Virus record (IMG/VR): IMGVR_UViG_3300028844_006278
Length of the DNA stretch: 64,000 bases
Reading direction: 5' to 3' (one strand)
Source: a virus
Shown here: positions 1 to 64,000 of the stretch, piece after piece
Numbering within the stretch: the first letter of the stretch is position 1
Layout of the letters: the number at the start of each line of letters is the position of its first letter
The notes under the pieces: generated by a model
What the model was told of the DNA's origin: nothing
Databases searched by the model: none
What the model saw: the letters and a program-made list of their open reading frames with translations, nothing else
Made by a program: the position numbers and the translations under genes

Positions 1-708
1 AGCCAGTCTTTTGTTGTATGTTTTCTGAGACGCGCCTACATCTACGTCCTCTAGTGATAGCCGACCGTTGATTACGCAGACTGTTGCTATAAGCCACATA
101 CTGCATATGTCGAAATCGGAGTACTTACTGTACTTAGGTGCCCCTATGTCTCGAAGTACCTGCTGTATGTGTCCTCCGGTCATCCCCGCGGACCATTTGT
201 TGCCGGCCGCTAATCCTGTGTAGGCCTCCAGACTTACATCGTACCTTCTTCCCTTCTTGGAAGGCGCCCGGCGCATTGATAAGACACGAAGCAGGGATCT
301 AGACGGAGCGGTATTATCCCAGCCACCTAGACTTAGCGAGCCTTCGCGCAGTTCATCGAACTGCCCACACACCCTGATCAACAAGGTACGCAGCTTCTCT
401 CCGGACAGATGCTCTCCTGCCAAGTCATCCAAGAGGAATCCTACGCATCTCCTGCGAACAGCTAATGCGTAGTCATCCTCAAGAACTTCGTCGAAGTACG
501 ACCCGTCGCCTATATCCTCTAAGCCAGGGGAGAAGTCCCCCGGCTTGTGGATGAACGATAAGATATACTCTGTAAGCTCCTCTCGAACTTGACCAGTCAC
601 TAGACCATCAACAAGATCCCTGTCTAGTAGACCTTCATGCAGGCTGTTGCGGAGCTTGCGTAGCTTGGGAAGCGAAGGGCGCCGTATCGAACAGTTCTGG
701 TTGGTCAT
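1..708 (-). CDS. Hypothetical protein, runs off the left edge (>236 aa; not in the ORF track)
   Basis: Hand translation from ATG 708 (GGAG upstream): MTNQNCSIRRPSLPKLRKLRNSLHEGLLDRDLVDGL...SQKTYNKRLA, open to position 1. Confidence 0.75.
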   Translation of the reverse strand, partial: MTNQNCSIRRPSLPKLRKLRNSLHEGLLDRDLVDGLVTGQVREELTEYILSFIHKPGDFSPGLEDIGDGSYFDEVLEDDYALAVRRRCVGFLLDDLAGEHLSGEKLRTLLIRVCGQFDELREGSLSLGGWDNTAPSRSLLRVLSMRRAPSKKGRRYDVSLEAYTGLAAGNKWSAGMTGGHIQQVLRDIGAPKYSKYSDFDICSMWLIATVCVINGRLSLEDVDVGASQKTYNKRLA

Positions 709-955
709 CTACTTTCTCCGGCCCAGACACGAATGTTTGGATCATAGTGGTAAGGATGGTATCGATCTGCCTGAGTAATGCGATCCTCTCCCGGACGCGC
801 ATAGTTGGAGGGGATTGGGAGAACTCTACGAAGGAAGTAGTCGCCAAAAGGTCAGCAGGGACTTCGCTCATAAGAGAGTCTGCGAGGCCTTCTCGAGAAT
901 CCTGCAGCTCACTACGCAGCGCTGCGACATCGCCCGCCGTCTGTAGTCTTATCAC
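635..955 (-). CDS. Hypothetical protein
   Basis: 106-aa ORF overlapping the stop of the upstream gene by 4 nt. Confidence 0.65.
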   Translation of the reverse strand: MIRLQTAGDVAALRSELQDSREGLADSLMSEVPADLLATTSFVEFSQSPPTMRVRERIALLRQIDTILTTMIQTFVSGPEKVDDQPELFDTAPFASQATQAPQQPA

Positions 956-1689
956 GCGGATTCCTCAGATGTAGCGTCGTCAAAGGCGCTTCGAATAGGC
1001 ACCACCTGCGAACTCAGGTATGCAGACAATCTCACAGCTTCGTCGGAGATAGAGGCAATTAGAGCATCATTCTCGCAATCGCCGTGCACGATGAGGTCGT
1101 AGTCATCGTCAGCCGTTTTATCAGCATCTGCTGCGGTATGCGCAGCTTCCGGGTACTTAAGCATATGGGCCTTAATCTTCTCGAGATCGCTCTCCAGCAT
1201 CTTGAGCATCTTGCGGAACCATCCCTTAGCAGACATGGCGCGAGCTCTAGGGGGACTGGCCGAGGAGTCGTCGGATACTGCCTTATTGACGAGCTCCCGT
1301 ACTTGTCGGACGGTCAGATTAGAGGTCGCGGCCTCTTCGATGACTTGCTCTCTTGTCTCCTCGTCCGGGAGACGAAGAACCTCGCGGGCAGATGACCACT
1401 CGATGGAGAGATCCTCCACGGAGTCCGAGGATGGGAAGGCCTTGAAGAACCTCAACATCTCCTGCAACAGTCTGGGAGTCTTCCCTACCTTCTCTGCAAT
1501 CCGCTCTACAGCTCTGGAGCCATATACGCCCTCGTTTTCCTGGACTGTCGATATGACTTGTCCTACCCTCCAAGCGTAGTTGAGGGCCTTTCGATTACCT
1601 TCGCGCAACAGCGCGTCCACCAGTCCAGCGGCATTGTCCAGATCGCTCGGAGGTATGAAGGTGGTGGTCGTTTGTGTTAGAGATTCCAT
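952..1689 (-). CDS. YhcG/DUF1016 N-terminal-like (ParB-type HTH) DNA-binding protein
   Basis: NRKALNYAWRVGQVI...YGSRAVERIAE...PRLLQEMLRFFKAFP...IEWS...LPDEETRE...NLTVRQVRELV follows the DUF1016_N pattern. Confidence 0.6.
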   Translation of the reverse strand: MESLTQTTTTFIPPSDLDNAAGLVDALLREGNRKALNYAWRVGQVISTVQENEGVYGSRAVERIAEKVGKTPRLLQEMLRFFKAFPSSDSVEDLSIEWSSAREVLRLPDEETREQVIEEAATSNLTVRQVRELVNKAVSDDSSASPPRARAMSAKGWFRKMLKMLESDLEKIKAHMLKYPEAAHTAADADKTADDDYDLIVHGDCENDALIASISDEAVRLSAYLSSQVVPIRSAFDDATSEESA

Positions 1690-2240
1690 TATGATCTCTC
1701 CTTTGTTAGTGTGTCTACATCTATGATCTCTAGAGGAGTCCGCTCCAAGGAGGAGGGGACTATAATCCTAGGGTGCGGAACAGCTGTGGGGCGGGATGCA
1801 CTATATGCTTTAAGGACATATGTATGTTTACTGGGAACCCTGAATAGAAGCCAGGGCGGGCTGTGACCTGCTTCGGACATCTGTAGGACATCCCTATACT
1901 TAGCCCACGTCTTTAGAAGAGCGGACGACGTAAAGGAATCCGGCTTCAGTAAGAAGCCGACCAGCTTACTCTGCGAAATCGTCTTATGATACACGAAGAC
2001 GTGATCGACCACTCCTGCGCTAAGTGACTTATAGGAGGAGAGAACGTCCTTCGCATCGAAGGCGTCCCCCCAGAACCTCTGTATATCCTTAGGCTCTACT
2101 CCGAGGGACGGAGCCGCATCCTTCATAAGATCCCTAGACAGTCTCCACCTCTTACGCTGCTTGGTCTTATCGTTTCGCTTCCGCTCAGCCTTTCTAAACC
2201 GCGCGGCAAGCTCCGTCCGCCTATCCTCGTACTCACTCAC
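1689..2240 (-). CDS. Hypothetical basic protein
   Basis: 183-aa ORF, translationally coupled on both sides. Confidence 0.7.
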   Translation of the reverse strand: MSEYEDRRTELAARFRKAERKRNDKTKQRKRWRLSRDLMKDAAPSLGVEPKDIQRFWGDAFDAKDVLSSYKSLSAGVVDHVFVYHKTISQSKLVGFLLKPDSFTSSALLKTWAKYRDVLQMSEAGHSPPWLLFRVPSKHTYVLKAYSASRPTAVPHPRIIVPSSLERTPLEIIDVDTLTKERS

Positions 2241-3499
2241 AACAGGGCCTGCCCTTCGAAGTGAGGCTGACGTGAGACAGACAGAAGATCCTGTAAGTCC
2301 TTTACGAGGTCAGGATCGTTATGGATAGCGTGGCCTAGATCCTTTGGAGTAGCCTCCTTGATGCCGAGACGAGAGCACTTTAGCTTATTGCCAGCTCCGC
2401 CGATGTGGCAGATCTCTTTCAGCTTAGCGCGCTCAATCGTTACCCTGCCCGTCTCTCGAGTTAGCAACTCCACCAAGGACGTATCCCAGTCAATATCTAC
2501 GTGATACCGCTGATAATCCTCCTCGGTCTCTCCCATATGGGATAGGATAAGATCTCGAGAGTGCTTCTCCTTGTCAGGGCCCCGGGTACGCATCTGCACA
2601 CAGATCTTGAGTCCCGTATCGGCCAGGGACGCCTTCAGGGTCTGCATCCATACCTTGGACCGCGCCTCAGACCGCAGTTTATTTCCTCCCTTCTCCCGAA
2701 TCATCTCAATCGTGGCGAAGTTTAGGAAATCTTTATGCGCTCCGCCCGGCGATCCCTTCTCCGGCGCGAAGTTGGCACCGCCTTGTCCTGCAGGCATCTT
2801 CTCCTTCAGGTGATTAATGATCACTAGGGCCATGGGCCGCTCTTGCAGCTTGGTTAGAGTCCATGTCTTCAGATGGTTTGTAAGATCAGAGGCCCGTCGT
2901 GCGGACAGGTACCCGCTTACTGAATTGACGTCGCCCGTCTTGTTAAGGGCCGTTACCTCTTCTTTAGAGACCAATGCGCCCATGCTATCCAATAGGAATA
3001 CCATAGGATGAGACTGGTCCGGCACTACCTGGTCATACTGCGTGGCGTACTCACTCATCGCCAGGGACAGGTCTTCCACCGTCTTTACCGGGACGCGCAT
3101 GATCATCTCGCTGAACAGCACGTCATCGTCGAGAATCCCTCGGACTAGGTTGTCGTTGGTCTTATTCTCCACATCCAGATATACCCCAATGCCCGCGGCA
3201 CGCTCGTACTTTAGGAACTGCGACACTACCCACCATCCCATCTGGGACTTTAAGGATCCCGGCTTACCTACCAAGGACATTGCTTGACGGAGAGGCAGTA
3301 CATCCAAGCCCAGTAGATACTGGAACGGAAGGGCGCCTGTCAACGGAATACCCGTCTTAGGATCTCCCATAGGTCGAGGGGCATGGTTTTTCATCACCTT
3401 ACCGAAGAGGTCTCTAGCAGCAAAGCGAAGGGCGGCGCCGTCTGTTGACTCTTTGGTAGGACTTGCTAGGGCTACTGAGGCCCGTTTACGTGGAGGCAT
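2237..3499 (-). CDS. recA: RecA/UvsX-like recombinase
   Basis: Walker A variant GKPGSLKS, YLDVENK, Walker B FLLDSMGAL, VIINHL, PGGAHKDF in RecA order. Confidence 0.85.
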   Translation of the reverse strand: MPPRKRASVALASPTKESTDGAALRFAARDLFGKVMKNHAPRPMGDPKTGIPLTGALPFQYLLGLDVLPLRQAMSLVGKPGSLKSQMGWWVVSQFLKYERAAGIGVYLDVENKTNDNLVRGILDDDVLFSEMIMRVPVKTVEDLSLAMSEYATQYDQVVPDQSHPMVFLLDSMGALVSKEEVTALNKTGDVNSVSGYLSARRASDLTNHLKTWTLTKLQERPMALVIINHLKEKMPAGQGGANFAPEKGSPGGAHKDFLNFATIEMIREKGGNKLRSEARSKVWMQTLKASLADTGLKICVQMRTRGPDKEKHSRDLILSHMGETEEDYQRYHVDIDWDTSLVELLTRETGRVTIERAKLKEICHIGGAGNKLKCSRLGIKEATPKDLGHAIHNDPDLVKDLQDLLSVSRQPHFEGQALL

Positions 3500-3520
3500 G
3501 TATATTTTTTCTCCAATTTA

Positions 3521-3550
3521 TAGGAAATAGCATACGTGTGCTATTTCCTA
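3521..3550. promoter_or_regulatory. 30-bp near-perfect palindrome upstream of the recA-like gene
   Basis: TAGGAAATAGCATAC/GTGTGCTATTTCCTA, one mismatch, intergenic, just upstream of the GGAG RBS; core shared with other intergenic palindromes. Confidence 0.6.
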
Positions 3551-3599
3551 GTGAGTTGTTGTTTGTGCGTCGGATAGTAGCTGACATGGAGTCGAGGTA

Positions 3600-4706
3600 C
3601 TAATATATCTGTTGGTCATTCTTTTTGTCCCTGAAGTCAGTCCCCAGGCAGTCCTTCCATCCCCGGGAATGCCTAGAACATTCTAGCATATCGTTGTCGA
3701 AGGCCTTGCGGTAGGAGTCGACGCAGTTTTCGCAATGCACTGGAGTCTTGGCGGTTAGAGGAGGCTGCAGGGCTGCCAATCTTTTTCTAAGGTAAGTTCG
3801 ACTAGGCTCGGCATCCTTCGCGATCGTAGACCCAGGCTCAGTTCCAGCTAGCATACAATCGAGCACCTCCAGTGCCGCCTCTATCTCTGAGGCCTCCTCC
3901 GCAGCAGGATCGGGCTTTGGAAGCGTCGGTATAGCCGGAGCCTCCATATGCCACTCGCACACGCACTCAGACGGATTCTTCACTAACTGGTGACTGACTC
4001 CTTTGACGTCATCGACCACGGCATATCCCAGATAATACCACCCCGCTACAGATGGGGCTCCCTTTTTCCACTCGGTACGTTGTGGGATAGAATTGCTCGG
4101 TCGAAGTCCTAGCTGTCTGAGGTTCTCCAGATGCTCGGACAATGCCCGAAGCAGCTCCGGTTGATCCGGGTCTCGCCAGTCCACTGGAGACTCCCTTCCG
4201 TATAGGATCTCGAGTGCCCTATTAGATAAAGGCAGATGTTGGAGGAGCGGCGAGGGATCTGGAATGATCTGCTGATGAAGTGCGGCGAAACGAGCGCATA
4301 TGTCCGAATTCTTATCTAGCTCAGACAGGGAATTCTCTATCTCCTTGAGCTCTATCTGCTTATCCGTAAGAGCAGTGAATGGAGCATAGGGCAGCGGAAT
4401 TGGCATGTGGGCAAGCATAGGTATCTCTCTGGAACATTCGTATTCGTCCTCGGGGTGACCAGAATGAAAGTATGTCATCGTCTCCCCAAAAATACTGCGG
4501 ACCCAGTAGTGTCCGGGAGCAGAGGGAGCTCCATGCTCCCATGCTGGATATATATCGCAAATCCGCTCGGCCATCGCAGTTGTGAAATTCGTCGGAGCTC
4601 GTTCTAGCTCTTTGTCGAAGAATCGGTGCACTTCTTCGACGGTTGATCCTGATGATATGGTATTCACCACCCTTCTCCTATTCTTTCTATTTCTTGAATC
4701 TTCCAC
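3600..4706 (-). CDS. Hypothetical protein with duplicated DUF551-like (W..G.P...G.Y...HMP) module
   Basis: WEHGAPSAPGHYW...HMPIPLP and WKKGAPSVAGWYY...HMEAPAIP; C-terminal CENC...C...C; start uncertain. Confidence 0.6.
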   Translation of the reverse strand: MEDSRNRKNRRRVVNTISSGSTVEEVHRFFDKELERAPTNFTTAMAERICDIYPAWEHGAPSAPGHYWVRSIFGETMTYFHSGHPEDEYECSREIPMLAHMPIPLPYAPFTALTDKQIELKEIENSLSELDKNSDICARFAALHQQIIPDPSPLLQHLPLSNRALEILYGRESPVDWRDPDQPELLRALSEHLENLRQLGLRPSNSIPQRTEWKKGAPSVAGWYYLGYAVVDDVKGVSHQLVKNPSECVCEWHMEAPAIPTLPKPDPAAEEASEIEAALEVLDCMLAGTEPGSTIAKDAEPSRTYLRKRLAALQPPLTAKTPVHCENCVDSYRKAFDNDMLECSRHSRGWKDCLGTDFRDKKNDQQIY

Positions 4707-5140
4707 GCCCTGAGGGCATCGTAGTATCTCGCTTCCTCCAGTTCGTACATCTGTAGTAGCTCCTGGTATCTACGTTCTCGGTCGACATACCTACTCCACG
4801 CAGTCTCGTACTCCCCCTCTGTCATGCGTAGTACGTACGGTACCCTTATATGCGACAAGTCATCCGAGTCTGGGTCGTATGGACAATAGGTCGCCTTAGT
4901 CACATCCCAGGTTCGGTGATGCCGGTCTCCCAGGATTTTAACTAGTTGGCGCTCTTTGTTCAGCATATGCTCATCGACGAATGCCGTAAACTTCTCCTGA
5001 AATTCAGGACATAGCGGACGAAGCTCTTCCGTAAAAGTCGAGGCACTGATTTGCTCCACCATGTGGATGTCTTGCTGAGGCGGCTTCGGAGGCACAGGTT
5101 TTATAGGTGGCTCCGGTTTAGATAGTATCTTTTTGTTCAT
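4664..5140 (-). CDS. Hypothetical protein
   Basis: 158-aa ORF, Pro-rich N-terminus. Confidence 0.7.
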   Translation of the reverse strand: MNKKILSKPEPPIKPVPPKPPQQDIHMVEQISASTFTEELRPLCPEFQEKFTAFVDEHMLNKERQLVKILGDRHHRTWDVTKATYCPYDPDSDDLSHIRVPYVLRMTEGEYETAWSRYVDRERRYQELLQMYELEEARYYDALRAWKIQEIERIGEGW

Positions 5141-5191
5141 TTGTAGGTTCTTATATATATAAGTGTTCGTGCTCCGTAGCTCTCCACTACC

Positions 5192-5234
5192 AGAAAGGAC
5201 ACACGCGTCATATATTACTACGACGCGTGTGCCC
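5192..5234 (-). terminator. Putative intrinsic terminator after the SSB gene
   Basis: Minus-strand stem GGGCACACGCGTC...GACGCGTGTGTCC followed by TTTCT, 8 nt after the stop. Confidence 0.55.
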
Positions 5235-5242
5235 TAGGGATG

Positions 5243-6031
5243 CTAACCGGTAGACAGCCCCTTCAAGGCGTCCGCAAATTTGGCCAGATCAGCGGGGCTT
5301 GTGACAGCCTCCGCTGCTGTGACCGCAACAGGGACGGGCGGAGGAGGCGCTGCTGCGTAGTTAGCAGGAGGCGCTGCGGGAGGCGCTGCTGCGTAGTTAG
5401 CAGGAGGCGCTGCGGGAGGCGCTGCTGCGTAGTTAGCAGGAGGCGTTGCGGGAGGCGTTGCGGGAGGCGCTGCGGTGAACGGAGGAGGAGGCGCAGAGGC
5501 CGCCTTAAATCCCCCCTCTCCTACCGGGTCAAAGCCCGTATGTCCCGCTGCTGGTGCCACGAGCTCTGTGATCTGGATTTGGTTGAGGAACATGCCTACA
5601 CCAGACACAACGCCTGTGGCGTATGCACGGCCCGTGCCGATTGAGAACCGACCACGACTACCGTTGCCGATGAGCCAATTCTCCCCAGCAGGTGCCTTCT
5701 CCCCCGTGGCATCGTAGAGAGCCGGGGGACGGGTGGTCTTGAACTTAAAGACCAAGGTCCCTGCGGCTTCGCCGGGAGTTCCAGGCACGTACTTCTTTGC
5801 CCAGATCTTTTTCTTTTTCTCGGGATCCGGCTCCGCATCAGCAAGAGCCGTGAGACCCGCGTTTACGATCTCCTCCAGAGTCTGCCGAAGGTGTTGCCCT
5901 TCCTCGCCCTCGATTACAATCGAGCATTCGATCTTCGTCGACGACGAGTCGAAATGGGTGTTGGGAACGGTCGTGTCCCCATTGATGCCGCACCAGACCA
6001 AGTCCCCGAAGGGTGTGATAATGTCTGCCAT
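5243..6031 (-). CDS. ssb: T7 gp2.5-like single-stranded DNA-binding protein with Pro/Ala-rich tail
   Basis: IITPFG..., FKFK...LYDATG..., IGNGSRGRF, GVGMFLNQIQITELV match the gp2.5 OB-fold pattern; adjacent to PolA. Confidence 0.75.
   Translation of the reverse strand: MADIITPFGDLVWCGINGDTTVPNTHFDSSSTKIECSIVIEGEEGQHLRQTLEEIVNAGLTALADAEPDPEKKKKIWAKKYVPGTPGEAAGTLVFKFKTTRPPALYDATGEKAPAGENWLIGNGSRGRFSIGTGRAYATGVVSGVGMFLNQIQITELVAPAAGHTGFDPVGEGGFKAASAPPPPFTAAPPATPPATPPANYAAAPPAAPPANYAAAPPAAPPANYAAAPPPPVPVAVTAAEAVTSPADLAKFADALKGLSTG
5343..5474 (-). repeat. 36-bp coding tandem repeat (PPAAPPANYAAA x3) plus 12-bp units
   Basis: ggaggcgctgctgcgtagttagcaggaggcgctgcg repeated about three times. Confidence 0.9.
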
Positions 6032-6074
6032 TTTATAGTCTCCTAATTTTTGGCGTGTAGTTAATATCGGCGCC

Positions 6075-7946
6075 TCAGATATTTGCTGTAGGCTGCCAGA
6101 GTAATACGTCTCCGTTCTCTCCTAGAACGGGCTCTGCGTCTTTGTACCAGCGGTCCATGAGTGCCCCCTCAACGCTAATCTTAACGTCCGGGATCACTCT
6201 CCGCATACCTTCGACCATTAGTGTGTTGATGCGCTTGATATTGTGCTGAAGGTGCTCGTCGGGGAGAAGCTCTACTATCACCTCGTCATGGATGAAGTTT
6301 ACTACCCGGAACCCCTCTAGAAACAGATACCATAGCGCTATTTTTGCCCCGTCCGCAGACAGCCCTTGGAAGCTATAGTTAGCTGCCGAGCAGTACGGAC
6401 AGGCTCGTCGTATTCTCCCTGTTACAGTTCTACCTATATATAGCGTATCTCCGTCATCGTCCGTATCCGAGCTGGAGTAGTCCACAGGAGGAGACAGGTG
6501 CTGTTTCATCTCAGGAAACGCAGCCAGCCACTTATCCTTTAGGATCCGGCATTCCTCGATAGGTAAAGTAACCCCGTACGAAGATTTAGCCAAAGTGCTA
6601 AAAGTCGCAAGTCCCAGACCTCCCGGGAATCCGAAGTTACAGGCCTTAGCCGTCTGTCGTTCCCCTTTATCAACTAGCGACTGATCTTTATTCAGGATGA
6701 CTCCTGCGAACCACCTGTGTAGATCCTCCCCTGCGTTGATAACATCGGCCATAGTAGATGCCCCGTACCACTGCAGGCAGCTCTGGGCAAGTGCGCATAG
6801 CTCTAGCTGGCTATAGTCCGCCGCATACAGTAGATATCCCTCAGTAGGGATGTACATCCCACGAACCCCCTCTTCCCGAGGCACGTTCTGAAGATTGGGG
6901 CCGGAACAACTGGTTCGTCCGGTCCGCATCAAAGGATTGAACCTAGGGTGCACCCGACCGTCCCCGCATATTAGCTCAGGGTTTATGTAGGTGCTCAATA
7001 TCTTCTGGTCGTGCTGGAAGGACTGGTAGGCCTCGAGGAATGGATGGGATCGATGTCCCATCACGGATAACGAGTCGTCCGTGATCTGTATTGCACCTGT
7101 CTTCTCCGTACGGGAGAACTGGATGTCTTCTGACCCTTCTATAAACTGAAGCTCTTTCTCTATGTAGGCGAGGAGCTTCTGAAGTACAGAAGAGTTGCCG
7201 GCTACTCCAGCATAGTATCCGAAATCTGCCATCACAGCTTCTGTCACACGCTTCTTATCCTCGAACTTGACCTTCATCTGGTCGAAGTACGGACGATCTA
7301 CCCGCATACCATTACGGCTGATGGAGTCCAGGGCGATCGCCCCAAGTAGCTGAATCTGTTCGGTAGGATACGCCTCCGGCATCTCTCGGAACATCAGGAC
7401 AGTTATAGCTGCATCAACTGCTGCATATTTAGCGTGGCGGTCCGTAAGCTCCATATCTCTAGTGAAGGTTAGGCGGATCTCCTCATCCTTAGGCACATCA
7501 ATGTGCAGCAGCCGCTTTGCCACAAAGTCCAACTTCCATCGACGATCTTTAGATCCCCTATTCAGCTGACGAAGCATCCAACGCATCCCAGTATCGACTA
7601 TACGGTTCTCAGTAATCGCATTTACCCATAACTGCTTATGGGGGCCGGATATGCCGAGAACGTGGAGATCAAAGGATGCGTTATGGAAGATCAGCTCTGC
7701 CGTAGGATTGAGCCGCACCATCTCAGGCAGATAGAAGTCTACGTCCCATGCGCGGACTAGGTGGATCTGCCGGGAGACACTGCAGGCGGCCTGCAGTAGT
7801 GCCAGCTCTACGGGCTCGCCCGGGATAATTAGCTTAGTCTCAGTATCCACCCCGATAGCGGGGCGTAGTCCTGAAGTCCGAAGCACAGGAGACCCTGGCT
7901 CCCATACCGTTACAGTGTATATTTCCCTGCCGACTAATACTTCCAC
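6075..7946 (-). CDS. polA: Family A DNA polymerase with 3'-5' exonuclease domain
   Basis: Exo motifs GVDTET, FHNASFD, YAAVDA; RTGRTSCSGPNLQNVPR; motif A DYSQLEL; motif B RQTAKACNFG; motif C IHDEV. Confidence 0.95.
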   Translation of the reverse strand: MEVLVGREIYTVTVWEPGSPVLRTSGLRPAIGVDTETKLIIPGEPVELALLQAACSVSRQIHLVRAWDVDFYLPEMVRLNPTAELIFHNASFDLHVLGISGPHKQLWVNAITENRIVDTGMRWMLRQLNRGSKDRRWKLDFVAKRLLHIDVPKDEEIRLTFTRDMELTDRHAKYAAVDAAITVLMFREMPEAYPTEQIQLLGAIALDSISRNGMRVDRPYFDQMKVKFEDKKRVTEAVMADFGYYAGVAGNSSVLQKLLAYIEKELQFIEGSEDIQFSRTEKTGAIQITDDSLSVMGHRSHPFLEAYQSFQHDQKILSTYINPELICGDGRVHPRFNPLMRTGRTSCSGPNLQNVPREEGVRGMYIPTEGYLLYAADYSQLELCALAQSCLQWYGASTMADVINAGEDLHRWFAGVILNKDQSLVDKGERQTAKACNFGFPGGLGLATFSTLAKSSYGVTLPIEECRILKDKWLAAFPEMKQHLSPPVDYSSSDTDDDGDTLYIGRTVTGRIRRACPYCSAANYSFQGLSADGAKIALWYLFLEGFRVVNFIHDEVIVELLPDEHLQHNIKRINTLMVEGMRRVIPDVKISVEGALMDRWYKDAEPVLGENGDVLLWQPTANI

Positions 7947-7968
7947 AACCGCTCCTCCTTATCCGTCG

Positions 7969-8733
7969 TCATCCGAATAGCCACTCCACCTGCCGCAGCG
8001 CAGTAGGTTCTTTGAGCTTCTCTAGAATGGCTGACCGTACTTCCGGTACAGGGACGGACTCCTCAGAATGGGAAGCGAGTATATCTACTCTAAGTACTCG
8101 GATCTCCTCCAATACTACCCTCCTCTCCTCCTTCAGGATGTCGAGCTTAGAGTCTATCTGAAGAAGCTGCTTATCTAGCGGTACAAGTCGGTCATCTTCA
8201 ACCTTATCGAACCGCCAGCAATCTAGTGAGGAATATGTCCTGCACATATCTCTCGTAAGTTCCGAGTTGTGTGCAGAGACCTTCGTCTGTATGTTTGCGT
8301 TCAAGTCCTGTAGCATAAACTCTACTGTCAGCTCCGAGATTGCCCTAGCCTGGACTTTATCGCAAATATCGTTATACCGCTTAAGCTTGGCCTCCTCTCC
8401 ACGCAATCCCCGGTAACTAACCGTCTCTTCTACGGAGTAGTAGAATTCTATAAGAGGATGGTTTTCTAGGTGTTTCTGGTTCCGGGGGGTCCGAGAAATA
8501 TAACCGGACCGAGGTGACAACAGCCCCAGGGTCTTGGCGTCTTCTATATCCACCAGTCCGCTGTTGATCTCCACGCGGTATCCTGCGTGTACTCTCGTAC
8601 CGGTGCGTAAAGGGCCGTCCTTGGGCGAACGCATGGCGATCGTCACATCCTCCTCTACAACCGGCCGTGCTTGGAAGAACCTCCCCGTGCGCAGCTTGGT
8701 CGTCTTAAATACGGGCTCTTTCTTATTTTCCAT
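7969..8733 (-). CDS. Hypothetical protein, C-terminal coiled coil
   Basis: 254-aa ORF in operon. Confidence 0.7.
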   Translation of the reverse strand: MENKKEPVFKTTKLRTGRFFQARPVVEEDVTIAMRSPKDGPLRTGTRVHAGYRVEINSGLVDIEDAKTLGLLSPRSGYISRTPRNQKHLENHPLIEFYYSVEETVSYRGLRGEEAKLKRYNDICDKVQARAISELTVEFMLQDLNANIQTKVSAHNSELTRDMCRTYSSLDCWRFDKVEDDRLVPLDKQLLQIDSKLDILKEERRVVLEEIRVLRVDILASHSEESVPVPEVRSAILEKLKEPTALRQVEWLFG

Positions 8734-8765
8734 AGTTTGATATCCTGATTTGTGTGATGTGTGTA

Positions 8766-9812
8766 TTATCTAGCGGTCTCAAGTGCTTCAGATATACGCT
8801 TATCCATCTCCCCTTTAGTGAGGGATGCCGGATCTACTCCTGGAGGAAGATGTATTTGAGATACCCCTCTGGGAAACGCCTCTTCTATACGAAGCCTGGA
8901 AACCAGAGCCTCCTGCTCGGACTCGGCATCGGAGTCGAAGCATACGACTGCACGTCCGCTGAAACCCCACAGTGACTTCAGTAAGGATACCTGTCTAGGT
9001 GACGGGGACTTGCCAAATAAGGCAACAGACTTGGGCCCTATGCGCCAGCAATCCGTAACTCCCTCTACAATCACGACATCTCGGTGGAACATAGCCACGT
9101 CGCGATTATATAGGCAATGACTCTTGCGGACCTTGGAGTTCAGGTATTTGTACCTATCCTTCCATATGTCCTTACATCTGCGGGCCTGCCATCCGACTAA
9201 TCTAGCACCCTGTATAAGCGGCACGATCAGCCTGTCGTCGAAGAACGTCCTCTTCTCATCTCCCATTTGATATGAGCTTCCTTTTCGAGCCACATGTATG
9301 AAGTATTCGTTAGCTAGCTCTACAGGATCGAAGCCCCTGCTTCGGACATAGTCTAAGATGTAGGCAGGCACATCCTCGTTTAGAAGAGGCAAACAGTCCT
9401 TAGGAAGAGACGTCTCCTCCATGAGGATGCTGGTAAATGCCTGAGGTTTAGTGGTCAGAACAGGCCTATCGAGGTCCATGCGCTGTATGTATTCAGACAG
9501 GTTGCAGCTTTCGTTATGGCATTTATACACCCGGCCGAAGTAGTACGTGACTGAGTTCTTCTTTACGCTACATAGGAACGTATGAGAGAAGTACAGCCGA
9601 CGACGAGTATCTCCGCATGCAGGACAGTTCAGCACATAGCATTCGCCCCATCCTCCGCATAGATTCACCATCCGCTTAGTCTTTCTCCCTAGATGGGTAC
9701 GGCTAGTTGGAGGACAGGAGAACCCGGCAGCAGTTCCCGGATTAGCTATCTCCGGGTCTTGCTGGAATACCTCACGAAGTGCTTGATATAGATTAGGATT
9801 TAGGAGCGTCAT
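8766..9812 (-). CDS. dnaG: DNA primase (Zn finger + TOPRIM)
   Basis: CPACGD...CHNESC; VGWQAR; KYLNS; VIVEGVTD; VCFDSD; LPPGVDP. Confidence 0.9.
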   Translation of the reverse strand: MTLLNPNLYQALREVFQQDPEIANPGTAAGFSCPPTSRTHLGRKTKRMVNLCGGWGECYVLNCPACGDTRRRLYFSHTFLCSVKKNSVTYYFGRVYKCHNESCNLSEYIQRMDLDRPVLTTKPQAFTSILMEETSLPKDCLPLLNEDVPAYILDYVRSRGFDPVELANEYFIHVARKGSSYQMGDEKRTFFDDRLIVPLIQGARLVGWQARRCKDIWKDRYKYLNSKVRKSHCLYNRDVAMFHRDVVIVEGVTDCWRIGPKSVALFGKSPSPRQVSLLKSLWGFSGRAVVCFDSDAESEQEALVSRLRIEEAFPRGVSQIHLPPGVDPASLTKGEMDKRISEALETAR

Positions 9813-11242
9813 CAGAATACCGCCCCGTCGCCGCTTAGCGACTGGAACTCATCCATAAGTGCTCCTGTGTCCGGAGTAGCTATATCCGCCAGATCCACGT
9901 CAGCAGGACCGGCAGAGATGAACTTACAGTACTCCCCTGCTAGCTGAAGTAGTCCCGTAGTGGATGCCGCAGATCGGGCCTTATCGCAGTTGACTTTACA
10001 CTGCTGATCTGAGTTGAGCTTAGACAAGGCGAATCCGAACTCGAAGAGATTATTCAGGTTCTTATCCTCCTGCGCGTCGTGCGTGGTAAGTAGGGCATCT
10101 GGTCCCTTTTGGGCTGCTGCTCCCGAAACCTGATGCAGTACTAGACTTCTGCCTTTCCTCTCTCTCACACCGTCTAGAAACGTATCCATCCAGTCCGAAG
10201 AGGCGTGCCTAAAACGATTATCCGACATACGGTCCTGCTGCATCACAAGGCGGCTACGGAGCCTTCCCCACCAGTCTAGTATCACCAGACTGGGGCGCTT
10301 GCCCTGCTCTAGTAGAGCGTCTATCGGAGAGAAGAGATCGTCAATACACGTGATGGCCCTGGTGGACTTTCGACAATCCACGAAGTGGAAATACTCCAGC
10401 CACTGGTCTTTAACCGAATCTAGCCGGCTCAGGACCTCTTTAGATAATCCCGAATATCCTCGAGCAAATTCTCGACGAGACGCCCCGGTTCCTAGGACGA
10501 ATTGGCGGATAGCCATATCCCCCTGCAGGCGCTGCTCAGTGGATAGATACACCACGTGCTTCTGGCTAGCTACCTGTGCCGCCGCGCACTGCATCCCCAG
10601 GGTGGTCTTTCCTCCGCCGCTGGGTGCCACCAGAAGCACAGCCTCTCCTGGAGCGGAACCTCCGTCTAGTGCAGTGTCGATAAAGGATTGACCTAGTCGC
10701 TCCTTTTTCATCTCTCGCATAGATCCGGCCACGTCAGTCCACGCTGTCTCTACAGCCAGAGAATCGAACACGTCCGATGAGAAGTCTCGTTCTGCCCTCT
10801 GCAGATATGTCTGAATCTCCCCTATATCGTCATTGTCTGTGACCTGGGCTACCAGCTCCTCCTTGGCCACCATGCGGGCAGACTCGGTTATCAGGGACTT
10901 GACGTACTCGTCCGCCCAGTCATCCGACTCGTACCATACGTCAAAGACTTCACCGAATCCCTGCAGTAGAGAGGATGCAAATGGTGACGAGCTTTGCTGG
11001 TTTAGGCCATCCATCTCCATCAGCAGAACCTCTTTGCTAGGCAGCTGCTGAAATTCTTGGAAGTACATCTCAACAACCTTGAAGACGAACTCCAGATCGG
11101 GATATTCCTTGAAGTAGCGTATACGCATCAGCAGCCTATGAGAAGGCTGTAGGATATGAGCGCGACGGACGAGATGCTTACATACAAGCGTTTTCGTCCT
11201 CCTATCAGTCTCCCGACCAGGGAAACAAGTGTCTGGCAGCAT
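9812..11242 (-). CDS. dnaB: DnaB-like (SF4) replicative helicase
   Basis: Walker A APSGGGKTT, YLSTE, Walker B LVILDW, LHQ, KAR arginine finger; coupled to primase. Confidence 0.85.
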   Translation of the reverse strand: MLPDTCFPGRETDRRTKTLVCKHLVRRAHILQPSHRLLMRIRYFKEYPDLEFVFKVVEMYFQEFQQLPSKEVLLMEMDGLNQQSSSPFASSLLQGFGEVFDVWYESDDWADEYVKSLITESARMVAKEELVAQVTDNDDIGEIQTYLQRAERDFSSDVFDSLAVETAWTDVAGSMREMKKERLGQSFIDTALDGGSAPGEAVLLVAPSGGGKTTLGMQCAAAQVASQKHVVYLSTEQRLQGDMAIRQFVLGTGASRREFARGYSGLSKEVLSRLDSVKDQWLEYFHFVDCRKSTRAITCIDDLFSPIDALLEQGKRPSLVILDWWGRLRSRLVMQQDRMSDNRFRHASSDWMDTFLDGVRERKGRSLVLHQVSGAAAQKGPDALLTTHDAQEDKNLNNLFEFGFALSKLNSDQQCKVNCDKARSAASTTGLLQLAGEYCKFISAGPADVDLADIATPDTGALMDEFQSLSGDGAVF

Positions 11243-11831
11243 AAGAGTCCTCCTCTTTTAGCGCGTTTATTGTTGTAGGCAGATGTAGTGCGATCTGTGG
11301 AAGTCCCAATAAGACCTCTCCGGCTCGCAATCCCCACATCTGGATGATATCGGCGTACTCCGGACGCCCGATCCTAAGCATCTTCAGGGCAGACTCTACT
11401 CTAAGAGAGGGGCCTACTTCGAAATAAGGATGCTTGAGAACATAGTGCAGGCCGTTGGTCCTTGTCGATGAATTTAGGATATCTCGCTGTAGACGCATGT
11501 TTACGTCCAGCTCCAATGGGAGGCCTGACTTAAAGACCAAGAACCCTCTCCACATCTTATCACTCACGCAGACGTTCTTAATCGCAAGAGTAGCTACAGA
11601 GGACTTCATCCCAGAATCTCGCTGCGAATGGACAGCGATGTAGTATATGTATTCGAAGGGACTGAATCCAGCAGATCTAAGCCTACACTCCATGTTCGTC
11701 CATATAGGATCGTTCGCCACAGGAAGGACAGTGCCTCCTGTGAGGTAGTGCAGACTATCCCATATATCTAGGTCAGGAATAGGCAGGGACCCATCCGTCC
11801 CTGATTCTCCATCCTTTTTTCTCATACTCAT
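11205..11831 (-). CDS. Hypothetical protein
   Basis: ORF between the two helicases; AAGGAG upstream of ATG 11831/11825. Confidence 0.7.
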   Translation of the reverse strand: MSMRKKDGESGTDGSLPIPDLDIWDSLHYLTGGTVLPVANDPIWTNMECRLRSAGFSPFEYIYYIAVHSQRDSGMKSSVATLAIKNVCVSDKMWRGFLVFKSGLPLELDVNMRLQRDILNSSTRTNGLHYVLKHPYFEVGPSLRVESALKMLRIGRPEYADIIQMWGLRAGEVLLGLPQIALHLPTTINALKEEDSYAARHLFPWSGD

Positions 11832-13203
11832 CTCTCCTTTTGTCCGATCTACGGACAAACCATGGGTCGAAGTTATCCTGGAAGTCTACTAGGACCCCCT
11901 GGGGTTTGTTGTCGGATATTCGTGAAAGTCGTCCAACTATCTGCGTGCATGGGATGCTGGACGTCTGCCCGTCCCCTCGGATTAGGACCGATAGTTCAGG
12001 AAAATCAACTCCCTTGTTCCAGCAGGTAGTGCAGATTGCTTTCTTAACCTCGCCCGTCTCGAATCGCTTACGTATATCGTCTGCGTCCGGAGACTTTAGA
12101 TCCGTGCGCTCTGGATCTACAATGCCCATATCGACAAACGCTTTCCAGTACTGGTCTCCGACTCCTCCGTGAACTACTTCGAACTCCGGAAGCCGGTGCT
12201 TTAGACGCAGGGCATGTTCTGTCTTCTCCACGAATACCAATACTTGGTGATCCTCGAACGATTTCGCAGCCCTTGCGATCAGGTCATTTCTATGGGAGTT
12301 CTGCCAGTACCCTTCTTTCTTGCGCGCTATCTCCGACCCCACCAGAGGAGACCTATCCTCATTTACAGAAATGAAGCGACACTCTATTGGAACAACCAAC
12401 CCTGCCTCTTCGGCATCCTGGTAGCCCACCTCAGCAATCACTGGTCCGAATAGAGCTTCTATGAACTTATCGGCTCTATCTGAGCGACCAGTAGGAGATG
12501 CGGAAAACCCGAATCTACGGCACTGCGAGAATCCTAGCACGGCAGTTACAGCAGTAGTGCTGCCGGCCTCGTGAGCCTCGTCATATATTAACAGGTCGGG
12601 CCACTCTGAAGGTATCTTATATAGGACACCTACTGTAGAAACGCATACTTCGCTCTCCTCCAGAAACCTATGGGATCCGGAGTGCTTAGACACCTTCTTT
12701 TCAGGACATGCCCGGCAGATTCTGTCGTATATGGAATTCACCACGGGGCGCGACCCAGACACCACTAATATCTTTGCAGACGGATAGATACGACACAGCT
12801 GCTCGATCATGTAGGTTTTACCCATCCCGGTGGCGCAGTTCACCACCCCCATGTAGGAACTACATATCTTGGCAAGTACCTCCGGTTGATGGGTCCTAAG
12901 GGGCCCTACATTATCGAAGGACGGAGTAGGCAGCGGGTCCCGATGATCCTTTATCTCGAAGGGCACGCGGGCGGCCTGGAGAGAGGAACAAAGAGAAGTC
13001 AGGAGCCCAGCGTGGGTAAAGATCCCGCCGGACGCTACGTCATCGTATAGGGGAATCTTCTCGAATATGAAATTGCCCTTACTAGTGGACGATCGCATAT
13101 TCCACGGCTTTTTCTTCATGCGAGTAGCTGTCAGCGGAGCAGCCATACATGGGTGGAATGAGGAAGCCGTTAATATGTTTCCTCGAAGCTCTAGCAATAT
13201 CAT
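11773..13203 (-). CDS. SF2 DEAH helicase (UvsW-like)
   Basis: ATGMGKT, DEAH, SASP, KGVDFPEL, QIVGRLSR. Confidence 0.9.
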   Translation of the reverse strand: MILLELRGNILTASSFHPCMAAPLTATRMKKKPWNMRSSTSKGNFIFEKIPLYDDVASGGIFTHAGLLTSLCSSLQAARVPFEIKDHRDPLPTPSFDNVGPLRTHQPEVLAKICSSYMGVVNCATGMGKTYMIEQLCRIYPSAKILVVSGSRPVVNSIYDRICRACPEKKVSKHSGSHRFLEESEVCVSTVGVLYKIPSEWPDLLIYDEAHEAGSTTAVTAVLGFSQCRRFGFSASPTGRSDRADKFIEALFGPVIAEVGYQDAEEAGLVVPIECRFISVNEDRSPLVGSEIARKKEGYWQNSHRNDLIARAAKSFEDHQVLVFVEKTEHALRLKHRLPEFEVVHGGVGDQYWKAFVDMGIVDPERTDLKSPDADDIRKRFETGEVKKAICTTCWNKGVDFPELSVLIRGDGQTSSIPCTQIVGRLSRISDNKPQGVLVDFQDNFDPWFVRRSDKRRDEYEKKGWRIRDGWVPAYS

Positions 13204-13254
13204 ACTGCGCGGCCTCCTTGTTGTTGGTGTTGTTGTTGATCCGAGTGAGCCTCC

Positions 13255-15318
13255 CTATACAGCATAGGCTCCGGACGCAGACACGTCCTTGATTCGGCTA
13301 AAGGCTGGCATCAGTGCCGGCTCGTGTGTTGCGATCAGCACTTCAGATGACGTACGCTCGGTGATACTCTTAGCCTTGGAGAGGATAGATGCAAGCTTTG
13401 GTTTATTGATATCATCCAGCCACACAGTAGGCTCGTCAAGAACCAGCAGAGGCACGCGGAAAGCCAACAGGTCGGCAGCCGCAAACTTAAAGGCAAGGGC
13501 TAGAGCTACCATTTGTCCTCCGCTAAGTGCTCGAGAAGATACGTTGCTCTTATGAGGGAACGACACCATAAAGTCGAACTCCTCGCTGATGTACGCCGTG
13601 AAGTTGGTATCGAATAAGGATAGGTATGAATCCAGCTGAGCATTCAGCCCCACTAGCATTTTCTGCATAACTAGCTTAGGTAGGTTGTCCCGATGCAAGA
13701 CTGTGCGTGCCTCAGCTAAGAATGATGAGACCTTCTCTGCCTTATTCCGAAGGGACTGCTCTTCCTGGGCCGCAGAGAGTCGTTCCCGACTGGCTGCTAA
13801 GGTTGCGTCGGCGGCCGCTTTTGTTTCAATAGCCTTTAGCCGAACGCTCTCTAGTTCCTTCAGATTGGAGATGAACTCCTCGCACTTCTCCCTAGACTCT
13901 TCCGAGCAGGCGACCTGTGCCTCTGCTTGGAGTAGGGAGTCCCTAGCATCGTCTAGCTTGCGCTGTACTGGGGATATCTGAGCCTCTGCGCGGGCCTGTA
14001 GCTGTAGGTACTGCGTGAATTTAGCATACGCGTTCTTTTTCTGCATATACTTATCCTTATCGAACCCCTGCAGCGATTCCTGCATAGTCCGCACAGATTC
14101 CAAAAGATGTCCGACCTGCCTCTCGGCGGAAGCTATCTCCGCCTTGTACCCACTTCTTTTTATGTAGTTGTTATTAAAAGCCCTGTTGCTCTCCTCCCAC
14201 TCCTCAGACAGCTTTTCCAATTCCTTCCGAGCAGCATCCAGCGATGCCTCGGCCTCGTCCTTTTCTTCGTCCTTTGCGTCGTGGAGTCTCAGGCACGTGG
14301 GACACACCCCAGCAACGCATAGATCGTGCTGCGCGCTGAGCTTGGCCACGATGGCCCGCTTATCGGAGAATAGTCCGTCCCCGGGAGAGGGAACGGTAGG
14401 TAGCTGTCTTAGTTGATTTCGAAGATCCTCCAATCGATCTGACGCGGACAGGAGTGACGAGGATGTCAGATCCAGTCTATCCTTCTGACGATATAGGTTT
14501 TCTTCCTCTTCTGTAGGAGGATCGCAAGGTGGACACGGCTCCGGGGTGTGCTGGGACTGCAGGTCCGCCAGCGTCTTGGACAGATAAGCAACTTGCGCCA
14601 CGGCCTGGGCCACCTTCTTCGACTTCTCGTCCTCGGTCGGAGACGACAGAAGGGCCTGAACTTCCGGAAGTTGTTTTCTATACTCCTCTTCCAGAGCCTC
14701 CGAGTCGGCGATAGTCTTGGCCGATTGTTCCCTGACCTGCGTCTGATGCTTGATTGTCTCGGACAGCGTGCCCACCTCCTCGGATCGGTCCAGATATAGA
14801 GGAATTTTAGACCGTGCGTCAGATATCTTTGCTCGGATCCGCTCTACAGTGCTGTGCTGAACCAGACGTTGGAAGAACGCCATTCGCTGCGCATGGCCCA
14901 TAGTCAGGATGGAGATAAGACCCCCCTGTGGTGTGAAGCAGGTTTCGTACATACCGGAAAAGGACGTACCTAGCGCGTCCTCCATAAAGGCATTGGCCTC
15001 TTTACTTCGAAGGGGTTTCTCCATATCTGGCGACGACAGCGTCACAGCGGATGAGTCTACCCGACGCTTCAGGGTAAATGTCCGACCACCGTGCTCGAAG
15101 ACAAGAGTCGTGCTGCCGGACGAGGCTGCCCACCCGAGCATATCCGCCTTCGCCGTATCTGACGAGGTCTTTCCGGATATTGCAAAATATAGCGCATCCA
15201 AAAAGTTAGACTTCCCAGATCCGTTGCGACCCACTACTCCTGTAATTCCAGGCTGGAACTCGTGGTAGAGGTCCTTGTGCTGGAATATGTTATCCAGCGT
15301 CAGTGATACAAACTTCAT
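13255..15318 (-). CDS. sbcC: SbcC/Rad50 (T4 gp46-like) SMC ATPase
   Basis: GRNGSGKS, coiled coils, zinc hook CPTC, LSGGQ, LDEPT, IATHE. Confidence 0.93.
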   Translation of the reverse strand: MKFVSLTLDNIFQHKDLYHEFQPGITGVVGRNGSGKSNFLDALYFAISGKTSSDTAKADMLGWAASSGSTTLVFEHGGRTFTLKRRVDSSAVTLSSPDMEKPLRSKEANAFMEDALGTSFSGMYETCFTPQGGLISILTMGHAQRMAFFQRLVQHSTVERIRAKISDARSKIPLYLDRSEEVGTLSETIKHQTQVREQSAKTIADSEALEEEYRKQLPEVQALLSSPTEDEKSKKVAQAVAQVAYLSKTLADLQSQHTPEPCPPCDPPTEEEENLYRQKDRLDLTSSSLLSASDRLEDLRNQLRQLPTVPSPGDGLFSDKRAIVAKLSAQHDLCVAGVCPTCLRLHDAKDEEKDEAEASLDAARKELEKLSEEWEESNRAFNNNYIKRSGYKAEIASAERQVGHLLESVRTMQESLQGFDKDKYMQKKNAYAKFTQYLQLQARAEAQISPVQRKLDDARDSLLQAEAQVACSEESREKCEEFISNLKELESVRLKAIETKAAADATLAASRERLSAAQEEQSLRNKAEKVSSFLAEARTVLHRDNLPKLVMQKMLVGLNAQLDSYLSLFDTNFTAYISEEFDFMVSFPHKSNVSSRALSGGQMVALALAFKFAAADLLAFRVPLLVLDEPTVWLDDINKPKLASILSKAKSITERTSSEVLIATHEPALMPAFSRIKDVSASGAYAV

Positions 15319-16396
15319 CGGGTACTCCTTTATCTACTATCCGCTGAATCTCTATGTCCTCATTCCCCGCGAGACATCCGGATAGAAAGTCGTATAGGGG
15401 CCGCTTATCTGCAGGATCGCAGAATACGGATAGAGAGGACTGCAGCGATAAGTCGCTCATGCTCTTACGAGCTTGGATCAAGTGATCCTCCGATACTAAT
15501 CCGGTAGCGAGAGGGCGGGAGAACACCTTAACATTAGATGCCACACCTAGTACCTCGCCCACCTCATTCGCTAGTTTTGTCGGATACCGAACCTCTACTA
15601 TAGGCTCTAGCCCGTCCGCCTCTGCTGGAGAACCTGCCAGCTCCTTTAGAAGAGCACATACCTCCTCTAGATCTTCTACTACCTGTACGGAAAATCTGTG
15701 TATACGTCTTGTAGCGTGCGGGACAAATTCCCACTCCGCGGCACCCTCCTCGAGAATATACGCCCCGTGCGGTCCTCCTTGCTCTATGTTGCAGGGCTGA
15801 AGAGGTCCTGGAGATATGCAGACTCCGGATCCGCGCAGGCTGGTAATGTCTCGTACATGCACGTCCCCGACTAATACATTGCCCACATGCAAGGGAATGT
15901 CGTCTAGGGATAGGTCAGCAGCTGCCTCGAAATGCACTAAGTGTTCAAACATCTGGTGCAGTATTAGGAAATCGCAGGCAGGCACAGAGTCCAGCGCTAG
16001 TGGCAGATCCGTCTTACATTGCCAATCCAGTCCGTAGATTACTTTCCCGTCCAGCTCTACAGACCTGCCGTGTATGTGCGTAGCTCCCTGTACTGATGGA
16101 AGAGGCTCTACTGCGTCAAAGTCGTGATTGCCTTGAACGAAGTATACTTCAACTCCTTCTTTGTATAGGTCGTCAACAAACGAGGTAAACGCATGCAGTG
16201 TAGCTCCGTCTACTCTCTTCTCGTCGAATATGTCTCCGCCTAGGATTACATGCAGATCCGGATCTGGGCTAGATCTCCACCTGCGTATAAGAGAGTCCCG
16301 CATAGACGCTAAGGCGTGAAACCCGTCCCCATCCATATCTCTACGAGACCGCCACATAAAACGACGGAGATGTAAGTCAGCAGAGAACGCTATCAT
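15290..16396 (-). CDS. sbcD: SbcD/Mre11 (T4 gp47-like) metallophosphoesterase nuclease
   Basis: ADLH, GGDIFD, GNHD, LHQ, GDVH; adjacent to sbcC. Confidence 0.9.
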   Translation of the reverse strand: MIAFSADLHLRRFMWRSRRDMDGDGFHALASMRDSLIRRWRSSPDPDLHVILGGDIFDEKRVDGATLHAFTSFVDDLYKEGVEVYFVQGNHDFDAVEPLPSVQGATHIHGRSVELDGKVIYGLDWQCKTDLPLALDSVPACDFLILHQMFEHLVHFEAAADLSLDDIPLHVGNVLVGDVHVRDITSLRGSGVCISPGPLQPCNIEQGGPHGAYILEEGAAEWEFVPHATRRIHRFSVQVVEDLEEVCALLKELAGSPAEADGLEPIVEVRYPTKLANEVGEVLGVASNVKVFSRPLATGLVSEDHLIQARKSMSDLSLQSSLSVFCDPADKRPLYDFLSGCLAGNEDIEIQRIVDKGVPDEVCITDAG

Positions 16397-16671
16397 GGAT
16401 CCACCTGCCGTTTCAGACTCTCCGCTACCCAGTGCGCTAATGCACCTGCGCTGGCGGCGTCTTCGAAGTCGTGAAACACCTCCGGACGGTCCGGTAGCTT
16501 CCTACCATCCGGGGCAGTAACTTTCCTATATCCTAGGACTACCAAGTTGGTATACAGCTTTAGGTCAGGGCAGGTTACCCGAAGACGCTGTACGGACATC
16601 TTTATAGGGCCTGCGGCAGGCGCCTTCTTACGAGTATTCTTCTTCTTACGAGTATTATTCTTCTTACTCAT
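16393..16671 (-). CDS. Hypothetical protein, Lys-rich N-terminus
   Basis: 92 aa, ATGA overlaps both sides. Confidence 0.7.
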   Translation of the reverse strand: MSKKNNTRKKKNTRKKAPAAGPIKMSVQRLRVTCPDLKLYTNLVVLGYRKVTAPDGRKLPDRPEVFHDFEDAASAGALAHWVAESLKRQVDP

Positions 16672-17105
16672 TGTGTTGCCTTTGTTATGCTACCTTGGAG
16701 GATAGCGATTGCGTCTTTTACCGCGGCGGACCGTGCGGCGGACCGTGCGGCGAACTCTGCGGCGGACCCAGCGGCGTACTCTGCGTCTTTCCGGTCCTCC
16801 TCTCTCCCCTCCCGCAGCCAGCGAAGAACTACTTCGGGTACTTCTGCCTCCCAGTTCCCGATACATCGGAGCGCTGAGCGTCGCGCTGCAAGACTGCACT
16901 GCTCTTCAGACATTAGGCGATATAGAGCCCAGAGCTTATCCCGTGCGGGGATCTTGCGCATACGGCCTAGCTGCTCTATACTGATCGGCAGCTTAGGCAG
17001 AAGCCATCTTCCTAGAGCCGTGTCAGGCTCTCCCTCTTCGTCGAAGTAGCACGCCCCTTTCGAGACTAGCCACTCGTGCGTTATTACCTTATCTTCGTCT
17101 TTCAT
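16668..17105 (-). CDS. Hypothetical phage protein with AARS-type Ala-rich repeats
   Basis: Likely start ATG 17105 (AAGGA upstream); 12-bp repeats near 16720-16785 encode AAxSAA. Confidence 0.7.
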   Translation of the reverse strand: MKDEDKVITHEWLVSKGACYFDEEGEPDTALGRWLLPKLPISIEQLGRMRKIPARDKLWALYRLMSEEQCSLAARRSALRCIGNWEAEVPEVVLRWLREGREEDRKDAEYAAGSAAEFAARSAARSAAVKDAIAILQGSITKATQ

Positions 17106-17143
17106 TGCGTTGTTGTTCCTTGTTATTAAGTATGGGAGGGCAT

Positions 17144-17551
17144 CTAGCGGTGGATATGGTCCCGCACCATGCAGTATATGCAGTACGTACCTCTTATCAG
17201 CGGGTATGCCAGTAGATATCCTGCACCTATCAGCGATGTCATATCCATCGCACACCCTAATCCCGTGTCAAAGTTAAAGTAGTACACTAGGAGTAGGGCA
17301 CATAGCGCAGCACCTCCCGCTATGTATGTGAATTCCCCAGCCGCATTCACACGGCGGTTCCTTCCTTTGTTTCCATATGCGAGTAGTAGGGCGAGAGGAA
17401 TAAAGAGCCAATAGAACAATAGCCCTACCGCCGCGATTAGGCTAACGGATAAGGCCCTATGCAACGGCTCAGATATCTTGGCGTCCTGTGTAAGACGATT
17501 GTGTGGGGTGTATGTTCTTGTGATGTCGGACGATGGTATTCTGCTATTCAT
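17144..17551 (-). CDS. Hypothetical membrane protein (about 3 TM segments)
   Basis: Hydrophobic stretches VSLIAAVGLLFYWLFIPLALLLAY, YIAGGAALCALLLVYYF, LIGAGYLLAYPLI. Confidence 0.65.
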   Translation of the reverse strand: MNSRIPSSDITRTYTPHNRLTQDAKISEPLHRALSVSLIAAVGLLFYWLFIPLALLLAYGNKGRNRRVNAAGEFTYIAGGAALCALLLVYYFNFDTGLGCAMDMTSLIGAGYLLAYPLIRGTYCIYCMVRDHIHR

Positions 17552-17717
17552 TTCCTTCTGTAGTGAGACCCCTAGTAGAAGGATCGTCGTCTGGTTCCTT
17601 ATTCCTAGGGACCTCGACAGGACGGCGGTGGGAATGTAGGATCCCCGTAACGTAACGTGTTTTGTTCTTTATCACGGGGCCCTGATTCACTCGATCTTCA
17701 AATAGGTCAGTCTTCAT
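17544..17717 (-). CDS. Small hypothetical protein (57 aa, below ORF-track cutoff)
   Basis: MKTDLFEDRVNQGPVIKNKTRY...TTEGNE*, AGGA upstream, stop overlaps the next start. Confidence 0.5.
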   Translation of the reverse strand: MKTDLFEDRVNQGPVIKNKTRYVTGILHSHRRPVEVPRNKEPDDDPSTRGLTTEGNE

Positions 17718-17859
17718 TTAAGTATCCTGCGGTGGGTGTAGTCCTTATTATATGTTACCTGGTTGTTGTACACTCATTTATTGGAGCTATGTCGCAGTCC
17801 TCCTTGCTGCGGCAAGTTATATCTAAAAAAAATACATAGGGTGGGTGGCGTCCGACTAT

Positions 17860-17906
17860 GAAATCCCTCCCCTGCTCCCCGACCTAAGCCAGGAGCAGGG
17901 GAGGGA
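17860..17906 (-). terminator. GC-rich hairpin, probable terminator
   Basis: Perfect 15-bp inverted repeat TCCCTCCCCTGCTCC (17864-17878)/GGAGCAGGGGAGGGA (17892-17906), 4 nt after the stop at 17911, short U tract. Confidence 0.6.
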
Positions 17907-17910
17907 GACA

Positions 17911-18192
17911 TCAGGCGGGGTCCAGCAGCAGCAGATTGAAATCTGCCACTGCTCCAAATGCCACCGCGGCCAGGAGGTCGTTACCCTCCTCCGCGGCGGT
18001 TGAGGCCCACTGGAAGCACTTCCGCTTCCAGCTTTCTATGCGCCGAAGCGCATCGGGGCGCCCCTCTTCTATTCCCTCCGCCTCGCGGCGGAGGACCTGT
18101 TGCAGCAGCATCTCTGCTGCTGCATGAACTTCTTCTGGGGCATCCGCCCCAAAATAAACCTGCAGGCGTCCCTGCAATTCGACTTGAGTCAT
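17911..18192 (-). CDS. Hypothetical protein
   Basis: 93 aa, GAGGAG RBS. Confidence 0.7.
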   Translation of the reverse strand: MTQVELQGRLQVYFGADAPEEVHAAAEMLLQQVLRREAEGIEEGRPDALRRIESWKRKCFQWASTAAEEGNDLLAAVAFGAVADFNLLLLDPA

Positions 18193-18355
18193 GTGACTCT
18201 CCTCAGGCCGTCGTTATGGTGAGTTAGGGCAGCTGACGGCCGCGGGCTACCACTAACTGAGAGACTAGCACCACCTAGCACTACTCAGGTATATATGCCC
18301 TAAAAACCTCCTAAAATTAAGGTATTTGTGGAGTATCTATATCTAAACAGGGATG

Positions 18356-18383
18356 TTGACTATGGGCCGCTGACGGGTACTAT
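18356..18383 (+). promoter_or_regulatory. Putative sigma70-type promoter for the terminase unit
   Basis: TTGACT-N16-TACTAT in the divergent intergenic region. Confidence 0.4.
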
Positions 18384-18423
18384 TCTACGCCCCTCATGCA
18401 TCCCTTAGGTACATATACGCGCA

Positions 18424-20172
18424 ATGCAGGACCCCAGTAGATCAACCCTATTCAGCAAGATGCGGAAACGTATCCTGGAGAGCAAGAGCCGACATAAACT
18501 GCTCGCCGCGCTGACCTTATTCCGGCTGAAGGGTAAGAGCTACAACCTGTCTGACCACTACTTCTTTCGCCCACTGTTCCGTATAGACCTGCCGAGAAAG
18601 GTTCTGTATAAGTGTGCCAGGCAGGTAGGCAAGTCGCAGAATATGTCGGTAGCCAAGCTGTCTAGGACTATATCTACTCCGTACTACAACTCACTGTTCG
18701 TATGTCCGCGGTTCGAGCAGATAAAACGTATTAGCAATAACAACATGCGTCCCCTGATAGCGGAGTCTCCGTGTAAGGAGCTATTTCTTGAGAAGGGTGT
18801 AGGTAAGGAGCAATCTGTTCTGCAGCGCACGTTTCGGAACGGGTCTATACACTATTACTCGTTCGCATTTCTTGACGCGGAGCGTATCCGATCGATAGCC
18901 TGTAATAACGTCAACTACGACGAGGTGCAGGACATATTGTGGGAATTCCTTCCCGTCATCGCGGAGACGATGTCTGGGTCTAAGCTATACCGAGACGAGC
19001 TGTTCACAGGTACTCCGAAGACGTTCGATAACACTATCGATAAGCTGTGGAATGAGTCCTCTATGGCGGCGTGGACCACTCAATGCCAAGCATGTAACTA
19101 CTGGAACATAGCCTCTGCTGAGCACGACCTTCTGAAGATGCTTGGGAAGAAGGGAGTAAGCTGTGCTAAATGCGGCCGGGTCATAAATCCACGAGAAGGG
19201 GGATGGGTGCACGCCAATCCCAGCAAGCAGTCTGAATTTGTAGGATACCACGTTCCGCAGGCCATACATCCCGTGCACTTCGAGTCCGAGGACAACTGGC
19301 GGGACCTGCTCAATAAGATGCGCCTATATCCCACTTCCAAGTTCTGGAACGAGTGCTTAGGGGAGTCATACGACAGCGCCACTAAACTTATGTCCTTGAA
19401 CGACATCCGACGTGTAAGCACAGAGGATAAGCCGAACACCCTACGAGACGCCCTGTTCCGTAAGCGGGACTACAGTATGCTGTGCATGGGCATCGACTGG
19501 GGCGGGGGCGGCGATGAGTCAGAATCATATACCGCGGTTGTCATAGCAGGTACTCCTCGATCAGGAGGAGATGCCGTAGATGTCCTGTACGCTACCAAGC
19601 TGAACAGGAATATGCCTCCGCACGAGGAAACACAGCTAATACTGGATCTGATAACCAGATTCAATCCCGACCTTATTGCTCACGATTACGGCGGCGCGGG
19701 TAATCTAAGAGAGGTGATGCTAATACAGGCTGGAGTACCTCCTGAGAAGCTTATCCCGTATACATACTCGGTGACAGGAAATAAAGACGTCATCTACTTC
19801 AATGGAGGGGCCGCCCACGGCTCTCGGTCTAGCTATACAATAGACAAGCCCCGCTCTCTGGTCACCCTGTGTGCAATGATAAAGGGAGGAAAGGTACGGC
19901 TGCCTGAGTACGAAAGCAGCGTGGACTGCTTCTCAGACTTCGTTAACCTGGTAGAGCACCTTCAAGAGCGCCCTAGAGGCAGCGATGTGTTTCTAATATC
20001 GAAGGCTGCCGGCACCTGCGATGACATATGCCACGCCACCAACTACGCATGCAGCTGTATATGGTACAGCAAGCAGCAGTACCCGAACCTAGCCGAGGCC
20101 TTGGCTATAAAGCTATCACATTCTGACGCCGATATGATCGCTCCGAGAGGGGCCTCGGTCGACTGGCGCTAA
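18424..20172 (+). CDS. terL: Terminase large subunit (GpA-type ATPase, Zn motif, RNase H-like nuclease)
   Basis: KCARQVGKSQ, YDEVQD, TGTPK, CQAC...CAKC, GYHVPQ, NECLGESYD, MGIDWG, DDICHA. Confidence 0.88.
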   Translation: MQDPSRSTLFSKMRKRILESKSRHKLLAALTLFRLKGKSYNLSDHYFFRPLFRIDLPRKVLYKCARQVGKSQNMSVAKLSRTISTPYYNSLFVCPRFEQIKRISNNNMRPLIAESPCKELFLEKGVGKEQSVLQRTFRNGSIHYYSFAFLDAERIRSIACNNVNYDEVQDILWEFLPVIAETMSGSKLYRDELFTGTPKTFDNTIDKLWNESSMAAWTTQCQACNYWNIASAEHDLLKMLGKKGVSCAKCGRVINPREGGWVHANPSKQSEFVGYHVPQAIHPVHFESEDNWRDLLNKMRLYPTSKFWNECLGESYDSATKLMSLNDIRRVSTEDKPNTLRDALFRKRDYSMLCMGIDWGGGGDESESYTAVVIAGTPRSGGDAVDVLYATKLNRNMPPHEETQLILDLITRFNPDLIAHDYGGAGNLREVMLIQAGVPPEKLIPYTYSVTGNKDVIYFNGGAAHGSRSSYTIDKPRSLVTLCAMIKGGKVRLPEYESSVDCFSDFVNLVEHLQERPRGSDVFLISKAAGTCDDICHATNYACSCIWYSKQQYPNLAEALAIKLSHSDADMIAPRGASVDWR

Positions 20173-20203
20173 CGACTACCCTATAACCCCTACGTAATTA
20201 CCT

Positions 20204-20572
20204 ATGGATATACATTCCCGCAGAGAAGCACTAGCCGAGAAGATAGAGGCATTAAAAGAGGATGCACCTACTGCAGAGCATCCGTCTCTCCTTAAATTGG
20301 CTAAGAACCTTGCCCGATCAGCATCGGCAGCCTTAGAGCATGCTTTAGACACAGGAGATGTCTTGGTGGAGGAAGAAGAGTTCCTTGACAGGATGGAGAC
20401 CTGCGTTACATGTACGCTGTTTGATCCACAAGAGGTGAGATGCTCTCACGAGTCTTGCGGCTGCTTTTTGGAGCTAAAGGCCCGGATGGCGTCGACATAC
20501 TGCCCTCTACATTTATGGGTAGGTGATCTGGAGAAAGCTCAACTATACGGCCACGAAGAAGAGGAGAACTGA
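20204..20572 (+). CDS. Small Cys-rich protein (DUF6171-like pattern)
   Basis: RMETCVTC...RCSHESCGCFLELKARM...CPLHLW. Confidence 0.65.
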   Translation: MDIHSRREALAEKIEALKEDAPTAEHPSLLKLAKNLARSASAALEHALDTGDVLVEEEEFLDRMETCVTCTLFDPQEVRCSHESCGCFLELKARMASTYCPLHLWVGDLEKAQLYGHEEEEN

Positions 20573-20574
20573 CA

Positions 20575-21153
20575 ATGTCCCGTTCCAAGAAAAAGACCAA
20601 GTCCCGGACACGCCGCAAGGCATCCTTCAATATCGGCAAGTCTAAGGACGAGTCGTTCATCACATATGATACGATGTGGGCGGAGAACGGGATCGTGTAC
20701 ATCCGAGGCAAAGACGGAATAGTATCCACCATGACCACGCTGGAGGCAGCAAATAGAGCTAAAGGCCTGAACGAGATGCTGGGAAATCCTAAAATCACTA
20801 AATCCAGCAGAGACCACTATGTGCGCTTCGTCGAGAAGGTGATCAAGGTTATCCACGCTGCCAAGGCTCAGCTGGAGACCCCGGGCAATAGCACTTCCTC
20901 CATAATCTCCAATGTCATGGCAGGTAAGACTGCGGACGGCAAGGAGATCAAGATGACCCAGGAGAGCCGGCTCGAGCTATTGGAGTTCAAATTCCCCATG
21001 CTCACCTCAGAGGAAATCCGCACAGTGTGTAACGAGCGAAGCTTGTCAATGGCGGAGAAGATTGAGATGCTCCGTACTATCAATCAAGACCGAATGGCAG
21101 ACAAATACCGACAGGCTGAGGCGGCCGGCGGGGTAGTATCCGGCCTAACTTAG
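20575..21153 (+). CDS. Hypothetical protein
   Basis: 192 aa, GAGGAG RBS. Confidence 0.75.
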   Translation: MSRSKKKTKSRTRRKASFNIGKSKDESFITYDTMWAENGIVYIRGKDGIVSTMTTLEAANRAKGLNEMLGNPKITKSSRDHYVRFVEKVIKVIHAAKAQLETPGNSTSSIISNVMAGKTADGKEIKMTQESRLELLEFKFPMLTSEEIRTVCNERSLSMAEKIEMLRTINQDRMADKYRQAEAAGGVVSGLT

Positions 21154-21821
21154 GACGCCTCGCGCATAGTAGCAGATAGCTGACTCTTGATCTGCTCTAC
21201 ATCCCCGTACCGGAGAGGTAGGCGAGTCAGCTGCTGGAAGAGGGACAGGAGTCGAGCATTGTTCTCGGCCTCTAGTCCCTCTTTTTCTTCCGCACGTCTT
21301 GTGAAGTATACCTGAGACTCCACCTCGTCTGAAAAGGCCTCTGACTCTATTCCTTGTGTCCTCTCGTCTCTCTCAGCGAACCCGAGGATAGCGGGAGGAT
21401 CCTGAACCCCCTCCTGGTCTAGCAACTGTCCGACGTATCTGGCTATGTTATGGCTGAACTCTGTTTCGTCCGCAAACTCCCCTAGCAGAACCCGCGATTC
21501 GGAGACTCCCCATAGCACATCGTCCAGGTCCGCCGGCAGGAATACCTCTGAGGACACTACTCCGAAGTTTAGGGCGTTGCATACTGCAGAGAAGGTCTCC
21601 AGAGATAGGTAGAATAGGTTAGAGTTAAACAAAGAGACTGCTGCATTTACCCGGTCCAGTAGCTCAGGAGTCGGATCGATCCCGAAGGTCGTAGCCAGCT
21701 CCATCTCAATGGTTGCAGGATCCCATTCAAAGAACTTTGAACCCCACGCATCCACTAGAAGCACTATAGCGGAAGTCGAGAACAGGGTAGGGTCTTGTAG
21801 CCAGTCTCTAGCAGTCTTCAT
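21150..21821 (-). CDS. Hypothetical protein
   Basis: Likely start ATG 21821, 1 nt after the upstream stop. Confidence 0.75.
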   Translation of the reverse strand: MKTARDWLQDPTLFSTSAIVLLVDAWGSKFFEWDPATIEMELATTFGIDPTPELLDRVNAAVSLFNSNLFYLSLETFSAVCNALNFGVVSSEVFLPADLDDVLWGVSESRVLLGEFADETEFSHNIARYVGQLLDQEGVQDPPAILGFAERDERTQGIESEAFSDEVESQVYFTRRAEEKEGLEAENNARLLSLFQQLTRLPLRYGDVEQIKSQLSATMREAS

Positions 21822-21822
21822 A

Positions 21823-22881
21823 CTAGCCCGACACCTCGTCAACGGCGGATCGGATGTGAGAATACAGGATTTCCGACCGTCTGGAAGACATGGCCTTCAC
21901 GGCGTCTACTAGCTCGTCCTCGTTAGCGGTCTTCTCACCAAAGCAGCGCTCCAGCCACGCCCCGGCCTTCGCTACCCGGAGATCTTGTCGAGAAATAACT
22001 TCCCCGCATCTCAGCTCTACGGCCTCTTTGGCGAAAGAGTCTACATCATGGGTAGTTGTCTGGAATATCTGTTCGTATCCTGGGCGGAAAGTATCCGTAT
22101 ATCGATCGCACATCGATGTGACTCGATCGACCGCGTCGAGCATAGCCGCCGTCTTACTGAGAAGCTCTGGGCCTAAAAGGTTGCCTGTCTCCTCGGATGC
22201 GGCTGCCTTAAGGATGCCGTCAAGCTCATCCATCTCTACTCCAACGCTCTTCAGTGGGCCCTGCATAGCGTTGCGGCGCTGACGGACTGCGCGACGGGCA
22301 GCCTCCAGCGTCCCTACTCCGTAGCCGGCAAGTTTGTGAAGCGAGCACATCACTTCATTGGTGATGTCTCCCTTCATAGCTGCTGGAGCGGCGATTACTT
22401 GTCTCGCAGACGCCTGTCGCGCCATATAGGGATAGTCGTCGTTCTCCACGATATGGGCGGCCACCTTAGTCATCTCCTCGGGTGAGGATACATAGGTAGT
22501 ATGTGTGTCTCCGCCTACATCGAATACAACGGAGTATGCCGAGGCAGGCTCTTCGATACTGGCCTCCTTAGGCGTGTCGAAGCGTGGGAGGTCTACCCCC
22601 CATAGCTCGGCAGCGCTCTCCACGGCAGCTTGGATGCCCTGGAAGGTGCACGGAGAGAGGGCTGAGGCACTCTTGTGAAGATACGCAGCGGACAGCCATA
22701 TATCGGCCTTTGTGTGAATAGGGAATCGACGCATCTCTGGATATGCGAACCCAGCCGGAGGAAGATCCTTCAGGCTGTCTGCATCCGGCAGGGAGGCTTC
22801 CTTAACGAATTCCGGAAGGTTGACTTCTTGGCTGATTTGGTACAGTGTGGCGTTATTGGTGTCGGAGACATGATCGAACAT
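21823..22881 (-). CDS. Hypothetical protein rich in K-x-A(S/A) motifs, possible head-associated protein
   Basis: Likely start ATG 22881 (GGAG upstream); KEAS x2, KSAS, KVAA, KLAG, KAAA, KTAA, KEAV, KTAN. Confidence 0.7.
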   Translation of the reverse strand: MFDHVSDTNNATLYQISQEVNLPEFVKEASLPDADSLKDLPPAGFAYPEMRRFPIHTKADIWLSAAYLHKSASALSPCTFQGIQAAVESAAELWGVDLPRFDTPKEASIEEPASAYSVVFDVGGDTHTTYVSSPEEMTKVAAHIVENDDYPYMARQASARQVIAAPAAMKGDITNEVMCSLHKLAGYGVGTLEAARRAVRQRRNAMQGPLKSVGVEMDELDGILKAAASEETGNLLGPELLSKTAAMLDAVDRVTSMCDRYTDTFRPGYEQIFQTTTHDVDSFAKEAVELRCGEVISRQDLRVAKAGAWLERCFGEKTANEDELVDAVKAMSSRRSEILYSHIRSAVDEVSG

Positions 22882-22908
22882 AGGACTAACTCCTAGGGTA
22901 GTTGGAAT

Positions 22909-23616
22909 ATGGGTAGAGGCAAAGATGAGCAAGCGCAGAAGAGCGTAGTTCCCAGGATAATTGAGAAATGTCCTAGATGTGCTGAGCGCACGTGCGGGAG
23001 ATTCGGGAGAATAAAAGCTCCGTGGTTCTACTGCTATAGCTGCTTGGCCTCTGGGTCTAAGGGATGGATGTACCATAATAACAGCAACGGCATGCAAACA
23101 CAACTCAGCATTAGAAAATACCTACAGCAAGCCCGAAGGGCTTATCTTGATGATGGATTTCCGGACTCCGTAGATAGGGCGAGATACGGGGTCCCGGGTA
23201 TGCGATGGGATGCACTACACCATTCACTATTCGAAGGCCTACTGTTCCGGGGATCTAAGGCCGGCCTGGAGAGCGTAATGAGAGATAACCACGGGTTCTG
23301 CAGATCGAGCTCTAAGCTATTGCCGGAGACTGAGCGACCGTTCCTGGTTATAGAGCAGTACCCCGGCCTAGTATGTGGCGTCTGCTTCCTCACGCCCGAC
23401 GGGCCTGTATCTACCTATCTGTCCACTATACGAAGAGGCAGCGCGACTCCGGCTATTATACTGTATATGCCGAATAGCTTCACAGGACTGATAAGCGTGC
23501 CGGGCGGCTTAGATAAAGCACTGCCTGTGGCTAAAGAGTACGCAGCCTTTAATCTACCAACATGCGTTGTCGCAGATTTGTCGGAGGATTACGGAAGAGC
23601 GAATAAGGCGTTGTAG
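22909..23616 (+). CDS. Hypothetical protein with N-terminal zinc ribbon
   Basis: CPRC...WFYCYSC...G, resembling a primase-type Zn ribbon; no TOPRIM motifs. Confidence 0.6.
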   Translation: MGRGKDEQAQKSVVPRIIEKCPRCAERTCGRFGRIKAPWFYCYSCLASGSKGWMYHNNSNGMQTQLSIRKYLQQARRAYLDDGFPDSVDRARYGVPGMRWDALHHSLFEGLLFRGSKAGLESVMRDNHGFCRSSSKLLPETERPFLVIEQYPGLVCGVCFLTPDGPVSTYLSTIRRGSATPAIILYMPNSFTGLISVPGGLDKALPVAKEYAAFNLPTCVVADLSEDYGRANKAL

Positions 23617-24065
23617 ATATCTCGAATAGCCAAGGGAGCCGTCCAGAATGCGACGTTGATGTTAGTTCTACCCTCGTACCACTCAGATGCCAGGCTATCT
23701 CCGGTAATATCGTCAGACACATAAATTCTGTGTAGGATGGCCATAATCAGGGCATCCCGCTCTTCGTAGTTAAGGGCATCTACAGCATCCGCAGCAGCGT
23801 CTCTAATCGCTTGTCGGCCGTCCGCTGCATTTATGTCCCTCAATGCTTGTAGAGCATCAGTGCACGCCGATGCACTATCTAGCATACGAGCGTACAGGGG
23901 ATCTCCCGGCGCCTGCTGCCAGTCCCCCTCAAGTAGGCTAGACCCAGTATCGTTGAACAGGAAGATATATTCGATAATCTTATCGGACATAGCAACTAGC
24001 TCTTCTTCGTGAAGAGTGGCCAATGCTCCTACGGCCGCCATTCTTATTTGAGTACGATCTGCCAT
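23589..24065 (-). CDS. Hypothetical acidic protein
   Basis: 158 aa, AGGAG RBS. Confidence 0.75.
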   Translation of the reverse strand: MADRTQIRMAAVGALATLHEEELVAMSDKIIEYIFLFNDTGSSLLEGDWQQAPGDPLYARMLDSASACTDALQALRDINAADGRQAIRDAAADAVDALNYEERDALIMAILHRIYVSDDITGDSLASEWYEGRTNINVAFWTAPLAIRDIYNALFALP

Positions 24066-24078
24066 ACCTTATCTCCTA

Positions 24079-26415
24079 TTAGTGGGGGTCGCATTCGTCG
24101 TAGTCGAATAGAGATACCCCTGCCTGAGCAGTAGCGTCCTCTCCGTTCCCGCTCTGGTCCGGAACATCAGTAAGGGTAGACTGGTTGCCGACATAGTGGA
24201 ACAGTGCTCCGGCTGGGGGCTCCTTAAAGCATCCTGCCGCGTAGAAGTCGGACGGCGTCTCGTATGAGTCGTACATACATATGTGATCCAAATACCCGTC
24301 GACAGTGCCCATGCGTCCGGCGGAAGTAAGTACCGATATCCCGGTACCGGGCCAGCTAGTGCTGGTAGACTCGGAGTACATACTAGTCCCGTCGCTCAGC
24401 CATAGCTGCGCTGTGTTAGTAGAGGACTGGTATCTCCACACAAGCTGCCTCCAGACATTATCGTCCCACCCCAATGTAGAAGAGTACATACGGACATCGC
24501 CTACACTCGGATGGTGGCTGATGATTCTAATCTTAGTGCCGTCGCGGTCCCACCATACGTTCTGGATTGATCCGGACGACGGGCGATAGAACGCTGTGAA
24601 GCTGGCGGTGGAGTCCCATCGAAACCGGCCCGCTATTGTAAGATCTGTGAATGTGCTCCAGGTCGGTGTAGCATCCATTGTAATATACCCGGACCCTATG
24701 TCAAACGCCTGAAGTTGGGGAGCCGGGGCGGCGGCTACTAGGCTCGAAATCTCGTAGAGGCTAGACACATCGACCGGGCTAGACACATCCACAGGGCTCG
24801 ACACATCGACCGGGCTAGACACATCGACCGGGCTAGACACATCGACCGGGCTCGATACATCGACCGGGCTCGATACATCGACCGGGCTCGAAATCTCGTA
24901 GAGGCTCGAAATCTCGTAGAGGCTCGAAATCTCGTATAGGCTAGACACATCTACAGGGCTAGACACATCGACCGGGCTCGATACATCCACAGGGCTCGAC
25001 ACATCTACAGGGCTAGACACATCTACAGGGCTAGACACATCTACAGGGCTCGACACATCGACCGGGCTCGAAATCTCGTATAGGCTCGAAATCTCGTATA
25101 GGCTCGAAATCTCGTATAGGCTCGAAATCTCGTAGAGGCTAGACACATCTACAGGGCTAGACACATCGACAGGGCTAGACACATCGACCGGGCTCGATAC
25201 ATCGACCGGGCTCGACACATCTACAGGGCTCGAAATCTCGTATAGGCTCGAAATCTCGTAGAGGCTCGACACATCTACAGGGCTAGACACATCGACCGGG
25301 CTCGAAATCTCGTATAGGCTCGACACATCGACCGGGCTAGACACATCCACAGGGCTCGAAATCTCGTATAGGCTCGAAATCTCGTATAGGCTAGACACAT
25401 CTACAGGGCTCGACACATCTACAGGGCTAGACACATCTACAGGGCTCGACACATCCACAGGGCTCGACACATCCACAGGGCTCGACACATCCACAGGGCT
25501 CGACACATCCACAGGGCTAGACACATCTACAGGGCTAGACACATCTACAGGGCTAGACACATCTACAGGGCTCGACACATCTACAGGGCTAGACACATCT
25601 ACAGGGCTCGACACATCTACAGGGCTAGACACATCGACAGGGCTCGACACATCGACAGGGCTCGATACATCCACCGGGCTAGATACATCCACCGGGCTAG
25701 AAATCTCGTAGAGGCTCGAAATCTCGTATAGGCTCGAAATCTCGTATAGGCTAGACACATCTACAGGGCTAGACACATCTACAGGGCTCGACACATCTAC
25801 AGTGCTAGATACATCGACCGGGCTCGAAATCTCGTAGAGGCTCGAAATCTCGTAGAGGCTAGACACATCGACCGGGCTAGACACATCCACAGGGCTCGAC
25901 ACATCTACAGGGCTAGACACATCTACAGGGCTCGACACATCCACAGGGCTCGACACATCTACAGGGCTAGACACATCCACAGGGCTCGACACATCCACAG
26001 GGCTAGACACATCTACAGGGCTCGACACATCGACCGGGCTAGACACATCCACAGGGCTCGACACATCTACAGGGCTCGACACATCTACAGGGCTCGATAC
26101 ATCCTCAGCAAATGGATTATCGGAAGATGCAAATCTATCAGATAAGCTAGACATCTCCTGAGCCGTAAGAGATATTGCATAAGAGCTGCTGGAAGGAGTG
26201 AATGCAACAGAGACGCCCTGGGCGGCGATGGAAGATGCGCCGAGTAGCGAACTAGAGGAGCTGGTACCTAGGCAGTCCGCGCACGTTTCGTACGTAGGCA
26301 CGCCCCCCGCTTCAGGCGAGTTGGGGACAGTAGTCACGTATCTGGCAAACGAGAAGCACTTCCCGTCTATCTTGACTACTTCTCCGGCAAACTCAGGTAA
26401 TATACGATGGTCCAT
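24079..26415 (-). CDS. Mucin-like fibre/adhesin: N-terminal Cys module, ~75 Ser-rich hexapeptide repeats, C-terminal LamG-like lectin domain
   Basis: GEVVKIDGKCF...YETCADC; (SSPVDV)/(SSLYEI)n; DLTIAGRF, DNVWRQLVWRY, DGYLDHICMYD, DQSGNGEDAT. Confidence 0.7.
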   Translation of the reverse strand: MDHRILPEFAGEVVKIDGKCFSFARYVTTVPNSPEAGGVPTYETCADCLGTSSSSSLLGASSIAAQGVSVAFTPSSSSYAISLTAQEMSSLSDRFASSDNPFAEDVSSPVDVSSPVDVSSPVDVSSPVDVSSPVDVSSPVDVSSPVDVSSPVDVSSPVDVSSPVDVSSPVDVSSPVDVSSPVDVSSLYEISSLYEISSPVDVSSTVDVSSPVDVSSPVDVSSLYEISSLYEISSLYEISSPVDVSSPVDVSSPVDVSSPVDVSSPVDVSSPVDVSSPVDVSSPVDVSSPVDVSSPVDVSSPVDVSSPVDVSSPVDVSSPVDVSSPVDVSSPVDVSSPVDVSSLYEISSLYEISSPVDVSSPVDVSSLYEISSPVDVSSPVDVSSLYEISSLYEISSPVDVSSPVDVSSPVDVSSPVDVSSPVDVSSLYEISSLYEISSLYEISSLYEISSPVDVSSPVDVSSPVDVSSPVDVSSPVDVSSPVDVSSPVDVSSLYEISSLYEISSLYEISSPVDVSSPVDVSSPVDVSSPVDVSSPVDVSSPVDVSSPVDVSSLYEISSLVAAAPAPQLQAFDIGSGYITMDATPTWSTFTDLTIAGRFRWDSTASFTAFYRPSSGSIQNVWWDRDGTKIRIISHHPSVGDVRMYSSTLGWDDNVWRQLVWRYQSSTNTAQLWLSDGTSMYSESTSTSWPGTGISVLTSAGRMGTVDGYLDHICMYDSYETPSDFYAAGCFKEPPAGALFHYVGNQSTLTDVPDQSGNGEDATAQAGVSLFDYDECDPH
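24740..26103 (-). repeat. 18-bp coding tandem array (~75 units, two unit types)
   Basis: Units such as gggctagacacatctaca and aggctcgaaatctcgtat with synonymous variants; no spacers. Confidence 0.97.
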
Positions 26416-26428
26416 AACGTCCTTCTGG

Positions 26429-28261
26429 TTACTCTAGCGTAAGGGTCTCGCCGTCTTCTGTTATGAAGTTCTCCCCGGTCTCGAGAACTAACCCGAATTC
26501 TTCCGCAGATGACGAGGACGGTGACGTATCTAATACAGCTCCTACACAATCTAAGCAATCGAAGTACGGTCCGAGGACATTAATGGGAGGAGAGAGGAAG
26601 TCGAATACCACGTCGCAATACGGACTGGATGATCCCTCCTCTAGCATCGTAAAGCACGCGCTGCTGCTTACATCGAAATGAACTTCAAAAGTCTCGCCCG
26701 GAATAAACTGGTCTATGTAGTAGGAAGGAATGCACCACACTTCCTCGTCTTGGCAGTGAAGGGCCAGAGTCATATCAGGCATCGCCGCATCGTCGTTGAT
26801 AAGAGTCACTCGGCCGGATAGGTCTAAGACAGAACTGTCAGAGGAGGACGAGTTCTCTTCTATTGGCCTCTGGTCTACAAGAGCCTGCTGTCCGTCATCC
26901 TTCGCAGACAGCAGAGGATCCAATACATCGTCCGGTAGGCCACTAGCGCAGTCGAAGCACCCGTCGAATACATCATCCAAGGTCGGGGAAGACAGCACAC
27001 GCGTGCTACCTGAGGAGCAGGATGGAAGAGAGTCCGACGGGCCTGTATGTACGTCGATGAATGAATAGCAGACTCCGTCAATCTTAAGGACATCCCCGTC
27101 TACGAACCCGGCTACGCTAGAAGAGGCTCCGTTAAGCAGGTCATCCATACATGCCCACGTACAGCTGTAAATAGGCACGGTAGGCATTCCATATACCTCG
27201 TGTATGCCTCGGACGTCTTCGTAGGACTTAACAAGCCCGCCACCGCCCCACGATTTATCCAGCCGACCTGCTCCGTATATGTGCGAACGATTAACGACTG
27301 TGGGAAACAATACGGACTTATAGGAATGAGTAGCGTATACCGGAGTGCCCTTAAAGGATTCGTTGTGCTTAAATCCTAGAGAATGTCCTATCTCATGCGC
27401 AGCTACATAAGCTATGCTATATGAGTTAGTATCCCCTCTGTGCTTGTTAGAAGAGTCCTTAGACCAAGGACTGCCTCTATCAAAATGTAAGACAGTCCCT
27501 CCAGCTCCGTTCCCTATCTTAGCGTACCTAAGCGGATAGGAGGCGTGAGCTAGTGCGGACAGATCCTCCATGCCGAACCGGAAATCTCCTCTAGTTAGTG
27601 AGGGATTGCTATTCTCGTCACCCGTGTACGTGAACTCCACCGTAAGTTGGTTGGAGAACCCGAACGATGGGCTATATGCGAACTCAAACGCAGCCTTCCA
27701 TTGGTCGAACGCGGATTGTATCTCTGCGAGAAATTCAGCCTTCGTTACTGGATTTCCTGTAGTGCTGCGCTCTGCGCTAACATCCGCAACCGGGTCCTCT
27801 TTTAGCTCGAAGATAGGGGCATGCCACGGAGAGCCTCTGGTATATTTCTGAAGTGTCCACGTGAAGGAAATAGTCTGGGGACCCTCCGCTAGGTCATCTA
27901 CAGCATCCTTCAGCTCGTACCAGTATCCGCCCTCTTCACCGGTCCAGGCACCTTCGTACGTATAGGGCTCTGTTGCCACAAAGCAGTTATCGAGCCGCGC
28001 CCACTCCAAGCATTCGTACAAGCTGATAGATACAGAGCTCGAGCTTACAACCAATGTACTAGGTGTCGTGGAGCTAGGGACCTCAGAGACTGCTATAGCC
28101 GAACAATCTTCGCACGTATCATACCTAGATGCATCGGAGTCTAGGATATCCGGCTCTCCTGACGAGGCGTACCCGTCAAAGATATAGCATACGCCGTCTA
28201 TCTTCACCACATCTCCGGAGTAATCCGGGAGTAAGTATTCTCTGTCTCCGTATATAGGCAT
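26429..28261 (-). CDS. Matrixin-like (M10, metzincin) zinc metalloprotease flanked by three Cys modules
   Basis: AFDQW...DFRFG...LAHASYP...HFD...W, VAAHEIGHSLGFKH (27365-27397), SVLFP at the Met-turn; C-terminal LETGENFITEDGETLTLE. Confidence 0.85.
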   Translation of the reverse strand: MPIYGDREYLLPDYSGDVVKIDGVCYIFDGYASSGEPDILDSDASRYDTCEDCSAIAVSEVPSSTTPSTLVVSSSSVSISLYECLEWARLDNCFVATEPYTYEGAWTGEEGGYWYELKDAVDDLAEGPQTISFTWTLQKYTRGSPWHAPIFELKEDPVADVSAERSTTGNPVTKAEFLAEIQSAFDQWKAAFEFAYSPSFGFSNQLTVEFTYTGDENSNPSLTRGDFRFGMEDLSALAHASYPLRYAKIGNGAGGTVLHFDRGSPWSKDSSNKHRGDTNSYSIAYVAAHEIGHSLGFKHNESFKGTPVYATHSYKSVLFPTVVNRSHIYGAGRLDKSWGGGGLVKSYEDVRGIHEVYGMPTVPIYSCTWACMDDLLNGASSSVAGFVDGDVLKIDGVCYSFIDVHTGPSDSLPSCSSGSTRVLSSPTLDDVFDGCFDCASGLPDDVLDPLLSAKDDGQQALVDQRPIEENSSSSDSSVLDLSGRVTLINDDAAMPDMTLALHCQDEEVWCIPSYYIDQFIPGETFEVHFDVSSSACFTMLEEGSSSPYCDVVFDFLSPPINVLGPYFDCLDCVGAVLDTSPSSSSAEEFGLVLETGENFITEDGETLTLE

Positions 28262-28346
28262 AAAGCGGTCTCTGGTGTTTACAGGCAGTCAGGCGGCTGT
28301 GGGGAATACACTGGTGTAAGCACTTTAGTACAGTAAATCATAGAGG

Positions 28347-28781
28347 CTAGGTGGATATGCTGTCAGACGATGAGCTATCCGGCAAGGAAGACGATGAGTC
28401 TTTGCTTGAAGACGATGAGCTATCCGGCAAGGCAGACGATGAGCTATCCGGCAAGGCAGACGATAAGTCTTCGATTAAAGACGATGATCTATCCGGCAAG
28501 GCAGACGATGAGCTATCCGACAAGGCAGACGATGAGTCTTTGCTTGAAGACGATGAGCTATCCGGCAAGGCAGACGATGAGTCTTCGCTTGAAGACGAAG
28601 TAGACGAACAATCATCACACGTCTCGTAGGCCACAAGCTCGTCTAAGTCTATGTCGTCAGCAGCGGCGCTAGACTCGAAGCCTCGGAATTTATAGCAAAT
28701 TCCGTCAATCTTCACGACCTCGCCTACGTAGTGCGGTAATCGGTAATTTCTGTCTCCATATATGGGAGGGGGTATAGGCAT
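28347..28781 (-). CDS. Cys module plus Ser/Asp-rich repeat tail
   Basis: IYGDRNYRLPHYVGEVVKIDGICY...YETCDDC then (SSSALPD)n; N-terminus paralogous to 26429-28261. Confidence 0.75.
   Translation of the reverse strand: MPIPPPIYGDRNYRLPHYVGEVVKIDGICYKFRGFESSAAADDIDLDELVAYETCDDCSSTSSSSEDSSSALPDSSSSSSKDSSSALSDSSSSALPDRSSSLIEDLSSALPDSSSSALPDSSSSSSKDSSSSLPDSSSSDSIST
28364..28600 (-). repeat. Imperfect 21/24-bp coding repeats
   Basis: gacgatgagctatccggcaaggca recurs about six times. Confidence 0.85.
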
Positions 28782-28796
28782 GGTGCTGTTTCTCTT

Positions 28797-31700
28797 TTAT
28801 CCTATCGCTATGAGGTCTATAAACTCAGGTCCGTCTCCGCACCGTATTTGGTCCCTGTAGTATCTACCTTCCGGAGATGATCCACACACTTGGACGCCAT
28901 ACCATGACGTATCCAAGCTCGGACTAAGAAGCGTCATCTTCAGCTCCCATATACCTGTAGATGGCAGGTCTCCATCGGCCACGAACCGTACGTAGGTCTC
29001 GTCAAAGTACATCCGAGCATCTCTAGTGGGGCTATACTCTACTCTGTCCGCGGGCGTAGGATCTACTCCGCGGTCTGGGTTCCACTGATCGGTTCCGTTA
29101 AAGTAAAAGTCCCCTGACCAAGCATACAGAGAGGACTGGTCGAGGTCGTACGCTGAACACCCTGGAGCATTCAGCATAGTTCCTACATCTTGTACTGTCT
29201 CTAAGATGGAAGACGCGGAGCCGTCCCAGTACCCTATGCAGTTCGTACTGCTATCTGCCGGGGGAGCCGATCCGACGGTATGAGTAGAGGACGAGGAACT
29301 TGTCGGAGATACCTCGGAGGACGAGGAACTTGTCGGAGATACCGCGGAGGACGAGGAACTTGTCGGAGATACCGCGGAGGACGAGGAGGAGGAGTTAAAC
29401 ACATCGCAGGGTATATATCTCGCTAGACGCCTAGATGATATGGTCGAAGATGATGACACAAGAACAGAGCTCGAAGACGGACTAATAGAGGGCACAGATG
29501 AGCTGGACGGCAGTATCGACGAGCTGGACAGCATTATCGACGAGCTGGACAGTGTCACGGATGAGGACGAAGAGACGTCACATGGCTCATATACCGCGAT
29601 TAGCTGACTACTTACTGCGCTGCTACTGCTCTGCTCGCAGGTACGGCAGTCAGCGTAGGGGCCCGACACAAAGGTAGGAGTAAGTTCCAGAACAGTCCAC
29701 GTATCCGGACAGGATGTATCCATAGCACAGTCTGATATAGAGTAGCAGCGTCCGTCCAAGCTAAGAATATCTCCGACTTCCGCGTCGAATGGAATATTAG
29801 ACTTTGCCACAAATGTACACTTCTCCAACACGTCTGGAAAGCATGGAGAAAGCCTATAATACTCGCAGCAGTCGTCGCAATCCGCGTACGGACCTTTGAC
29901 CTCTGCCGGCTGAGGCAGTACTACGACAGTCGGCCATATGCAGTCTACCCCATCCCCTATGTATGTCTTCTTCCTACCCTTTATACGATAGCACTTAGGT
30001 CCGTAGTTCGGGCTCTCTGGATCTGTCTCAGGAAGCGTGATACTTATCGTATCTCCTATATCATACTCTACTGTGACGTAGGATTCGCAGATAAACCAGC
30101 AAGACTCCAGAATGTACGGGAAGCATGGCTCTAACTCCAGATATTCTGTGCATGGCGAGGACGAGGACGATGACGTAGCTCCTACACAATCTAAGCAATC
30201 CGCGTACGGACCTTTGACCTCTTCCGGTTGAGGCAGGACTTTGACTGTAGGCCATCTGCAGTCTGGCGCAGCCCCTATGTCTGTCTCCGTCCTATCCGCT
30301 ATACGATAGCACCTAGGGCTCTCCGGAGCCTCTCCAGGAAGCCTGATATTTATCGTATCTCCTATATCATACTCTACTGTGACGTAGGATTCGCAGATAA
30401 ACCAGCAAGACTCAAAAATGTGCGGGAAGCATGGCTCTAACCCCAGATATGCTGTGCATGACGGGAGCGATGGGGAGGAAATAGACGGCGCGCTGCTGCT
30501 GCTACTACTTATTACGTCAGAAGATGATGACGAGACCGTGTCGCACGGCTCGTATACAGCAATCACGGACACACTGCTCTCGCTAGTGCTTATGCTGCTC
30601 TCGCTGGTGCTTATGCTGCTCTCGCTGGTGCTTATGCTGCTCTCGCTGGTGCTTATGCTGCTCTCGCTGGTGCTTATGCTGCTCTCGCTGATGCTTATGC
30701 TGCTCTCGCTGGTGCTTATGCTGCTCTCAGAGGACACAGTAGAGCTAGACGACCCCGCACATGCTGAGATATACGCACGCGCCTCGTACGCGTAGCAATA
30801 CTCCCCTTCTACGCAGGGATGCGCAACGCCCGGCTCAGTACCTATACCGCACTGCTCTTCTCCGTACAGGCCTGCCGTCACTGACGGAAAATCATCCCCT
30901 CGTACGACCAGCCACCCGGTAGATAGGCCTGACCTATATGTAGCGAAGATGATCCACCAGTCCGGATCAGATACACCTCTATAGGCCGGGAAGGAGTTAA
31001 ATGTACCAACATGTGCGTACTGCTGATCTGCGCCTGCGTACTTGTCTGGGTTTTCGTTAACCGAAAACGACAGTGAGTAGCAGGTTTCGAACGCGCACCG
31101 TCGGGCGGCCGTAGATCCTGTAAGTGAAGACAGCTTGGCGGCACATGCTGAATAGTCCGAGTACGGGCCCTCGACCTGTAGTCCTCCCAGGGACGGCACT
31201 ATAAGCTCGCATCCGTCTCCTTGGCCCTGATAGTCGGCGACTTCGTCAAGTATCTCGTAGCACTCTGTTCCTGCTATAAACGTGTCTCCGATCTGAGCTC
31301 CGAGCGGCGCCTCGAATGCACTGATATAGAAGCACTGGTAAGGGGAGCCCCCTTCTATATCTGCTGGCAGAAGATTAGGAGGTCCACCATCGTCCTCGAA
31401 TGCCGGGTTGGATATTTTGAAGAAGGTCTCCTCGCACGGCAGATATAAGGGGTACACCTCTGCTGAGGACTCTACTAGCGGGACTGCCGTTATACACCAC
31501 GACGCGGTCAGAGAGTAATATCCAGGCGTCTGCTCGATCAGCGTGTGGTCGAACCCGCATAGGATTCCACCCTCCTCTTCCGTTATCTCAACAGCGCTGG
31601 AGGACAGGCGCAGGACCACTTCCGACACGTCCGCGCCCTCTCGATACAGGCATTCGTCGGTGAGTTCTCTGAAATCGCCTCCCGGACATCCTATGTAATG

Positions 31701-31892
31701 GCAGGGGCCGTGGACTTCCTGCCCGGAGGAGCTCGTAGGGCATCCCACGGCATCGTCAGGGCCGGTACTAGCAGGCAGGTTCTTAACCACAAAAATATCC
31801 GGATCCTCGCCCTCTCTAGTAGGGGAGACTTCCAGGACAGCCAAGTAGCTATGCACCGCCCGATTATACACCTTGTGTATAATCAGTTCCAC
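28797..31892 (-). CDS. Large Cys/Ser-rich modular protein (putative fibre/scaffold)
   Basis: Four extended Cys modules ending GPYxDCxxC or similar, three isolated (I/L)AxYxPCD motifs, Ser-rich repeats; GGAGG RBS before GTG. Confidence 0.75.
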   Translation of the reverse strand: MELIIHKVYNRAVHSYLAVLEVSPTREGEDPDIFVVKNLPASTGPDDAVGCPTSSSGQEVHGPCHYIGCPGGDFRELTDECLYREGADVSEVVLRLSSSAVEITEEEGGILCGFDHTLIEQTPGYYSLTASWCITAVPLVESSAEVYPLYLPCEETFFKISNPAFEDDGGPPNLLPADIEGGSPYQCFYISAFEAPLGAQIGDTFIAGTECYEILDEVADYQGQGDGCELIVPSLGGLQVEGPYSDYSACAAKLSSLTGSTAARRCAFETCYSLSFSVNENPDKYAGADQQYAHVGTFNSFPAYRGVSDPDWWIIFATYRSGLSTGWLVVRGDDFPSVTAGLYGEEQCGIGTEPGVAHPCVEGEYCYAYEARAYISACAGSSSSTVSSESSISTSESSISISESSISTSESSISTSESSISTSESSISTSESSISTSESSVSVIAVYEPCDTVSSSSSDVISSSSSSAPSISSPSLPSCTAYLGLEPCFPHIFESCWFICESYVTVEYDIGDTINIRLPGEAPESPRCYRIADRTETDIGAAPDCRWPTVKVLPQPEEVKGPYADCLDCVGATSSSSSSPCTEYLELEPCFPYILESCWFICESYVTVEYDIGDTISITLPETDPESPNYGPKCYRIKGRKKTYIGDGVDCIWPTVVVLPQPAEVKGPYADCDDCCEYYRLSPCFPDVLEKCTFVAKSNIPFDAEVGDILSLDGRCYSISDCAMDTSCPDTWTVLELTPTFVSGPYADCRTCEQSSSSAVSSQLIAVYEPCDVSSSSSVTLSSSSIMLSSSSILPSSSSVPSISPSSSSVLVSSSSTISSRRLARYIPCDVFNSSSSSSAVSPTSSSSSAVSPTSSSSSEVSPTSSSSSTHTVGSAPPADSSTNCIGYWDGSASSILETVQDVGTMLNAPGCSAYDLDQSSLYAWSGDFYFNGTDQWNPDRGVDPTPADRVEYSPTRDARMYFDETYVRFVADGDLPSTGIWELKMTLLSPSLDTSWYGVQVCGSSPEGRYYRDQIRCGDGPEFIDLIAIG
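29287..29387 (-). repeat. 30-bp coding repeat x3 (SSSSxVSPTS)
   Basis: gaggacgaggaacttgtcggagatacc three times. Confidence 0.85.
30044..30413. repeat. Direct repeat from a recent module duplication (64 identical nt, 306-nt offset)
   Basis: 30044-30107 is identical to 30350-30413. Confidence 0.9.
30574..30728 (-). repeat. 21-bp coding tandem repeat (SSISTSE x7)
   Basis: gctgctctcgctggtgcttat units. Confidence 0.92.
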
Positions 31893-31937
31893 TTATACAT
31901 CCTCCTGCTCATCGTGAGTATCTGTCCGCCGAGGACG

Positions 31938-32237
31938 CTAGGGTAAGATAAACATATCGCCGTCTCCTAGAATATACCCAGGATCTGTGATATTAACCAC
32001 TTCGATGTTCGATAACGACGACCGCTGGAGCCGGACGTTAGTCTTTATATGATCGATAGCCACAGGCAGTACCCGCTCCATTGCTACCTTAGATCGGAAA
32101 AGCATTGCGATATTGTCTGACCGGTACAGGTCTCCCAGGTCTGCTGAGAGCGGGTGAACCATGAGGTCAGTAGGTGATGCGATGGATATCAGGACCTTTG
32201 TCGGATCTATGTCTGGGAGCTCTGGATCTTCATTCAT
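31938..32237 (-). CDS. Hypothetical protein, paralog of the C-terminal half of 34162-34548
   Basis: IASPTDL..HP...LYR...MLFRS...HIKTNV aligns with IASYADI..YP...FFR...LIFQS...QIKNTV. Confidence 0.65.
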   Translation of the reverse strand: MNEDPELPDIDPTKVLISIASPTDLMVHPLSADLGDLYRSDNIAMLFRSKVAMERVLPVAIDHIKTNVRLQRSSLSNIEVVNITDPGYILGDGDMFILP

Positions 32238-32299
32238 ATCAGTACCTACTGGTGTGACCTAGCATACGTATTCTGTTTTCAGCGACATATAAAAGTGAC

Positions 32300-34147
32300 T
32301 CACGTATGGACAATCACGCACTGTATGTCCCCTCGCTGCCTAGTAACATACAAGAGTTCGCCCCAGATCTCTCCGGATATGTGGATCTTATCCCCGGCAG
32401 CGAGTTGCCAAACCGGTCCGGATAGGGGGAAGTACTCGGCCGCTCTAGTCGGATCCAATGCCTGGGCAGGGCCGTCTGAGCCTACAGGTGGCCGAAAGAT
32501 CTGGTAGGGCAGGGCATTAAGTATATGCTCATCACCATCCGATAATCGGAGGCCCAGCTTATAATACTCGCTTATGTTCGCTCGAGAGGTGCCGCTCACT
32601 CGTTTAACCCCGACGGCAGGCCGGCCGGACTCTGATAGGTAGGACGAGACTACCCTATGGCCCTCCTGCAGATCTTCGCACGAATATGGACCACCTAGAG
32701 GAGCAGGCACTGTGCAGACAGTAGTCCCCGGAAGTAGCGGTATGTCCTCAGACTCCGGTATAGCGATTGTAGGGCCTTCATACCGAATGTCCGTGTACGT
32801 CGATAGATTATGCACTAGGAATCCGTTGGCGAATAAGGTTAGGTAATTTGCGACGTCCCATACAGCCACAGACTCTTCAGGTCCTTGGTGCTCATCTATA
32901 CTTAAGATAGGATGCCATGCCCTATCCTTAGAGTACAACTCATCCTCTGCTCGTAGAGGCAGTATCTCCGATAGATATGGGTACTCCGCTGTGGCCTTGG
33001 CTGCATCTATGGCCTTCCAAGCTTCCTCTCCGGGAGCGGATCTAGCATATACGGGCTGAGTGTCTGAGATCTCGAGAGTACCTCCGGATAATGTCCGGAT
33101 CTGCCAGTACGCAAGCACGGATGATTTACAGGTACCTCTAATGGGCTGGAAATCTAGAGCGCCGTCGTACTCTGAGTATGAGAATACAGTATCTCCAGAG
33201 GCTAGATCCGATATAGGAACAACTCCCCGATCGCCGGTTAGTACGGTAGTAGAGCGGGATACAAGGGATCCCTTATTGTGTAAGAGCACCCCATCTGCGA
33301 AGTAGTTCCTATTGTCCTCTACCGCCCATAAATTATATACCTGCTTCTGCCCGGGATATTCCGATACAGAGGATATCTGATCCCACTCTCCACTCTTTGT
33401 TAGGACAAAGTCCCCTGCCGACATCTTCAGCAGTCGTCGTAGATACGGGTGCGATTTACGGGATCGGGAGGGGCAGTAGGATGCCCACCCTATCCCCGAT
33501 CCGGGCTTACGGACATACACTGGCTGGGAGGTGGTGATCCCCAGAGACGTCCCAGACTGTAGATTCAGCGTGATGTACCGGTCAACTAGCGGAGCATCTA
33601 TGCCGAGGACTCGTTTACCTTCGACCTGCTCGCTTACCTCGTTGTAGGAGAGCACAATGTCGCCTACCTGCACATCTTCGACTTTTATCTCCCCTCCTCC
33701 TGGAACTGATATTAAGGTGCTGGCCACTACGCATCCTCCTGGAATATCGTCCGAGGACGAGGACCCCGCCCCAACCTGCAACGTGCACAGATCCTGCATA
33801 AATACATGGGAGGCATTACGTACATACGGCATAGATATCTGCACAGGCGCGTCGAGCGTTACCCCTCGTACAGAGGATACGACAATATCTCCGTCTTCGC
33901 TGCGGAGAACGGCGCCCTCTACCAGTCCTCGATCCTTCTGGATAAAGCCAGAGGTGTTCTCAGCAGAGAAGAACTTGGTAGACGCTGAGAATACGTGGAT
34001 GTCATTTATTACGACAAATTCACGTACTGTTGTCTGAACTGCTTTGAATACCTTCCTCGTCTCAATATCTAGCTCCGGGGACAGCGTCGCTATCTCCATA
34101 CCCCTCTTCCAGGTCGGTAAAGCATCAAGCACGTCTTGATCCGTCAT
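32300..34147 (-). CDS. Tandem Hint (intein-like/BIL) domain protein
   Basis: aa139-291 CVVASTLI...VEDVQVGDIVLS...VYNL...NYFADGVLLHN; aa~295-447 ending LFANGFLVHN; degenerate copies at aa~10-125 and ~470-615. Confidence 0.88.
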   Translation of the reverse strand: MTDQDVLDALPTWKRGMEIATLSPELDIETRKVFKAVQTTVREFVVINDIHVFSASTKFFSAENTSGFIQKDRGLVEGAVLRSEDGDIVVSSVRGVTLDAPVQISMPYVRNASHVFMQDLCTLQVGAGSSSSDDIPGGCVVASTLISVPGGGEIKVEDVQVGDIVLSYNEVSEQVEGKRVLGIDAPLVDRYITLNLQSGTSLGITTSQPVYVRKPGSGIGWASYCPSRSRKSHPYLRRLLKMSAGDFVLTKSGEWDQISSVSEYPGQKQVYNLWAVEDNRNYFADGVLLHNKGSLVSRSTTVLTGDRGVVPISDLASGDTVFSYSEYDGALDFQPIRGTCKSSVLAYWQIRTLSGGTLEISDTQPVYARSAPGEEAWKAIDAAKATAEYPYLSEILPLRAEDELYSKDRAWHPILSIDEHQGPEESVAVWDVANYLTLFANGFLVHNLSTYTDIRYEGPTIAIPESEDIPLLPGTTVCTVPAPLGGPYSCEDLQEGHRVVSSYLSESGRPAVGVKRVSGTSRANISEYYKLGLRLSDGDEHILNALPYQIFRPPVGSDGPAQALDPTRAAEYFPLSGPVWQLAAGDKIHISGEIWGELLYVTRQRGDIQCVIVHT

Positions 34148-34161
34148 AATAGTATGCTCCT

Positions 34162-34548
34162 TTAGCAGTCGTTAACTATTACTTCTACAGCCTCTTCGCC
34201 GTTAAGTCGAACCAGATCCTCTACTGTATTTTTAATCTGCCCTTCTATGAGATCCCACGTATCTGAGAGGTGCGGGAGACTCTGGAAGATGAGATCTACG
34301 TAATACTTACGGAAGAACGGAGAATCCTCGCCGGGATCATTCTCTGGATAGTCGGCTATATCGGCATAGGACGCTATGTGTACGAAGAGGTCTGCGAGTA
34401 CATCATAGGAAGGAACGGAGGGAAGTCTCTGGTACACGAAGACCGTCGGCGGAAGGTTATCGGAAGTCTCTGAGACCCAGACACGCATCCTATGTCGACT
34501 ATCCTCCTCTAGTGTCACCCTCCTTGAGATCTGTATGTAGCTGCTCAT
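34162..34548 (-). CDS. Hypothetical (probably virion) protein
   Basis: 128 aa in operon; halves paralogous to two downstream genes. Confidence 0.75.
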   Translation of the reverse strand: MSSYIQISRRVTLEEDSRHRMRVWVSETSDNLPPTVFVYQRLPSVPSYDVLADLFVHIASYADIADYPENDPGEDSPFFRKYYVDLIFQSLPHLSDTWDLIEGQIKNTVEDLVRLNGEEAVEVIVNDC

Positions 34549-34551
34549 ATT

Positions 34552-34821
34552 CTAGACTGCTCCGCTGAGATAGAGGGCCTCTCCGTGTAGTTTCTCCGAC
34601 GAGCCCTGCGTCGGCACAGGTATTATGCCGGATTTGATGGCCGCCTTAAGAAGATCTAGACCTATTGTCGGATATCCTAACTCCTGGATTTCAGATGCCC
34701 CCGGCAGGCCTTGCTCCGCCAACTCATCTGTAGGATGCTCGTCTCCCTTTATGAGGGAGGCAAGGATACAGCTGGCTGCCGCCAATCCGTCACTATTGTT
34801 AAAAGTACCGGGAGCAATCAT
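34552..34821 (-). CDS. Hypothetical protein
   Basis: 89 aa, overlaps the upstream stop. Confidence 0.6.
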   Translation of the reverse strand: MIAPGTFNNSDGLAAASCILASLIKGDEHPTDELAEQGLPGASEIQELGYPTIGLDLLKAAIKSGIIPVPTQGSSEKLHGEALYLSGAV

Positions 34822-37097
34822 TTATAGGGAGATGGTGGAGCATATAGCAGGGTCGGGGCGGTGGCGTCAAGCGTGATACCTGTGTTTCTCCGTATATACG
34901 GAGCATCTACAAACCCGCGTACGAACGAAGTGTCGCCTGCGTTCAGAGTCTTCCCTATAGATATAGTGTTCGCCGATGGTAGGATGCTTCCGGCGAATGC
35001 CCTAGAGCCCAGCACGGTGCCGTCCAGGCTGAACTGCATGACGTTCCCCACCCTGTTCCATTCTAGCCAGTACCACGTGTCGTTATTTATAGTAGGAGTC
35101 CCACCACATCCCCAGTACCCTCCGTCCGGTCCCAGTCCTGCCATCCCCGCCTCAGTCCATGCCGAATATAGTGTTTTACCTCCGCTTGCTGCCCAGCCGG
35201 CAGGCTCGAAGGATATCACCCAGCACTCCCCGTTAGCGGAACCCCAGTTCGCAAAAATGTTCTGGTTTTGGGTATTATCTGTAGTACGCCATGCTATCCC
35301 TATCTCGAAGTTTTCTGTGCCGAAGTTGAAGCACGAGTGATAGTCTGCGGTAGCTAGGTCGGCACTAGTGTGCCTAGGGTCGTCGTACGTATTTCCCCAG
35401 TTCGGGAACGCGCCGGCAGTCATTGCGCCGTTGCCTCTTGTATTTATAGTCACATAGCTGCCTGCTGCGAAGCCTGTTATGCTGTCGGTGCCTATGTACG
35501 CCTGGGCGTTCGATACAGACGGTGTGCCTAGGGTAAGAGTTTGGTGCTGCTCTGTAGCATCTACCGCCGACCCTCCGTCTACATTAAGCGCAAGCAGAAC
35601 CTCGCAGCACATGTCTGCGCAGCAGTCGCAGTCATCGTACGACACTAGGGGAGTACTTACTGTATCTGGGGCCACGTCCGTCGTGTACTCTACGAAGGAA
35701 TAGCACTCTGAGCTGGACTGGAGTATAGAAGTAATGCCTGTTATTCCACCGGCATCCGACTCTTCGAATACATACTCGCCTCCTATTCCATCGCAGTCCT
35801 CGAACCTCATGCTTAGCGTAGTAGTATCACAAGTGGAGCAAAACTCGAACTCGTAGTCTATACTAGCGGCAGTAGTGGCAGCGGCTACGTATTGATCAAA
35901 CTCATAGCATACGCCGTCAATGCGTACGACCTCTGAGGTAGTGGTAGCGTCTGAGACAATCTGAGAGGAGGCCGGGTTATCGCACCTGACGTACTGTCGG
36001 TTATTGCCTGCACATGTCGCGCAATCAGCAAACTCGGCATCTATATCTACGCCCGTATGCGTGACAGGATCCGTGGTAGTGCTGATGAAGTCATAGCACA
36101 CTCCTCCTATCTTTATAGTCTGGGAACTTGTGTACTGGCTAGAAATAACCACCGCAGACGATCCGAGTATGCACTCCTCGTATAGCCTATATGTCTCACA
36201 AGCTCCACACGATGTGTGCGACGCATCAGGAGCCGCGTTGGTAGACGCGTCTTCTGTGAACTCGAAGAACTCGTAACACCCGCTGTTGATCTCTATTACA
36301 GAGTCTGTGGCCGGCACCTGGTTCTCAGGTATAATGACCTCGGCAACCCCGTCTACGCAAGACTTATACCTAGCCTGGATGCTAGTAGCAGCGCAGTCGG
36401 CGCAATCCGTGTAGTTCGAATAATCGATAGAGGTATGTGTCGTAGCAGCCAGTGTTGAGGATGTGGACGAGTAGCACACTTCATCAACTCGTACGATAAC
36501 TTGTCCCGGAGCTACGCTTTCCCGGATAACTAAGCTGGGGGCGGCAGCCGCACAATCTACGTACTCAATGGCGGAGAATGTGCTAGCGCATGACTCGCAA
36601 GTTACGAACTCGTTATCCACTGCAAACACGTCCGCCGCGGTCTCTACATACTCTGTAGACGAGTAGCATTTACCGCTGACCTCGACAATAGCTGCGACAG
36701 TTACCGCGTCGTCTATGTAGATAATGTCCGACGGATCTGCGCAGTTGGTATACCGTATGTTTAGGTCTATATCAGAGCAGTCCTGGCAGGTGTCGAACTC
36801 GTAGTCGAACTCTGTGTCGGTGATAGCGTCTTGGGTAGCGCCTACTCGCTCGTAACAGGCTCCGTCAATCTGGATAATTTGGGCATCTCCGGCTACAACC
36901 GGACTTAGTACTACAGGCATCTCAGGACCCCCGCAGTCTGTGTACTTTACGTTCGCTTCCCTGGCCGAAGAACTCCCCGGGCACTCCACAAACAGGACCT
37001 CGGAACATACCGTAAACCCCTCCCCATCGCACCGCAGCTCGCATCCCAAGGGGCGCTCTCTTACGGTGACATTTTCTATTCTGTGCTGGGAAGACAT
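34818..37097 (-). CDS. Fibre/adhesin: seven tandem four-Cys modules and a C-terminal LamG-like domain
   Basis: 7x YxxC...IxGxCY...(Y/F)xxCxxC; then FNFGTENFEIGIAW, NDTWYWLEWNRVGN, FSLDG, ISIG, GFVD. Confidence 0.8.
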   Translation of the reverse strand: MSSQHRIENVTVRERPLGCELRCDGEGFTVCSEVLFVECPGSSSAREANVKYTDCGGPEMPVVLSPVVAGDAQIIQIDGACYERVGATQDAITDTEFDYEFDTCQDCSDIDLNIRYTNCADPSDIIYIDDAVTVAAIVEVSGKCYSSTEYVETAADVFAVDNEFVTCESCASTFSAIEYVDCAAAAPSLVIRESVAPGQVIVRVDEVCYSSTSSTLAATTHTSIDYSNYTDCADCAATSIQARYKSCVDGVAEVIIPENQVPATDSVIEINSGCYEFFEFTEDASTNAAPDASHTSCGACETYRLYEECILGSSAVVISSQYTSSQTIKIGGVCYDFISTTTDPVTHTGVDIDAEFADCATCAGNNRQYVRCDNPASSQIVSDATTTSEVVRIDGVCYEFDQYVAAATTAASIDYEFEFCSTCDTTTLSMRFEDCDGIGGEYVFEESDAGGITGITSILQSSSECYSFVEYTTDVAPDTVSTPLVSYDDCDCCADMCCEVLLALNVDGGSAVDATEQHQTLTLGTPSVSNAQAYIGTDSITGFAAGSYVTINTRGNGAMTAGAFPNWGNTYDDPRHTSADLATADYHSCFNFGTENFEIGIAWRTTDNTQNQNIFANWGSANGECWVISFEPAGWAASGGKTLYSAWTEAGMAGLGPDGGYWGCGGTPTINNDTWYWLEWNRVGNVMQFSLDGTVLGSRAFAGSILPSANTISIGKTLNAGDTSFVRGFVDAPYIRRNTGITLDATAPTLLYAPPSPYK

Positions 37098-37128
37098 AAA
37101 TCATGACGCCTCTAAAGTAGTGCTATAT

Positions 37129-38652
37129 CTATACTGTACAACAGTACGCTACGGCGGCTTCGTACGCCATAGCGCCTTCGTCGAATACTGTATAGCATGT
37201 AAAATAATCCACCGTGTTTGGGTCGTCCTCGCAGTTGGCAGGCGCATCTGTATTTAGCGCTTGGTCTAGAGCAGCTTGTGCAGCATCCTCTGCGGTTGCT
37301 CCGTACGCCACTGAAATGAACTGAGTTGATCCCGGGTAATCCGCGCACATTAGAGCCTCGGTGGGACAGGCAGGGGAACATGCGTCCCCCGCTTTCCCCA
37401 TAGCCGTTGCCGCAGCATCGCAAGTTTCCTCGCACCAGGGCGCAGGATCGTCCTGAGCAACAATAGGTGTGAAGTCCTCTAAGTATGTAGGAGGAGTTCC
37501 CGAGACTATAGTTGCCCATACCGGCTGCTCTTGGTAATCTCTGTTTACATCCAAGTCCTCCGGAGGCAGCGGAGGCAGATTTCCGGGTATTACTACGGAC
37601 TCTGATCGAGGAGGCTTTACGTTCCACTGGAGTCCGGAGATTACACCATCGTGCACGACTATGTTGGCATAGTATACATAAAGTCTCCCATCCTCGTAGC
37701 ATTGGATATCTACCACAACCGGGATAATCCCTAGCGGCTCTTCTCTGCTCACTTCGTCAGATTCGTAAGGATTTCTCGGTGTACGGACAGACTCGTCTTG
37801 GTTGATATCTATATTAGTAGTCAGACTGTTCGGGGACGGCCAGCGAGGAAAATGCAGCTCTCTATTTACAAACTCATCGGCACTAGAAGACCACCCGCAG
37901 TCGTCTTTTAGGCAGCAGCTCTTGGGATATCCTGCAACCAGTTGGAAGCTCTGGTCGGTATCGTCTGCTCTATAGACATCCCGTACCTCTGGCTTCTCCC
38001 TACGAGTTAGCCTAATCTCGCCATTTACTATCTCCGCCTCTATGTGATCGGGCAGATCGTCTGGTTGCGGACAGCATCCTGTATCTAATGGAGGGCCGTC
38101 TGGGTTGAACTCCCGGACTGTTAGAGTTTCTCCGCCGGAAACTACCGTTGTGCCGTCTCCGCCTCCAAACGAGAAGAACGGGATAGTGTCTATAGATGGA
38201 AAGCGAGGCCGTCCGATAGATAGTGAGTTGGACTCTACGCCCTCTCCGGGACAGTAGCAGGTATCCTCCAGTACATCGGTCTGCAGGGCGCCGCTGATGT
38301 TGCCGGTAAGGGACCATAGGTCTGGATATTCTAGAGATGTGGGAGGTACAGGGCAGTCAGGGTCTAGAGGTGTGTAGGGATTGGTAAGAGAATCCCACCT
38401 GCTGTCGTACCCCCCTGTGTCTATCTCCACGTCTGGGGCATAGGATCCCGGCAGCCGCGCATAGTTATTGGCATTGTTCAGAGCAAATGTGTCGCACCCT
38501 GTAGTGGGAGTGACTGCTACGGAGTCTGTCGCCTCGCATACCGCGCATCCTCGAGCGGGCCCAGACCCTTCTGTCCCGTCCGGACATGCGCCGAAGTCCC
38601 GATACACGGCCCCTCGCCTAGTACTCGTATAAGATGTAAAAAGGCGTCTCAC
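37129..38652 (-). CDS. Cys/Pro/Asp-rich putative tail fibre-associated protein
   Basis: 507 aa in the structural operon; VVVDIQC strand; many Cys. Confidence 0.65.
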   Translation of the reverse strand: MRRLFTSYTSTRRGAVYRDFGACPDGTEGSGPARGCAVCEATDSVAVTPTTGCDTFALNNANNYARLPGSYAPDVEIDTGGYDSRWDSLTNPYTPLDPDCPVPPTSLEYPDLWSLTGNISGALQTDVLEDTCYCPGEGVESNSLSIGRPRFPSIDTIPFFSFGGGDGTTVVSGGETLTVREFNPDGPPLDTGCCPQPDDLPDHIEAEIVNGEIRLTRREKPEVRDVYRADDTDQSFQLVAGYPKSCCLKDDCGWSSSADEFVNRELHFPRWPSPNSLTTNIDINQDESVRTPRNPYESDEVSREEPLGIIPVVVDIQCYEDGRLYVYYANIVVHDGVISGLQWNVKPPRSESVVIPGNLPPLPPEDLDVNRDYQEQPVWATIVSGTPPTYLEDFTPIVAQDDPAPWCEETCDAAATAMGKAGDACSPACPTEALMCADYPGSTQFISVAYGATAEDAAQAALDQALNTDAPANCEDDPNTVDYFTCYTVFDEGAMAYEAAVAYCCTV

Positions 38653-38653
38653 G

Positions 38654-39475
38654 TTAGCGTACCAAGATCTCCAATTTCCCTTCAGATCTTTGTAACCCTA
38701 ATGCCGCTGACGTATCGACATCTATGTCTCCATTAGTCGGAAGCAGTCCATTTATCGTAAAGACTGGCTCGGCTGAGTAGGATGAGGAAGACGATCCGTC
38801 CCCATAGTCTACCGGGCACGGATCTTCGTAAGAGATGTCTCCTTCGTCTGTGAATCCAAGACCGTTTCCTACTCCTACGGAGAGGGTGAGGACGTCGGAT
38901 GAATAGGATACTGCGGCGTTATATCCGTCTGCCCAATCCATGCTAGACTCTCCACCTACACTTAGTGTAAGGATCTCTTCCTCGGGGTCGTCGGCGCAGG
39001 CGGGAGAGTTTAAGAAAGACAGGGATTGGACGTGCTCTGTATACCACTGTGCCCGGCAGGGCTCTACCTGTATGTAGCACGTTCCCGATCCGGCGTTAAT
39101 GATATCCGCGGAGGAGAAGACAAGTACTCCGGTAGCGTCCCCGGGGCCGGAGCTAGACACTGATCCTATATCGGAAACTGTCCCCACCTGATTAGGTACA
39201 TCGAATGTAATGAACCAGGACTGGCCTGACGAGTTCATAGCCTCGAACACAAGCTCTGTGGTAGTGGCTCCTGCTGAGTATGAGATAAGGTGAACCGTCG
39301 GAGCGCGCCCGGTAGAGACTGCCGGGGCCGCCGAGGAGGACGGCATAAGTACATCAGCATCTCCCTGAACTACAAAGAAGACGTCCAGAATGCCGGACGT
39401 GATAGTAGCGTTTGCGGCTGACAGGGTAGGGACAAATGGATAATCCTGCTGGGCAGATACGTGGCGCGTGCTCAT
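38654..39475 (-). CDS. Putative tail fibre/baseplate-associated protein (YPF...TING family)
   Basis: QQDYPF, ILDVFF, VFTINGLLPTNGDI. Confidence 0.6.
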   Translation of the reverse strand: MSTRHVSAQQDYPFVPTLSAANATITSGILDVFFVVQGDADVLMPSSSAAPAVSTGRAPTVHLISYSAGATTTELVFEAMNSSGQSWFITFDVPNQVGTVSDIGSVSSSGPGDATGVLVFSSADIINAGSGTCYIQVEPCRAQWYTEHVQSLSFLNSPACADDPEEEILTLSVGGESSMDWADGYNAAVSYSSDVLTLSVGVGNGLGFTDEGDISYEDPCPVDYGDGSSSSSYSAEPVFTINGLLPTNGDIDVDTSAALGLQRSEGKLEILVR

Positions 39476-40185
39476 ACTGTGTCGTCCTTAGCTTGCGTGA
39501 ACTTGAGAGATCCTTCCTCTACCGATATACGTAAATTGGCTCTAGGATGATTCTCCAGCCATATAGAGGAGTTGGATACTCCGTTTATGCTTCTAACCGG
39601 GATCGCATCCGACACAGCAGGGTCAGTTCCTAATACATCAAGCCGCAGGCTGCCGGCCTCTGTAAGGGCGAATCGGCAGCCGGTTCGCGCTACTACTCGG
39701 ACGTCTCCGTATATGGCCCGGCCGTTGGCAACAACGTATCGTACATACGGAGCCTTGCTGACATGGCACAGATCTACCAGAAATACGGCCACCTTGCTGA
39801 ACACTCGGACTACTGTACCTGTGACTGATCCTATAAATCGGGCAACTCCTTCTGGATTAAAAAGTAGGTGACCTACTGGGATACCTACAGAATTTTGTAC
39901 CTCGACGTCTGTAGTATCGTAGTCTATAACACATGTTCCGATCTCCTGACCTCCGTCATCGGATATATGCATCCGCACCTGTGGCCGGTCCCCGTGTGTG
40001 CCGTCTACCTTCGAGACCTTAAGAGGCAGGGAAAAGTCTCCCTTCAGATAGAACGCCGCATCTATGAGAAGATCCGTGCCTATATCGACGGCGCCGTCCC
40101 GCAGGAGGGAATTCTCGTCGAACGGATAGCTGTGCTTGACTACCTCGTCCCTAAAGTTTTGATTGGTGATCGCGTATGCCGGCAT
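39472..40185 (-). CDS. Putative tail fibre/baseplate-associated protein (same family)
   Basis: KHSYPF, LLIDAAF, VRSINGV. Confidence 0.6.
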   Translation of the reverse strand: MPAYAITNQNFRDEVVKHSYPFDENSLLRDGAVDIGTDLLIDAAFYLKGDFSLPLKVSKVDGTHGDRPQVRMHISDDGGQEIGTCVIDYDTTDVEVQNSVGIPVGHLLFNPEGVARFIGSVTGTVVRVFSKVAVFLVDLCHVSKAPYVRYVVANGRAIYGDVRVVARTGCRFALTEAGSLRLDVLGTDPAVSDAIPVRSINGVSNSSIWLENHPRANLRISVEEGSLKFTQAKDDTV

Positions 40186-41097
40186 CTAGACGTCCTCCGG
40201 AACTGTATATAGGGATCCTATGGCCCTACCTGCAGTGATGTCGATTAGCGGGATATTCACAATGTCGGTAGGCCCTACGAAATAGTCTTCCTCGATCTCT
40301 ATAGGTACGGTAGAAGAGGAGGTAACCGGCGCACAGTCGTCGCCTTCCTCATATGTCCTGGGCTGGAAGACGTCTAGAGGAAGTTCCTCATAATCTCCCC
40401 CACCCTCGTCCCCTCTTGGAATGATAAGCTCTCCGAAGTCTCCGCAATCCTGTACCTTGCCAACTATGTCTATGTCTATATTGCCTAGTTCATCCGGCGT
40501 AGCTCCGCCTACAGAGAATATGTATCTCTCCGTATCTGCGACAGCGCCTCCTGTCTGTCCGGACTTCAAGGCAATTAGCTGATCTTGGCTGAGGACCTCG
40601 TCCGCTCTATCTAGATATACCGTATCCCCTTCGACTGTTACCGACAGGAAGTCCGTATTGCTGGCAAACTGCAAAACGTCTGCCAGGTCCTGGTCGAAGG
40701 AGTTAGTAGTTAGTTGGATAGGTATGCCGGACTGCTTCAGAGATACAATGGTCTCTGGGTCCAAGTCTATCTCCACATCCCCTATATAGAACGCGTCGCG
40801 AACTCCGGACCCTAGCACTACCCAGCCTGTCCCTACTACTTCCATCTCCATCGGATATACTCGTGCAGGCTCGGCCGCCACCTGCATGAGATGAGCAATC
40901 GGCAGGCCTGAGGTACGGTCCTCTATGGCGATAAATACAAAGCTCGACGTCACCCGCACGCACACTACTACTGGGTCGTATGCTTCGGGAACATTGAGAG
41001 ACAGGTCCAGGAGGATGTCGTTGGGGACACCTAGTTCGTGGAAGTCGCTGAGCGGATACTTTATGTCCGCGTTATTGGAGTAGAGTAGGGGAGTCAT
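40186..41097 (-). CDS. Putative tail fibre/baseplate-associated protein (same family)
   Basis: NADIKYPL, ILLDLSL, IFSVGGATPDELGNIDI. Confidence 0.6.
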   Translation of the reverse strand: MTPLLYSNNADIKYPLSDFHELGVPNDILLDLSLNVPEAYDPVVVCVRVTSSFVFIAIEDRTSGLPIAHLMQVAAEPARVYPMEMEVVGTGWVVLGSGVRDAFYIGDVEIDLDPETIVSLKQSGIPIQLTTNSFDQDLADVLQFASNTDFLSVTVEGDTVYLDRADEVLSQDQLIALKSGQTGGAVADTERYIFSVGGATPDELGNIDIDIVGKVQDCGDFGELIIPRGDEGGGDYEELPLDVFQPRTYEEGDDCAPVTSSSTVPIEIEEDYFVGPTDIVNIPLIDITAGRAIGSLYTVPEDV

Positions 41098-42329
41098 GCG
41101 GAGGATGCCGGTTCTGGGGGACGGAAGTAGACAGCAGTGTCTCGGGATACAGGATTATCCGGCCCAGCAGGTCCGAGATGCGTATGAGATACGGTAAGGT
41201 CTATATCTACCCGGTATGAGTAGATAGGATCGTTTGTCAAGAGCGTTCCCAGCAATACGACCGCGAAGTCTGCATACATCTCCGCTCCTGTAGTGATATC
41301 TCCTCCCGATATCATCTCTACCTGAACTTGGCTTGCGCTCGGGAAGGTAACTCCGAGACCTCCGATATCTGCAGAGCACCGCTCTTGCCGGACGAGCGGT
41401 ATGACGTCTGTGATGGAGTCGGAAATGCCGGCCCAGCTAGACACATTGCCGCCGCTATCGATCTTCTTGAAGGATAGCAGGAACTGGAAGGTAACGCCGT
41501 TCACTCCGTCCCCTATATCTCGGTCAGATATGTTGCGGTAGAGTCCTGCGACCACTACGGATTGTCCGTATGCCTGCGCGGACAGCTTAACTGTAGAGTT
41601 GTGGACTAGGTAGTCCCAGTACTTACGGGAGGACATAAACTGCTGAAGTGTCCCTGTTGCAGCCTCCCGAACTCCTCCGTCCGGATGGGCAGGAATGCTC
41701 CCGGAGTCCGTCGAGTTGTCGTAGCTGAGGGAGAAGACATAGTCGTAGAAGGCCTCTATTCGATTGAGGTACTCTTCTAGTCGATAGTATTGCGGGCAGT
41801 CCAGGCACGGCGCACACGCGTCTGTGTACACTAGCTCCGCGCCTGTTAGCATAGAGGTAGATGACGCACCATACTCGGGTATCACGTACCGGCCGTCCTG
41901 GGGGTACCCAGCACCTAGGTCGGATTCGAACTCTCCGGCCGCCACACAGGCGTCCCCTGTTAGGAACACTGCCCCGGATATATCTTCAGCATATGTCTGA
42001 TTTACAGATGTCGTGAAGATGGACCGGTCTGAAAATACCCACGCTCTGCGGCGTACGTCCAGCTCCTCTCCAGATGAGATCTCGCCTTCTCCAATGTATG
42101 CCAGTGCGTTGAACTTCTGCCTATAGTACGGATCCTCTCCTCCGGCATCCGGGTCCAGCTCCAGGAGGATGTCCTCGTCGTCGAGCTCTGTATTGAACGA
42201 GACATTAGCTCCAGCTACTAACGATACGCCCCCGTCCTGGACTATGTCGATACTTCCGTCAGCGTGCTCTACGCATAAGCTAACCAGCCTGCGCAGGGAC
42301 GCATCTGTGTCGTCGCAGTTTGAGGACAT
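41094..42329 (-). CDS. Putative structural protein
   Basis: LVAGANVSF; DACAPCLDCP followed by a helical segment. Confidence 0.6.
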   Translation of the reverse strand: MSSNCDDTDASLRRLVSLCVEHADGSIDIVQDGGVSLVAGANVSFNTELDDEDILLELDPDAGGEDPYYRQKFNALAYIGEGEISSGEELDVRRRAWVFSDRSIFTTSVNQTYAEDISGAVFLTGDACVAAGEFESDLGAGYPQDGRYVIPEYGASSTSMLTGAELVYTDACAPCLDCPQYYRLEEYLNRIEAFYDYVFSLSYDNSTDSGSIPAHPDGGVREAATGTLQQFMSSRKYWDYLVHNSTVKLSAQAYGQSVVVAGLYRNISDRDIGDGVNGVTFQFLLSFKKIDSGGNVSSWAGISDSITDVIPLVRQERCSADIGGLGVTFPSASQVQVEMISGGDITTGAEMYADFAVVLLGTLLTNDPIYSYRVDIDLTVSHTHLGPAGPDNPVSRDTAVYFRPPEPASSA

Positions 42330-42332
42330 GTA

Positions 42333-43313
42333 CTAGACCTCCGAACCGAGTACAAGCAGCTTATTCTGTATGCTGGAGATAGCCGAACTGGTAGAGTCGT
42401 AGAACGCTTTGAGCGTGGCGTATCGCTGGTTAAGGTTAGCGATGGATGCTAAGATATTGTCTATGTTAGTGTCCTCATCGCAACAAGGTCTGGCACATGG
42501 ATTAGAGATGACCACCGAGTGGCTGCCCTCCGCCTCTATGGCGGTACAGTCTCCTCCTAGGATGTTAAAATTCCTATTCGGATCCGGCAGCATGCCGTTT
42601 ATCGTGCGGATAGGTCTGCCGTACAGGTCGGTGAGTGCCGCTAGTACGTCCTCGTCGTTAGATAGCTGTAGGGTGGAGCCGGCGTTTAGGGAGGCAGATA
42701 CTGTGACAACCGTCTCGGTGTCCCCTCCGTCTAATGTCCGGGTATCTACGTCCAACGATACATTGGCCCCTTCCTTTAGCTTCACGTTGCCTGTGTATAG
42801 TCGGTTGTTTATCGATATGTACTGGACATTTAGAAGGCCCTTGGACACACGGGTCTGCAGTATCTTGGTGGACTTATCCGTCGTACTCTGGTCGAAGCTC
42901 CACGATCCGAGACTACGGACAGTGTCGACACACTCTCCTATAGTGATCTGCCCTGTCATGTAGTAGAGCGGGGAGAGCGCGCCTCCCCCTGTATACTCGT
43001 AAGGCGTGAAGTCATACGTGGAATGAGGATCTGCGGATGTGTCGATGCTGCGGAATACCCCTAGAGGGGATGTGATAAGCGCGTCATCATATCCTACCTC
43101 TATGTCGATGAAGTTTTTACGTACAACGACTCTCTCGATATAGAACTGACTCTTGTCCACCTCCGGAAGGCACGGCACACATAGGAATATGTCTGAGATA
43201 AGTGAACTCGGCATCGTAAACGACCCAGTAGCGTCCACTGCCCCGTTATCGTCTTCTATGGGGTAGGAGCGATGCAGGTTCTCGTCCAAGAATTCTAGTA
43301 AAATAGCAGACAT
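42333..43313 (-). CDS. Putative tail fibre/baseplate-associated protein (same family)
   Basis: NLHRSYPI, LISDIFL, LKEGANVSL, IRTINGMLPD, CARPCC plus coiled coil. Confidence 0.6.
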   Translation of the reverse strand: MSAILLEFLDENLHRSYPIEDDNGAVDATGSFTMPSSLISDIFLCVPCLPEVDKSQFYIERVVVRKNFIDIEVGYDDALITSPLGVFRSIDTSADPHSTYDFTPYEYTGGGALSPLYYMTGQITIGECVDTVRSLGSWSFDQSTTDKSTKILQTRVSKGLLNVQYISINNRLYTGNVKLKEGANVSLDVDTRTLDGGDTETVVTVSASLNAGSTLQLSNDEDVLAALTDLYGRPIRTINGMLPDPNRNFNILGGDCTAIEAEGSHSVVISNPCARPCCDEDTNIDNILASIANLNQRYATLKAFYDSTSSAISSIQNKLLVLGSEV

Positions 43314-43327
43314 ATTCTATTTCTCCT

Positions 43328-44947
43328 CTAGGTAAGGAAGAGTCGGATGCCTGTGTTAAGCAATCGGTAGGCAGGGTCTGGAGTAGCTGCGGCTAGTGAA
43401 TAGGACACCGCTCCACGGCTATACCCGGTAAGGTCGTACGATCCCGCGCTCTCGACATAGTAGACATCTGTGCTGCTAATAGATGACGGGAATGCCGGGA
43501 ACGTATCGGCTGCCTCTGCAGTAGGTGTTACACCCGCTACGTCCGGAGTAGGTAACAGAGATACAGAGATATCTGGTGGAGTCTGACTGGCGCCGGGTGC
43601 CAGGAATTGCGCGAACACCTTCATAGAGTAGGACACATCTCCCAGATTCGGAAGGACTACGCGATACGAGGCCGACGAAGTACGATTAGAGGGAAACAGC
43701 GTAAGTACTTGTACGCCTTCTACCGTAGTGATAGAGTTATTGAGATTCTGCGTATCGGCTTGGAGCATGAGGTCGTTGAACAGCTCTACCTCTACCGTGA
43801 CGTCGCCCACTCCGTCGCCTTGAGGAGACGACCGGGTAAGGCCTATCCCCACACTGACCGAAGACACTACTGGCCCTCGCTTCTGCACGTGGTCCGCTAT
43901 CTCTTTGACAACGATGTGTCCCTCAGTATCTGAGGCCTCCTCCATCTCCAGGATAGTGAGAGATACGAGTCCGTTACTCTCCGCAACTGACAGAGCATTG
44001 GGGGAGAGGCTCCGGAGGGCGGTGATGATTGAGATGCCGTGGGAGTCGGCAGATGTGACTACCATCTCGATATCGCACTCAGGAGCGGCAAAGTCGTTCC
44101 ACCATATCCCGTTCTCGTCTAGTACGACGGAAGTCTCGTCTACATGTAGGCCGCCGAGGTCGCAGGCAGCAGTACTAGATCCCTCGGCCGTGTCTGCGTG
44201 GTACAGGTAGACAAAGCTGGGATCCCCTACAGTAGGGAGTAAAGCATCTCCGACGTTCTGCTCGATAGAGCTGGTGGCTGTAAGGTCGTAGCCGTACTGA
44301 GCGCCATCTGGAACAAGGGATGCGTCGAAAGAGCCGGCCGCATCCCAGTCGTCCGTCCGTAGTCGGTAGCTCCTATGCGTATGTGTGATAGGCTCGTGCT
44401 GCGGGGGAAATACCCGTATTACGCCGCCGTCCGAGGCGTATAGGGTACGTACGCGCATCGCAGGAGGATCGAGCTCCACCGTTCCAGGAGAGGTCATCGA
44501 CAGATAGTAGGTACCGGCGGATGGACTAGCTGTTCCGAATAGGTTAGTAGTGGCGGAAGTATCCAGAACGGCAAAGCCGTTAATGAGGATATCACCCACT
44601 CTATCCGCAGACTTAGCCGTAACTACCCCGACATAGATGGCAGAATCTGCGGGGTACAGTTCTGTGCCGCCCTCGGATAGAGATCTCCACTGGGCCGTAG
44701 CCTTATCGTGTACGAGTGCGTCGGGGTCGTAGTAGACCACTGTGCCCGTTGATATGCTTTCCGCAAGAGGGGCGTCCCGGAAGACAAGCTGCTCTCCCGC
44801 TTCGATAGCATCGACAATGCGCTTAAGAGATGCAGTCCTATCGGCTAAGACTTGGGTAGGTGCGTTGGTGATGGCGGCGTTTACCGGATCTCCGTCGCTA
44901 ACAAAAGGAACGCTCTGCGTCCAGATAGATTCGTCTGTAGGGGGCAT
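43328..44947 (-). CDS. Putative proximal tail fibre/baseplate attachment protein
   Basis: N-terminal DGDPVNAAITNAPTQVLADRTASLK resembles tail-fibre N-termini; follows baseplate genes. Confidence 0.55.
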   Translation of the reverse strand: MPPTDESIWTQSVPFVSDGDPVNAAITNAPTQVLADRTASLKRIVDAIEAGEQLVFRDAPLAESISTGTVVYYDPDALVHDKATAQWRSLSEGGTELYPADSAIYVGVVTAKSADRVGDILINGFAVLDTSATTNLFGTASPSAGTYYLSMTSPGTVELDPPAMRVRTLYASDGGVIRVFPPQHEPITHTHRSYRLRTDDWDAAGSFDASLVPDGAQYGYDLTATSSIEQNVGDALLPTVGDPSFVYLYHADTAEGSSTAACDLGGLHVDETSVVLDENGIWWNDFAAPECDIEMVVTSADSHGISIITALRSLSPNALSVAESNGLVSLTILEMEEASDTEGHIVVKEIADHVQKRGPVVSSVSVGIGLTRSSPQGDGVGDVTVEVELFNDLMLQADTQNLNNSITTVEGVQVLTLFPSNRTSSASYRVVLPNLGDVSYSMKVFAQFLAPGASQTPPDISVSLLPTPDVAGVTPTAEAADTFPAFPSSISSTDVYYVESAGSYDLTGYSRGAVSYSLAAATPDPAYRLLNTGIRLFLT

Positions 44948-44957
44948 GGTGGTTCCT

Positions 44958-45527
44958 CTATAGGTTGAAGTAGATGCCCCATCGGATGCCGATCTGGGCG
45001 CCCGCGATCTTCGTAAAATGCGAAGGGCCTATATCGTTAAACGAGACGGAGGAAAATAGGATGTCTTGTTGGTAGTCGTCCGGATCGAGATAGGCGAGAG
45101 CAGCTCCGTAGAACTGCGACGTACCGTCCGTTAGGATATTGCCGGCGCCGGCCAGAAGGCCTGTCCCTGTAGTGATGGCTACGAAGGTCACCTTATTGTT
45201 GTTGAAGGCCGCGTCTGTGGTGGAGTAAGAGGGCTGAGCTAGAGTGGCTGCCCGGTCAAAGTTACGTGTGCCTCCCCCGTCGCTGTGGTAGAAGGACGCA
45301 GTTCTCTGTACCGGTGGAGTAACGTCCGTGTACGGGCTGCCGTCATTATCGTAGGCGAAGTACATTCCGTTAACGGATAGCTTTCCGCCTAGGGCCTTAG
45401 CCAGCAGGTCCATGCCTGAATTAACGATGACGTTCTTCTTGCGTGCAAGGACGTGGTCCTGCCCGTCGCGTCGGGCGAAGAGTTCGATCTCGCCGACCGC
45501 CCCTTTATATGTCTCTAGCATATCCAT
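44958..45527 (-). CDS. Putative baseplate wedge/tail-collar-like protein
   Basis: KKNVIVNSGMDLLAKALGG...ILFS...TK...IRWGI pattern. Confidence 0.55.
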   Translation of the reverse strand: MDMLETYKGAVGEIELFARRDGQDHVLARKKNVIVNSGMDLLAKALGGKLSVNGMYFAYDNDGSPYTDVTPPVQRTASFYHSDGGGTRNFDRAATLAQPSYSTTDAAFNNNKVTFVAITTGTGLLAGAGNILTDGTSQFYGAALAYLDPDDYQQDILFSSVSFNDIGPSHFTKIAGAQIGIRWGIYFNL

Positions 45528-45536
45528 AATAGTATT

Positions 45537-46061
45537 CTATCCTCGTAAAATAGGTGAGTATATGAGTGTCTCGGCGACTTGGTCGTGCAGCTCGTCTGGG
45601 AGCTCTGGAGCGTAGAACACATCGACACTTTCGTCTCCGCTACTTAGGGTCAAGCCTTCTTCTATCTCCCTACGTTCTACTAACACAAAGAAGCAGCTAC
45701 CTGCCGGCACTGTTCGTCGGAGTACAGACAATAGCTGGGCGACCAGGGTGCTGTCAAGCAGATCTACCGCTATTTTCAAGAACACGGCATTGTTCCGGAA
45801 GTACGCCTCTCGGATTTCTTCAAACGGTATAATAGTGTCTGGGATCTTGCCGTACTTCTCCGACAGCATGTCGAAAAACGGCAATGTGCTCCCGTTGCCT
45901 GTGTTTATATCGAGGAAGAACTTATCGACGTTCGCCTCGGATCCGCCGACGAAGAAGGTGTATATGTCCTCAGGCACGGAGGCCATCAAAGCCTTAGCTT
46001 CCTCTTCAGTCTCGACGTACCCGATTATCAGGCCGGAGCTGTTTATAATTTTATATCCCAT
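45537..46061 (-). CDS. Putative baseplate protein
   Basis: LRRTVPAGS resembles the baseplate-wedge R.xxPAH motif; context. Confidence 0.5.
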   Translation of the reverse strand: MGYKIINSSGLIIGYVETEEEAKALMASVPEDIYTFFVGGSEANVDKFFLDINTGNGSTLPFFDMLSEKYGKIPDTIIPFEEIREAYFRNNAVFLKIAVDLLDSTLVAQLLSVLRRTVPAGSCFFVLVERREIEEGLTLSSGDESVDVFYAPELPDELHDQVAETLIYSPILRG

Positions 46062-46127
46062 AGGATCCTCGGTATCTGCTTAGGCGCGCTGCCTAATCTA
46101 CACACGTAGCGCAACTATCAAACTACT

Positions 46128-47156
46128 TTACGCCTGTATCGTATACCACCCGGGATGAGTATTCCGCTCAACCGGGACCCGACTGTTTACGAACAAGAGG
46201 CTTCCGGGAATCCCTGGGAGGAATCCCCTGTCGAGGGCGAGTCCTTCGAAATCTTCGAACGGCACACGGTCGCTCCCGGCATTGACGCTAAACGTATCGA
46301 AGATGAGATCTCCCTCGGAGAGGCTGCTTCCTACAGCGGCCGTAGTAACTGCAGAGACTGGTGCGGTATAGACCGCATTGTCTGTCTGTACGCAGAGGCG
46401 ATCGCCTTCCTCGAATACATCGACTACTTCGCCGGAACTGTGCACGTAGTCCGTATCGGACAGTACACCGAGCAAGCGCTTTATATTCCGAGCTGTGGCT
46501 CCGTCTACTCGGAGGTCCCATGCCACATGCACGGCGTCCGTAGATCTACTCTCTGCCCTAGCGTATATGCCCGCCATTGTGCCGAAGAACGAGCACAGGG
46601 CGTTGATGTCCTCTCGTACCTGAAAGCCCCATAGTAAGAAGTCCCTAAGAGTGGAGCCGTCCGCTGCAGAGCGCGGGCGAATAGATATCCCTGCCAGCTG
46701 CAATGGATCTTCGAAGAACGTGATACTATCATCCGATACGTTGAAATCCTCCCCGGCCGTCAAAATCGTCCCGGGTGCCTGTATCCCTACTGATAGAAAC
46801 TTAGGCGAAAATCCCTTATCTATAGGGAAGGTGCGATTCTCCGTAGATAGGGTGTTCTCCCCGTATAGCGCGCCCGTGCCGCCGTAGGTGAGTCCCTCGT
46901 CTCCGTAAGTGTGTGCCGTAGTGTCTTCATCTGCCTCGCTGAATAGGAAGATCCGTGCATCTGTGTCCACGGTATCTGGTATTTCATACCTACTGAGGTA
47001 GCTGCCCATGCTATTGGCCGCCTTGTTCAGCCCGTCCAGGGGAACAGCAAAGGAGGTAGCGTAGCTGTCGACAAAGTCGGAGTCTAGGAATACCTGAGTC
47101 CAGAAATGTCCTAGCAGACGTATTGTCTCCTCTCTGGAGCGAGTCAGTGCGCTCAT
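46128..47156 (-). CDS. Putative baseplate wedge protein
   Basis: Directly follows baseplate J; LGHFW, AGEDFNV, GATARNIKRLLGVL. Confidence 0.55.
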   Translation of the reverse strand: MSALTRSREETIRLLGHFWTQVFLDSDFVDSYATSFAVPLDGLNKAANSMGSYLSRYEIPDTVDTDARIFLFSEADEDTTAHTYGDEGLTYGGTGALYGENTLSTENRTFPIDKGFSPKFLSVGIQAPGTILTAGEDFNVSDDSITFFEDPLQLAGISIRPRSAADGSTLRDFLLWGFQVREDINALCSFFGTMAGIYARAESRSTDAVHVAWDLRVDGATARNIKRLLGVLSDTDYVHSSGEVVDVFEEGDRLCVQTDNAVYTAPVSAVTTAAVGSSLSEGDLIFDTFSVNAGSDRVPFEDFEGLALDRGFLPGIPGSLLFVNSRVPVERNTHPGWYTIQA

Positions 47157-47157
47157 C

Positions 47158-48729
47158 CTAGGACCCCTCGGACACAGCGATGTTTACATCAGACGGGAAG
47201 CAGAAGAACTGGCAGTTCTCGAAGGATATTCCGGTATCCGTGGGAGGCTTTACGTAGTTCTGGCTGCTTGTGTACGCCGTACTGCCGTCTGGGAGATACA
47301 AGGTGGCCCGAAGGTTAATCGGCATCCTCACGGTCCCCTCAGGAGACAGTCTCTGACATGCGCTCGCCAAATCTGACGTGTACAGCGCCTCGATTCCAAT
47401 TGGCTTTCCGTTGATAACATCAGCCACAGCTTGTTGGAACTCGGCAGCCTCTGGAACGATAACTCCGGATCTGTGGGATATGTCGATGTCGGCCTCTATA
47501 ACTATAGGGATCACCGCCTTTACCACGTGATCGAACACCATGCTCCGGACGCCCTCGCCGTTTAGGAAGTCCTGTGTCTCGGAGACTCCCGGCATGTACA
47601 GAACTCGCGCAGTGAAGATAGCCTCAGTAGCGCTGGGATCTCCGATGTCTGCCTCGAATGCTACTGTCAGTGTCTGGTACTTGCTATATCGAGCCTGGGC
47701 TGCCGATTCGACTAGCGGCCAGCCTCCGGTAGCGGAGTAGCCGACCGTGCTCTGTAGGCCGGCGTTGATGAGCTGGTTGTCGTAGGTAATCTGAGTAACC
47801 GCGTACGCTCCCGCAAAGGAGGCGGCAGGTACTTCCAGTTCCCACGAACCGTCGTCTTGTTTGTGCGCTGTGATTGGGGCATCCTGCGCGACCGGCACTA
47901 CTGCGGTCCGGATATAGGCATCTACGCGTCCGCCGGAGCTTATTCCTCCGTTATTGACCGAGTCCCGGGTCTGCAAGGCATCTCCCATTCCGAATACTCT
48001 AGCGTCCTGTACGATAAGGTCCTCGTTGCTGACTAGGAACTGCTGGATGTTATCCTTGCCTGTAAGGACCTTCGCATTCACACCTAGGCGAGCCCTATCT
48101 AGCAGCTGAGCGTTTGTCTCCTCGGCAGAGCCTCCTGTAAAGGTGGATCCTATCTCGACGGACGAGACATTAGAGTCGGAGACGTCGGACGTACAAGGGA
48201 GGCCGGCCGACAGTGTTGACGTTAGAGGCTCTACCGTGCTGGCTTGGATGGAGAACACCTTACGGCCGCCACCTAGATCGACGAACGGCACGTACGTTAC
48301 AGTATCTGTGTCCTCGTACACCGTGGTTCCCGCCACACCGACATACGACTTCAATGGTCTGATAGAGACGCCGCTACATATAAATGAAGCTGAGGCCGGG
48401 ATGTAGATGTTGTTGTTCCCGTTAGTGTAGATGTTGAGGGATCCCGAGGCGGACGATCCCTCCTTCCGGGTGACATTGTAGTTAGACAGGAGGTTATCCA
48501 CTAACTCGTCGTCCGGGGAGTCTGAGTTAAGGACCTGTGCTAGGGAGTAGTTGTCCCGCACGGTCTCTAGGTCTACGTCCTGCTTTGCAAAGTAATAGGA
48601 CGCAGGCTTGATCAGCAGCTCGAACAACACAGTGCCGGTAGACACGTCTATTGTCGGATAGGTCTCCGTTAGTAGCTGCTGGAGCTCTGTTGCTATTCTA
48701 TCCTGCTTCTCTGAGAAAGACTCATCCAT
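47158..48729 (-). CDS. Baseplate J-like (gp6-like) wedge protein
   Basis: DVSTGTVLFELLIKP, DNLLSNYNVTRKEGSSASG, FTGGSAEETNAQLLDRA, GRVDAYI. Confidence 0.85.
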   Translation of the reverse strand: MDESFSEKQDRIATELQQLLTETYPTIDVSTGTVLFELLIKPASYYFAKQDVDLETVRDNYSLAQVLNSDSPDDELVDNLLSNYNVTRKEGSSASGSLNIYTNGNNNIYIPASASFICSGVSIRPLKSYVGVAGTTVYEDTDTVTYVPFVDLGGGRKVFSIQASTVEPLTSTLSAGLPCTSDVSDSNVSSVEIGSTFTGGSAEETNAQLLDRARLGVNAKVLTGKDNIQQFLVSNEDLIVQDARVFGMGDALQTRDSVNNGGISSGGRVDAYIRTAVVPVAQDAPITAHKQDDGSWELEVPAASFAGAYAVTQITYDNQLINAGLQSTVGYSATGGWPLVESAAQARYSKYQTLTVAFEADIGDPSATEAIFTARVLYMPGVSETQDFLNGEGVRSMVFDHVVKAVIPIVIEADIDISHRSGVIVPEAAEFQQAVADVINGKPIGIEALYTSDLASACQRLSPEGTVRMPINLRATLYLPDGSTAYTSSQNYVKPPTDTGISFENCQFFCFPSDVNIAVSEGS

Positions 48730-49153
48730 TAGACTGCTCCGCGCTGATATTATCGATAGGGACGTTAACCGTAAAGAACTCGCCCGCCAGTGACTCTATC
48801 GTAAGATCTACGGCAACGGTACCTCTATCTGTGGTAGTGGCTTGAACCCTATATGACGACAGCTGCTCATCTGCAGATACATCTGCCGGGTACGTGAGCT
48901 CTAGGTCGTCTTTTACTTTATCCAGGGCTAATGTGAAAAGGTTGTTTAGGAAATCCGGACGACTGTTAGCAGAAATAGTCTCTGTGGCCAGGTTGGTTCC
49001 TATCCCAAGATTCGTAGAGACCGAGGAGTCCGTAAATAGAAGGACCAGTATCTTCTGCACCAGCTTATAGATGCCGTCGTTCGCAAGGTTCGCGATCCGT
49101 AGATCCGACACTGAGTCTGCAGGGTCTCCTAGTATAGCTAGATCTAAGCTCAT
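48722..49153 (-). CDS. gp25/GpW-like baseplate protein
   Basis: GIYKLVQKILVLLFTD...GT, DEQL, size and position before baseplate J. Confidence 0.6.
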   Translation of the reverse strand: MSLDLAILGDPADSVSDLRIANLANDGIYKLVQKILVLLFTDSSVSTNLGIGTNLATETISANSRPDFLNNLFTLALDKVKDDLELTYPADVSADEQLSSYRVQATTTDRGTVAVDLTIESLAGEFFTVNVPIDNISAEQSNG

Positions 49154-49572
49154 CCTGCCAGCCTCACGTCCCCTACAAGGGAGTTGGTGTTATCCAAGTA
49201 CTCCGGATTTGCCCGAGTACCTATCTCCGGTAGTAGTGCCTGTAGCACTCCTCCTGCATCTATGGCCCGGCGCTTACTGGTGAATATGCCTGCCCACTTA
49301 CTTATACGGTTACATCGTCCGCTCTCGTATGCACGCTGATAGTTCGCAAGAAAGGCGTTCGCCTCTAGCGCATTAATCAGAGTAGCCTGCCGGACAGAGG
49401 CTGTGTTTGCCAGAATGGAGATAAGCTCTCCGATATTCTGAGACAGCCACTGCGGAGTAAGCGCGACCTGCAGAGCTTCAAACGTGTCGTCCGATGCATC
49501 TAGACCCAGGATCTGGTCGATCTCGGCCGAATACTGGTCCGCTAGCAGTCTGCATAGCTCCCGTGGTGTCAT
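49150..49572 (-). CDS. Hypothetical protein
   Basis: 140 aa, coupled overlaps. Confidence 0.7.
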   Translation of the reverse strand: MTPRELCRLLADQYSAEIDQILGLDASDDTFEALQVALTPQWLSQNIGELISILANTASVRQATLINALEANAFLANYQRAYESGRCNRISKWAGIFTSKRRAIDAGGVLQALLPEIGTRANPEYLDNTNSLVGDVRLAG

Positions 49573-50285
49573 GCCTTAACCTCCTCTAACTTCTGAACGA
49601 TCTTAGATACCCGCTGACTGATAGCTGGCTGAGATATGCCTAGCTTTGTAGCGATCTCCTTCTTACTTAGACGCGCTGCTCCGTTATATCCCGTAGTCCA
49701 CTCGAAGATCTTCTTATCTTTCTCTCCGAGATCGAAATACACGTAGTCGACCCATATATCTGAGGCGCTCTTCGACTTGCCAGCTAGATCACCTTTATCG
49801 GAGAGCGCTCGAGAGGTCGGAGCCTCCTTCAGTCTGGTTCTGTTTATCCGTTCCACAGATATGGACAATCCGTCCGCGATCGCTGTGTCGCTGGGTTCGC
49901 GTCCGTGAATGTCGGTATACTCTCGCGTGAACTCGTCCACTTGTCTGCGGTCGGTATGGGTCTGCTCTGGGAAGTGTAGGGCGTTCTGTCGCTTTGCCTT
50001 GATTCGGTTCAGGCGGCGTAGATGGTTGTAGACGTGCGTATTGAGAGCCGCGCCTCTGGTGGGATCGTAGCTCTTTATAGCATCTACAGCGAGGACACGC
50101 GCCTTTGTACGATACGCCTTATCTCCGCCTGCGTGCGCGGTAAGGCCGGACTTAACGGCGGGCTCTACCTCTTTTAGCACCGCATATAGATTATCGTCTG
50201 TAGGTGACTTCTTCCATTTCTCGAACGACTCCGGACCTGTTAGCTCGGATGTCTTCCTAAATTGTCCTTTGAGGCCGGGATGCAT
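49569..50285 (-). CDS. Phage-encoded sigma-70 family factor (FliA/SigF-like, regions 2-4)
   Basis: AIKSYDPTRGAALNTHV (region 2), GREPSDTAIADGLSIS (region 3), LSKKEIATKLGISQPAISQR (region 4 HTH). Confidence 0.85.
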   Translation of the reverse strand: MHPGLKGQFRKTSELTGPESFEKWKKSPTDDNLYAVLKEVEPAVKSGLTAHAGGDKAYRTKARVLAVDAIKSYDPTRGAALNTHVYNHLRRLNRIKAKRQNALHFPEQTHTDRRQVDEFTREYTDIHGREPSDTAIADGLSISVERINRTRLKEAPTSRALSDKGDLAGKSKSASDIWVDYVYFDLGEKDKKIFEWTTGYNGAARLSKKEIATKLGISQPAISQRVSKIVQKLEEVKA

Positions 50286-50301
50286 AGTATCTCTCTCGTC
50301 T

Positions 50302-51891
50302 CTAATTGTTGAACTGTGTATGTTCCGGCAGTTCTGACAGAAGTGTGCCGGACAGGTCCATACCTACCCACGAGGCCTCGTACAAAGGCTCACCGTCTGA
50401 AGTGAATCTGTCGGAATCGTTATCCTCTTTAGTCCTCAGACCGCCCAGTGTAATATCGGTATGGATAAACGGCTGGCCGCCTTGGCCCGCATCGCACGTA
50501 AAAATAGTCCTCACTACCTGTCCGACATACGACACGCCTCCCAGGGCAGATACAGGAGATCCGTCGTCGAACAGGCCCTTTACCTCTAAGATAGATCCCG
50601 GCATTATGTCTACCCGAAACGGCACCCTCACAGTAGCTGCGGTATTCTTTACCTGTTCCTCTCCGAATGCCGTTCGAAGGACTTTGGTAGATATAGCTCC
50701 TGCATTCTCGGCCGCCTCTCCTAAGGTGGCCGTAGAGTCCGAAGGAGCGTTCAGCAAACTTCTCAGCGGGATAAGGAACCGGGGATATGTCTTCTGGAAG
50801 TAGTAGGTGTTAGGTAGAGGCTTCCCGTCCTCTGTCGTCGGGAAGAATAGGGTATTTCTGATAGCTCCAACCAATGCGATGACATTCTCTTTTACGATGC
50901 GTACTCCGCGTACTTGCTGGTTAATATCTGCGCGCTTTGTGCGGGATACGGTAACGTACTCCGAAGGTCTGAGGGAGGTAGTTACGTTCTTATTTAGCGG
51001 ATAGGCTGCTGCAATGTAGAGTCCTTGGGCATACGGCAGGATACGTATATTGAAGTACGCACACACTCTCTTCAGGGCATCCAAGCAGTTAGACGACCTC
51101 CATTGCTCGAGGAATGCTTCCACTGCCTCCCTACCTATAGTTGTAGCGAGAAGCTCCGTGGCAGGTATACTCGTAAGGTTGGTCGGGTCATACGTCTTTA
51201 TTAAGTCTGCCTCTGCAGATCCGTCGCCTCGGTCGAACTCGCTGTGCAGGGCCTGCACTGCCTTCTTTAGCACTCTAGCTGGATACAAGGCCTCCGAGGG
51301 GCCCAGCTGTAGCGACTGCTCCCCCACCTCCTCGGATACTCCTAGCAGGCTGTCCGTTATCGCCTGTGTACGCAGAGGGTTCTTTGCGGCGGGCTGCAGA
51401 TTCAGATCCAAGTCTGTGCCTCCACCCGCATAGACATATGTGCTACTGGCTGCTCCACCAAGAATGCTGGCGATATGGGCTATCTCCAAATTTATTGATA
51501 CCCGATTGGAGGGGCCGGACGCGCTGTCCTGAAGACTAACTGTCGAGACGATTCCTCGTATTACGGTGACTCTACGAGGCGCTCCGATCTCCTCTCCGGG
51601 GAACCGCAGAAGTACTACGAGTTCGCACGGGGCTCCCTCTAGTTTAGCCTGCAGCTCTCCGTCCATCGATAGCCGGCTACCTACTCCTATGCGTGTACCG
51701 AATGCAGGGACTGCGCGGGCAGTAGGTAAGCTATTTACCTCGTAGCTGGCGGAGAACGACGTGAGGGGTAACGTCTCGTAGGGCTCAGACTCGAATACAC
51801 TGGTCCCTAACGGCTCAGCCGGGTCCGCCTCGTATATCTCGAGGTAGCTGTCCTCGATCTTATATCGTTTGAAGTTAAGCTGAGGAGGCAT
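50302..51891 (-). CDS. Putative baseplate hub (gp27/GpD-like) protein
   Basis: Likely start ATG 51891; FSASYEVNSLP, VPFRVDIMPGSILEV...YVGQV; position after tape measure. Confidence 0.5.
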   Translation of the reverse strand: MPPQLNFKRYKIEDSYLEIYEADPAEPLGTSVFESEPYETLPLTSFSASYEVNSLPTARAVPAFGTRIGVGSRLSMDGELQAKLEGAPCELVVLLRFPGEEIGAPRRVTVIRGIVSTVSLQDSASGPSNRVSINLEIAHIASILGGAASSTYVYAGGGTDLDLNLQPAAKNPLRTQAITDSLLGVSEEVGEQSLQLGPSEALYPARVLKKAVQALHSEFDRGDGSAEADLIKTYDPTNLTSIPATELLATTIGREAVEAFLEQWRSSNCLDALKRVCAYFNIRILPYAQGLYIAAAYPLNKNVTTSLRPSEYVTVSRTKRADINQQVRGVRIVKENVIALVGAIRNTLFFPTTEDGKPLPNTYYFQKTYPRFLIPLRSLLNAPSDSTATLGEAAENAGAISTKVLRTAFGEEQVKNTAATVRVPFRVDIMPGSILEVKGLFDDGSPVSALGGVSYVGQVVRTIFTCDAGQGGQPFIHTDITLGGLRTKEDNDSDRFTSDGEPLYEASWVGMDLSGTLLSELPEHTQFNN

Positions 51892-52594
51892 TGTGGCAGA
51901 GCTCCACAGCAGATATCGCAAATGCTGCCAGTTTATTAGACCACAGGGGATCTGATTTCCACGTATCCTCCAGGTCCGGGTCGGACCATGCGGCGGGTAT
52001 GGCTGCCGCCTTGGATAATAGGTCCGCGTAATCTGTCTTTGGCAGGACGGTCTTAGACACGGTGAACTCGTACGGCGATGCTGATGCAAAGTCGCTCTGC
52101 ATACGAACCCGTACCCCTGGATAGATCGTCACATATGAGCTTAGGTTCCCGGTAACGGTGTACGATCCAGACGTCCACTCTGAGGACACTGTATTCGTAG
52201 TGGTGTCTATCGAGCAGGACATGGATACCGAGGCCCGTCCTTCATCTAAGAATACCTCGTCATCAGAGAACAGGAAGATCCGCAGATCTGTAGGCTGAGC
52301 AGTAATCTCTATTGACAGGTCCGAGCTCGGGAAAGTCAGAGTAGCCTTGTCGTAGGTATTTACCGGATCGATGGCCTGTAGTCTATCGGCGAAGGGGGAT
52401 CGGCGGACGAGCTCGAGAATACCCTCTGCCCGATGAGATCTAAGTAGGTCGTCCGAGAACGGACATAGGATGTCCAGCATACGCACTGCTGCGGCAGATG
52501 AATCTGTGTACGCCGATGCATCTACTTTACGAGAGGAGGTAGGGTCTGCGTATGCGGAGCCTTTGGAGAGTACGGACCAGGCTTGGTTAATCAT
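51875..52594 (-). CDS. Hypothetical structural protein
   Basis: Likely start ATG 52594 (AAGGA upstream); ORF track extends to 52645. Confidence 0.65.
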   Translation of the reverse strand: MINQAWSVLSKGSAYADPTSSRKVDASAYTDSSAAAVRMLDILCPFSDDLLRSHRAEGILELVRRSPFADRLQAIDPVNTYDKATLTFPSSDLSIEITAQPTDLRIFLFSDDEVFLDEGRASVSMSCSIDTTTNTVSSEWTSGSYTVTGNLSSYVTIYPGVRVRMQSDFASASPYEFTVSKTVLPKTDYADLLSKAAAIPAAWSDPDLEDTWKSDPLWSNKLAAFAISAVELCHNASSA

Positions 52595-52636
52595 CTTTAC
52601 ATATGTCCTTGTGTTAGTGTCCGACGTACGGACGCA

Positions 52637-52658
52637 ATCTAGCATACGTATGCTAGAT
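52637..52658. promoter_or_regulatory. Perfect 22-bp palindrome
   Basis: ATCTAGCATACGTATGCTAGAT at a gene junction. Confidence 0.6.
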
Positions 52659-53158
52659 CACGCACCTCCGCCGTTCTGTTTTATGCGGCCTAGGAGCTGT
52701 AAGCTGAACCGCATCTGCCCTACGTCGGATTTCGAGAACGATGGAATATTCATAGATATGATGTAGGCCTCGACTACCAATCCGCTGAAGGATAGCTTCA
52801 CCGATTTGTTGTCCGGGCTGGCGATATTGTATTTTTCGTACAGCTTGTAGAATCCCGGAGGATCGTTAGGCGTGCCTTGTTGGGCCGCGTCGCCGTTCGG
52901 ACATCGCTTAGCGGGCACAAATACCCCGTCCAGCGTCCACGACGACAATCTCTGGCTAAAGACGTTAAGATAGGCATCTGGGCCCAGGCTATACATAATC
53001 TGATAATTCGGAGCTACACTTCCTCCGAAGTTACTCACGAACAGATCTCCGTCTAGCTCCGCTCCATCTACGTCGGATATGGTGAGTAAGGATTTGCCAT
53101 CTCCGTACTTATCCAAACCTACCGAGATCTGAGGTTCTTCGTATAGCGGCGTTCTCAT
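52658..53158 (-). CDS. Tail tube-like/tube initiator protein
   Basis: Beta-rich 166 aa directly after tape measure. Confidence 0.45.
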   Translation of the reverse strand: MRTPLYEEPQISVGLDKYGDGKSLLTISDVDGAELDGDLFVSNFGGSVAPNYQIMYSLGPDAYLNVFSQRLSSWTLDGVFVPAKRCPNGDAAQQGTPNDPPGFYKLYEKYNIASPDNKSVKLSFSGLVVEAYIISMNIPSFSKSDVGQMRFSLQLLGRIKQNGGGA

Positions 53159-55518
53159 TACACTCCTCCTCCAGTCTTTACGGTTCCTTGATCGCCGGCC
53201 GGGTTATTAACCATAAGACCTAGGAGACTTGCCAGCGTATTGAGTACCGCTATAAGTTTAGCAGTCCAGTCCGTATTCTCGTCCTCATATGCGGCGTCGT
53301 ATACGTTCTTCTTCTCCCGGGCAGTCTGTCCGTAGGCTTTCATAAAGTCTGACCTGCTCATCATGCCTTTTTCGCCGAACTTAAACTCGCCGCCGGTCTT
53401 GAGCGCCTCTCTATAGGCCGCGGCTGTTTCGAAGAAGCTGGCTTCTTGATCATCGTCTAGTCCGGCTATTTCGAACGAGTCTTTATCTAAAGACCCTATC
53501 GCCCCAAGCGCTAAGTATTTTGCAGCGTCCTGCTTATCGCTGATAGAGACGCCGTTCAGTCCTCCTTCCGACTCTGTCAGCGCCTCTATCATACTTTTGT
53601 TTAATTCTCCGGGTGCCGAGACTTTAGCCGCGAATGCCCGGGCGGCGGACTGCTGATCTTCTAGTGTTTCTGCGGAGAAGATAGCTCTAGCAGCTAGTTG
53701 TTGGTCGGCAGTCATTCTGTTTCCGGCAATCTTATTAGTAACCAAGGCGCTTGCCGCTAAAGATGCAGAGTCTGCCGCTAAGCCGCCTCCTTTTTGTAGG
53801 CCCTCGAGTCCGCTGAAATAGTTCTTGAAATCGCCTCCTTCTAGATCCGCGTTGCCGGTTAGGAGGCGGTAGATATTCTTATCGCTATTTGCTAGATCAC
53901 CGCTCTGAGCCATCTCTATGATCGCCCCTAGTCCAAATGCCTTTCCTTTACCGGACACTGCATCTTTGAACTCGGTCTGCTCTTGGATGCTGTCCCGTAT
54001 CCTACCCAGCTCAGCGTCGTTGCGAATAGACGAGGCGTATTTATCCAGAGCCTCTGCTCCTTGGAATCCCATAGCTCTGGCCTGTACTCCGAATGCTCGC
54101 CGCAGAGCTCCTCGTCCCGCTACGTCTAGCCCTAGGCCTTCTGCGATGTTGGACATAGTCATAGGGCCTGTTATGCCGGAAACTGCTTCTGCCCCGTACA
54201 CACGAGTAAGGTAGTTACGTCGAGTATCGTCCAGCGCGGCAATCCCTCCGCGCATGGCCTCCAATCCTCCTACGCCGTCTTCAGCCCTCAGAGTTGCTGC
54301 TTCCTGGGAGAATCCGGCAGCTCGGATATCTTCGGCAGACAGTCCGGTAACTTCGGCGATATCTGATAAGCTGCGTATTTCTCCGTTGGCTACTCCCGCC
54401 TGTATTATCGCTTTTTGTTCTTCGTCTATGGCGTATGCCCCGGAGATATCTCTAGCGAAGTCGCTATACATAGCTCCGGTGGTCTGCTTCAAAAGGGTCC
54501 GGCGATACTGCGAAGAGTTTATGAACTTATTGGTGCCCGTAACACGTCCAACGGCCTCTTGCTCTGCGAAGAGCATGGCAGCCGACGCTGAGTTGAGAGA
54601 CCCTAGTCCGGCTCTATTAGACAGGCCCGCCGACTCTGCCATAGCCGCCTGAAGCTGAGAAGGGGAAGTGCTGGTAACAAATCCCGTGGTCCCCAGCCTC
54701 TGCGCTAAGGATCTGCCTGCGTCGTCGAAGGTCGCTGCAACGTCTGTACCCAGTAGCGAGTTCACACTGTCCATAACCTGCGTGACAGATCCCTGGAATA
54801 CAGACCGGAATTCCGAGATAGACTGGGAGGTCTTCTGCACTAGCGCGACTGTCTTTGCTTTTATGTCCTCCGCACTATCGTCTCCTGACAGTATGTCGGA
54901 GAACCCGCCCGTGCGCGCTAGTTCGGAGTATACGATCCCTACGTCTCGGCCCCTCATGCCTCCGTACGCTGATATGTTCGCGGGGAAATCTGCAGCTAAG
55001 CCCGTGGCCATGTTTCGGGCAATGCCTAAACGATCGTCGTCGGCGCCTCCGAATCCGGCCATAATGCCCATATATCTACCGCCGCTGCCGATGCCGGCCA
55101 GTAGTTGATCGGTCTGCAGTCGAGCGAACCCTGCTCCGGCAAGTAGTCCGAACGCATTGGATCCGGTAGCCGAAGGTCCTCCGAACATGTACGACGCAGC
55201 CTGGCTTGTGAATTTTTCCCGGGCTTTGTTTAGCTCTATATTGGCGTCTTCGTATACTGTCTGTATGACGTCGCGCTGGGCTTGGATGAAAAACTCGGAT
55301 CCGACATCAGTTGGTGCGAACATCCCCTGCGCGCCGAAGGCGTACGGATTTGAGTTATTTCCCCCGAACCTTGCGCTGGCCCCTAGATACTGCTCGAGCT
55401 TAGGAGTGAACGCCTGCACGATCTGGGCTGCTATTCCGGAGTCTCCGAAGATCTGGCTGAGCTTCTGGAGAAGGATCTCCATCTCGCTTACACCTGAATA
55501 GTCTTCTTGTGGAGGCAT
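53158..55518 (-). CDS. Tape measure protein
   Basis: 786 aa Ala/Gly-rich helical protein after the chaperone pair. Confidence 0.7.
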   Translation of the reverse strand: MPPQEDYSGVSEMEILLQKLSQIFGDSGIAAQIVQAFTPKLEQYLGASARFGGNNSNPYAFGAQGMFAPTDVGSEFFIQAQRDVIQTVYEDANIELNKAREKFTSQAASYMFGGPSATGSNAFGLLAGAGFARLQTDQLLAGIGSGGRYMGIMAGFGGADDDRLGIARNMATGLAADFPANISAYGGMRGRDVGIVYSELARTGGFSDILSGDDSAEDIKAKTVALVQKTSQSISEFRSVFQGSVTQVMDSVNSLLGTDVAATFDDAGRSLAQRLGTTGFVTSTSPSQLQAAMAESAGLSNRAGLGSLNSASAAMLFAEQEAVGRVTGTNKFINSSQYRRTLLKQTTGAMYSDFARDISGAYAIDEEQKAIIQAGVANGEIRSLSDIAEVTGLSAEDIRAAGFSQEAATLRAEDGVGGLEAMRGGIAALDDTRRNYLTRVYGAEAVSGITGPMTMSNIAEGLGLDVAGRGALRRAFGVQARAMGFQGAEALDKYASSIRNDAELGRIRDSIQEQTEFKDAVSGKGKAFGLGAIIEMAQSGDLANSDKNIYRLLTGNADLEGGDFKNYFSGLEGLQKGGGLAADSASLAASALVTNKIAGNRMTADQQLAARAIFSAETLEDQQSAARAFAAKVSAPGELNKSMIEALTESEGGLNGVSISDKQDAAKYLALGAIGSLDKDSFEIAGLDDDQEASFFETAAAYREALKTGGEFKFGEKGMMSRSDFMKAYGQTAREKKNVYDAAYEDENTDWTAKLIAVLNTLASLLGLMVNNPAGDQGTVKTGGGV

Positions 55519-55526
55519 ACTTTAGT

Positions 55527-55910
55527 CTACTCTGTATCCTTAAGGGGTTTTCCGGTGACCGCGTGCACAATCTCGTCGAAATTGTCGATAAGGTTCTGTA
55601 TTTCTGGAGATATCTCGGCTTGGCTGGGACTGTCCTCCGGGTCTTGCGATATCCACGGGAACTGGACGGCAGTCATCTTAGTTAAAACCGATTGTAGGTT
55701 TTCAAACTTCTGTTCCTGAATTATAGGCATAGCACCTACAGCCGAGGACCGGATATGGAGGGACTCCACTACCCGTCGTCGCTCGGCTTCCTCCAGCACG
55801 AGAGCCTCTCGCACTAGACTTTCAGGATCGTCTCTCGATATAGTCGAGAGGTCTAAGGCTCTGTCGTAGAAGGCGCTAACCGTTAGGCGAGCCCAGCGCC
55901 CTTCCAGAAA
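55527..55910 (-). CDS. Tail assembly chaperone GT extension (-1 frame)
   Basis: Frame is open upstream of GTG 55814 into the end of the previous gene: FLEGRWARLTVSAFYDRALDL... Confidence 0.6.
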   Translation of the reverse strand, partial: FLEGRWARLTVSAFYDRALDLSTISRDDPESLVREALVLEEAERRRVVESLHIRSSAVGAMPIIQEQKFENLQSVLTKMTAVQFPWISQDPEDSPSQAEISPEIQNLIDNFDEIVHAVTGKPLKDTE

Positions 55911-56410
55911 GATGCGTCCATTCCTGCTGAAGGGAGGGCCTCTGCGAGACGAAGGAACTCCATGAGCACCCGCGTAACGATGACCGGGATATCTTCCCCC
56001 AGGCTTCCGAATCGTTTATTGTGCTCGACTTCCCACTCTTTAGGATCGAAGTCCAGTTCGAACTTCGTGCCGTTGAACTCCCGGCAATAGTATAAGCACT
56101 TAATCTTAATGCTTTGGGTAATCACTGCAACCTGGTCGTCGGACTCTACGGCTACGAGCGCCGTCTTCATCTGCTGCGCTTCGTCGGACGTAAGCATATC
56201 GAACCGTAAACTGAGCTGTCCGTCGAATAGTCCGTACGTCTTGGAGAACACCTTTCCGGATAAGAGGGCTCGTACGTACTCCTTCTTCTCGGCCTCGGTA
56301 GGTGCGATGACTTCTTCGCCCTCTAATTTATGCTGGCAGCGAGGGCATTTAGCAGCAATCTTGTCTGGGACTTCCTCTGGGACGTCCTTTGTGACTTCGT
56401 CTGGGGGCAT
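55883..56410 (-). CDS. Tail assembly chaperone (G-like)
   Basis: Position before tape measure, acidic, overlapping -1 frame ORF. Confidence 0.6.
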   Translation of the reverse strand: MPPDEVTKDVPEEVPDKIAAKCPRCQHKLEGEEVIAPTEAEKKEYVRALLSGKVFSKTYGLFDGQLSLRFDMLTSDEAQQMKTALVAVESDDQVAVITQSIKIKCLYYCREFNGTKFELDFDPKEWEVEHNKRFGSLGEDIPVIVTRVLMEFLRLAEALPSAGMDASFWKGAGLA

Positions 56411-56439
56411 GATGTCTCCGGGTCTGGGTAATGTGTGGT

Positions 56440-59037
56440 CTACTTGTTTACCTTGTATTCGGACAAGGCTTTAGGCACTATACTGCCGTCATCGCTCTGT
56501 ACAAGGAGCGCATCCGGTGCATCGAATCTCTCCTTTCCTGGATAGGGATAGGTCTCACCTATAACGGCGTGCACGACTGCCTGCTCCTGCCAAGTATTCT
56601 CTGTATCTAGGATGGTCTGCCACTTAGGGGCTACCAGAGAGAAGGAGCTCGCGCCGTATACGGCAGATCCACTGCTCGGAAAGGCAAATGAGGAGGATCG
56701 CTGTCCTTTTTGCGTAGCGAGTCCCTTATTGATAAAGTCCTCGTACAGTAGCCGCAAGGATGTAGTAAACAGTGACGTAACGTCCTCGTACTCTTCGATG
56801 TTGCCTGCTTCGGGTACCGCGAGCTCTATCGAGATGCGTCTTCCTATAGTGATCGGATCTACGTTAGCCCCGTCGTTCGATACGACGCTCTTCTCGGATA
56901 GAATCTGTCCTTTAGCTAACACAGAGCCTCGCAGGCCTATATCTCCGTTGATCTCTACTCGAGGATCTTCTCTTGGGAGGTCTGAAACCTTATCGGCTAC
57001 GCCGGAGGCCTCGAGGGCCGGATTGTTTATAGCTCCACCGGCCTTGTCGACTGTGAGGAGCGGAGTAACTACACTGATAGGTCCTCTGGATATAGATAGG
57101 ATGGAGTTATCTCGCATGAATATACCTGTGGCGCTCTCCAACATAGTGAGGGAGGCCGACTGGGCGTAGGACATGAAGAGATTTTGGCCTCGGAGAGTGG
57201 TGCTGCCATTGCCCGAGTCGAATAGGATATCGCAGGTAGTCGTATCCGACTCTACCCCTCTATCGCTACCTTCTCCGTCTACGTCCGAGGAGTACCCGGA
57301 TCCGTATATGTGGCTGCCGAGGATAGACACTCCTGAGCTTGGAGCCTTAAGCTGTATACCGGATCCGAACGGCAGCCCTTCGTTTAAGGCCTGTTCGTCG
57401 ATGTCGTTGAGAGAGCCCTGCTCGGATCTATTTTCTAGAGTCAACATTCCCCCCGAACTACCACCGGATAGCATCTGTAGGTTCCCCTCTGCCTTTATGG
57501 CAATAGATCCTTCTGTAGAGGATACCTCTACCCGGCCCTTGGTTCTGTTGATGCGATTTCCGGGAACCTGCTCTATCAAATCTCTTCCGGGAAGTATCTC
57601 GACGTCTCCGATAGAGGCTATCGTTACCCTACCTCGGTTCATACGGATCTCGCCTCCGTATCCGTCCCCCAGCACTAGTCCCCCGTCATCCGACATAAGG
57701 AATACGGAGCTGTTCTTGAATAGCTTCACCTTCCTGCCCGGGTAGATCTCCTTATCTTCCGACACTAGGTCTGCGATTGTGTATTCGCTCTCCTGGGACT
57801 CTAGCGGGCGTACTTTTGTGGTAGATTCTCCCGGGAATACGGCCTCTCTTACCTCCTCTATGGTGGGGAAGTGCCAGATTCCGTCGTCTTTCCGAAGGCC
57901 CTGGAAGTAGGTAGTAGCCTCTTCATAGGTCGCGAACTCGTCGTGCATGAGAGGCATCAGTCTGTACACCTCGTCAATGCTAGACAGACCGAACGCCTCT
58001 CTCAGACGCTCTGCGTCGGATAGATCGGAGTATTCTGCAGGGAAGTCGTTGCCTTCTGCCGGCGCTGCGCATGCAATGTCCTCCTTCTTCCAAGGAGATA
58101 CGATTGCATAAGTCTTCTCTAGCTTTATCTCCTTTGCCGCCCGGACTCGGTATATGCCGTCCATTCGCTGTAGGACAGATAATGTTCCCGGATACGTCTC
58201 TTCTCCGAAGGTATATGGGCCGCCTTCGCTGAAGTCTGTACGCATGGTATCGTAGACACCTTCCGATGCACCTCCACGGAACGCCTGGTGCCGGAACAGC
58301 CCTGTAGCGTTCTCAGTAGCTGGGACGATAGACGTAGTGCCGTCCTCGTTCTCGTACTCTTGCAAGGCACTTTGTCCGCCTATAGCCTCTAAGATCGATA
58401 GGGCGTACTGCTCGACGTCTGTGGCAACGTCTCCTCGATGTATTGACTCCCGTAGGTAGGACAGGTGATCCTGAACATAGTTCCTGGCGGTGAGGTCTGC
58501 TTGGGAGTCTATTCCGCTGAAGGTAATGGCGCAATCCGGAGCTATTCCCGCCTTGCACATGAACTCCGATAAGAGGAAGATGCCGCCCAAAGCTGTCGAC
58601 TTATACCAATCGCCGGGCTGGGCATCTGTGAATCTATTACTAGACCTGCTTTGTCTAAGGTCTGAGGAGGGTCCGGAAGTCTTCACGACCTCCCTATATG
58701 CAGCGTTATTCTCCACGCCTGCGAGGGACCCCTCCTGTATCGATAGTCCGGAGAACACACTGCCTTCCTGCTTGGGGAAAACGTCGAACGAGCCGATAAT
58801 AAGGTTAGGGGAGAGGAAGTACTGTGCTAAGGCCGAGGCCTCGCGCAGTTTAGCTATCAGCACTACTCCGCCCGGGGAGTAACATGTGCCGCTAGTGTGG
58901 CCGCCGCGACGAGAGCTTCCTGTCTCTAAGGCCGCTGCGGTTATTGATTGGCCCTCTATCTCAACGAAATAGTGGTTGGCGTAGGCCCCTGCAACTATTA
59001 CGCGCCCTATATGTAGGGATATCTGTCCTTCCTGCAT
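56440..59037 (-). CDS. Putative baseplate spike (gp5/GpV/VgrG-like) protein
   Basis: N-terminal OB-like GRVIV...Y.PGGVVLI; beta-repeat region GLVLGDGYGGEIRMNRGRVTIAS.GDVEILPG. Confidence 0.5.
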   Translation of the reverse strand: MQEGQISLHIGRVIVAGAYANHYFVEIEGQSITAAALETGSSRRGGHTSGTCYSPGGVVLIAKLREASALAQYFLSPNLIIGSFDVFPKQEGSVFSGLSIQEGSLAGVENNAAYREVVKTSGPSSDLRQSRSSNRFTDAQPGDWYKSTALGGIFLLSEFMCKAGIAPDCAITFSGIDSQADLTARNYVQDHLSYLRESIHRGDVATDVEQYALSILEAIGGQSALQEYENEDGTTSIVPATENATGLFRHQAFRGGASEGVYDTMRTDFSEGGPYTFGEETYPGTLSVLQRMDGIYRVRAAKEIKLEKTYAIVSPWKKEDIACAAPAEGNDFPAEYSDLSDAERLREAFGLSSIDEVYRLMPLMHDEFATYEEATTYFQGLRKDDGIWHFPTIEEVREAVFPGESTTKVRPLESQESEYTIADLVSEDKEIYPGRKVKLFKNSSVFLMSDDGGLVLGDGYGGEIRMNRGRVTIASIGDVEILPGRDLIEQVPGNRINRTKGRVEVSSTEGSIAIKAEGNLQMLSGGSSGGMLTLENRSEQGSLNDIDEQALNEGLPFGSGIQLKAPSSGVSILGSHIYGSGYSSDVDGEGSDRGVESDTTTCDILFDSGNGSTTLRGQNLFMSYAQSASLTMLESATGIFMRDNSILSISRGPISVVTPLLTVDKAGGAINNPALEASGVADKVSDLPREDPRVEINGDIGLRGSVLAKGQILSEKSVVSNDGANVDPITIGRRISIELAVPEAGNIEEYEDVTSLFTTSLRLLYEDFINKGLATQKGQRSSSFAFPSSGSAVYGASSFSLVAPKWQTILDTENTWQEQAVVHAVIGETYPYPGKERFDAPDALLVQSDDGSIVPKALSEYKVNK

Positions 59038-59138
59038 CGTACTCCTATCCTCCTATGAAAACCGCAAGCTAAGTCTTCTATGCAGGAACAGAGTACAAGG
59101 ACATGCACAATATGCAAGGGCCTCTGCCCTCTCGGACT

Positions 59139-59657
59139 CTAGCGAGAGTTAGAGTCCACGGTCAGTTTAAGCACCTGGAGGGTGACATTGGCGTTAACGA
59201 CAGTAATGCCACCCCCTCCGTTGCTGACGGTCATACCGAAGTTGTTGATAAGGCACCCTTCGCATACAAAGCTCTGCGAGTTGGACCTCTCAGTCGCCGT
59301 ACAGTTACCGTTCGCGTCGGTATACGTTCCCGGGCCGGTAGGCTTCAGGACGATAACACGCTTCTCGAACCCGCAGATCTTACCGAAGTCCTCGAGGAAG
59401 TTCTTAATAGTTCCTTGCGGACCGATGATCGTACCCAAGCTGAGAGTGCCGTTAGACTCTCCCGAGATGATATGGGTAAGCGGGCTGTTGAGCGGGGTAA
59501 TTTGTGACGTAGACCGACGATATGCCAGGTTCACGGACGTTATGATCAGGTCATCGAGCGACGCGCTCTGTCCACGGTCCCCGAAGGATATAACCGCACC
59601 GTCCAAGTTCCACGCTTGGCCTATATTCCTATCGATTCCAAATACATCTTGTGCCAT
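59139..59657 (-). CDS. Tail tube protein
   Basis: 172 aa immediately after sheath; ITSVNLAYRR, GTLSLG, GCLINNFGMTV. Confidence 0.7.
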   Translation of the reverse strand: MAQDVFGIDRNIGQAWNLDGAVISFGDRGQSASLDDLIITSVNLAYRRSTSQITPLNSPLTHIISGESNGTLSLGTIIGPQGTIKNFLEDFGKICGFEKRVIVLKPTGPGTYTDANGNCTATERSNSQSFVCEGCLINNFGMTVSNGGGGITVVNANVTLQVLKLTVDSNSR

Positions 59658-59672
59658 TTTAATATCCTCCTA

Positions 59673-62441
59673 CTAGCTGACTCTAAAAGTGATAGGCAAG
59701 TTGTTCAGAGGGTCCGGCATATCCGGATCGACTTCTACATCGACTGTATCGCGAAGAACAGCATTCCGTTCGAGCTTGGTGACTGTTGCGGCAAGCATCT
59801 GGGGTCCAAGCTTGTTGGAGTACGATCTGTTCGTAATAGAACTGATCGTAGCGCTCAGGCGGGACGACAACAGTTCCAGCATGGCCGGACTGATGTTGCC
59901 TTGTCCGAACAGGTCCGATGTAGCATCGAGGAAGTCCCGGCAGATGTGGTCGAGGTTAGTCGTCTTCGAGCTTTCCCTCTCGTTGAAGTTCGCATAATCG
60001 ATAACCGAAGTGACCTGATGCCGCGTAAAGATACGGCCGGAGAAGTCCTTCTGTACGATCCATACTCCACCGCCTGCGATGGTGTTGAGATCCGCTCTGC
60101 TAAACTTAACCGCTGGATCTGATAGAGCAGACGATACGTTGAGCTGGGACTGCGGAGCGTGAGGCGGGATGCCTGCGCGCTGGCCAGCGAGGCCTGCCGC
60201 AACGTAGAAGATCTCCGAGGCAGTGCCGTCGGACTCTACCGGATTATCGATGTACACCAGATTGATGCGTCGAGTGTCGAACTGCGCGGCACGAGCAGCA
60301 AGGGCTGCGGCGTACTCTGCGGCACTCTGATTGCGCCAGATCTCGATCTTCAGCGCGACTGCGACCGGGCTTCCGACATCTTCTACGAGGATGAGCTGAG
60401 ACTCGGAGTTAACCCGGTCTACCGTATACTCGTCGTAGGTCGTAACGCCTTCTGCATCTGTGCTGAAGTTGATGCGAAGCAGATCGCCTGGGCGAACATC
60501 GTTGGTCTCGAACAGAGCGCCTGTTGCGTTCACTTCCCGGTAGGTATTGACTGGGAACAGATCGACAGTAGCTTCGATGTCGTCCTCGCTGGCGAGTTCT
60601 GTATAGACGTCCGTAAGCTGCGATACGGTATTGGGGATCCAGCCGATGCGCCACTGATTGTTAACTTCCGAGCTGCGGTCTAGGACGTGCGTCTTAACTG
60701 CTTGATGGATGTCCGGATCGTTAGTGAGCGGGACGATGCTGTAGACCTCGTCGTTCTCGGTGAGTACGTCGAGCGCTTCGTTATACCCGGTCAGATCGTC
60801 GGAGCATACCGGGACGTAGTAGACGCCGATCTGCCCTTCCTGGATAGCATGCGATACTGCCTTGCTGAGAGGATTCCGGGGACTGACTGGTCCGAGGATA
60901 GTCTCTCTCTGCGAATCGGAGTCCGCAAAGCCTACCTGTCCGCAGATGTCCGTGCGGAGTTCACGGAAGTCTACGACAAGCGTGCCTCCGATAACACTAT
61001 ACAGAGCATCTGTGCCGAGGATGTCGGAGGTAACTTGCGCCGATCCGTCGATAGTAACTGTATCTTCAGTGAGGGTCGAGTATGTGGACGGGAAGTCTAC
61101 ATCGACCTTATCGAACAATTCCAGATCGATATCACCTGCGATTACGTGGTCTACCGGATCGCGGAGTACGAGCGTGCGGAACGCACCTTCCGAGGCAGCC
61201 GCCATAGAGAAGGAGAACACGCCTGCCGTATTGAACTGCGTACCCTTCTTGAAGATCAGTTCGACATTGTTATTGCCGATAGGATAGGACACGGATGTGT
61301 CTATAGCGAAGTCTGATGCCGGCACAGTAAGGGTGCCTGCGATGTCTGCTCCGTTACTGGTAATGAAGGACACGATGACATCGCCCGCTGTGGCCGAGGC
61401 CGGGTCCAGCGTTCCGCCCTGAGTGACGGTGATGATGTACTTAGTGTTGGTATCTCCAGAGTAGCTAGGCGTAGCAGTAACTTCCAGATCGGCGGTGTCT
61501 GCAACATCTACCTGCAGATATGCCTGGGAGATCTCTACCTGCCAGCTATCGTTAAGCGAGACAGAGCCTGCGCCGGAATCTTCGATCGTAAACGTAGCGC
61601 CGCGAGTGCCGAGCGCTGTGTCGTACTCCGAGCCGTTGTACACGACATCCGTACCGAGGATAATGTCGGTAGTGGTGTCTCCGCCTTGGGAGCTAATACG
61701 AAGAGTAGTGCCATCCAGGCCGCCCGTGCCGCCTGTCCCTACGTTGAGGACGCGGATCGTGTAGATATCGCGAGGCCAGCCATCTACCAGACCGCTATAC
61801 AGCGTCGCATCTGCTGCGAACGTGTACTTAGTGGGCACGGTAGTGGTGGGAACCACTGTGTTGGTGATCGAGAGACTGTCGTAGGCGAACCCATTGTCGC
61901 GATAAGGATCTGCGACAGGGACTACAGAGCCTGCGATCTCCTCTGCGACGAAGCCGGATACCTGAGTGATCAGTTCCTGCTGTGCTCCGCCGTCGAACGC
62001 GCTGGAGGCGCCTTCTGTCTCGGGGAACCAGCGGAGGCGAGCCCAGTCGCCGACCTGTACATCTCGGTCGCCGAAGACCGTAGAGCGATCTGTGTCGTTA
62101 CCGGTCTTAAAGACGAGGCTATCCGACGTGATCTTATTGCCCGCAGTCTCGGTGAGTTCCGCGTTAGAGCTATCGCCGTAATACTTAAGCAGCGTATCCT
62201 CCAATAGAACGGACGCGTCATCCAGGTCTACGACTCCGCCGGGGACGGTGTCGGGCCAGTTATATACGGTACTGGACTCGGTGTCCAAGTACTCCCCGAG
62301 CTCGGCTCGTTCGTCGTCTACATCTGAACGGTGCAAGGAATAGAGCGGACCAACGCATGCTGCGTACAGAGGAAGCGCCCCCTGAGCTTGGGCCTGCTCA
62401 AATTCCTGGAAGATTTGTCTTCTAGGCTCTAAGTATGCCAT
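59673..62441 (-). CDS. Contractile tail sheath protein
   Basis: ALDVL...VYSIVPLT, RRINLVY, YVAAGLAG, FSRADLNTIAGGGVWIV, RHQVTS, PDPLNNLPITFRV. Confidence 0.85.
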   Translation of the reverse strand: MAYLEPRRQIFQEFEQAQAQGALPLYAACVGPLYSLHRSDVDDERAELGEYLDTESSTVYNWPDTVPGGVVDLDDASVLLEDTLLKYYGDSSNAELTETAGNKITSDSLVFKTGNDTDRSTVFGDRDVQVGDWARLRWFPETEGASSAFDGGAQQELITQVSGFVAEEIAGSVVPVADPYRDNGFAYDSLSITNTVVPTTTVPTKYTFAADATLYSGLVDGWPRDIYTIRVLNVGTGGTGGLDGTTLRISSQGGDTTTDIILGTDVVYNGSEYDTALGTRGATFTIEDSGAGSVSLNDSWQVEISQAYLQVDVADTADLEVTATPSYSGDTNTKYIITVTQGGTLDPASATAGDVIVSFITSNGADIAGTLTVPASDFAIDTSVSYPIGNNNVELIFKKGTQFNTAGVFSFSMAAASEGAFRTLVLRDPVDHVIAGDIDLELFDKVDVDFPSTYSTLTEDTVTIDGSAQVTSDILGTDALYSVIGGTLVVDFRELRTDICGQVGFADSDSQRETILGPVSPRNPLSKAVSHAIQEGQIGVYYVPVCSDDLTGYNEALDVLTENDEVYSIVPLTNDPDIHQAVKTHVLDRSSEVNNQWRIGWIPNTVSQLTDVYTELASEDDIEATVDLFPVNTYREVNATGALFETNDVRPGDLLRINFSTDAEGVTTYDEYTVDRVNSESQLILVEDVGSPVAVALKIEIWRNQSAAEYAAALAARAAQFDTRRINLVYIDNPVESDGTASEIFYVAAGLAGQRAGIPPHAPQSQLNVSSALSDPAVKFSRADLNTIAGGGVWIVQKDFSGRIFTRHQVTSVIDYANFNERESSKTTNLDHICRDFLDATSDLFGQGNISPAMLELLSSRLSATISSITNRSYSNKLGPQMLAATVTKLERNAVLRDTVDVEVDPDMPDPLNNLPITFRVS

Positions 62442-62462
62442 GTCTAAGTATCTCCTCTGATA

Positions 62463-63176
62463 TTAGTTGAAGGTTGTCTGGTGAATAGCTACTCGTTTAA
62501 CAATTGGCGATTCTGGAATCACCAACCAATTATACATATACGACCAATCGAGATTAACAACTGTGTAAAATGAAGTCTTCGATTCGTCGTTACGGGTTCT
62601 TAGTTCGCTTACGCTTTGTGTTAGTAAGCTCCCTAAGTGGAAATCTCTCTTTATTACCTGCTGAAAGTGGAGCATCCGGAAAAATACTTCTTGTCCGAGC
62701 AGCTCTGCCTCCGCCCCGGTTCCTCCTTTGCAGACAATGTTGTGGCCGCCTGTGATGGCCATATGGTGCCTCTCTCCCTCGCGCCATCCGTCGGACATAC
62801 CTATCGCAGATTGATTACGCAAGGCCACCGAGTTGGATCGAAAAGACTTACGTTTGATGAGCAGCGTAGGTAGCTGCTGCACCTCAGGCCCTAGAGAGCT
62901 CCATGAGGGTTTTATCAGGATTCGGCTAGGCTCGTAGTCGTACGACGATCCTTCTGCTGTCTCAGATATGTCGCAGCACTGCGTACTAGGCGTCCATAGA
63001 TATCCCTTAAGAAGAGGCTCTTCGATATTGTCTGCCGATGAGAAGTGGTACTGCAGCAGCCGTTGAAACACTCCCGATAGCATAAACGGATTAGGGCCCG
63101 CCGTAGCGAACGCACTCGGCTGTTCACACGCCTCTTGCGGGATACCCCAGCACGGTTCTGGAAAGGAGTTGGGCAT
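62463..63176 (-). CDS. Putative neck/tail-completion protein
   Basis: Directly upstream of sheath; QQLPTLLIKR, EAELLGQEV. Confidence 0.5.
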   Translation of the reverse strand: MPNSFPEPCWGIPQEACEQPSAFATAGPNPFMLSGVFQRLLQYHFSSADNIEEPLLKGYLWTPSTQCCDISETAEGSSYDYEPSRILIKPSWSSLGPEVQQLPTLLIKRKSFRSNSVALRNQSAIGMSDGWREGERHHMAITGGHNIVCKGGTGAEAELLGQEVFFRMLHFQQVIKRDFHLGSLLTQSVSELRTRNDESKTSFYTVVNLDWSYMYNWLVIPESPIVKRVAIHQTTFN

Positions 63177-63177
63177 T

Positions 63178-63193
63178 TAGAATACGTATTCTA
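63178..63193. promoter_or_regulatory. Perfect 16-bp palindrome
   Basis: TAGAATACGTATTCTA between a stop and the next start. Confidence 0.55.
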
Positions 63194-63628
63194 TTTCTTA
63201 TTTGATCGGGTAGACAGTTCTTGTGCGGCGACCGCTACTCCGGCCCCGGCTATAGTGGACAATAAATCTCGACCTATAGAGGGGTCTTTCTTTATCTTTC
63301 CCCATAGCGCAGACCCCAGTCCGCCTACGGCTGCCCCGCCTAGCGCGGCGGTTCCTGTATATCTTAGCTTTCGTGCCTGCTCCGCCTGTTCGCGGGTAGC
63401 GGCCCGTGTCTTCTCCAATGCCTTCAGCCCTTCTTGATGCTGCTTGGTCTGCAGATTGACGTCTCCTCGGCTTGCCAAGTGACTCCCTCCGACCCAGCCC
63501 GCGGTGTATAGCAGAAACTTGAGAACCGGAGCTATCGCCCACGCCTCTTTCTCTAGCATATAGCCTGTACGAGACCCGGCGCAGTATGAAGATGTCTTAT
63601 GCATTATTATTGTTCGCGCTGGCCGCAT
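63191..63628 (-). CDS. Glycine-zipper-like hydrophobic protein
   Basis: GGAAVGGLGSALWGK...RDLLSTIAGAG; EKEA motif. Confidence 0.6.
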   Translation of the reverse strand: MRPARTIIMHKTSSYCAGSRTGYMLEKEAWAIAPVLKFLLYTAGWVGGSHLASRGDVNLQTKQHQEGLKALEKTRAATREQAEQARKLRYTGTAALGGAAVGGLGSALWGKIKKDPSIGRDLLSTIAGAGVAVAAQELSTRSNKK

Positions 63629-64000
63629 ATCCTGCGCCGATCGCGCCTCCGCCTAGAGCAAAGATAAGATCTCTAGCTAGGTCGGGCTGTCCTGACATCT
63701 TTCCCCATGCCGCAGAACTAGCTCCAGCCAGGGCCGCGCCTCCTGCGCCGTACATCACAGGATCTTTCTCGTCGGGTTTAGCGGGAGTAGCTGCCGGGCT
63801 AGGTGCTGGCGTAGCTTCGGGCTTATCTTCGGGCTTATCTTCGGAGCTGTGGTTAGCTATCAACGCGCTGCCTCCAACTCCAGCTCCTCCCGCTAAACCC
63901 AAGGCAGCAAGTATCTTTACCGCCAATCCAACCTTATTTCTCGAGCTCCCAGTTGCCACGACTCGCCGCCTGAGGACACGGTCGCTGGCAGCGCCGCTCA
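63597..64000 (-). CDS. Glycine-zipper-like hydrophobic protein (paralog; probably starts beyond the window)
   Basis: GGAALAGASSAAWGK...RDLIFALGGG; frame open from GTG 63959 to the window edge. Confidence 0.6.
   Translation of the reverse strand, partial: SGAASDRVLRRRVVATGSSRNKVGLAVKILAALGLAGGAGVGGSALIANHSSEDKPEDKPEATPAPSPAATPAKPDEKDPVMYGAGGAALAGASSAAWGKMSGQPDLARDLIFALGGGAIGAGYAASANNNNA

What the first reader, a model, noticed from the sequence alone, without database searches (positions are those of the whole stretch)
24079..37097. Candidate new system: modular virion display apparatus built from one shared Cys module with swappable lectin/protease cargo
Seen: five co-oriented genes share a ~55-60 aa acidic module (YxxC-x~20-IDGxCY-x~20-YxxCxxC). 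There are 7 copies in 34818-37097, 4 extended copies in 28797-31892, 3 in 26429-28261 and 1 each at the N-termini of 28347-28781 and 24079-26415. Ser-rich linkers join the modules to different payloads: LamG-like domains (twice), an M10 protease, or a bare Ser/Asp tail. The cluster continues the tail/fibre operon and contains a poly-Hint gene. Inference: a branched, cellulosome-like appendage on the virion that binds glycans and digests a protein surface layer.
Basis: partly seen in the sequence, partly recalled or inferred. Interest (0 to 1): 0.88.

Follow-up and report, generated by a model that had tools for sequence, protein, structure and literature searches.

The report
Plug-in Cys-module docking system on phage tail
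An uncultured 165-kb marine phage builds its tail-end appendage genes from one small, uncatalogued four-cysteine module; three cargo proteins (a lectin-like domain, a metalloprotease, a serine-rich tail) start with a copy lacking its first strand, and a neighbouring hub protein carries three spare copies of that strand, so the cargoes probably snap onto the hub.

Summary
An HMM of the seven ~60-aa modules of 34818-37097 finds partial copies at the N-termini of 28347-28781, 26429-28261 and 24079-26415, and nowhere else in the 164,893-bp phage genome. The "extended" copies of 28797-31892 are a divergent, insertion-bearing version (hhalign probability 80%).

- **Fold.** The module folds confidently (pLDDT 92). 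It matches nothing in Pfam, NCBIfam, PHROGs, PDB or BFVD.
- **Spread.** A profile search of 1.84 billion proteins finds 221 metagenomic relatives. Most of the best hits have one N-terminal copy, a Ser linker and a variable cargo: LamG, LRR, an Erv1 thiol oxidase, or many unknown Cys-rich domains.
- **New point.** N-terminal copies always lack strand 1 and its Cys (0 of 100 have it; 130 of 150 internal copies keep a Cys there). The hub protein 28797-31892 carries three orphan strand-1 motifs (Y-x-P-C-D) between Ser linkers.
- **Support.** A distant syntenic phage has the same design, with six orphan strands and three acceptor proteins. AlphaFold2 models an orphan strand as a confident β-strand (pLDDT 88) between disordered linkers in one natural relative.

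The branched, cellulosome-like reading is therefore partly supported. Binding, virion location and targets remain untested. The scan has noted Cys-strand "beads" on linkers in other marine phages.

The parts
34818..37097 (-). P0005, 759 aa: N-terminal Cys-rich anchor, seven full type-A modules, LamG-like tip
36951..37097 (-). aa 1-49 of P0005: Cys-rich N-terminal segment shared with the hub of phage G001 (12/26 identical, E 1e-8); putative baseplate anchor (inferred)
   Evidence: sits just downstream of the conserved 507-aa gene in both phages
35610..36950 (-). Seven tandem type-A four-Cys modules (aa 50-496)
   Evidence: single-module AlphaFold2 model pLDDT 92.2
34821..35600 (-). LamG / concanavalin-like jelly-roll domain (aa 500-759)
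   Evidence: Atlas feature score 0.98, TM 0.70-0.73 to Laminin_G_3 clusters; no Pfam hit
28797..31892 (-). P0004, 1031 aa: hub protein with four type-B modules, three orphan strand-1 donors in Ser-rich linkers, and a C-terminal domain of unknown fold
30540..30566 (-). Donor 1 (aa 443-451, IAVYEPCD) flanked by Ser linkers
   Evidence: strand-1 PSSM rank 9 of 125,880 genome windows
29577..29603 (-). Donor 2 (aa 764-772, IAVYEPCD)
   Evidence: PSSM rank 18
29403..29429 (-). Donor 3 (aa 822-830, LARYIPCD)
   Evidence: PSSM rank 5
29631..30455 (-). Type-B modules B1-B3 (aa 480-754); B1 and B2 are a 306-bp tandem duplication
31134..31340 (-). Degenerate type-B module B0 (aa 185-253)
   Evidence: E 0.0027 against an HMM of B1-B3 only
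28347..28781 (-). P0003, 144 aa: N-terminal 3-Cys acceptor module (28596-28781) plus Ser/Asp repeat tail
26429..28261 (-). P0002, 610 aa: acceptor (28088-28261), M10-like zincin (27356-27751; HExxHxxGxxH at 27365-27397), internal type-A module with an insertion (26942-27139), type-B module (26534-26755), acidic tail
24079..26415 (-). P0001, 778 aa: acceptor (26260-26415), ~450-aa PVDVSS/LYEISS stalk (18-bp array 24759-26103), LamG-like domain (24082-24723)
32300..34147 (-). P0006: protein with tandem Hint-like units. A neighbour inside the cluster, with no shown link to the module system

Best explanation
This is the variable, distal end of the tail/baseplate operon of an uncultured marine phage. 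The genome is 164,893 bp with direct terminal repeats.

Its genes are assembled from a small, acidic four-Cys β-module of about 60 aa. The motif order is Y-x-x-C, then I-D-G-x-C-Y, then Y/F-x-x-C-x-x-C. The module is used in two ways.

1. Complete copies in tandem make a stalk. P0005 has an N-terminal anchor, seven modules and a LamG-like tip.
2. A copy without its first β-strand and first Cys sits at the very N-terminus of three cargo proteins, where it acts as a socket. The cargoes are P0001 (LamG-like domain on a long repeat stalk), P0002 (M10-type metalloprotease) and P0003 (Ser/Asp tail).

The missing strand is supplied in trans by three orphan Y-x-P-C-D strands set between flexible Ser linkers of the hub protein P0004. 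This would complete the fold and bring a fourth Cys to the other three, giving either a metal site or an intermolecular disulfide lock. The result would be a branched appendage with exchangeable binding and enzymatic heads.

Shown: the module family, its confident fold prediction, the systematic N-terminal truncation, the strand-1 identity of the orphan motifs, their recurrence in a distant phage, and the cargo diversity.

Inferred: trans binding, virion location, Zn versus disulfide, and the targets (glycan, protein layer).
For: - **Restricted to this cluster.** The module occurs only in these five genes of the whole phage genome.
- **Confident fold.** A single module folds with pLDDT 92.2 from 17 sequences. 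Strand 1 is residues 2-5, directly before Cys 6.
- **A real family.** The profile search finds 221 proteins at E<=1e-3 among 1.84e9 representatives. Of the 147 best hits with a module call, 86 have one copy starting at residue ~3-10 that matches profile positions ~12-59.
- **Systematic truncation.** Of 100 N-terminal copies, none has an aromatic-x-x-C upstream and 3 have any Cys. Of 150 internal copies, 130 have the upstream Cys.
- **Orphan motifs are strand 1.** A strand-1 PSSM built only from 28 non-window modules ranks the three P0004 motifs 5th, 9th and 18th of 125,880 windows of the genome. Most higher ranks are true strand 1s of P0005.
- **Second phage.** G001 (160,705 bp) is syntenic with 27-46% aa identity in flanking genes. 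Its hub has six orphan strands between Ser linkers, ranked 1, 4, 11 and 28 of 11,337 windows. It has three proteins with N-terminal truncated copies, one carrying two Laminin_G_3 domains (E 6e-41).
- **Cis complementation predicted.** P0083 has an acceptor, an S10 linker, an orphan GYIYLPC and another Ser linker in one chain. AlphaFold2 gives pLDDT 92-96 for the acceptor, 58 for the linker, 88 with β-strand 64-69 for the orphan, and <50 beyond residue 77. The weak structural alignments to compact β-domains span residues 1-74.
- **Strand 1 tolerates a flexible tether.** P0012 has its strand 1 separated from the rest of its module by an S7 linker.
- **Matching counts and pattern.** There are three donors and three acceptors. 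Two donors are identical (IAVYEPCD) and one differs. Two acceptors are 58% identical and one is 35-43% identical to them.
- **Genomic position.** Gene gaps are 13-85 nt. The cluster is a variable island between conserved tail-region genes.
- **Thiol chemistry.** One relative (P0112) tethers an Erv1/Alr thiol oxidase by the same acceptor (E 1.9e-9).
Against: - No direct test of donor-acceptor binding was obtained.
- P0002 and P0003 carry a short N-terminal extension (P-I-Y-G-D) that one alignment places in register with strand 1, without the Cys. It could fill that position itself.
- In G001 the counts do not match: six donors against three acceptors.
- Among the 148 module-bearing relatives, orphan strands in Ser linkers are rare and not enriched over control residues.
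- The scan's notes on other marine phages describe similar Cys-strand 'beads' as a recurring stalk feature. In one case a docking reading was judged unlikely (e1-5830124; not tested here).
- The P0083 model could not be inspected at coordinate level. The exact position of the orphan strand relative to the three Cys is therefore unknown.
- Virion association rests on gene position only.
Confidence: 0.5

Rival explanations
1. Conventional fibres with a shared stalk and anchor domain. The module is only a rigid spacer, like Ig or FN3 repeats in other fibres. Each N-terminal copy binds its own site on the baseplate or on another fibre, as ordinary conserved fibre N-termini do. The orphan strands are degenerate module remnants or structural beads in the linkers, not docking sites.
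For: - N-terminal conserved domain plus variable C-terminus is the standard layout of phage receptor-binding proteins (established knowledge; Ackermannviridae examples in PMC8825819 and PMC11414711).
- Donor and acceptor counts differ in G001.
- Orphan strands are not enriched in the wider family.
- The P-I-Y-G-D extension may occupy the strand-1 position.
- The scan's notes on other phages report similar beads with no partner.
Against: - It does not explain why 100 of 100 N-terminal copies lack exactly strand 1 and its Cys while 87% of internal copies keep the Cys.
- It does not explain why the orphan motifs score as strand 1 with an independent PSSM in two distant phages.
- It does not explain why AlphaFold2 gives an orphan strand pLDDT 88 between disordered linkers.
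Confidence: 0.3
2. Self-complementing or chain-forming tags. Donor strands complete acceptors on the same chain, or on copies of the same protein head-to-tail. This would give polymers or closed loops rather than a hub with different cargoes.
For: P0083 and P0040 each carry an acceptor and an orphan strand in one chain. The AlphaFold2 result for P0083 is a cis arrangement.
Against: In G000 and G001 the donors are on proteins that have no truncated acceptor of their own. The acceptors are on proteins without donors.
Confidence: 0.1
3. Not virion parts. The proteins would be released at lysis, or act inside the cell, as a free enzyme-and-lectin complex acting on host envelope or debris.
For: There are no structural-protein hits for any of the five genes in PHROGs, apart from a repeat-driven one. 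No particle data exist.
Against: They are co-oriented with and directly downstream of baseplate genes. They lie in the variable island between conserved tail-region genes in two phages. One acceptor gene of G001 is inserted among conserved baseplate-region genes.
Confidence: 0.07

Closest known systems
Branched receptor-binding complexes of Ackermannviridae (CBA120 TSP1-4) and similar anchor-branch tailspike systems
   Same: Several receptor-binding or enzymatic proteins with exchangeable heads attach through conserved N-terminal parts to one anchor protein. That anchor also fixes the complex to the baseplate (PMC8825819 and PMC11414711, abstracts). The genes are adjacent and highly variable.
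   Different: Those complexes dock through T4 gp10-like domains of trimeric tailspikes. Here no such domains were detected. The proposed joint is a ~60-aa Cys module split between two chains, set on long Ser-rich flexible linkers, with lectin-like and protease heads rather than depolymerase tailspikes.
Cellulosome scaffoldin (cohesin) / dockerin systems
   Same: One scaffold bears repeated docking sites on flexible Ser/Thr/Pro-type linkers. Many enzymes and binding modules each carry one small docking module.
   Different: There is no cohesin or dockerin homology. The docking site here is a single β-strand of about 9 residues, not a folded domain. It is on a virus, not a cell surface.
Donor-strand complementation of chaperone-usher pili, and engineered split domains (SpyTag/SpyCatcher type)
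   Same: An incomplete β-domain is completed by a strand from another chain, possibly followed by a covalent lock.
   Different: The fold is unrelated. Cys chemistry is proposed instead of an Ig-fold groove or an isopeptide bond. This is recalled from established knowledge and was not tested here.
Zinc-ribbon proteins such as ribosomal protein bL33
   Same: A small β-rich domain with four Cys including one C-x-x-C. The best, though weak, structural matches are of this kind (Z 3.1, rmsd 3.2 Å, 41 residues aligned).
   Different: There is only one C-x-x-C knuckle; the other two Cys come singly from β-strands. The match is within noise, and metal binding is untested.
Cys β-strand 'beads' on Pro/Thr or Ser linkers noted by this scan in other marine phages (e1-5830146, e1-5409998, e1-5869927)
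   Same: Short Cys-containing β-strand motifs are repeated along flexible linkers of giant tail-cluster proteins. Cys-stapled β-modules carry nested or attached enzymes, including a metzincin.
   Different: No sequence link to those loci was found or tested. The present case adds a matching acceptor, which is a module lacking exactly that strand.

Membership tests
Peptidase M10 (matrixin), PF00413 - P0002 aa 171-302 | Pfam score above the gathering cut-off | tested here: met
   50.3 bits against cut-off 24, E 3.1e-13
Peptidase M10 (matrixin), PF00413 - P0002 | HExxHxxGxxH zinc-binding motif | tested here: met
   HEIGHSLGFKH at aa 289-299
Peptidase M10 (matrixin), PF00413 - P0002 | Met-turn methionine downstream of the third His | tested here: inconclusive
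   The likely turn reads S-V-L-F-P, with Leu and no Met. The position was assigned by eye, not by structure.
Laminin_G_3 / concanavalin-like (PF13385) - C-termini of P0005 and P0001 | Pfam profile match | tested here: not met
   No hit at E<=1
Laminin_G_3 / concanavalin-like (PF13385) - C-termini of P0005 and P0001 | Jelly-roll fold like family members | tested here: met
   Atlas feature score 0.98, with all ten best hits in the family. TM 0.70-0.73 (P0005) and 0.78-0.82 (P0001). Both sides are predicted models.
Ackermannviridae-type branched tailspike complex | T4 gp10-like docking domains in the anchor protein | tested here: inconclusive
   No Pfam or PHROG hit in P0004 or P0005. No fold model of the P0004 N-terminal region was made.
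Cellulosome cohesin/dockerin | Cohesin (PF00963) or dockerin (PF00404) domains | tested here: not met
   No hit at E<=0.1 in any of the five proteins
Zinc ribbon | Fold match to solved zinc ribbons, with four Cys ligands close together | tested here: inconclusive
   Best Z 3.1 (bL33-like), within noise.
Hint / intein superfamily - P0006 | Profile match above the curated cut-off | tested here: inconclusive
   Pfam Intein_splicing 28.5 bits (<35.8), Hint 23.0 (<29.7), Hint_2 23.7 (<28.4). TIGR01443 intein_Cterm 22.4 bits (>15.6). Two internal units are 29% identical.
Any catalogued family for the Cys module itself | Match in Pfam, NCBIfam, PHROGs, PDB sequences or PDB/BFVD folds | tested here: not met
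   No hits

The most novel reading that the evidence does not exclude
The module is a split-domain docking device used widely by uncultured marine phages. A nine-residue donor strand with one Cys, repeated along a flexible hub, completes a three-Cys acceptor at the N-terminus of any cargo protein. The joint is locked by an intermolecular disulfide or a shared metal site. This would give a virion-borne, cellulosome-like, freely re-assortable display of lectins, proteases and other heads, and in some phages even of the thiol oxidase that would make the lock.
Probability: 0.35. Interest if true: 0.9.

Novelty: new variant of a known kind. Interest (0 to 1): 0.77.

Why it matters
Host range in phages is set by how receptor-binding heads are mounted and exchanged. 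The known branched complexes use large trimeric adaptor domains.

A joint made of a nine-residue strand and a 50-residue socket would be the smallest plug-in connector known on a virus. It would explain how marine phages shuffle lectin, protease and unknown Cys-rich heads. It would also give function to more than 200 protein clusters that are now only "hypothetical".

If it locks covalently, it could be a compact protein-coupling tag. The claim is directly testable with two short recombinant fragments.

Tried and rejected
Gene neighbourhoods of the metagenomic relatives could not be read.
- **IMG/VR scans.** Scans with P0005, degenerate module patterns, P0012, P0083, P0062 and an alignment found only G001. 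The two pattern hits were chance matches.
- **Genome contigs.** No relatives were found in 185,579 prokaryote species genomes.
- **Metagenome scan.** It gave only two short contigs of a ~67%-identical phage with the same gene order.
- **P0004 homologue searches.** These returned only a 98%-identical copy and a low-complexity mucin hit.
- **Fold searches.** Foldseek against PDB and BFVD gave nothing at E<=0.001. VIA wide search gave a best Z of 3.1. The PDB sequence-profile search gave nothing.
- **Orphan strands in relatives.** Orphan strands in Ser linkers are rare among the 148 module-bearing relatives and not enriched over control residues. Most PSSM hits there belong to undetected divergent modules.
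- **Erv1/Alr.** Not found in G000 or G001, but the control genomes did not ring either, so this is uninformative.
- **Sequencing runs.** No RNA holder is listed. The DNA holders are marine metagenomes.
- **Literature.** Searches for donor-strand or Cys-rich docking in phage fibres found nothing relevant.
- **Chance or low-complexity artefact.** Rejected on the HMM statistics and the confident fold prediction.
Full report
**Context.** The window is bases 22565-86564 of a 164,893-bp IMG/VR virus record with direct terminal repeats, rated complete. It encodes:
- a large terminase (18424-20172, phrog_675, E 1.9e-50);
- a DNA polymerase, helicases and an SbcC-like nuclease;
- a baseplate-wedge homologue (47158-48729, phrog_6, E 1.1e-8).

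The terminase is at most 26% identical to that of any phage in GenBank. DNA of the locus is held in marine metagenome runs. The five genes of the finding lie on the minus strand at the downstream end of the baseplate operon, separated by 13-85 nt.

**The module.** P0005 (34818-37097) has seven tandem units of about 60 aa, each with four Cys at fixed spacing.
- An HMM of these seven alone finds the N-termini of P0003, P0002 and P0001 at E 1.5e-7 to 1.1e-6. After iteration it also finds an internal copy in P0002.
- It finds nothing else in the whole phage genome.
- The repeats of P0004 and the last repeat of P0002 are a longer type B that ends G-P-Y-x-D-C-x-x-C. The small type-A profile does not link them. 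A profile enriched with 235 metagenomic copies aligns to them over 58 columns with all four Cys in register (probability 79.7%, E 1.5e-5). I read type B as the same module with insertions.
- A single module, folded with 17 paralogous and orthologous copies as its alignment, gives pLDDT 92.2. Its elements in order are strand 2-5, helix 17-20, strands 25-28, 31-37 and 50-52, and helix 55-59 carrying C-x-x-C.
- Nothing in Pfam, PHROGs, NCBIfam, PDB sequences, or PDB and BFVD folds matches it. The best structural neighbours are zinc-ribbon ribosomal proteins at Z 3.1, which is within noise.

**The family.** The profile search of 1.84 billion representatives finds 221 proteins at E<=1e-3. All those looked up are unnamed metagenomic proteins. 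Of the 147 best hits with a module call, 52 have several copies. Another 86 have a single copy that begins at residue ~3-10 and matches only profile positions ~12-59. This copy is followed by a Ser-rich linker and then by unrelated, often Cys-rich, domains. Recognisable cargoes are Laminin_G_3, LRR, collagen repeats, an HpiC1-like domain and an Erv1/Alr thiol oxidase (P0112).

**The truncation is systematic.** Of 100 N-terminal copies, none has an aromatic-x-x-C upstream of the core Cys and only 3 have any Cys there. Of 150 internal copies, 130 have that Cys. In the window, in-frame stops lie 5-9 codons upstream of the three starts. So the N-terminal form is a three-Cys module without strand 1.

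**The orphan strands.** P0004 contains IAVYEPCD twice and LARYIPCD once, each set between Ser-rich linkers built from tandem DNA repeats. The idea of pairing them with the truncated modules was also in an earlier first-reader note (e1-5660998). I tested it in four ways.
1. **Independent PSSM.** A nine-column PSSM of strand 1, built only from 28 metagenomic modules, ranks the three motifs 5th, 9th and 18th of 125,880 six-frame windows of the phage genome. Most higher ranks are the true strand 1s of P0005.
2. **A second phage.** G001 (IMGVR_UViG_3300046787_000675, 160,705 bp) shares gene order with 27-46% aa identity in the flanking genes. Its protein directly after the conserved 507-aa gene has the same N-terminal Cys segment as P0005 (E 1e-8). 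That segment is followed by six orphan strands between Ser linkers (I-Y-[IV]-Y-S-E-C four times, Y-N-Y-E-E-C twice), three full modules and a C-terminal domain. These orphans rank 1, 4, 11 and 28 of 11,337 windows. The same locus has three proteins with N-terminal truncated modules, one with two Laminin_G_3 domains.
3. **Natural variants.** P0012 has its strand 1 separated from the rest of its module by seven Ser. P0083 and P0040 carry an acceptor and an orphan strand in one chain.
4. **AlphaFold2 on P0083.** The alignment covered only the acceptor part. The model gives pLDDT 92-96 for residues 1-50, 58 for the Ser linker, 88 with a β-strand at 64-69 for the orphan motif, and below 50 from residue 77 on. 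The weak structural alignments to compact β-domains span residues 1-74. I could not inspect coordinates, so the exact register is unknown.

**Model for this phage.**
- P0005 is a baseplate-anchored stalk of seven modules with a LamG-like tip.
- P0004 is a hub whose three donors receive P0001, P0002 and P0003.
- P0001 is a LamG-like domain on a ~450-aa PVDVSS/LYEISS stalk.
- P0002 is an M10-type zincin with an intact HExxHxxGxxH motif.
- P0003 is a Ser/Asp tail.
- The donors fall into two identical plus one different. The acceptors fall into two at 58% identity plus one at 35-43%. This hints at specific pairing.
- Whether the four Cys hold a metal or form disulfides is open. The thiol-oxidase cargo of P0112 points to disulfide chemistry somewhere in such systems.

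**Weak points.**
- No binding data exist, and virion location is inferred from position only.
- The P-I-Y-G-D extension of P0002 and P0003 might itself fill the strand-1 site.
- Donor and acceptor numbers differ in G001.
- Orphan strands are not enriched within the acceptor-bearing proteins themselves.
- The scan's notes on other marine phages describe Cys-strand beads without partners.
- How P0004 itself attaches is unknown, and its N- and C-terminal domains have no known relatives.
- The Hint protein (two clear tandem units) is absent from G001 and shows no link to the system.

**Comparison and verdict.** Functionally, the closest known systems are the branched tailspike complexes of Ackermannviridae (PMC8825819, PMC11414711) and, by analogy, cellulosomes and donor-strand complementation in pili. 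None shares sequence or fold with this module. I rate it a new variant of a known kind: a branched, modular receptor-binding apparatus with a previously undescribed connector.
- About 0.8: the module is a shared mounting device for swappable cargo.
- About 0.5: the donor-acceptor mechanism operates in trans.

Noticed in passing
P0112 (metagenomic relative, ENA, 20.5-kb contig): An N-terminal acceptor module is fused through a Cys-rich spacer to an Erv1/Alr sulfhydryl-oxidase domain (PF04777, E 1.9e-9; W-H-N-E-V-N motif). A thiol oxidase is thus mounted by the same connector, which hints at disulfide formation in these appendages.
   Followed up: partly
window 32300-34147 (-): The protein is made largely of tandem Hint-like units. 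Two units are 29% identical (E 3e-23), with an intein C-terminal motif hit. It is conserved in the close relative (L005) but absent from phage G001. Its role is unknown.
   Followed up: partly
window 24759-26103: An 18-bp tandem array of 74.7 copies encodes alternating PVDVSS and LYEISS units (~450 aa). Other linkers of the cluster are also young tandem repeats (21 bp x 7.4 at 30574-30728; 30 bp x 3.4 at 29287-29387; 24/69 bp at 28364-28581).
   Followed up: partly
window 29877-30460: A 306-bp tandem duplication (84-86% identical) created type-B modules B1 and B2 of the hub, which is evidence of recent module amplification.
   Followed up: no
window 24079-24110 (C-terminus of P0001): P0001 ends in F-D-Y-D-E-C-D-P-H, which resembles the donor motif (aromatic-x-x-C-D). 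It may simply be the last strand of the LamG domain.
   Followed up: no
window 37129-38652 (-) and L007:5168-6451: A conserved 507-aa / 427-aa Cys-containing protein with no family hit lies directly upstream of the anchored module protein in both phages. It is a candidate baseplate partner of the shared N-terminal anchor segment.
   Followed up: no
P0083 (metagenomic relative): It lies on a 340,706-bp contig, so the module family also occurs in a much larger, jumbo-sized genome. That contig could not be fetched.
   Followed up: no
L007:3044-3655: In phage G001 an acceptor-bearing gene is inserted between conserved baseplate-region genes (homologues of window 40186-41097 and 39472-40185). Its C-terminal part looks repeat-like, but Pfam gave no hit.
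   Followed up: no

What the first reader, a model, noticed from the sequence alone, without database searches (positions are those of the whole stretch)
24079..30563. Split-module docking: three orphan YxPC strands on one protein, three proteins missing that strand
Seen: complete modules have four Cys, the first in a YxxC strand (RLYEEC, ARYKSC, IEYVDC). The N-terminal modules of 28347-28781, 26429-28261 and 24079-26415 have only three Cys and lack this strand. The gene just upstream (28797-31892) has three isolated strands set in poly-Ser: IAVYEPCD (30540-30563), IAVYEPCD (29577-29600) and LARYIPCD (29403-29426). Inference: donor-strand complementation closing an intermolecular Zn site or disulfide, giving three docking sites for three cargo proteins. 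Caveat: 24079-26415 ends in FDYDECD and 26429-28261 has SLYEC, so cis completion or chain formation is also possible.
Basis: inference. Interest (0 to 1): 0.85.

Follow-up and report, generated by a model that had tools for sequence, protein, structure and literature searches.

The report
Split Cys-module docking in phage tail proteins
In an uncultured 165-kb phage, three neighbouring tail-appendage genes start with a small 3-cysteine domain that lacks its first strand, while the gene upstream carries three spare copies of that strand. Relatives and modelling suggest an undescribed snap-together way of building phage appendages, but binding itself has not been shown.

Summary

**What is there**
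- The window lies in a complete 164,893-bp phage genome.
- Five adjacent minus-strand genes downstream of a baseplate-wedge gene share a ~60-aa 4-Cys module. AF2 gives pLDDT 95. There is no Pfam family and no PDB match.

**Family-wide pattern**
- The module profile hits 191 representatives among 1.84 billion proteins.
- 113 of 114 internal modules have the first Cys. Only 3 of 107 N-terminal modules do.
- Most members are therefore N-terminal 3-Cys "acceptors" that begin just after strand 1, usually followed by poly-Ser.

**The orphan strands**
- The three strands in 28797-31892 are conserved in a 68%-identical relative. One has 15/15 residues identical with 13 codons changed only synonymously, while the linkers carry indels.
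- Similar orphan strands in Ser-rich linkers lie beside acceptor genes in all seven other acceptor-bearing loci examined. One was a blind check on a 3-Cys-only protein.
- AF2 docks a relative's natural orphan strand as a confident β-strand.

**Verdict**
- Trans strand complementation is the best explanation (about 0.6).
- The exact 3:3 pairing and the Zn-versus-disulfide question are unproven.
- Extra candidate donors exist, and relatives suggest daisy chains.
- The scan holds no note of this on other DNA.

The parts
28797..31892 (-). Scaffold protein (1031 aa, GTG start with an AGGAGG Shine-Dalgarno). It has an N-terminal Cys-rich domain, a Ser-rich linker with donor 1, three 8-Cys variant modules, Ser-rich linkers with donors 2 and 3, and a ~150-aa C-terminal domain. 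It has no acceptor module.
30540..30563 (-). Orphan strand 1 (IAVYEPCD, Cys450) in a Ser-rich linker.
29577..29600 (-). Orphan strand 2 (IAVYEPCD, Cys771). It differs from strand 1 at 5 of 8 codons, all synonymously.
29403..29426 (-). Orphan strand 3 (LARYIPCD, Cys829). The 15-aa region is identical in relative L001, with 13 synonymous-only codon changes.
29637..30458 (-). Three enlarged 8-Cys variant modules of the scaffold. Their even Cys count suggests they are self-contained. One is deleted in relative L001.
28593..28781 (-). N-terminal 3-Cys acceptor module of the 144-aa protein 28347-28781. The rest of the protein is a Ser-rich tail with no other Cys.
28088..28261 (-). N-terminal 3-Cys acceptor module of the 610-aa protein 26429-28261. 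The cargo is an M10 matrixin-like metalloprotease with motif HEIGHSLGFKH, plus one complete and one variant module.
28010..28027 (-). ISLYEC, a doubtful donor. It runs straight into the protease domain and is followed 9 residues later by a second Cys, so it is probably a local pair. It is conserved in three homologues.
26257..26415 (-). N-terminal 3-Cys acceptor module of the 778-aa protein 24079-26415. It is followed by a ~460-aa array of 6-aa repeats and a tentatively LamG-like domain.
24088..24111 (-). C-terminal orphan strand LFDYDECD of 24079-26415. It lies about 40 residues beyond the end of the LamG-like alignment, after a Gly/Asp/Ala-rich linker. It is a candidate extra donor for a chain or for cis closure.
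35610..36959 (-). Seven tandem complete 4-Cys modules of the 759-aa protein 34818-37097. They serve as the reference for the complete fold (AF2 pLDDT 95).
36981..36998 (-). VLFVEC, an orphan-like strand between the conserved N-terminal L-R-C-D-G anchor motif and the first complete module of 34818-37097. The homologous position in relative L009 holds six orphan strands in poly-Ser.

Best explanation
The ~60-aa module is a small beta fold. Strand 1 ends in Cys1. Then come strand 2, a hairpin carrying Cys2 (G-x-C-Y), strand 5, and a C-x-x-C at the start of a short helix.

In this phage lineage, many tail-appendage genes begin immediately after the strand-1/Cys1 position. The result is a ~50-aa N-terminal 'acceptor' with three Cys and a vacant strand slot. 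Isolated strand-1/Cys1 peptides ('donors') are displayed in flexible poly-Ser linkers of neighbouring proteins.

The most likely mechanism is that a donor strand inserts into an acceptor and supplies the fourth Cys. One module is thereby rebuilt across two polypeptides, with either a shared Zn(Cys)4 site or a completed disulfide pair.

In this window that would tether three proteins to the three donors of scaffold 28797-31892:
- the Ser-rich protein 28347-28781;
- the metalloprotease 26429-28261;
- the repeat-stalk, LamG-like protein 24079-26415.

The C-terminal donor of 24079-26415 and the VLFVEC strand of 34818-37097 may extend the network.

Shown: the anatomy, the family-wide pattern, conservation, co-location of the genes, and structural compatibility in an AF2 model of a relative.

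Inferred: that binding occurs in trans, which donor takes which acceptor, the metal or disulfide chemistry, and the location on the virion.
For: 1. The fold is real. AF2 of one complete module gives pLDDT 95, with strand 1 at residues 3-8 directly before Cys1.

2. The family pattern is strong.
- The profile search of 1.84 billion representatives gave 191 hits. Most match profile positions ~14-62 at residues ~2-50 of the protein.
- 113/114 internal modules have a Cys 12-40 residues before Cys2, against 3/107 N-terminal modules (Fisher p about 1e-58).
- His in the C2-C3 loop is equally frequent in both classes (32% against 31%), so there is no substitute ligand.
- 67 of 104 acceptor proteins have an odd total Cys count, and 16 have exactly three.

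3. The complete genome (direct terminal repeats) contains exactly three N-terminal acceptors, all just downstream of the scaffold. The scaffold has donors but no acceptor, and 28347-28781 has no Cys outside its acceptor.

4. The donors are under purifying selection.

5. Donors and acceptors recur together in relatives.
- L001: 3 donors, 3 acceptors.
- L011 and L016: one donor in the gene directly upstream of an acceptor gene.
- L007: an acceptor+donor protein followed by an acceptor gene.
- L014: three acceptor genes carrying 2, 1 and 0 donors.
- L009: six donors in poly-Ser on the homologue of 34818-37097, with three acceptor genes nearby.
- L017: chosen blind from a 3-Cys-only protein, whose upstream neighbour carries a typical donor in poly-Ser.

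6. Among family proteins, [aromatic]-x-x-C in a Ser-rich context occurs 17 times. Eleven of these are orphan strands and six are the acceptor's own C3 motif. The reversed motif occurs twice.

7. AF2 of the natural acceptor, poly-Ser, orphan strand segment of relative P0145 gives:
- acceptor pLDDT 89-95;
- linker pLDDT 59;
- orphan strand as E64-69, in a block of pLDDT 90;
- tail pLDDT 60-66;
- all five models at mean pLDDT 80-82.
Against: - There is no direct evidence of binding in trans. The one positive structural model is a cis arrangement on a relative's protein, and no coordinates were available to confirm that the strand sits in the strand-1 slot.
- Counts are not strictly matched. The window has 3 acceptors against 3 clear donors plus 2-3 further candidates. 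L009 is 6:3, L016 is 2:1 and L007 is 1:2, though the last two contigs are partial.
- Proteins carrying both acceptor and donor could close on themselves.
- The sample of relatives is small (eight loci) and was not corrected for shared ancestry.
- Virion location is inferred only from gene order. The baseplate wedge hit is phrog_6 at E 1e-8 for 47158-48729.
Confidence: 0.6

Rival explanations
1. The strand-and-acceptor chemistry is the same, but the purpose differs. Donors and acceptors mainly close in cis or link head-to-tail into daisy chains or a cross-linked mesh. For example, the C-terminal donor of 24079-26415 could bind its own or the next protein's acceptor. On this reading they do not form three dedicated docking sites on one scaffold.
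For: - Relatives have acceptor and donor on the same chain: P0130 in L007, P0145 and its upstream neighbour in L014, P0044 in L016, and gene 9076-9924 in L017.
- AF2 closes P0145 in cis.
- 24079-26415 has an even Cys count with a C-terminal donor.
- L017 has four consecutive acceptor genes, three with a strand+Cys after the linker. That pattern fits a chain.
Against: - The scaffold 28797-31892 and the L009 scaffold carry 3 and 6 donors but no acceptor. 28347-28781 and P0054 carry an acceptor but no other Cys. So at least some pairs must be trans and are not simple self-closure.
- In some relatives the donor follows C-x-x-C by only 9 residues (P0098), which is too short to fold back.
Confidence: 0.2
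2. The orphan strands do not bind acceptors. They could be self-association nodes, for example three copies meeting on the axis of a trimeric fibre with a Cys3 metal site. Or they could be structural knots or relics of decayed modules in the Ser-rich stalk. The 3-Cys N-terminal domain is then a self-sufficient anchor that attaches elsewhere on the virion.
For: - Phage fibres are commonly trimers (general knowledge).
- The counts of donors and acceptors are unequal.
- A conserved N-terminal domain that anchors variable receptor-binding proteins is the standard pattern.
Against: - The strands share the Y-x-x-C signature of strand 1 of complete modules.
- They are conserved under synonymous saturation, so they are not relics.
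- Internal modules almost never lack Cys1, and acceptors have no substitute ligand.
- AF2 pairs an orphan strand with the only folded element present, which is the acceptor.
Confidence: 0.13
3. The orphan strands are ligands for something else, such as a host surface protein, a baseplate protein or an assembly chaperone. Their co-location with acceptor genes would then merely reflect shared membership of the tail-fibre module.
For: None specific. It cannot be excluded from sequence alone.
Against: It does not explain why the strand missing from the acceptors is exactly the one displayed, nor the AF2 result.
Confidence: 0.05

Closest known systems
Branched receptor-binding-protein systems of Klebsiella and Enterobacteria phages. 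Examples are KP32/K11/KP34 (a branching domain on RBP1 plus a conserved N-terminal docking peptide on RBP2; PMC13352976 abstract), the Ackermannviridae tailspike complexes, and RaK2/phiKp24 hyperbranched fibres (PMC10253068, PMC9700779 abstracts).
   Same: One scaffold protein carries several secondary proteins that share a conserved N-terminal attachment element and have variable distal domains. The genes lie side by side at the end of the tail module.
   Different: - The polarity is reversed. Here the scaffold offers short peptides in disordered poly-Ser, and the cargo brings an incomplete folded domain.
- No Pfam-detectable branching domain is present.
- The attachment element is a Cys module with no Pfam or PDB counterpart.
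- No isolate phage in GenBank carries it.
Donor-strand complementation and exchange in chaperone-usher pili (established knowledge)
   Same: An incomplete beta fold on one subunit is completed by a strand from another polypeptide. Subunits that carry both an acceptor groove and a donor extension form chains, as several relatives here could.
   Different: - The fold here is not Ig-like.
- No chaperone or usher genes are present.
- Assembly would take place in the cytoplasm during virion formation.
- The donor also supplies a Cys that would complete a 4-Cys site.
- Donors sit inside poly-Ser linkers, and several occur on one scaffold.
Intermolecular zinc sites: the Rad50 zinc hook and the CD4/CD8-Lck zinc clasp (established knowledge)
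   Same: Four Cys from two polypeptides could share one metal ion and so hold the chains together.
   Different: - Those sites are 2+2. This one would be 3+1 and coupled to strand insertion.
- Metal binding here is only inferred.
- The best PDB similarity is weak: L33-type zinc ribbons at Z 3.3, rmsd 2.2 over 40 residues.
Engineered tag/catcher and split-domain systems such as SpyTag/SpyCatcher and split-GFP strand 11 (established knowledge)
   Same: A short strand tag completes a truncated domain and thereby couples two proteins.
   Different: Those are engineered, and in SpyCatcher the link is an isopeptide bond. This would be a natural system, apparently widespread, with Cys chemistry.

Membership tests
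Undescribed phage 4-Cys module family (defined here) | Strand ending Y-x-x-C, then about 25 aa to G-x-C-Y, then about 22 aa to C-x-x-C. A confident small beta fold. | tested here: met
   - Seven copies lie in 34818-37097.
- AF2 gives pLDDT 95.
- ESM Atlas viral clusters match at TM 0.75-0.80.
- The profile gives 191 hits.
Undescribed phage 4-Cys module family (defined here) | N-terminal 'acceptor' form: starts at Met, Cys2 at residue ~19-25, no Cys before it, usually followed by a Ser-rich linker. | tested here: met
   - All three window proteins fit.
- 104 of the 155 proteins held, including the window's three, share the form.
Chaperone-usher donor-strand complementation | Ig-like pilin fold lacking its last strand; periplasmic chaperone and outer-membrane usher genes. 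| tested here: inconclusive
   - No pilin, chaperone or usher family appeared in Pfam scans of 27 of the window's ORFs, including all cluster proteins.
- Fold searches gave no Ig-like match above noise.
- The resemblance is in the working principle only.
KP32-type branched RBP system | T4 gp10-like branching domain on the primary RBP and a conserved N-terminal docking peptide on the secondary RBP. | tested here: inconclusive
   - No Pfam or PHROG family hits the scaffold.
- The conserved N-terminal element here is a 50-aa Cys domain, not a peptide.
- Remote structural similarity of the scaffold domains was not tested.
Zinc ribbon / treble-clef zinc fingers | Four Cys/His ligands, with structural similarity to known zinc-binding folds. 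| tested here: inconclusive
   - The best VIA-align matches are L33-type ribosomal zinc ribbons at Z 3.3, within the noise range.
- Foldseek gave no match at E<=0.001.
- Only one C-x-x-C knuckle is present.
Zinc ribbon / treble-clef zinc fingers | Bound metal ion. | not testable with these tools
   Needs ICP-MS or a structure. The alternative of two disulfides cannot be excluded.
Peptidase M10 (matrixin), cargo of 26429-28261 | Pfam PF00413 above the gathering score, and the HExxHxxGxxH zinc motif. | tested here: met
   - E 3.1e-13, 50.3 bits against a cut-off of 24.
- The motif HEIGHSLGFKH is in the translation.
Laminin-G/concanavalin-like lectin domain, cargo of 24079-26415 and 34818-37097 | Sequence match to Laminin_G_3. 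| tested here: inconclusive
   - There is no Pfam hit at E<=1.
- 24079-26415 aligns weakly to the Laminin_G_3 region of relative P0042 (E 0.048, 23% identity over 182 aa).
- 34818-37097 shows no BLASTP similarity to P0016.

The most novel reading that the evidence does not exclude
A natural and widespread 'tag and catcher' system of uncultured large phages. Strand+Cys tags of 8-12 residues sit in poly-Ser scaffolds and capture 50-residue 3-Cys catcher domains. Capture works by strand insertion plus a shared metal site or disulfide. Phages could then assemble, branch and daisy-chain interchangeable enzymes and lectin-like tips on their tails simply by adding or removing tags.
Probability: 0.5. 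Interest if true: 0.85.

Novelty: new variant of a known kind. Interest (0 to 1): 0.72.

Why it matters
If confirmed, this would be a new structural principle for attaching and swapping host-recognition and enzymatic modules on phage tails. It combines strand complementation, known from pili, with a shared Cys site, in a domain family that has no Pfam entry, no solved structure and only 'hypothetical protein' labels.

- It would make the appendage architecture of a whole lineage of uncultured 30-340-kb phage contigs readable from sequence, by counting tags and catchers.
- It would offer a compact natural peptide/domain pair for protein coupling and display.
- It is directly testable with three small domains and three peptides.

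Tried and rejected
- **Complex prediction.** The acceptor (alignment A2) with scaffold residues 436-467 and Zn gave no verdict (score 0.02, controls not run). This counts neither for nor against binding.
- **Relatives in IMG/VR.** Single proteins and alignments found none, and two alignments were too diverse to scan. A degenerate DNA pattern found one contig (L003/L008), which carries a single acceptor in the 2.5 kb held.
- **Metagenome scan with the scaffold alignment.** No relative was found.
- **Word-index search with the scaffold N-domain.** It returned only the query itself.
- **GenBank phages.** No match.
- **Fold searches.** Foldseek and VIA-align against the PDB found no convincing match.
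- **Records not reachable.** The records behind L009 and L011 are not held, so those whole genomes could not be searched.
- **Idea rejected: mis-called starts.** The N-terminal modules are bounded upstream by in-frame stops 5-9 codons before the ATG.
- **Idea rejected: partial strand 1.** The 'PIY' at the start of two acceptors sits too close to Cys2 to be strand 1.
- **Idea rejected: Cys3His sites.** His is no commoner in acceptors than in complete modules.
- **Idea rejected: programmed read-through.** The in-frame arrangement of 28797-31892 and 28347-28781 (a stop plus 5 codons) is not in frame in L001.
Only a 20-aa match of the 128-aa protein to the scaffold N-terminus was found (E 0.011), and none to the 99-aa ORF.
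- **Literature.** Four full-text searches found no description of such a system.

Full report
**Context**

The window is part of a complete 164,893-bp phage genome with direct terminal repeats. It encodes:
- a gpA-type large terminase, a family-A DNA polymerase, a helicase and an SbcC-like ATPase;
- a baseplate wedge protein at 47158-48729 (phrog_6, E 1e-8).

About 10 kb downstream of the wedge gene, on the same strand, lies a run of genes:
- 37129-38652 (Cys-rich);
- 34818-37097;
- two small ORFs;
- 32300-34147 (tandem Hint domains);
- 31938-32237;
- 28797-31892;
- 28347-28781;
- 26429-28261;
- 24079-26415.

Virion location of these proteins is inferred from this position only.

**The observation**

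Translation confirms every coordinate and motif in the finding.
- 34818-37097 has seven tandem modules with Cys1 in Y-x-x-C, Cys2 in G-x-C-Y, and Cys3/4 in C-x-x-C.
- The three downstream proteins each start with a module that has only Cys2-4.
- Upstream in-frame stops lie 5-9 codons before each ATG, so strand 1 cannot be hidden by a wrong start.
- The 1031-aa protein has IAVYEPCD twice and LARYIPCD once. Each is an island in Ser-rich linker, and these are the only such sites in the genome with Ser/Thr-rich sequence on both sides.
- A profile built from acceptors finds exactly three N-terminal acceptors in the whole genome.

**The module is a real fold and an undescribed family**

- AF2 on one complete module, using only the window's own 11 copies as alignment, gave pLDDT 95. 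Strand 1 (residues 3-8) abuts Cys1. There is a long hairpin strand carrying Cys2, and a terminal helix starting at C-x-x-C.
- Pfam and PHROGs have no family for it.
- Foldseek against the PDB found nothing at E<=0.001.
- VIA-align's best rows are L33-type zinc ribbons at Z 3.3, which is within noise.
- The ESM Atlas holds viral clusters with the same shape, at TM 0.75-0.80 over 62-64 residues. They are labelled 'hypothetical protein', except that single clusters carry crAss_MUZ_C, SprB or other Pfam domains.

**Family-wide pattern**

A profile of the module against 1.84 billion representatives gave 191 hits. Most are proteins whose first ~50 residues match profile positions ~14-62. This is the same truncated form as in the window, usually followed by Ser-rich linker and varied C-terminal parts.

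| Measure | N-terminal modules | Internal modules |
|---|---|---|
| Cys present before Cys2 (12-40 residues upstream for internal modules) | 3 of 107 | 113 of 114 |
| His in the Cys2-Cys3 loop | 32% | 31% |

- Fisher's exact test on the Cys1 contrast gives p about 1e-58.
- Cys1 is therefore needed by the fold. It is missing systematically only where the gene starts, and no substitute ligand appears.
- Of 104 acceptor proteins, 67 have an odd total Cys count and 16 have exactly three. The 144-aa window protein is one of those.

**The orphan strands are selected**

- The two IAVYEPCD copies differ at five of eight codons, all synonymously.
- In the closest relative found (L001; scaffold 68% identical), all three strands are kept. 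The LARYIPCD region is 15/15 identical with 13 synonymous-only codon changes.
- In the same comparison the linkers have indels and one large variant module is deleted.
- L001 also has three downstream acceptor genes.

**Orphan strands and acceptors travel together**

The loci come from distant relatives that share synteny (tandem-Hint protein, small conserved ORFs, terminase or SbcCD nearby).

| Locus | What was seen |
|---|---|
| L011 | One orphan strand in a Ser-rich linker of the gene directly upstream of an acceptor gene |
| L016 | The same arrangement as L011, and the acceptor protein carries a second orphan strand |
| L007 | An acceptor+donor protein followed by an acceptor gene |
| L014 (340-kb contig) | Three acceptor genes carrying 2, 1 and 0 donors |
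| L009 (160-kb contig) | The homologue of 34818-37097, whose start the gene caller had truncated, carries six orphan strands spaced through poly-Ser, with three acceptor genes nearby |

- As a blind check I took a family member with only three Cys (P0054). It lies fourth in a row of acceptor genes in L017, and the gene directly upstream carries a typical orphan strand in poly-Ser.
- Across family proteins, the forward motif in a Ser-rich context occurs 17 times (11 orphans), against 2 for the reversed motif.
- The counts are of similar size but not equal, and several contigs are partial.

**Structural compatibility**

AF2 was run on a natural segment of relative P0145 (acceptor, 14-residue Ser linker, orphan strand, Ser tail).
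- Acceptor pLDDT was 89-95 and the linker 59.
- The orphan strand came out as a 6-residue beta strand (E64-69) ending just before its Cys, in a block of pLDDT 90.
- The tail was at 60-66.
- All five models agree.
- The acceptor is the only folded element present, so the strand must pair with it. Its register mirrors strand 1 of the complete module.
- The model is cis and cannot by itself show trans binding.

**Reading for this window**

- The scaffold has three donors and no acceptor.
- The 144-aa protein has an acceptor and no other Cys.
- The protease protein has 17 Cys. Its ISLYEC runs straight into the protease domain and is followed by a second Cys nine residues on, so it looks like a local pair rather than a donor.
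- The 778-aa protein has an acceptor at one end and a strand+Cys at the very C-terminus. That strand lies about 40 residues beyond the weak LamG-like alignment.
- 34818-37097 has a VLFVEC strand at the position where L009 has its six donors.
- Trans complementation is therefore required for at least some partners if the acceptors are completed at all. The simple '3 sites for 3 cargoes' picture is probably too tidy.
- One suggestive detail rests on inference only. Two identical donors face two closely similar acceptors (57% identical to each other), and the divergent donor faces the divergent acceptor.

**Chemistry**

Four Cys with one C-x-x-C at a helix start fit a Zn(Cys)4 site, which could form in the cytoplasm during assembly. 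Two disulfides formed after lysis are equally compatible with the sequence. Nothing here decides between them.

**Comparison with known systems**

- In function this resembles branched receptor-binding-protein systems (PMC13352976, PMC10253068, PMC9700779).
- In principle it resembles donor-strand complementation of chaperone-usher pili and intermolecular zinc sites.
- It is not a member of any of these by the features that could be tested.
- No GenBank phage isolate carries the module.
- Four full-text literature searches found no description.
- The scan's own notes mention the module only on this genome.

**Verdict**

- It is a new variant of known kinds of assembly, built on an undescribed domain family.
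- It is directly testable with small domains and peptides.

Noticed in passing
window 36981-37097 (N-terminus of 34818-37097); L009:6463-8139: A conserved N-terminal anchor motif (I-E-N-V ... L-R-C-D-G-x-G-x-x-x-C) is shared by 34818-37097, P0007, P0020, P0025 and the L009 scaffold. It is followed by one orphan strand in the window and six in L009. The anchor has three Cys in L009, so it may itself be completed by the following strand. The JGI gene call in L009 (7384-8139) misses the first ~300 residues of that gene.
   Followed up: partly
window 34162-34548 (-); L009:9054-9464: The conserved 128-aa protein ends in a hydrophobic strand plus a C-terminal Cys (V-I-V-N-D-C-stop). Its 136-aa L009 homologue has a single Cys, again as the last residue. 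This may be another donor-type strand.
   Followed up: no
window 28782-28799: The scaffold gene and the 144-aa gene are in the same reading frame, separated only by the stop codon and five codons. The arrangement is not in frame in relative L001, so it is probably coincidental.
   Followed up: yes
window 32300-34147 (-); L011:4730-8587; L016:2-2647: A protein made of tandem Hint domains without exteins sits inside the cluster. Relatives have about eight Hint units (1285 aa) ending in a collagen-like G-P-x stretch, and the next gene there begins with a similar G-P-x stretch plus a Cys cluster.
   Followed up: no
L005:10001-14851 (P0009 residues ~120-200): In this 1616-aa relative, a strand-1/Cys1 element is separated from the rest of its own (degenerate) module by a 7-Ser insertion. 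This could be an evolutionary intermediate between complete and split modules.
   Followed up: partly
L005:15565-20010; L011:11560-13746; L017:19784-20428: Glycosyltransferase, sulfotransferase and methyltransferase genes lie next to module-bearing genes in several relatives. The long poly-Ser linkers might be glycosylated.
   Followed up: no
window 24740-26103: A ~1.36-kb array of two alternating 18-bp units encodes about 75 six-residue repeats (S-S-P-V-D-V and S-S-L-Y-E-I) in 24079-26415. The Pfam DUF1388 repeat hits it (E 2.4e-24).
   Followed up: no
BLASTP gives only a 20-aa match to the scaffold N-terminus (E 0.011) and nothing to the 99-aa ORF.
   Followed up: partly

Follow-up and report, generated by a model that had tools for sequence, protein, structure and literature searches.

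Can a single small protein domain be cut in two, encoded by neighbouring phage genes in swapped order, and then be rebuilt from the two gene products? This question is raised by three genes of an uncultured phage (genome of 165 kb), which we analysed within a window comprising 64,000 nucleotides of virus record IMGVR_UViG_3300028844_006278. A reading made from the letters alone (hereafter the sequence-only reading) had claimed that the N-terminal half of a 128-aa protein resembles the start of a 1031-aa protein, that its C-terminal half resembles a 99-aa protein, and that the 99-aa protein completes the fold in trans and anchors the large scaffold. All three ORFs that it named are present, and the features of the region are the following.

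28797..31892, minus strand: ORF of the 1031-aa protein, with a GTG start
28797..31757, minus strand: cargo part of the 1031-aa protein, which follows the N-half and consists of Cys-containing modules and Ser-rich stalks
31758..31892, minus strand: N-half, residues 1-45 of the 1031-aa protein; putative three-strand 'plug', a homolog of the N-terminal part of fused family members
31893..31937, minus strand: spacer from the C-half gene to the N-half gene; TAG, variable sequence, Shine-Dalgarno GCAGGAGGA, TAA, then GTG
31938..32237, minus strand: 99-aa protein, the stand-alone C-half and proposed 'socket', with its own ATG and a TAG stop
32238..32299, minus strand: spacer 5' of the C-half gene, with a conserved palindromic motif GAATACGTATGCTA at 32260-32273
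32300..34147, minus strand: 615-aa Hint-domain protein, occupying a variable slot that separates the 128-aa gene from its paralog; not a component of the split domain
34162..34548, minus strand: 128-aa protein (from the ORF list), a compact, unsplit, linker-free paralog of the two-part domain
34552..34821, minus strand: 89-aa gene, directly upstream of the 128-aa gene

Organization of the locus

The gene order that had been described was confirmed in the window sequence: the C-half gene lies upstream of the N-half gene, and the stops TAG and TAA separate them. In the window both ORFs lie in one frame and are divided by TAG, 13 sense codons and an in-frame TAA immediately 5' of the GTG start of the 1031-aa ORF. 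When the 165-kb genome was searched with HMMs, the C-half profile matched the 99-aa ORF (8.4e-34) and the 128-aa ORF (1.9e-4), and the only match of the N-half profile was the N-terminus of the 1031-aa protein (4.3e-23). By these searches the genome holds one N-half and one free C-half, and no more.

The surrounding genes differ in constancy. The 89-aa gene keeps its position upstream of the 128-aa gene and has a length of 81-90 aa in every relative. The 615-aa protein has Pfam Hint and Intein_splicing matches that fall below the cut-offs, and its slot is occupied in relatives by a 223-261-aa gene or is empty. A role for this Hint gene as the joiner of the halves was rejected because the slot can hold other genes, or none. 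The palindromic motif is conserved in the relatives L001 and L017; it is also over-represented in the window (11 matches versus 0.42 expected), mostly at the 5' ends of genes.

The 128-aa protein is a paralog of the two pieces

Comparison of the window proteins alone reveals weak similarity. BLASTP within the window yielded no match between the 128-aa and 99-aa proteins, and a match of E 0.01 over 20 residues between the 128-aa protein and the 1031-aa N-terminus. The corresponding Smith-Waterman comparisons with shuffles gave p values of 0.09 and 0.0005, respectively. The paralogy becomes significant when relatives are added to the profiles. Specifically, the profile of the 128-aa family (n=10 homologs, 45-100% identity) was aligned by hhalign with the C-half profile at a probability of 90.8% and E 1.2e-6 over 68 columns, in the register proposed by the sequence-only reading. 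Its alignment with the N-half profile has an E of 0.034 over 18 columns, which is marginal alone. At a relaxed threshold the 128-aa family is collinear with both halves, and the HMM matches between this family and the C-half family are reciprocal. Both claimed resemblances are therefore borne out by profile–profile alignment, the one to the C-half significantly.

The observation is settled by metagenomic relatives that carry both pieces fused, N-to-C, in one protein. At least 20 metagenomic clusters encode a single protein composed of the N-half, a Ser-rich linker and the C-half (L008:1880-2347, the L004 ORF ending at 2328, L018, L019 and ~16 further representatives). In this unnamed family (alignment A4; examples P0013, P0025 and P0036), the linker spans ~10-130 residues, contains an inserted domain in some members, and enters at a point corresponding to residues ~47-51 of the 128-aa protein, which is its disordered loop. 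A phmmer search with the 99-aa protein recovered 29 representatives (E 1.9e-21 to 1e-4), mostly longer proteins that match at their C-terminal end, and the 99-aa ORF is 28-47% identical to the fused C-halves of non-close relatives. The 1031-aa N-terminus aligns over its full length with the fused N-halves at 33-70% identity, and is 96% identical to that of the close relative L001. Furthermore, residues 1-40 of the 1031-aa protein carry the N-half motif of the family, M.L.I.K.YNR..HSYLAVLEV....EDP.IFVVKD, and the 99-aa ORF carries its C-half motif, LVSIASLTDL..P......LYRA.TVAMLFRS...M......V..NARLQR (own-genome HMM E values as above).

The window and the fused family also share synteny, in that the domain is located downstream of the 128-aa paralog. 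In contrast to the fused family, the window encodes the halves by separate genes whose order is reversed, and joins the N-half to a large cargo. The arrangement that characterizes the family, both halves in one polypeptide with N before C, is absent from the window and from L001/L002, L017 and L020. With its C-half gene in first place, and with a stop, Shine-Dalgarno site and GTG ahead of the N-half gene, the window form is a split, permuted variant of the fused family. Judged by these alignments, the split, swapped-order paralogy is real.

No Pfam or PHROG match was obtained for the 128-aa, 99-aa and 1031-aa proteins or for 15 fused homologs. Likewise, no match was returned by tblastn against GenBank phages with the 128-aa protein and P0013 as queries, or by IMG/VR scans with the 128-aa protein, the 99-aa protein, P0013 and a degenerate N-half DNA pattern. 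A word-indexed search for longer proteins that begin with the N-half recovered only the window's protein and one close relative. On the evidence of these searches and profiles, the domain is an uncharacterised one of ~125 residues, and two paralogs of it are encoded in the window.

The swapped order is derived and conserved

The permuted order, a C-half gene followed by a gene for the N-half and its cargo, occurs in the window, L001/L002, L017 and L020, which are diverged relatives. The two genes are adjacent in all four of these permuted relatives, with a stop codon, Shine-Dalgarno site and GTG start retained at the junction in every row. L001 and L017 differ in spacer sequence and in the frame of one ORF relative to the other, yet retain the stop, the Shine-Dalgarno site and the GTG. 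Two of the four permuted relatives (L001 and L020) carry the N-half on a 177-199-aa protein and encode the large scaffold as a separate gene, so the N-half tag is not always attached to the big scaffold.

A tree of C-halves with the 128-aa paralogs as root places the four permuted rows in a single clade (100/100) that arises from within the fused forms, a topology that marks the permuted arrangement as derived. The stem branch leading to this clade is long, at 1.01 changes per column.

Substitution rates indicate how the pieces have been maintained. Among the relatives compared, dS is saturated for both halves. The N-half has the lowest dN in the neighbourhood (0.02-0.03), followed by the C-half (0.10-0.13 for the 99-aa protein). 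Residues 46-195 of the 1031-aa protein have a dN of 0.16-0.35, meaning that the cargo diverges faster than the tag, and values for the Hint gene reach 0.45-0.56. By these estimates strong purifying selection has acted on both halves since the split, and no piece of the neighbourhood is more conserved than the N-half.

Predicted structures and putative pairing of the halves

The AF2 model of the 128-aa protein (pLDDT 77, pTM 0.66) contains strands at residues 3-13, 19-28 and 37-40, a disordered loop at 45-54, and then a strand-helix-strand-strand-helix-strand arrangement. The model of the fused protein P0036 (pLDDT 80, pTM 0.73) has its elements in the same order, with a disordered junction in both proteins, and the two models have common weak PDB neighbours. 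The predicted layout of the C-half is thus beta-alpha-beta-beta-alpha-beta.

Searches by structure yielded no persuasive match. Foldseek found nothing at E <= 0.001 in the PDB or BFVD. The best Z scores from VIA-align wide were 5.5 for the fused model (rmsd 3.0-3.6, 67 residues) and 4.5 for the 128-aa model, and its neighbours are scattered three-strand/helix arrangements (a de novo binder, T7 Gp1.2, sugar-kinase subdomains and TTHA1013). No phage baseplate chain is among the structural neighbours listed (best Z 5.5). Searches of the ESM Atlas by shape and by features gave TM values below 0.5 by query or unnamed clusters, and a profile search of PDB sequences had a best E of 0.48. As no relative of the family emerged from Pfam, PHROG or the PDB in these searches, the fold itself appears to be undescribed.

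Pairing of the halves was examined by co-folding the 99-aa protein (31938-32237) with residues 1-45 of the 1031-aa protein. The median score was 0.56 (runs of 0.62, 0.56 and 0.43), far above the best control (0.01), with a partner pLDDT of at least 67 and agreement among runs in at least 85% of contacts. The verdict of the tool is 'weak support': 58 of 80 solved complexes attain its mark, as do 2 of 110 mismatched pairs, and scores of 0.60 or less comprise only 7 of the 80 solved complexes together with both mismatches that passed. Moreover, the halves of split genes tend to pass such tests by construction. The claim that the 99-aa protein completes the fold in trans is therefore partly sustained. 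The predicted pairing agrees with it. 'Docks onto' may describe the relation better than 'completes the fold', because the C-half layout may be a fold of its own. The C-half could fold alone, and so may not need the plug.

Complementation in trans is nevertheless the best reading. It draws on the occurrence of the halves as one domain in fused relatives, on purifying selection acting on both, on the presence of one of each in the genome, and on the co-fold itself. The 99-aa piece is probably a socket, and the 40-residue start of the 1031-aa appendage protein is probably its plug. We assign a probability of roughly 0.6 to the overall proposal, namely that the domain was cut and re-ordered and that the N-terminal plug docks non-covalently on the 99-aa socket, rebuilding the domain in the appendage cluster.

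The course of events can be summarized as follows. The domain begins with three strands, which lead through a tolerant loop into a strand-helix-strand-strand-helix-strand C-part. The 128-aa protein is the intact paralog, and the other is in most relatives a single protein with a Ser-rich linker placed in the tolerant loop. In the lineage of this phage, a cut at that loop has separated the second paralog into its halves, which now stand in swapped order: the C-half has become the free-standing 99-aa protein and the N-half the first ~40 residues of the next gene. Docking of the three-strand plug onto the socket would then rebuild the domain from two chains, in the place that the fused paralog holds in a tail or baseplate appendage cluster. 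The 1031-aa protein would be attached to the virion by this pair. The tail or baseplate assignment is suggested by gene context, specifically a Baseplate_J match ~13 kb upstream that is below its cut-off; the fold and family searches yielded no match that points to a place in the virion. Display would thereby shift from the loop to the end of a chain, and any cargo bearing the 40-residue tag could be attached.

Alternative explanations

It is barely credible that the resemblance of the 128-aa protein to the pieces is due to chance, or that the pieces are decaying remnants of a broken gene. The weak pairwise similarity inside the window is what such an account would predict. It is at odds with the profile and HMM evidence and its reciprocal matches, with the identical order of secondary-structure elements in the 128-aa and fused AF2 models, with the existence of fused homologs, and with a dN/dS of ~0.02-0.06 across relatives, a ratio calculated with saturated synonymous sites. 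As far as sequence analysis allows, these observations refute it. Read-through or frameshifting across the spacer, which would yield C-half, N-half and cargo as a single, circularly permuted chain, is very improbable. The window ORFs do lie in one frame with only TAG, 13 sense codons and TAA between them. However, two stops would have to be passed, a suppressor or alternative-code signal was not seen, and in L001 and L017 the ORFs are out of frame, yet the Shine-Dalgarno site and GTG are conserved before the N-half gene. We rejected a read-through fusion because of this difference in reading frame.

Another possibility is that the split is real and the halves no longer pair. The N-half would then be a tag for some other partner, the 128-aa paralog or a baseplate protein for example, and the 99-aa protein would be a lone small structural subunit. 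The self-contained layout predicted for the C-half, the long stem branch, which implies that the C-half changed much after the split, the constant proximity of the 128-aa gene and the weakness of the co-fold pass are all compatible with this account. We nonetheless consider it unlikely, given that the halves occur one-to-one in the genome, that their genes are adjacent and retained together in all four permuted relatives, that both are under strong purifying selection, and that the co-fold score exceeds the controls so clearly (0.56 versus 0.01).

Implications of a possible docking pair

If the halves do pair, the locus may represent a natural, self-assembling tag-and-socket pair that arose by fission of one small domain, with the 40-residue N-half as a portable tag that attaches large appendage proteins to the virion, and all stages of its origin may survive in relatives. 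We hold this broader interpretation tentatively, at slightly less than even odds. Its stages would be the compact paralog, the fused display-loop form, an in-order cut inside the linker (L016) and the permuted form. In L016 the putative cut takes the form of a frame change in the Ser linker, at L016:500-530. As related phages still carry the unsplit and fused forms, and possibly half-way ones, the course of evolution can be followed directly.

Such a pair would introduce a new principle of appendage assembly in phages, and would document an intermediate on the fission-and-re-ordering route to circular permutation. It would be a clear example from nature in which a cut within a single domain turns a one-chain fold into a two-chain docking device. 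It also suggests how the very large modular appendage proteins of uncultured large phages are hung and exchanged, as only a 40-residue tag would need to be kept for cargo exchange. For protein engineering, the 40-residue plug and 99-residue socket, if evolved for assembly in trans, would be a candidate orthogonal tag pair.

Comparison with known systems

A search of the literature for a phage precedent found none for the terms used. Related principles are known from other systems. In chaperone-usher pili, donor-strand complementation involves an N-terminal strand segment that completes or extends the sheet of another chain; the pilins are incomplete Ig-like folds that receive one donated strand with the aid of a dedicated chaperone and usher. 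The arrangement predicted here is similar in that N-terminal strands of one chain would add to another chain. It differs in that three strands would be donated to a domain whose predicted layout is alpha/beta rather than all-beta Ig, and in its phage setting. Among the proteins scanned, none matched a chaperone or usher family.

Circular permutation by gene fission and re-ordering is described by the fission-fusion model, and split or permuted DNA methyltransferases and transhydrogenases are examples. As in those cases, a single domain has been cut and its parts are encoded in swapped order. Unlike them, the cut falls inside a domain of ~125 residues, the parts remain separate genes, and a different protein has taken over one of them as a tag. 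In split inteins and engineered split-protein tag pairs, two gene products reassemble one fold, and a fold rebuilt from fragments is likewise predicted here. Unlike split inteins, the halves lack Hint or intein similarity and give no sign of splicing or covalent bonding. Matches to Hint, Intein and PT-HINT are absent from the 99-aa, 128-aa and 1031-aa proteins, the separate 615-aa gene being the only one with such similarity.

A T4gp10-like domain was not matched in Pfam or PHROG, nor is one among the structural neighbours listed, although membership of that family may escape such lists. This domain figures in the branched receptor-binding proteins (RBPs) of Klebsiella phages and Ackermannviridae, where the T4gp10-like branching domain of RBP1 is reported to be bound by a docking peptide, conserved at the N-terminus of RBP2 (PMC6872550, PMC13352976, PMC11414711). 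The mechanism proposed here is similar, in that a variable appendage protein would plug a short conserved N-terminal tag into a small conserved partner and its cargo could be swapped. What distinguishes the present locus is that its tag and proposed socket are demonstrably two halves of one ancestral domain, with a free 99-aa protein as the partner where the branched RBPs use a domain of another fibre.

Two halves of a domain encoded in reversed order

The similarities of interest involve three minus-strand ORFs, listed here with adjoining features:

28797-31892 (-), 1031-aa protein; its first ~40 residues are the N-half, or tag, and the rest is the cargo
31938-32237 (-), 99-aa protein, the C-half
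31938-31985 (-), conserved C-terminal tail of the 99-aa protein (columns ~290-307 of the fused-family alignment)
32300-34147 (-), 615-aa multi-Hint protein, in the window and its close relatives
34162-34548 (-), 128-aa protein
34552-34821 (-), the window's copy of an 81-90-aa gene

All three ORFs are present as the sequence-only reading had them. The 99-aa ORF stops at TAG, and the 1031-aa ORF starts at GTG, immediately preceded by TAA and with a Shine-Dalgarno site (GCAGGAGGA) ahead of it. That reading had matched the 128-aa protein to the other two within the window. BLASTP aligned it with the 1031-aa N-terminus over 20 residues (E 0.01) and found no match to the 99-aa protein, and shuffle tests gave p 0.0005 for the 1031-aa N-terminus and p 0.09 for the 99-aa protein. 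By themselves, these weak similarities would leave the case undecided.

With the 99-aa protein as query, a full phmmer scan returned 29 metagenomic representatives, most of them 130-460 aa long and matched solely at their C-terminal end. Their common architecture starts with an N-terminal segment of ~40 residues, continues through a Ser-rich linker and ends in the C-half. The consensus of the segment, M.L.I.K.YNR..HSYLAVLEV....EDP.IFVVKD, can be aligned from end to end with the first 40 residues of the 1031-aa protein. The linker spans ~10-130 residues and in some representatives contains an inserted domain; P0017 has a Cys-rich one and P0034 a large one. At four related loci the fused gene lies slightly downstream of the 128-aa homolog (L008:1880-2347, L004 in an ORF ending at 2328, L018 and L019). 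When run against the window's own genome, the N-half profile has a single match, the 1031-aa N-terminus (4.3e-23), and the C-half profile picks up the 99-aa ORF (8.4e-34) as well as, at a weaker 1.9e-4, the 128-aa ORF. Relatives fuse both pieces and the profiles recover each of them here, so the 1031-aa protein begins with one half of a normally one-chain protein and the 99-aa ORF is the other half, the two lying in reversed order. The proposal of a split into two genes in swapped order is thereby borne out.

The C-terminal tail DPxxGxDxDxxYxF[R/P] is conserved in split and fused paralogs and is missing from the 128-aa paralog; binding to the virion or to a partner could be its role. The 149-aa representative P0032 lacks a Ser linker, and the third-strand motif occurs a second time (DPKIFVVTDK) at its C-terminus, which may hint at strand exchange between subunits.

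Conservation and origin of the split

The order of a C-half gene followed by an N-half-cargo gene is found in the window, L001/L002, L017 and L020. Read-through could in principle join the C-half to the N-half-cargo, and the two ORFs share the same relative frame in the window. However, the frame is shifted in L001 and L017, and the spacer varies in sequence while stop, Shine-Dalgarno site and GTG all persist, which argues for separate translation instead.

When a tree of C-halves is rooted on the 128-aa paralogs, the four permuted sequences form one clade (100/100) on a long stem, nested among fused forms. The permuted arrangement is a derived one that has been conserved, with both halves under selection. 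The sister of this clade (96/89) is L016, where the fused paralog (L016:291-909) changes frame within its Ser linker, leaving an N-half ORF of 77 aa followed, in the normal order and with an 8-nt overlap, by a C-half ORF of 130 aa. This cut, seen in two assemblies possibly from one sample, could represent an intermediate of fission, or simply an indel or indel error.

Synonymous sites are saturated among the permuted relatives. They show a dN of 0.02-0.03 in the N-half, 0.10-0.13 in the C-half and 0.09-0.10 in the 128-aa gene; values rise to 0.16-0.35 over the 150 codons that follow the tag in the 1031-aa gene, and to 0.45-0.56 in the very fast diverging Hint gene. No part of the neighbourhood is as well conserved as the 40-residue tag. 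Tag and scaffold parts form one ORF in the window and L017; in L001 (12646-15938) and L020 (1401-2932) the counterpart is two genes overlapping by ATGA, with the tag on a 177-199-aa protein and the large scaffold in the separate gene.

The compact paralog

The 128-aa protein is a compact paralog of the fused family. A profile built from 10 sequences of its family matched the C-half with 90.8% probability (E 1.2e-6, 68 columns), in agreement with the register proposed from sequence; the proposed N-half correspondence reached only E 0.034. At a relaxed alignment threshold, the family is collinear with the fused family across both halves, the linker entering at residues ~47-51, and HMM matches between the two are reciprocal at several loci. 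AF2 models of the 128-aa protein (pLDDT 77, pTM 0.66) and the fused representative P0036 (pLDDT 80, pTM 0.73) show their elements in an identical order, three strands being followed by a junction of pLDDT < 50 and this by strand-helix-strand-strand-helix-strand. The models share weak structural neighbours, none of them convincing (best Z 5.5, rmsd 3.0-3.6, 67 residues), and Foldseek, Atlas and PDB-sequence searches with the domain gave no match.

What lies between the 128-aa gene and its paralog varies: L004 and L008 have a 223-261-aa protein in this slot, and in L016 and L019 it is empty. The 81-90-aa gene, which has no family match, is the immediate upstream neighbour of the 128-aa gene in all relatives examined.

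Predicted docking in trans

Most likely, the three N-terminal strands of the 1031-aa protein would dock onto the 99-aa protein, rebuilding the domain from two chains and thereby attaching the cargo at the position held by the fused paralog in relatives. Co-folding of the two pieces, each supplied with its own alignment, gave a median of 0.56 (runs 0.62, 0.56 and 0.43) against 0.01 for the best control, with partner pLDDT of at least 67 and contact agreement between runs of at least 85%. Of 80 solved complexes, 58 reach the mark applied, as do 2 of 110 mismatched pairs, and scores of 0.60 or less came from only 7 of the 80 complexes and from both mismatches that passed. The tool rates this as weak support for the predicted binding, and two pieces that derive from one gene would be likely to pass it anyway. 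The 99-aa protein may complete the fold in trans, as first proposed. Against this, the C-half layout might fold alone, without the N-half, and in L001 and L020 the tag is on the 177-199-aa protein and not on the large scaffold. We infer that the 1031-aa protein would be located in the virion and 'anchored' there. The original observation is confirmed, and its interpretation is partly supported.

Genome setting

The virus record is complete (164,893 bp, with direct terminal repeats). Nearly all genes at 24-63 kb lie on the minus strand, few with family matches. Two matches and a recurrent motif are:

47158-48729, Baseplate_J-like protein (match below cut-off)
49569-50285, sigma-factor-like protein
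32260-32273 (-), palindromic motif
near 3528-3543, 43304-43317, 52640-52655 and 63178-63193, palindromic motif

Downstream genes encode large Ser-rich, Cys-module proteins with a matrixin domain, a Hint-domain protein and others. Because of the Baseplate_J-like match, the Ser-rich Cys-module proteins and other neighbours, we read the region, from gene context only, as a tail/baseplate appendage cluster of an uncultured large phage.

The palindromic motif, close in sequence to TAGCATACGTATGCTA, has 11 matches with at most two mismatches, where 0.42 would be expected. Several minus-strand genes have it over their start codons or 0-30 nt upstream of them. One of these is the 99-aa gene, where the motif is kept in L001 and L017. 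It is a candidate phage promoter or operator.

Comparison with known systems

The arrangement is of a known type (tag-and-socket docking, a split domain) in an undescribed protein family. As far as the tools tell, neither sequence nor fold places the split domain in the branched receptor-binding protein docking, pilus or permuted families. Donor-strand complementation, a feature of pilus assembly, is a more distant analogue than the docking peptides of branched receptor-binding proteins. Those peptides, from Klebsiella and Ackermannviridae phages, are functionally the nearest described (PMC6872550, PMC13352976, PMC11414711). In evolutionary terms, the split fits the fission-and-re-ordering route to circular permutation.

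Follow-up and report, generated by a model that had tools for sequence, protein, structure and literature searches.

Hint domains are familiar as components of other proteins: they occur as inteins in enzymes, in Hedgehog processing, as pretoxin modules and as BILs between ubiquitin-like domains. A-type BIL domains were reportedly described by Amitai in 2003 and by Dassa in 2004, and the structure of one of them, from C. thermocellum, is Protein Data Bank (PDB) entry 2LWY. BIL2, from the BUBL1 polyubiquitin-like locus of Tetrahymena thermophila, joins the Gly end of its N-terminal flank to the epsilon-amine of a Lys, forming an isopeptide bond (PMC8616854). The literature found on Hint and BIL domains that occur in tandem or in phages consists of studies of ordinary inteins and general BIL reviews, and no published description of passenger-less BIL arrays was found in it.

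Analysis of the window (the whole stretch of viral DNA under study, 64,000 nucleotides) revealed a gene, P0001, whose product of 615 aa consists of four Hint-derived (intein-like/BIL) units and contains no non-Hint passenger. The record that carries it is a complete virus sequence of 164,893 bp with direct terminal repeats. The phage is uncultured, with a genome of 165 kb, and judged by its neighbours the gene appears to sit in a tail/fibre block. The reading frame starts with ATG at 34145-34147, preceded by a strong Shine-Dalgarno sequence (AGGAG, 34157-34161) at a spacing of 9 nt, and it closes with TGA at 32300-32302 after the C terminus ...IQCVIVHT. The gene, its parts and its direct neighbours are as follows.

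32300 to 34147, minus strand: four-Hint gene P0001, an open reading frame of 615 codons plus TGA.
33734 to 34099, minus strand: unit 1, aa 17-138, with a folded core at about 33-123 (AlphaFold, Foldseek, VIA, ESM Atlas, hhalign).
33275 to 33733, minus strand: unit 2, aa 139-291, A-type BIL-like (family HMM, Foldseek, PDB sequence match).
33266 to 33274, minus strand: linker K292-G-S between units 2 and 3, seen in the sequence; linkers of 0-5 residues beginning with K or R are usual in the family.
32807 to 33265, minus strand: unit 3, aa 295-447 (BLASTP against unit 2, family HMM, orthologue alignment).
32738 to 32806, minus strand: linker, aa 448-470, poorly conserved (28% identity to the orthologue, pLDDT < 50).
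32303 to 32737, minus strand: unit 4, aa 471-615, degenerate and shortened (hhalign and BLASTP, on a sequence basis).
34162 to 34548, minus strand: gene of 128 aa directly upstream of P0001, adjoining the Hint-array gene in 3/3 syntenic lineages.
31938 to 32237, minus strand: gene of 99 aa directly downstream of P0001, carrying an IASxxDL...FRS... module.

Outside the Hint units, the protein consists only of residues 1-32, the KGS linker (292-294) and the linker at 448-470, which agrees with the claim of the sequence-only reading that there is no passenger. The N-terminal 16 residues are kept in two orthologous lineages. A homing endonuclease is absent, as had been stated before, the units being about 153 aa long.

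Comparison of units 2 and 3 by BLASTP gave a gapless alignment across 152 residues (E=4e-23, 29% identity) in which L295 lies opposite C139. A family HMM based on 230 units from other proteins, with P0001 and its orthologues left out, matched unit 2 with E=3e-47 and unit 3 with E=9e-25. Both units were modelled confidently by AlphaFold (pLDDT ~85-95), and Foldseek comparison of the model with BIL2 and 2LWY gave TM scores of 0.85-0.90. Unit 2 matched BIL2 (PDB 6y75) in sequence with E=5e-7 and in structure with a Foldseek E of 2.5e-10 and a TM score of 0.88. Further top PDB matches of the models of units 2 and 3 in Foldseek were the C. thermocellum BIL, mini-inteins and the Hedgehog processing domain. 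The Hint identity of units 2 and 3 is certain. Pfam matches on P0001 to Intein_splicing, Hint, Hint_2 and PT-HINT were all below threshold.

Unit 4 was recognized through its sequence. Unit 2 matched residues 448-615 in BLASTP (E=2e-5), and hhalign aligned unit 4 with Hint columns 9-135 of the 164 columns of the family profile (probability 96%, E=2.5e-9). The block F/G end of this unit is short by ~16 residues around the block F hairpin, and its C terminus reads V-H-T (I-H-T in the orthologue) where a Hint domain would have V-H-N. AlphaFold modelled residues 449-615 with low confidence only. Taken together, these matches support the view that unit 4 is Hint derived. Residues 1-138 gave no BLASTP match with unit 2; the C-terminal half of unit 1 matched the end of the family profile in hhalign (E=5e-6). 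When unit 1 was modelled alone with AlphaFold, its core reached a pLDDT of 70-90, and the top PDB match of the model was BIL2 (Foldseek E=5e-4; VIA Z 7.7 over 112 residues, rmsd 2.9). Exhaustive comparison with 48,161 PDB chains placed Hint folds in all of the best 31 positions, and the TM scores against PT-HINT clusters of the ESM Atlas were 0.59-0.64. Unit 1 is predicted from its model to have a Hint fold, forming a degenerate N-terminal "cap." No further relatives emerged from word-index searches in which unit 1 or unit 4 served alone as the query.

The HMM (units 2 and 3), the profile-profile comparison (unit 4) and the predicted fold (unit 1) thus agree on the four Hint-derived units proposed in the sequence-only reading. 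That reading had also considered that units 1 and 4 might be ordinary passengers; both were found to match Hint. Its preference for a kinship with BIL and PT-HINT domains over splicing inteins is borne out by the top PDB matches, BIL2 of BUBL1 and the C. thermocellum BIL. An arrangement in which a small neighboring protein supplies the end of unit 4 (a split Hint) was considered and dropped, because the family HMM found no Hint match in the 89-, 99- and 128-aa neighbors or their orthologues and because a module of the type carried by the 99-aa protein also lies beside a fully intact array.

Inspection of the codons confirmed all of the catalytic residues named beforehand. The junctions of unit 2 are G138/C139, with C139 encoded by TGC at 33731-33733, and H290-N291/K292, and its block B reads T205-T-S-Q208-P, with Gln where His is expected. 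Unit 3 has L295 at position 1, block B S361-D-T-Q364-P and the end H446-N447/L448. Unit 2 alone has the Cys1 nucleophile (C139); unit 3 carries Leu at position 1, and units 1 and 4 have no such residue. The block-B Thr-x-x-His motif is found in 0/4 units: TTSQ stands in its place in unit 2 and SDTQ in unit 3, and units 1 and 4 lack it altogether. A terminal His-Asn is present in units 2 and 3, where the +1 residues are Lys and Leu rather than Cys, Ser or Thr. Unit 1, which has neither Cys1 nor the block-B His, ends in PGG directly before Cys139. The full frame of GG/Cys1 and HN/K occurs in unit 2 alone. The earlier description of units 1 and 4 as degenerate holds: both lack Cys1 and TxxH, LQ occupies the HN position of unit 1, and unit 4 ends in HT and is also shortened.

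Conservation differs between the sites. GG/C139, T205, H290-N291 and K292 are kept in all three known lineages. Position 1 of unit 3, Leu in P0001 and Phe in the orthologues, is not conserved, and its +1 residue varies between Leu and Lys. Gln at both block-B sites is common to P0001 and its orthologue P0002; the orthologue P0005 retains His. The class-3 (WCT) and class-2 intein routes were rejected for unit 3 for want of a block-F Cys, which is missing from the sequences of both unit 2 and unit 3, and of a +1 nucleophile. Since, in addition, position 1 is Leu or Phe, no known splicing class fits unit 3.

In most inteins, the N-S acyl shift depends wholly or substantially on the block-B His. 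Some natural inteins, few in number, function in its absence, and a bulky residue at position -1 can make up for its loss (PMC6333167). In P0001, the -1 residue before C139 is Gly, which is small. The Gln represents a departure from the active state, because the block-B position is occupied by His in 311 of 314 family units and by Gln in 1. This replacement speaks for a weakened or lost thioester step in P0001. Gln208 does not prove inactivity, since a small group of natural inteins functions without the block-B His.

To place P0001 in a wider family, 1.84 billion representatives were searched exhaustively, which yielded 1,885 relatives. Among the best 152 of these, 106 have 2-8 Hint units, the inter-unit linkers are mostly 0-5 residues long (KG, KC, KGG, K), and Hint content is at least 80% in 17. 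Cys1, the block-B His and the terminal His-Asn are all kept in 253 of 278 complete family units. Among ~295 family units, the +1 residue is Lys in 190, Arg in 29 and Ser in 11, and it is almost never a nucleophile; ~15 relatives terminate exactly at HNK. In one relative, P0053, ubiquitin follows a BIL, an arrangement of the BUBL type. In the ESM Atlas, the nearest clusters, the largest of which has 156 members, consist of Hint-only proteins from Uroviricota. The P0001 units belong to the A-type BIL group. The passenger-less layout had been regarded as unusual on first reading, a view that does not stand, given the relatives with at least two units (106 of the best 152) and the Hint-only clusters of the ESM Atlas; this tandem layout is recurrent and normal for the subfamily in uncultured phages.

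Searches among cultured and deposited phages gave little. An intact array, P0006, had no tblastn match in ~50,000 deposited phage genomes. Among cultured phages, a 7-kb query had no megablast match and the baseplate protein had no tblastn match; tblastn with P0001 found only the helicase mini-inteins of Vibrio phages, which matched unit 2 at 25-30% identity. Pattern scans of IMG/VR with A1 and P0006 gave no matches. In a longer array, P0004 (1285 aa), a degenerate cap like that of P0001 is followed by seven intact units and then by a collagen-like tail rich in Pro. Its cap is homologous to unit 1 and still ends in ILVHN/GGGGG/C. The P0004 contig, on which a terminase gene lies nearby, comes from another kind of phage. 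P0007 combines this tail with only four units and is 57% identical to P0004 across the shared part. Unit number is plastic, because these two arrays share a tail but differ in their units.

The close lineages are P0002, together with the near-identical L010 from a second sample, and P0005, which is known from a fragment of 319 aa; both are ~53% identical to P0001. A metagenome scan for relatives of P0001 recovered only L010 and hence no added diversity by which to judge how well C139, Q208 or HN is conserved. Gene order around P0002 is the same as around P0001. At the same place in a more distant phage lies P0006 (663 aa), in which all four units have Cys1, TxxH and HN and the flanks outside the Hint units amount to only 14 and 27 residues. 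P0001, P0002 and P0006 are all preceded by one gene of 81-89 aa and another of 128 aa and followed by genes for matrixin-bearing proteins; among the P0006 units, the last one gives the best pairing with unit 4 of P0001. Aligned with its relatives, P0001 is seen as an eroded copy of arrays in which nearly all units are catalytically complete. The frame is open and full length in the two complete lineages, P0001 and P0002/L010. Between P0001 and its orthologue, dN is 0.28-0.61 across all four units, far below saturation, and dS is saturated. The gene is maintained, being open in every lineage found despite saturated synonymous sites.

P0001 shares its strand block with a homologue of a baseplate wedge protein (phrog_6 E=1e-8, Baseplate_J). 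Its neighbors include Cys-module, Ser-rich and matrixin proteins, and most of the others have no recognizable family. This neighborhood suggests that P0001 is probably associated with the virion. The IASxxDL...FRS... module occurs in the 99-aa and 128-aa proteins and in a 354-aa protein beside the intact four-Hint gene P0006; the motif common to the 128-aa and 99-aa proteins was seen by eye, and BLASTP found no similarity between the two. Elsewhere, the P0001 genome also carries a normal LAGLIDADG intein.

The best explanation, which is given about an even chance of being correct, is that P0001 acts as a mainly intact, largely non-catalytic protein belonging to the tail/fibre module, any processing being residual. 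The ancestor would have been a self-processing BIL array like P0006, the intact array that a related phage has retained at this locus. In the P0001 lineage, the chemistry would then have largely decayed: units 1, 3 and 4 would have been left without the Cys1 nucleophile, Gln would have displaced the block-B His, the driver of the N-S acyl shift, in units 2 and 3, and the block F/G end would also have gone from unit 4. The intact chain of four compact beta-domains may serve as a structural or binding part of the tail/fibre module. Processing would be slow and residual at most, at Gly138/Cys139 and Asn291/Lys292, the sole complete junction pair, and an Asn-driven cut might take place at Asn447/Leu448. 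Use as an intact four-domain chain is most likely because the catalytic residues are largely lost in this lineage. The sequence-only reading had offered self-cleavage, attachment through a Gly138 thioester and a structural role side by side; of these, the evidence favors a mostly structural role with at most residual processing. Some points count against this explanation. Unit 2 keeps the entire BIL frame save the His, conserved in three lineages. Unit 3 retains HN, which would be unexpected if Asn cyclization were unused (two sequences cover the site). The N and C termini of a Hint domain are adjacent, which would make a purely structural shaft awkward to build.

The retained frame of unit 2 leads to the strongest of the alternatives, a possible but rather doubtful one, namely that unit 2 is an active BIL. 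The Gly138-Cys139 bond would be converted to a thioester, Asn291 would cyclize, and the Gly-Gly end of unit 1 would be passed to an amine. The acceptor might be the alpha- or epsilon-amine of Lys292, in which case unit 2 would be excised through nucleophile-free splicing of the BIL type. Alternatively, a lysine in some other protein of the phage or the host might accept it, in the way that BIL2 of BUBL transfers ubiquitin-like domains. Unit 1 would be the cargo. The closest solved relative, BIL2, does form an isopeptide with a Lys epsilon-amine (PMC8616854). GG/C and HN/K are present in all orthologues, and P0004 has GGGGG/C. The frequency of Lys and Arg at +1 (190 and 29 of ~295) and the many ends at HNK point to a family-wide role of the Lys. 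By analogy, the idea of Gly138 transfer thus receives real support from the BIL2 precedent and from the conserved GG/C...HN/K frame. It is opposed by the block-B Gln at a position that is His in 311/314 units, for which a -1 Gly is no known compensation. Moreover, unit 1 is a Hint relic and not a ubiquitin-like or other recognizable cargo, and there is no known acceptor.

An unlikely alternative holds that the thioester chemistry is dead and that P0001 is a polyprotein processed by Asn only, with cuts at N291/K292 and N447/L448 releasing units 1-2, unit 3 and unit 4. In inteins and A-type BILs alike, the mechanism allows C-terminal cleavage to proceed apart from the N-terminal steps (PMC7765530, PMC7664689), which is consistent with such a course, as is the presence of HN in units 2 and 3 of both full-length lineages even though unit 3 has no Cys1. 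This conservation comprises two or three sequences, however, and an HN within the terminal beta-strand may be kept for structural reasons. The +1 residue of unit 3 varies between Leu and Lys, and a use for the freed modules is not evident.

A broader reading, also improbable, is that passenger-less BIL arrays form a thioester-based maturation or covalent-coupling device of tail/fibre proteins, of which P0001 keeps one working junction. Each unit would activate the preceding Gly, Ser or Cys, and the nearly invariant +1 Lys would resolve the thioester. The chain could in this way be re-joined, branched, or coupled to another protein of the virion or the host surface. In P0001, the junction GG/C139...HN/K292 would attach or re-join the N-terminal cap.

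It is very improbable that P0001 is a functionless remnant, a decaying pile of self-removing BIL cassettes of variable copy number, because, although unit number differs between orthologous arrays (4 in P0007, 7 in P0004) and the P0001 catalytic residues are eroding, the frame is open in every lineage at 53% identity with saturated dS and with dN well short of saturation in all units, the position is conserved across diverged phages, one of them with four intact units, and the ribosome-binding site is strong.

P0001 and its family show that uncultured phages keep genes of little but tandem Hint units with a conserved His-Asn-Lys end. The intact P0006 and the eroded P0001 at one locus constitute a natural experiment on whether the thioester chemistry or the fold itself matters. 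If the chemistry matters, these arrays would represent compact, ATP-independent protein-coupling modules useful to protein engineering. If it is irrelevant, AXH would be joined by a second example of a Hint fold put to new use simply for binding or as a structural element.

Comparison with known systems revealed the greatest likeness to the BIL domains. A-type BILs and the P0001 family share an endonuclease-free Hint fold of ~140-155 aa with Cys1, block-B TxxH and terminal His-Asn but without a +1 nucleophile, and both are found in proteins that are not conserved, and not in essential enzymes. 2LWY matched the family profile with E=6e-15 (Foldseek E=5.5e-7, TM 0.86). Unlike in A-type BILs, four units make up the whole of P0001, Cys1 is present in one unit and the block-B His in none. 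The closest solved structure is BIL2 of T. thermophila BUBL1 (PDB 6Y75/6TMM), matching the family profile with E=6e-19. BUBL genes likewise encode several BIL units per chain with Gly-Gly ahead of each. Between the BUBL units lie ubiquitin-like passengers that are conjugated, whereas P0001 has spacers of 3 and 23 residues and no ubiquitin-like domain.

The PT-HINT domains of polymorphic toxins (PF07591; Streptomyces UmbC, PDB 8W20) are kin of P0001 in sequence and fold. The family profile matched 8W20 with E=3e-15, and PF07591 on P0001 was below threshold. Unlike the PT-HINT toxins, P0001 has no secretion or delivery domain before the Hint units and no toxin domain after them: none was found by Pfam or NCBIfam, and the protein ends with unit 4. 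Canonical mini-inteins (Ssp DnaB, gp41-1, Vibrio-phage helicase) have the same fold with blocks A, B, F and G. P0001 differs from canonical inteins in lacking a +1 Cys, Ser or Thr and a conserved host protein to restore; no intein-less homologue of P0001 was found, and the units are flanked by other Hint units.

The AXH domain of ataxin-1/HBP1 is a non-catalytic protein-binding module that was matched by the family profile (E=1e-7) and that recurs as a Pfam match on Hint-array proteins. It differs in being eukaryotic and nuclear and in covering the N-terminal two-thirds of the Hint profile only. The AXH match thus provides a precedent for the non-catalytic use of a Hint-like fold.

Analysis of the chain ends in the Hint family revealed that many members terminate at His-Asn-Lys, exactly one residue past the Hint domain (P0040, P0043, P0044, P0046, P0054, P0060, P0063, P0098, and others). 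The Lys therefore behaves like part of the Hint domain. Three phage Hint-array proteins, P0004, P0007, and P0008 (loci L004, L005, and L009), carry a Pro-rich, collagen-like (GPPGPQGPPG) C-terminal tail, which closes with the conserved motif C-x-E-E-C-D/Q-x-L/F-P. At the N terminus, the called start of P0002, the orthologue of the four-unit Hint protein P0001, probably lies 16 codons too far downstream (L001:9953-10000). The in-frame MTIDDISNAWPTWRRG upstream of this start matches the P0001 N terminus, and an ORF in L010, which is near-identical to P0002 and comes from a second sample, begins at the corresponding upstream start.

The genes considered around the P0001 gene (Hint gene) in the window were as follows:

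34162-34548 (-), 128-aa protein, flanking the Hint gene
31938-32237 (-), 99-aa protein, flanking the Hint gene
26429-28261 (-), 610-aa protein with a matrixin (Peptidase_M10) domain (E=3e-13)
24079-26415 (-), 778-aa protein scoring strongly for DUF1388 short repeats (E=2e-24)

Inspection by eye revealed a motif common to both flanking proteins, IASxxDL...P...FR...LF.S, which recurs mid-way in a 354-aa Ser-rich/Cys-rich protein (L006:8852-9916) that a related phage encodes beside its four-Hint gene, in which the units are intact. The motif escaped detection by BLASTP. At the same related locus, matrixin proteins likewise come after the Hint gene. The 778-aa protein also weakly matched a PHROG "structural protein" family.

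Outside the window, a large ORF of the same phage (L003, G000:C1:94849-98064) contains an ordinary LAGLIDADG-endonuclease intein (Intein_splicing, E=6e-10; LAGLIDADG_3, E=3.5e-5). Canonical and BIL-type (bacterial intein-like) Hints are therefore both present in one genome.

A weak Pfam match to AXH, the ataxin-1/HBP1 protein-binding domain, recurred among BIL-family proteins. Searching the PDB with the family-unit alignment (A4) revealed that the BIL family profile matched ataxin-1 AXH domains over profile positions 5-112 (E=1e-7).
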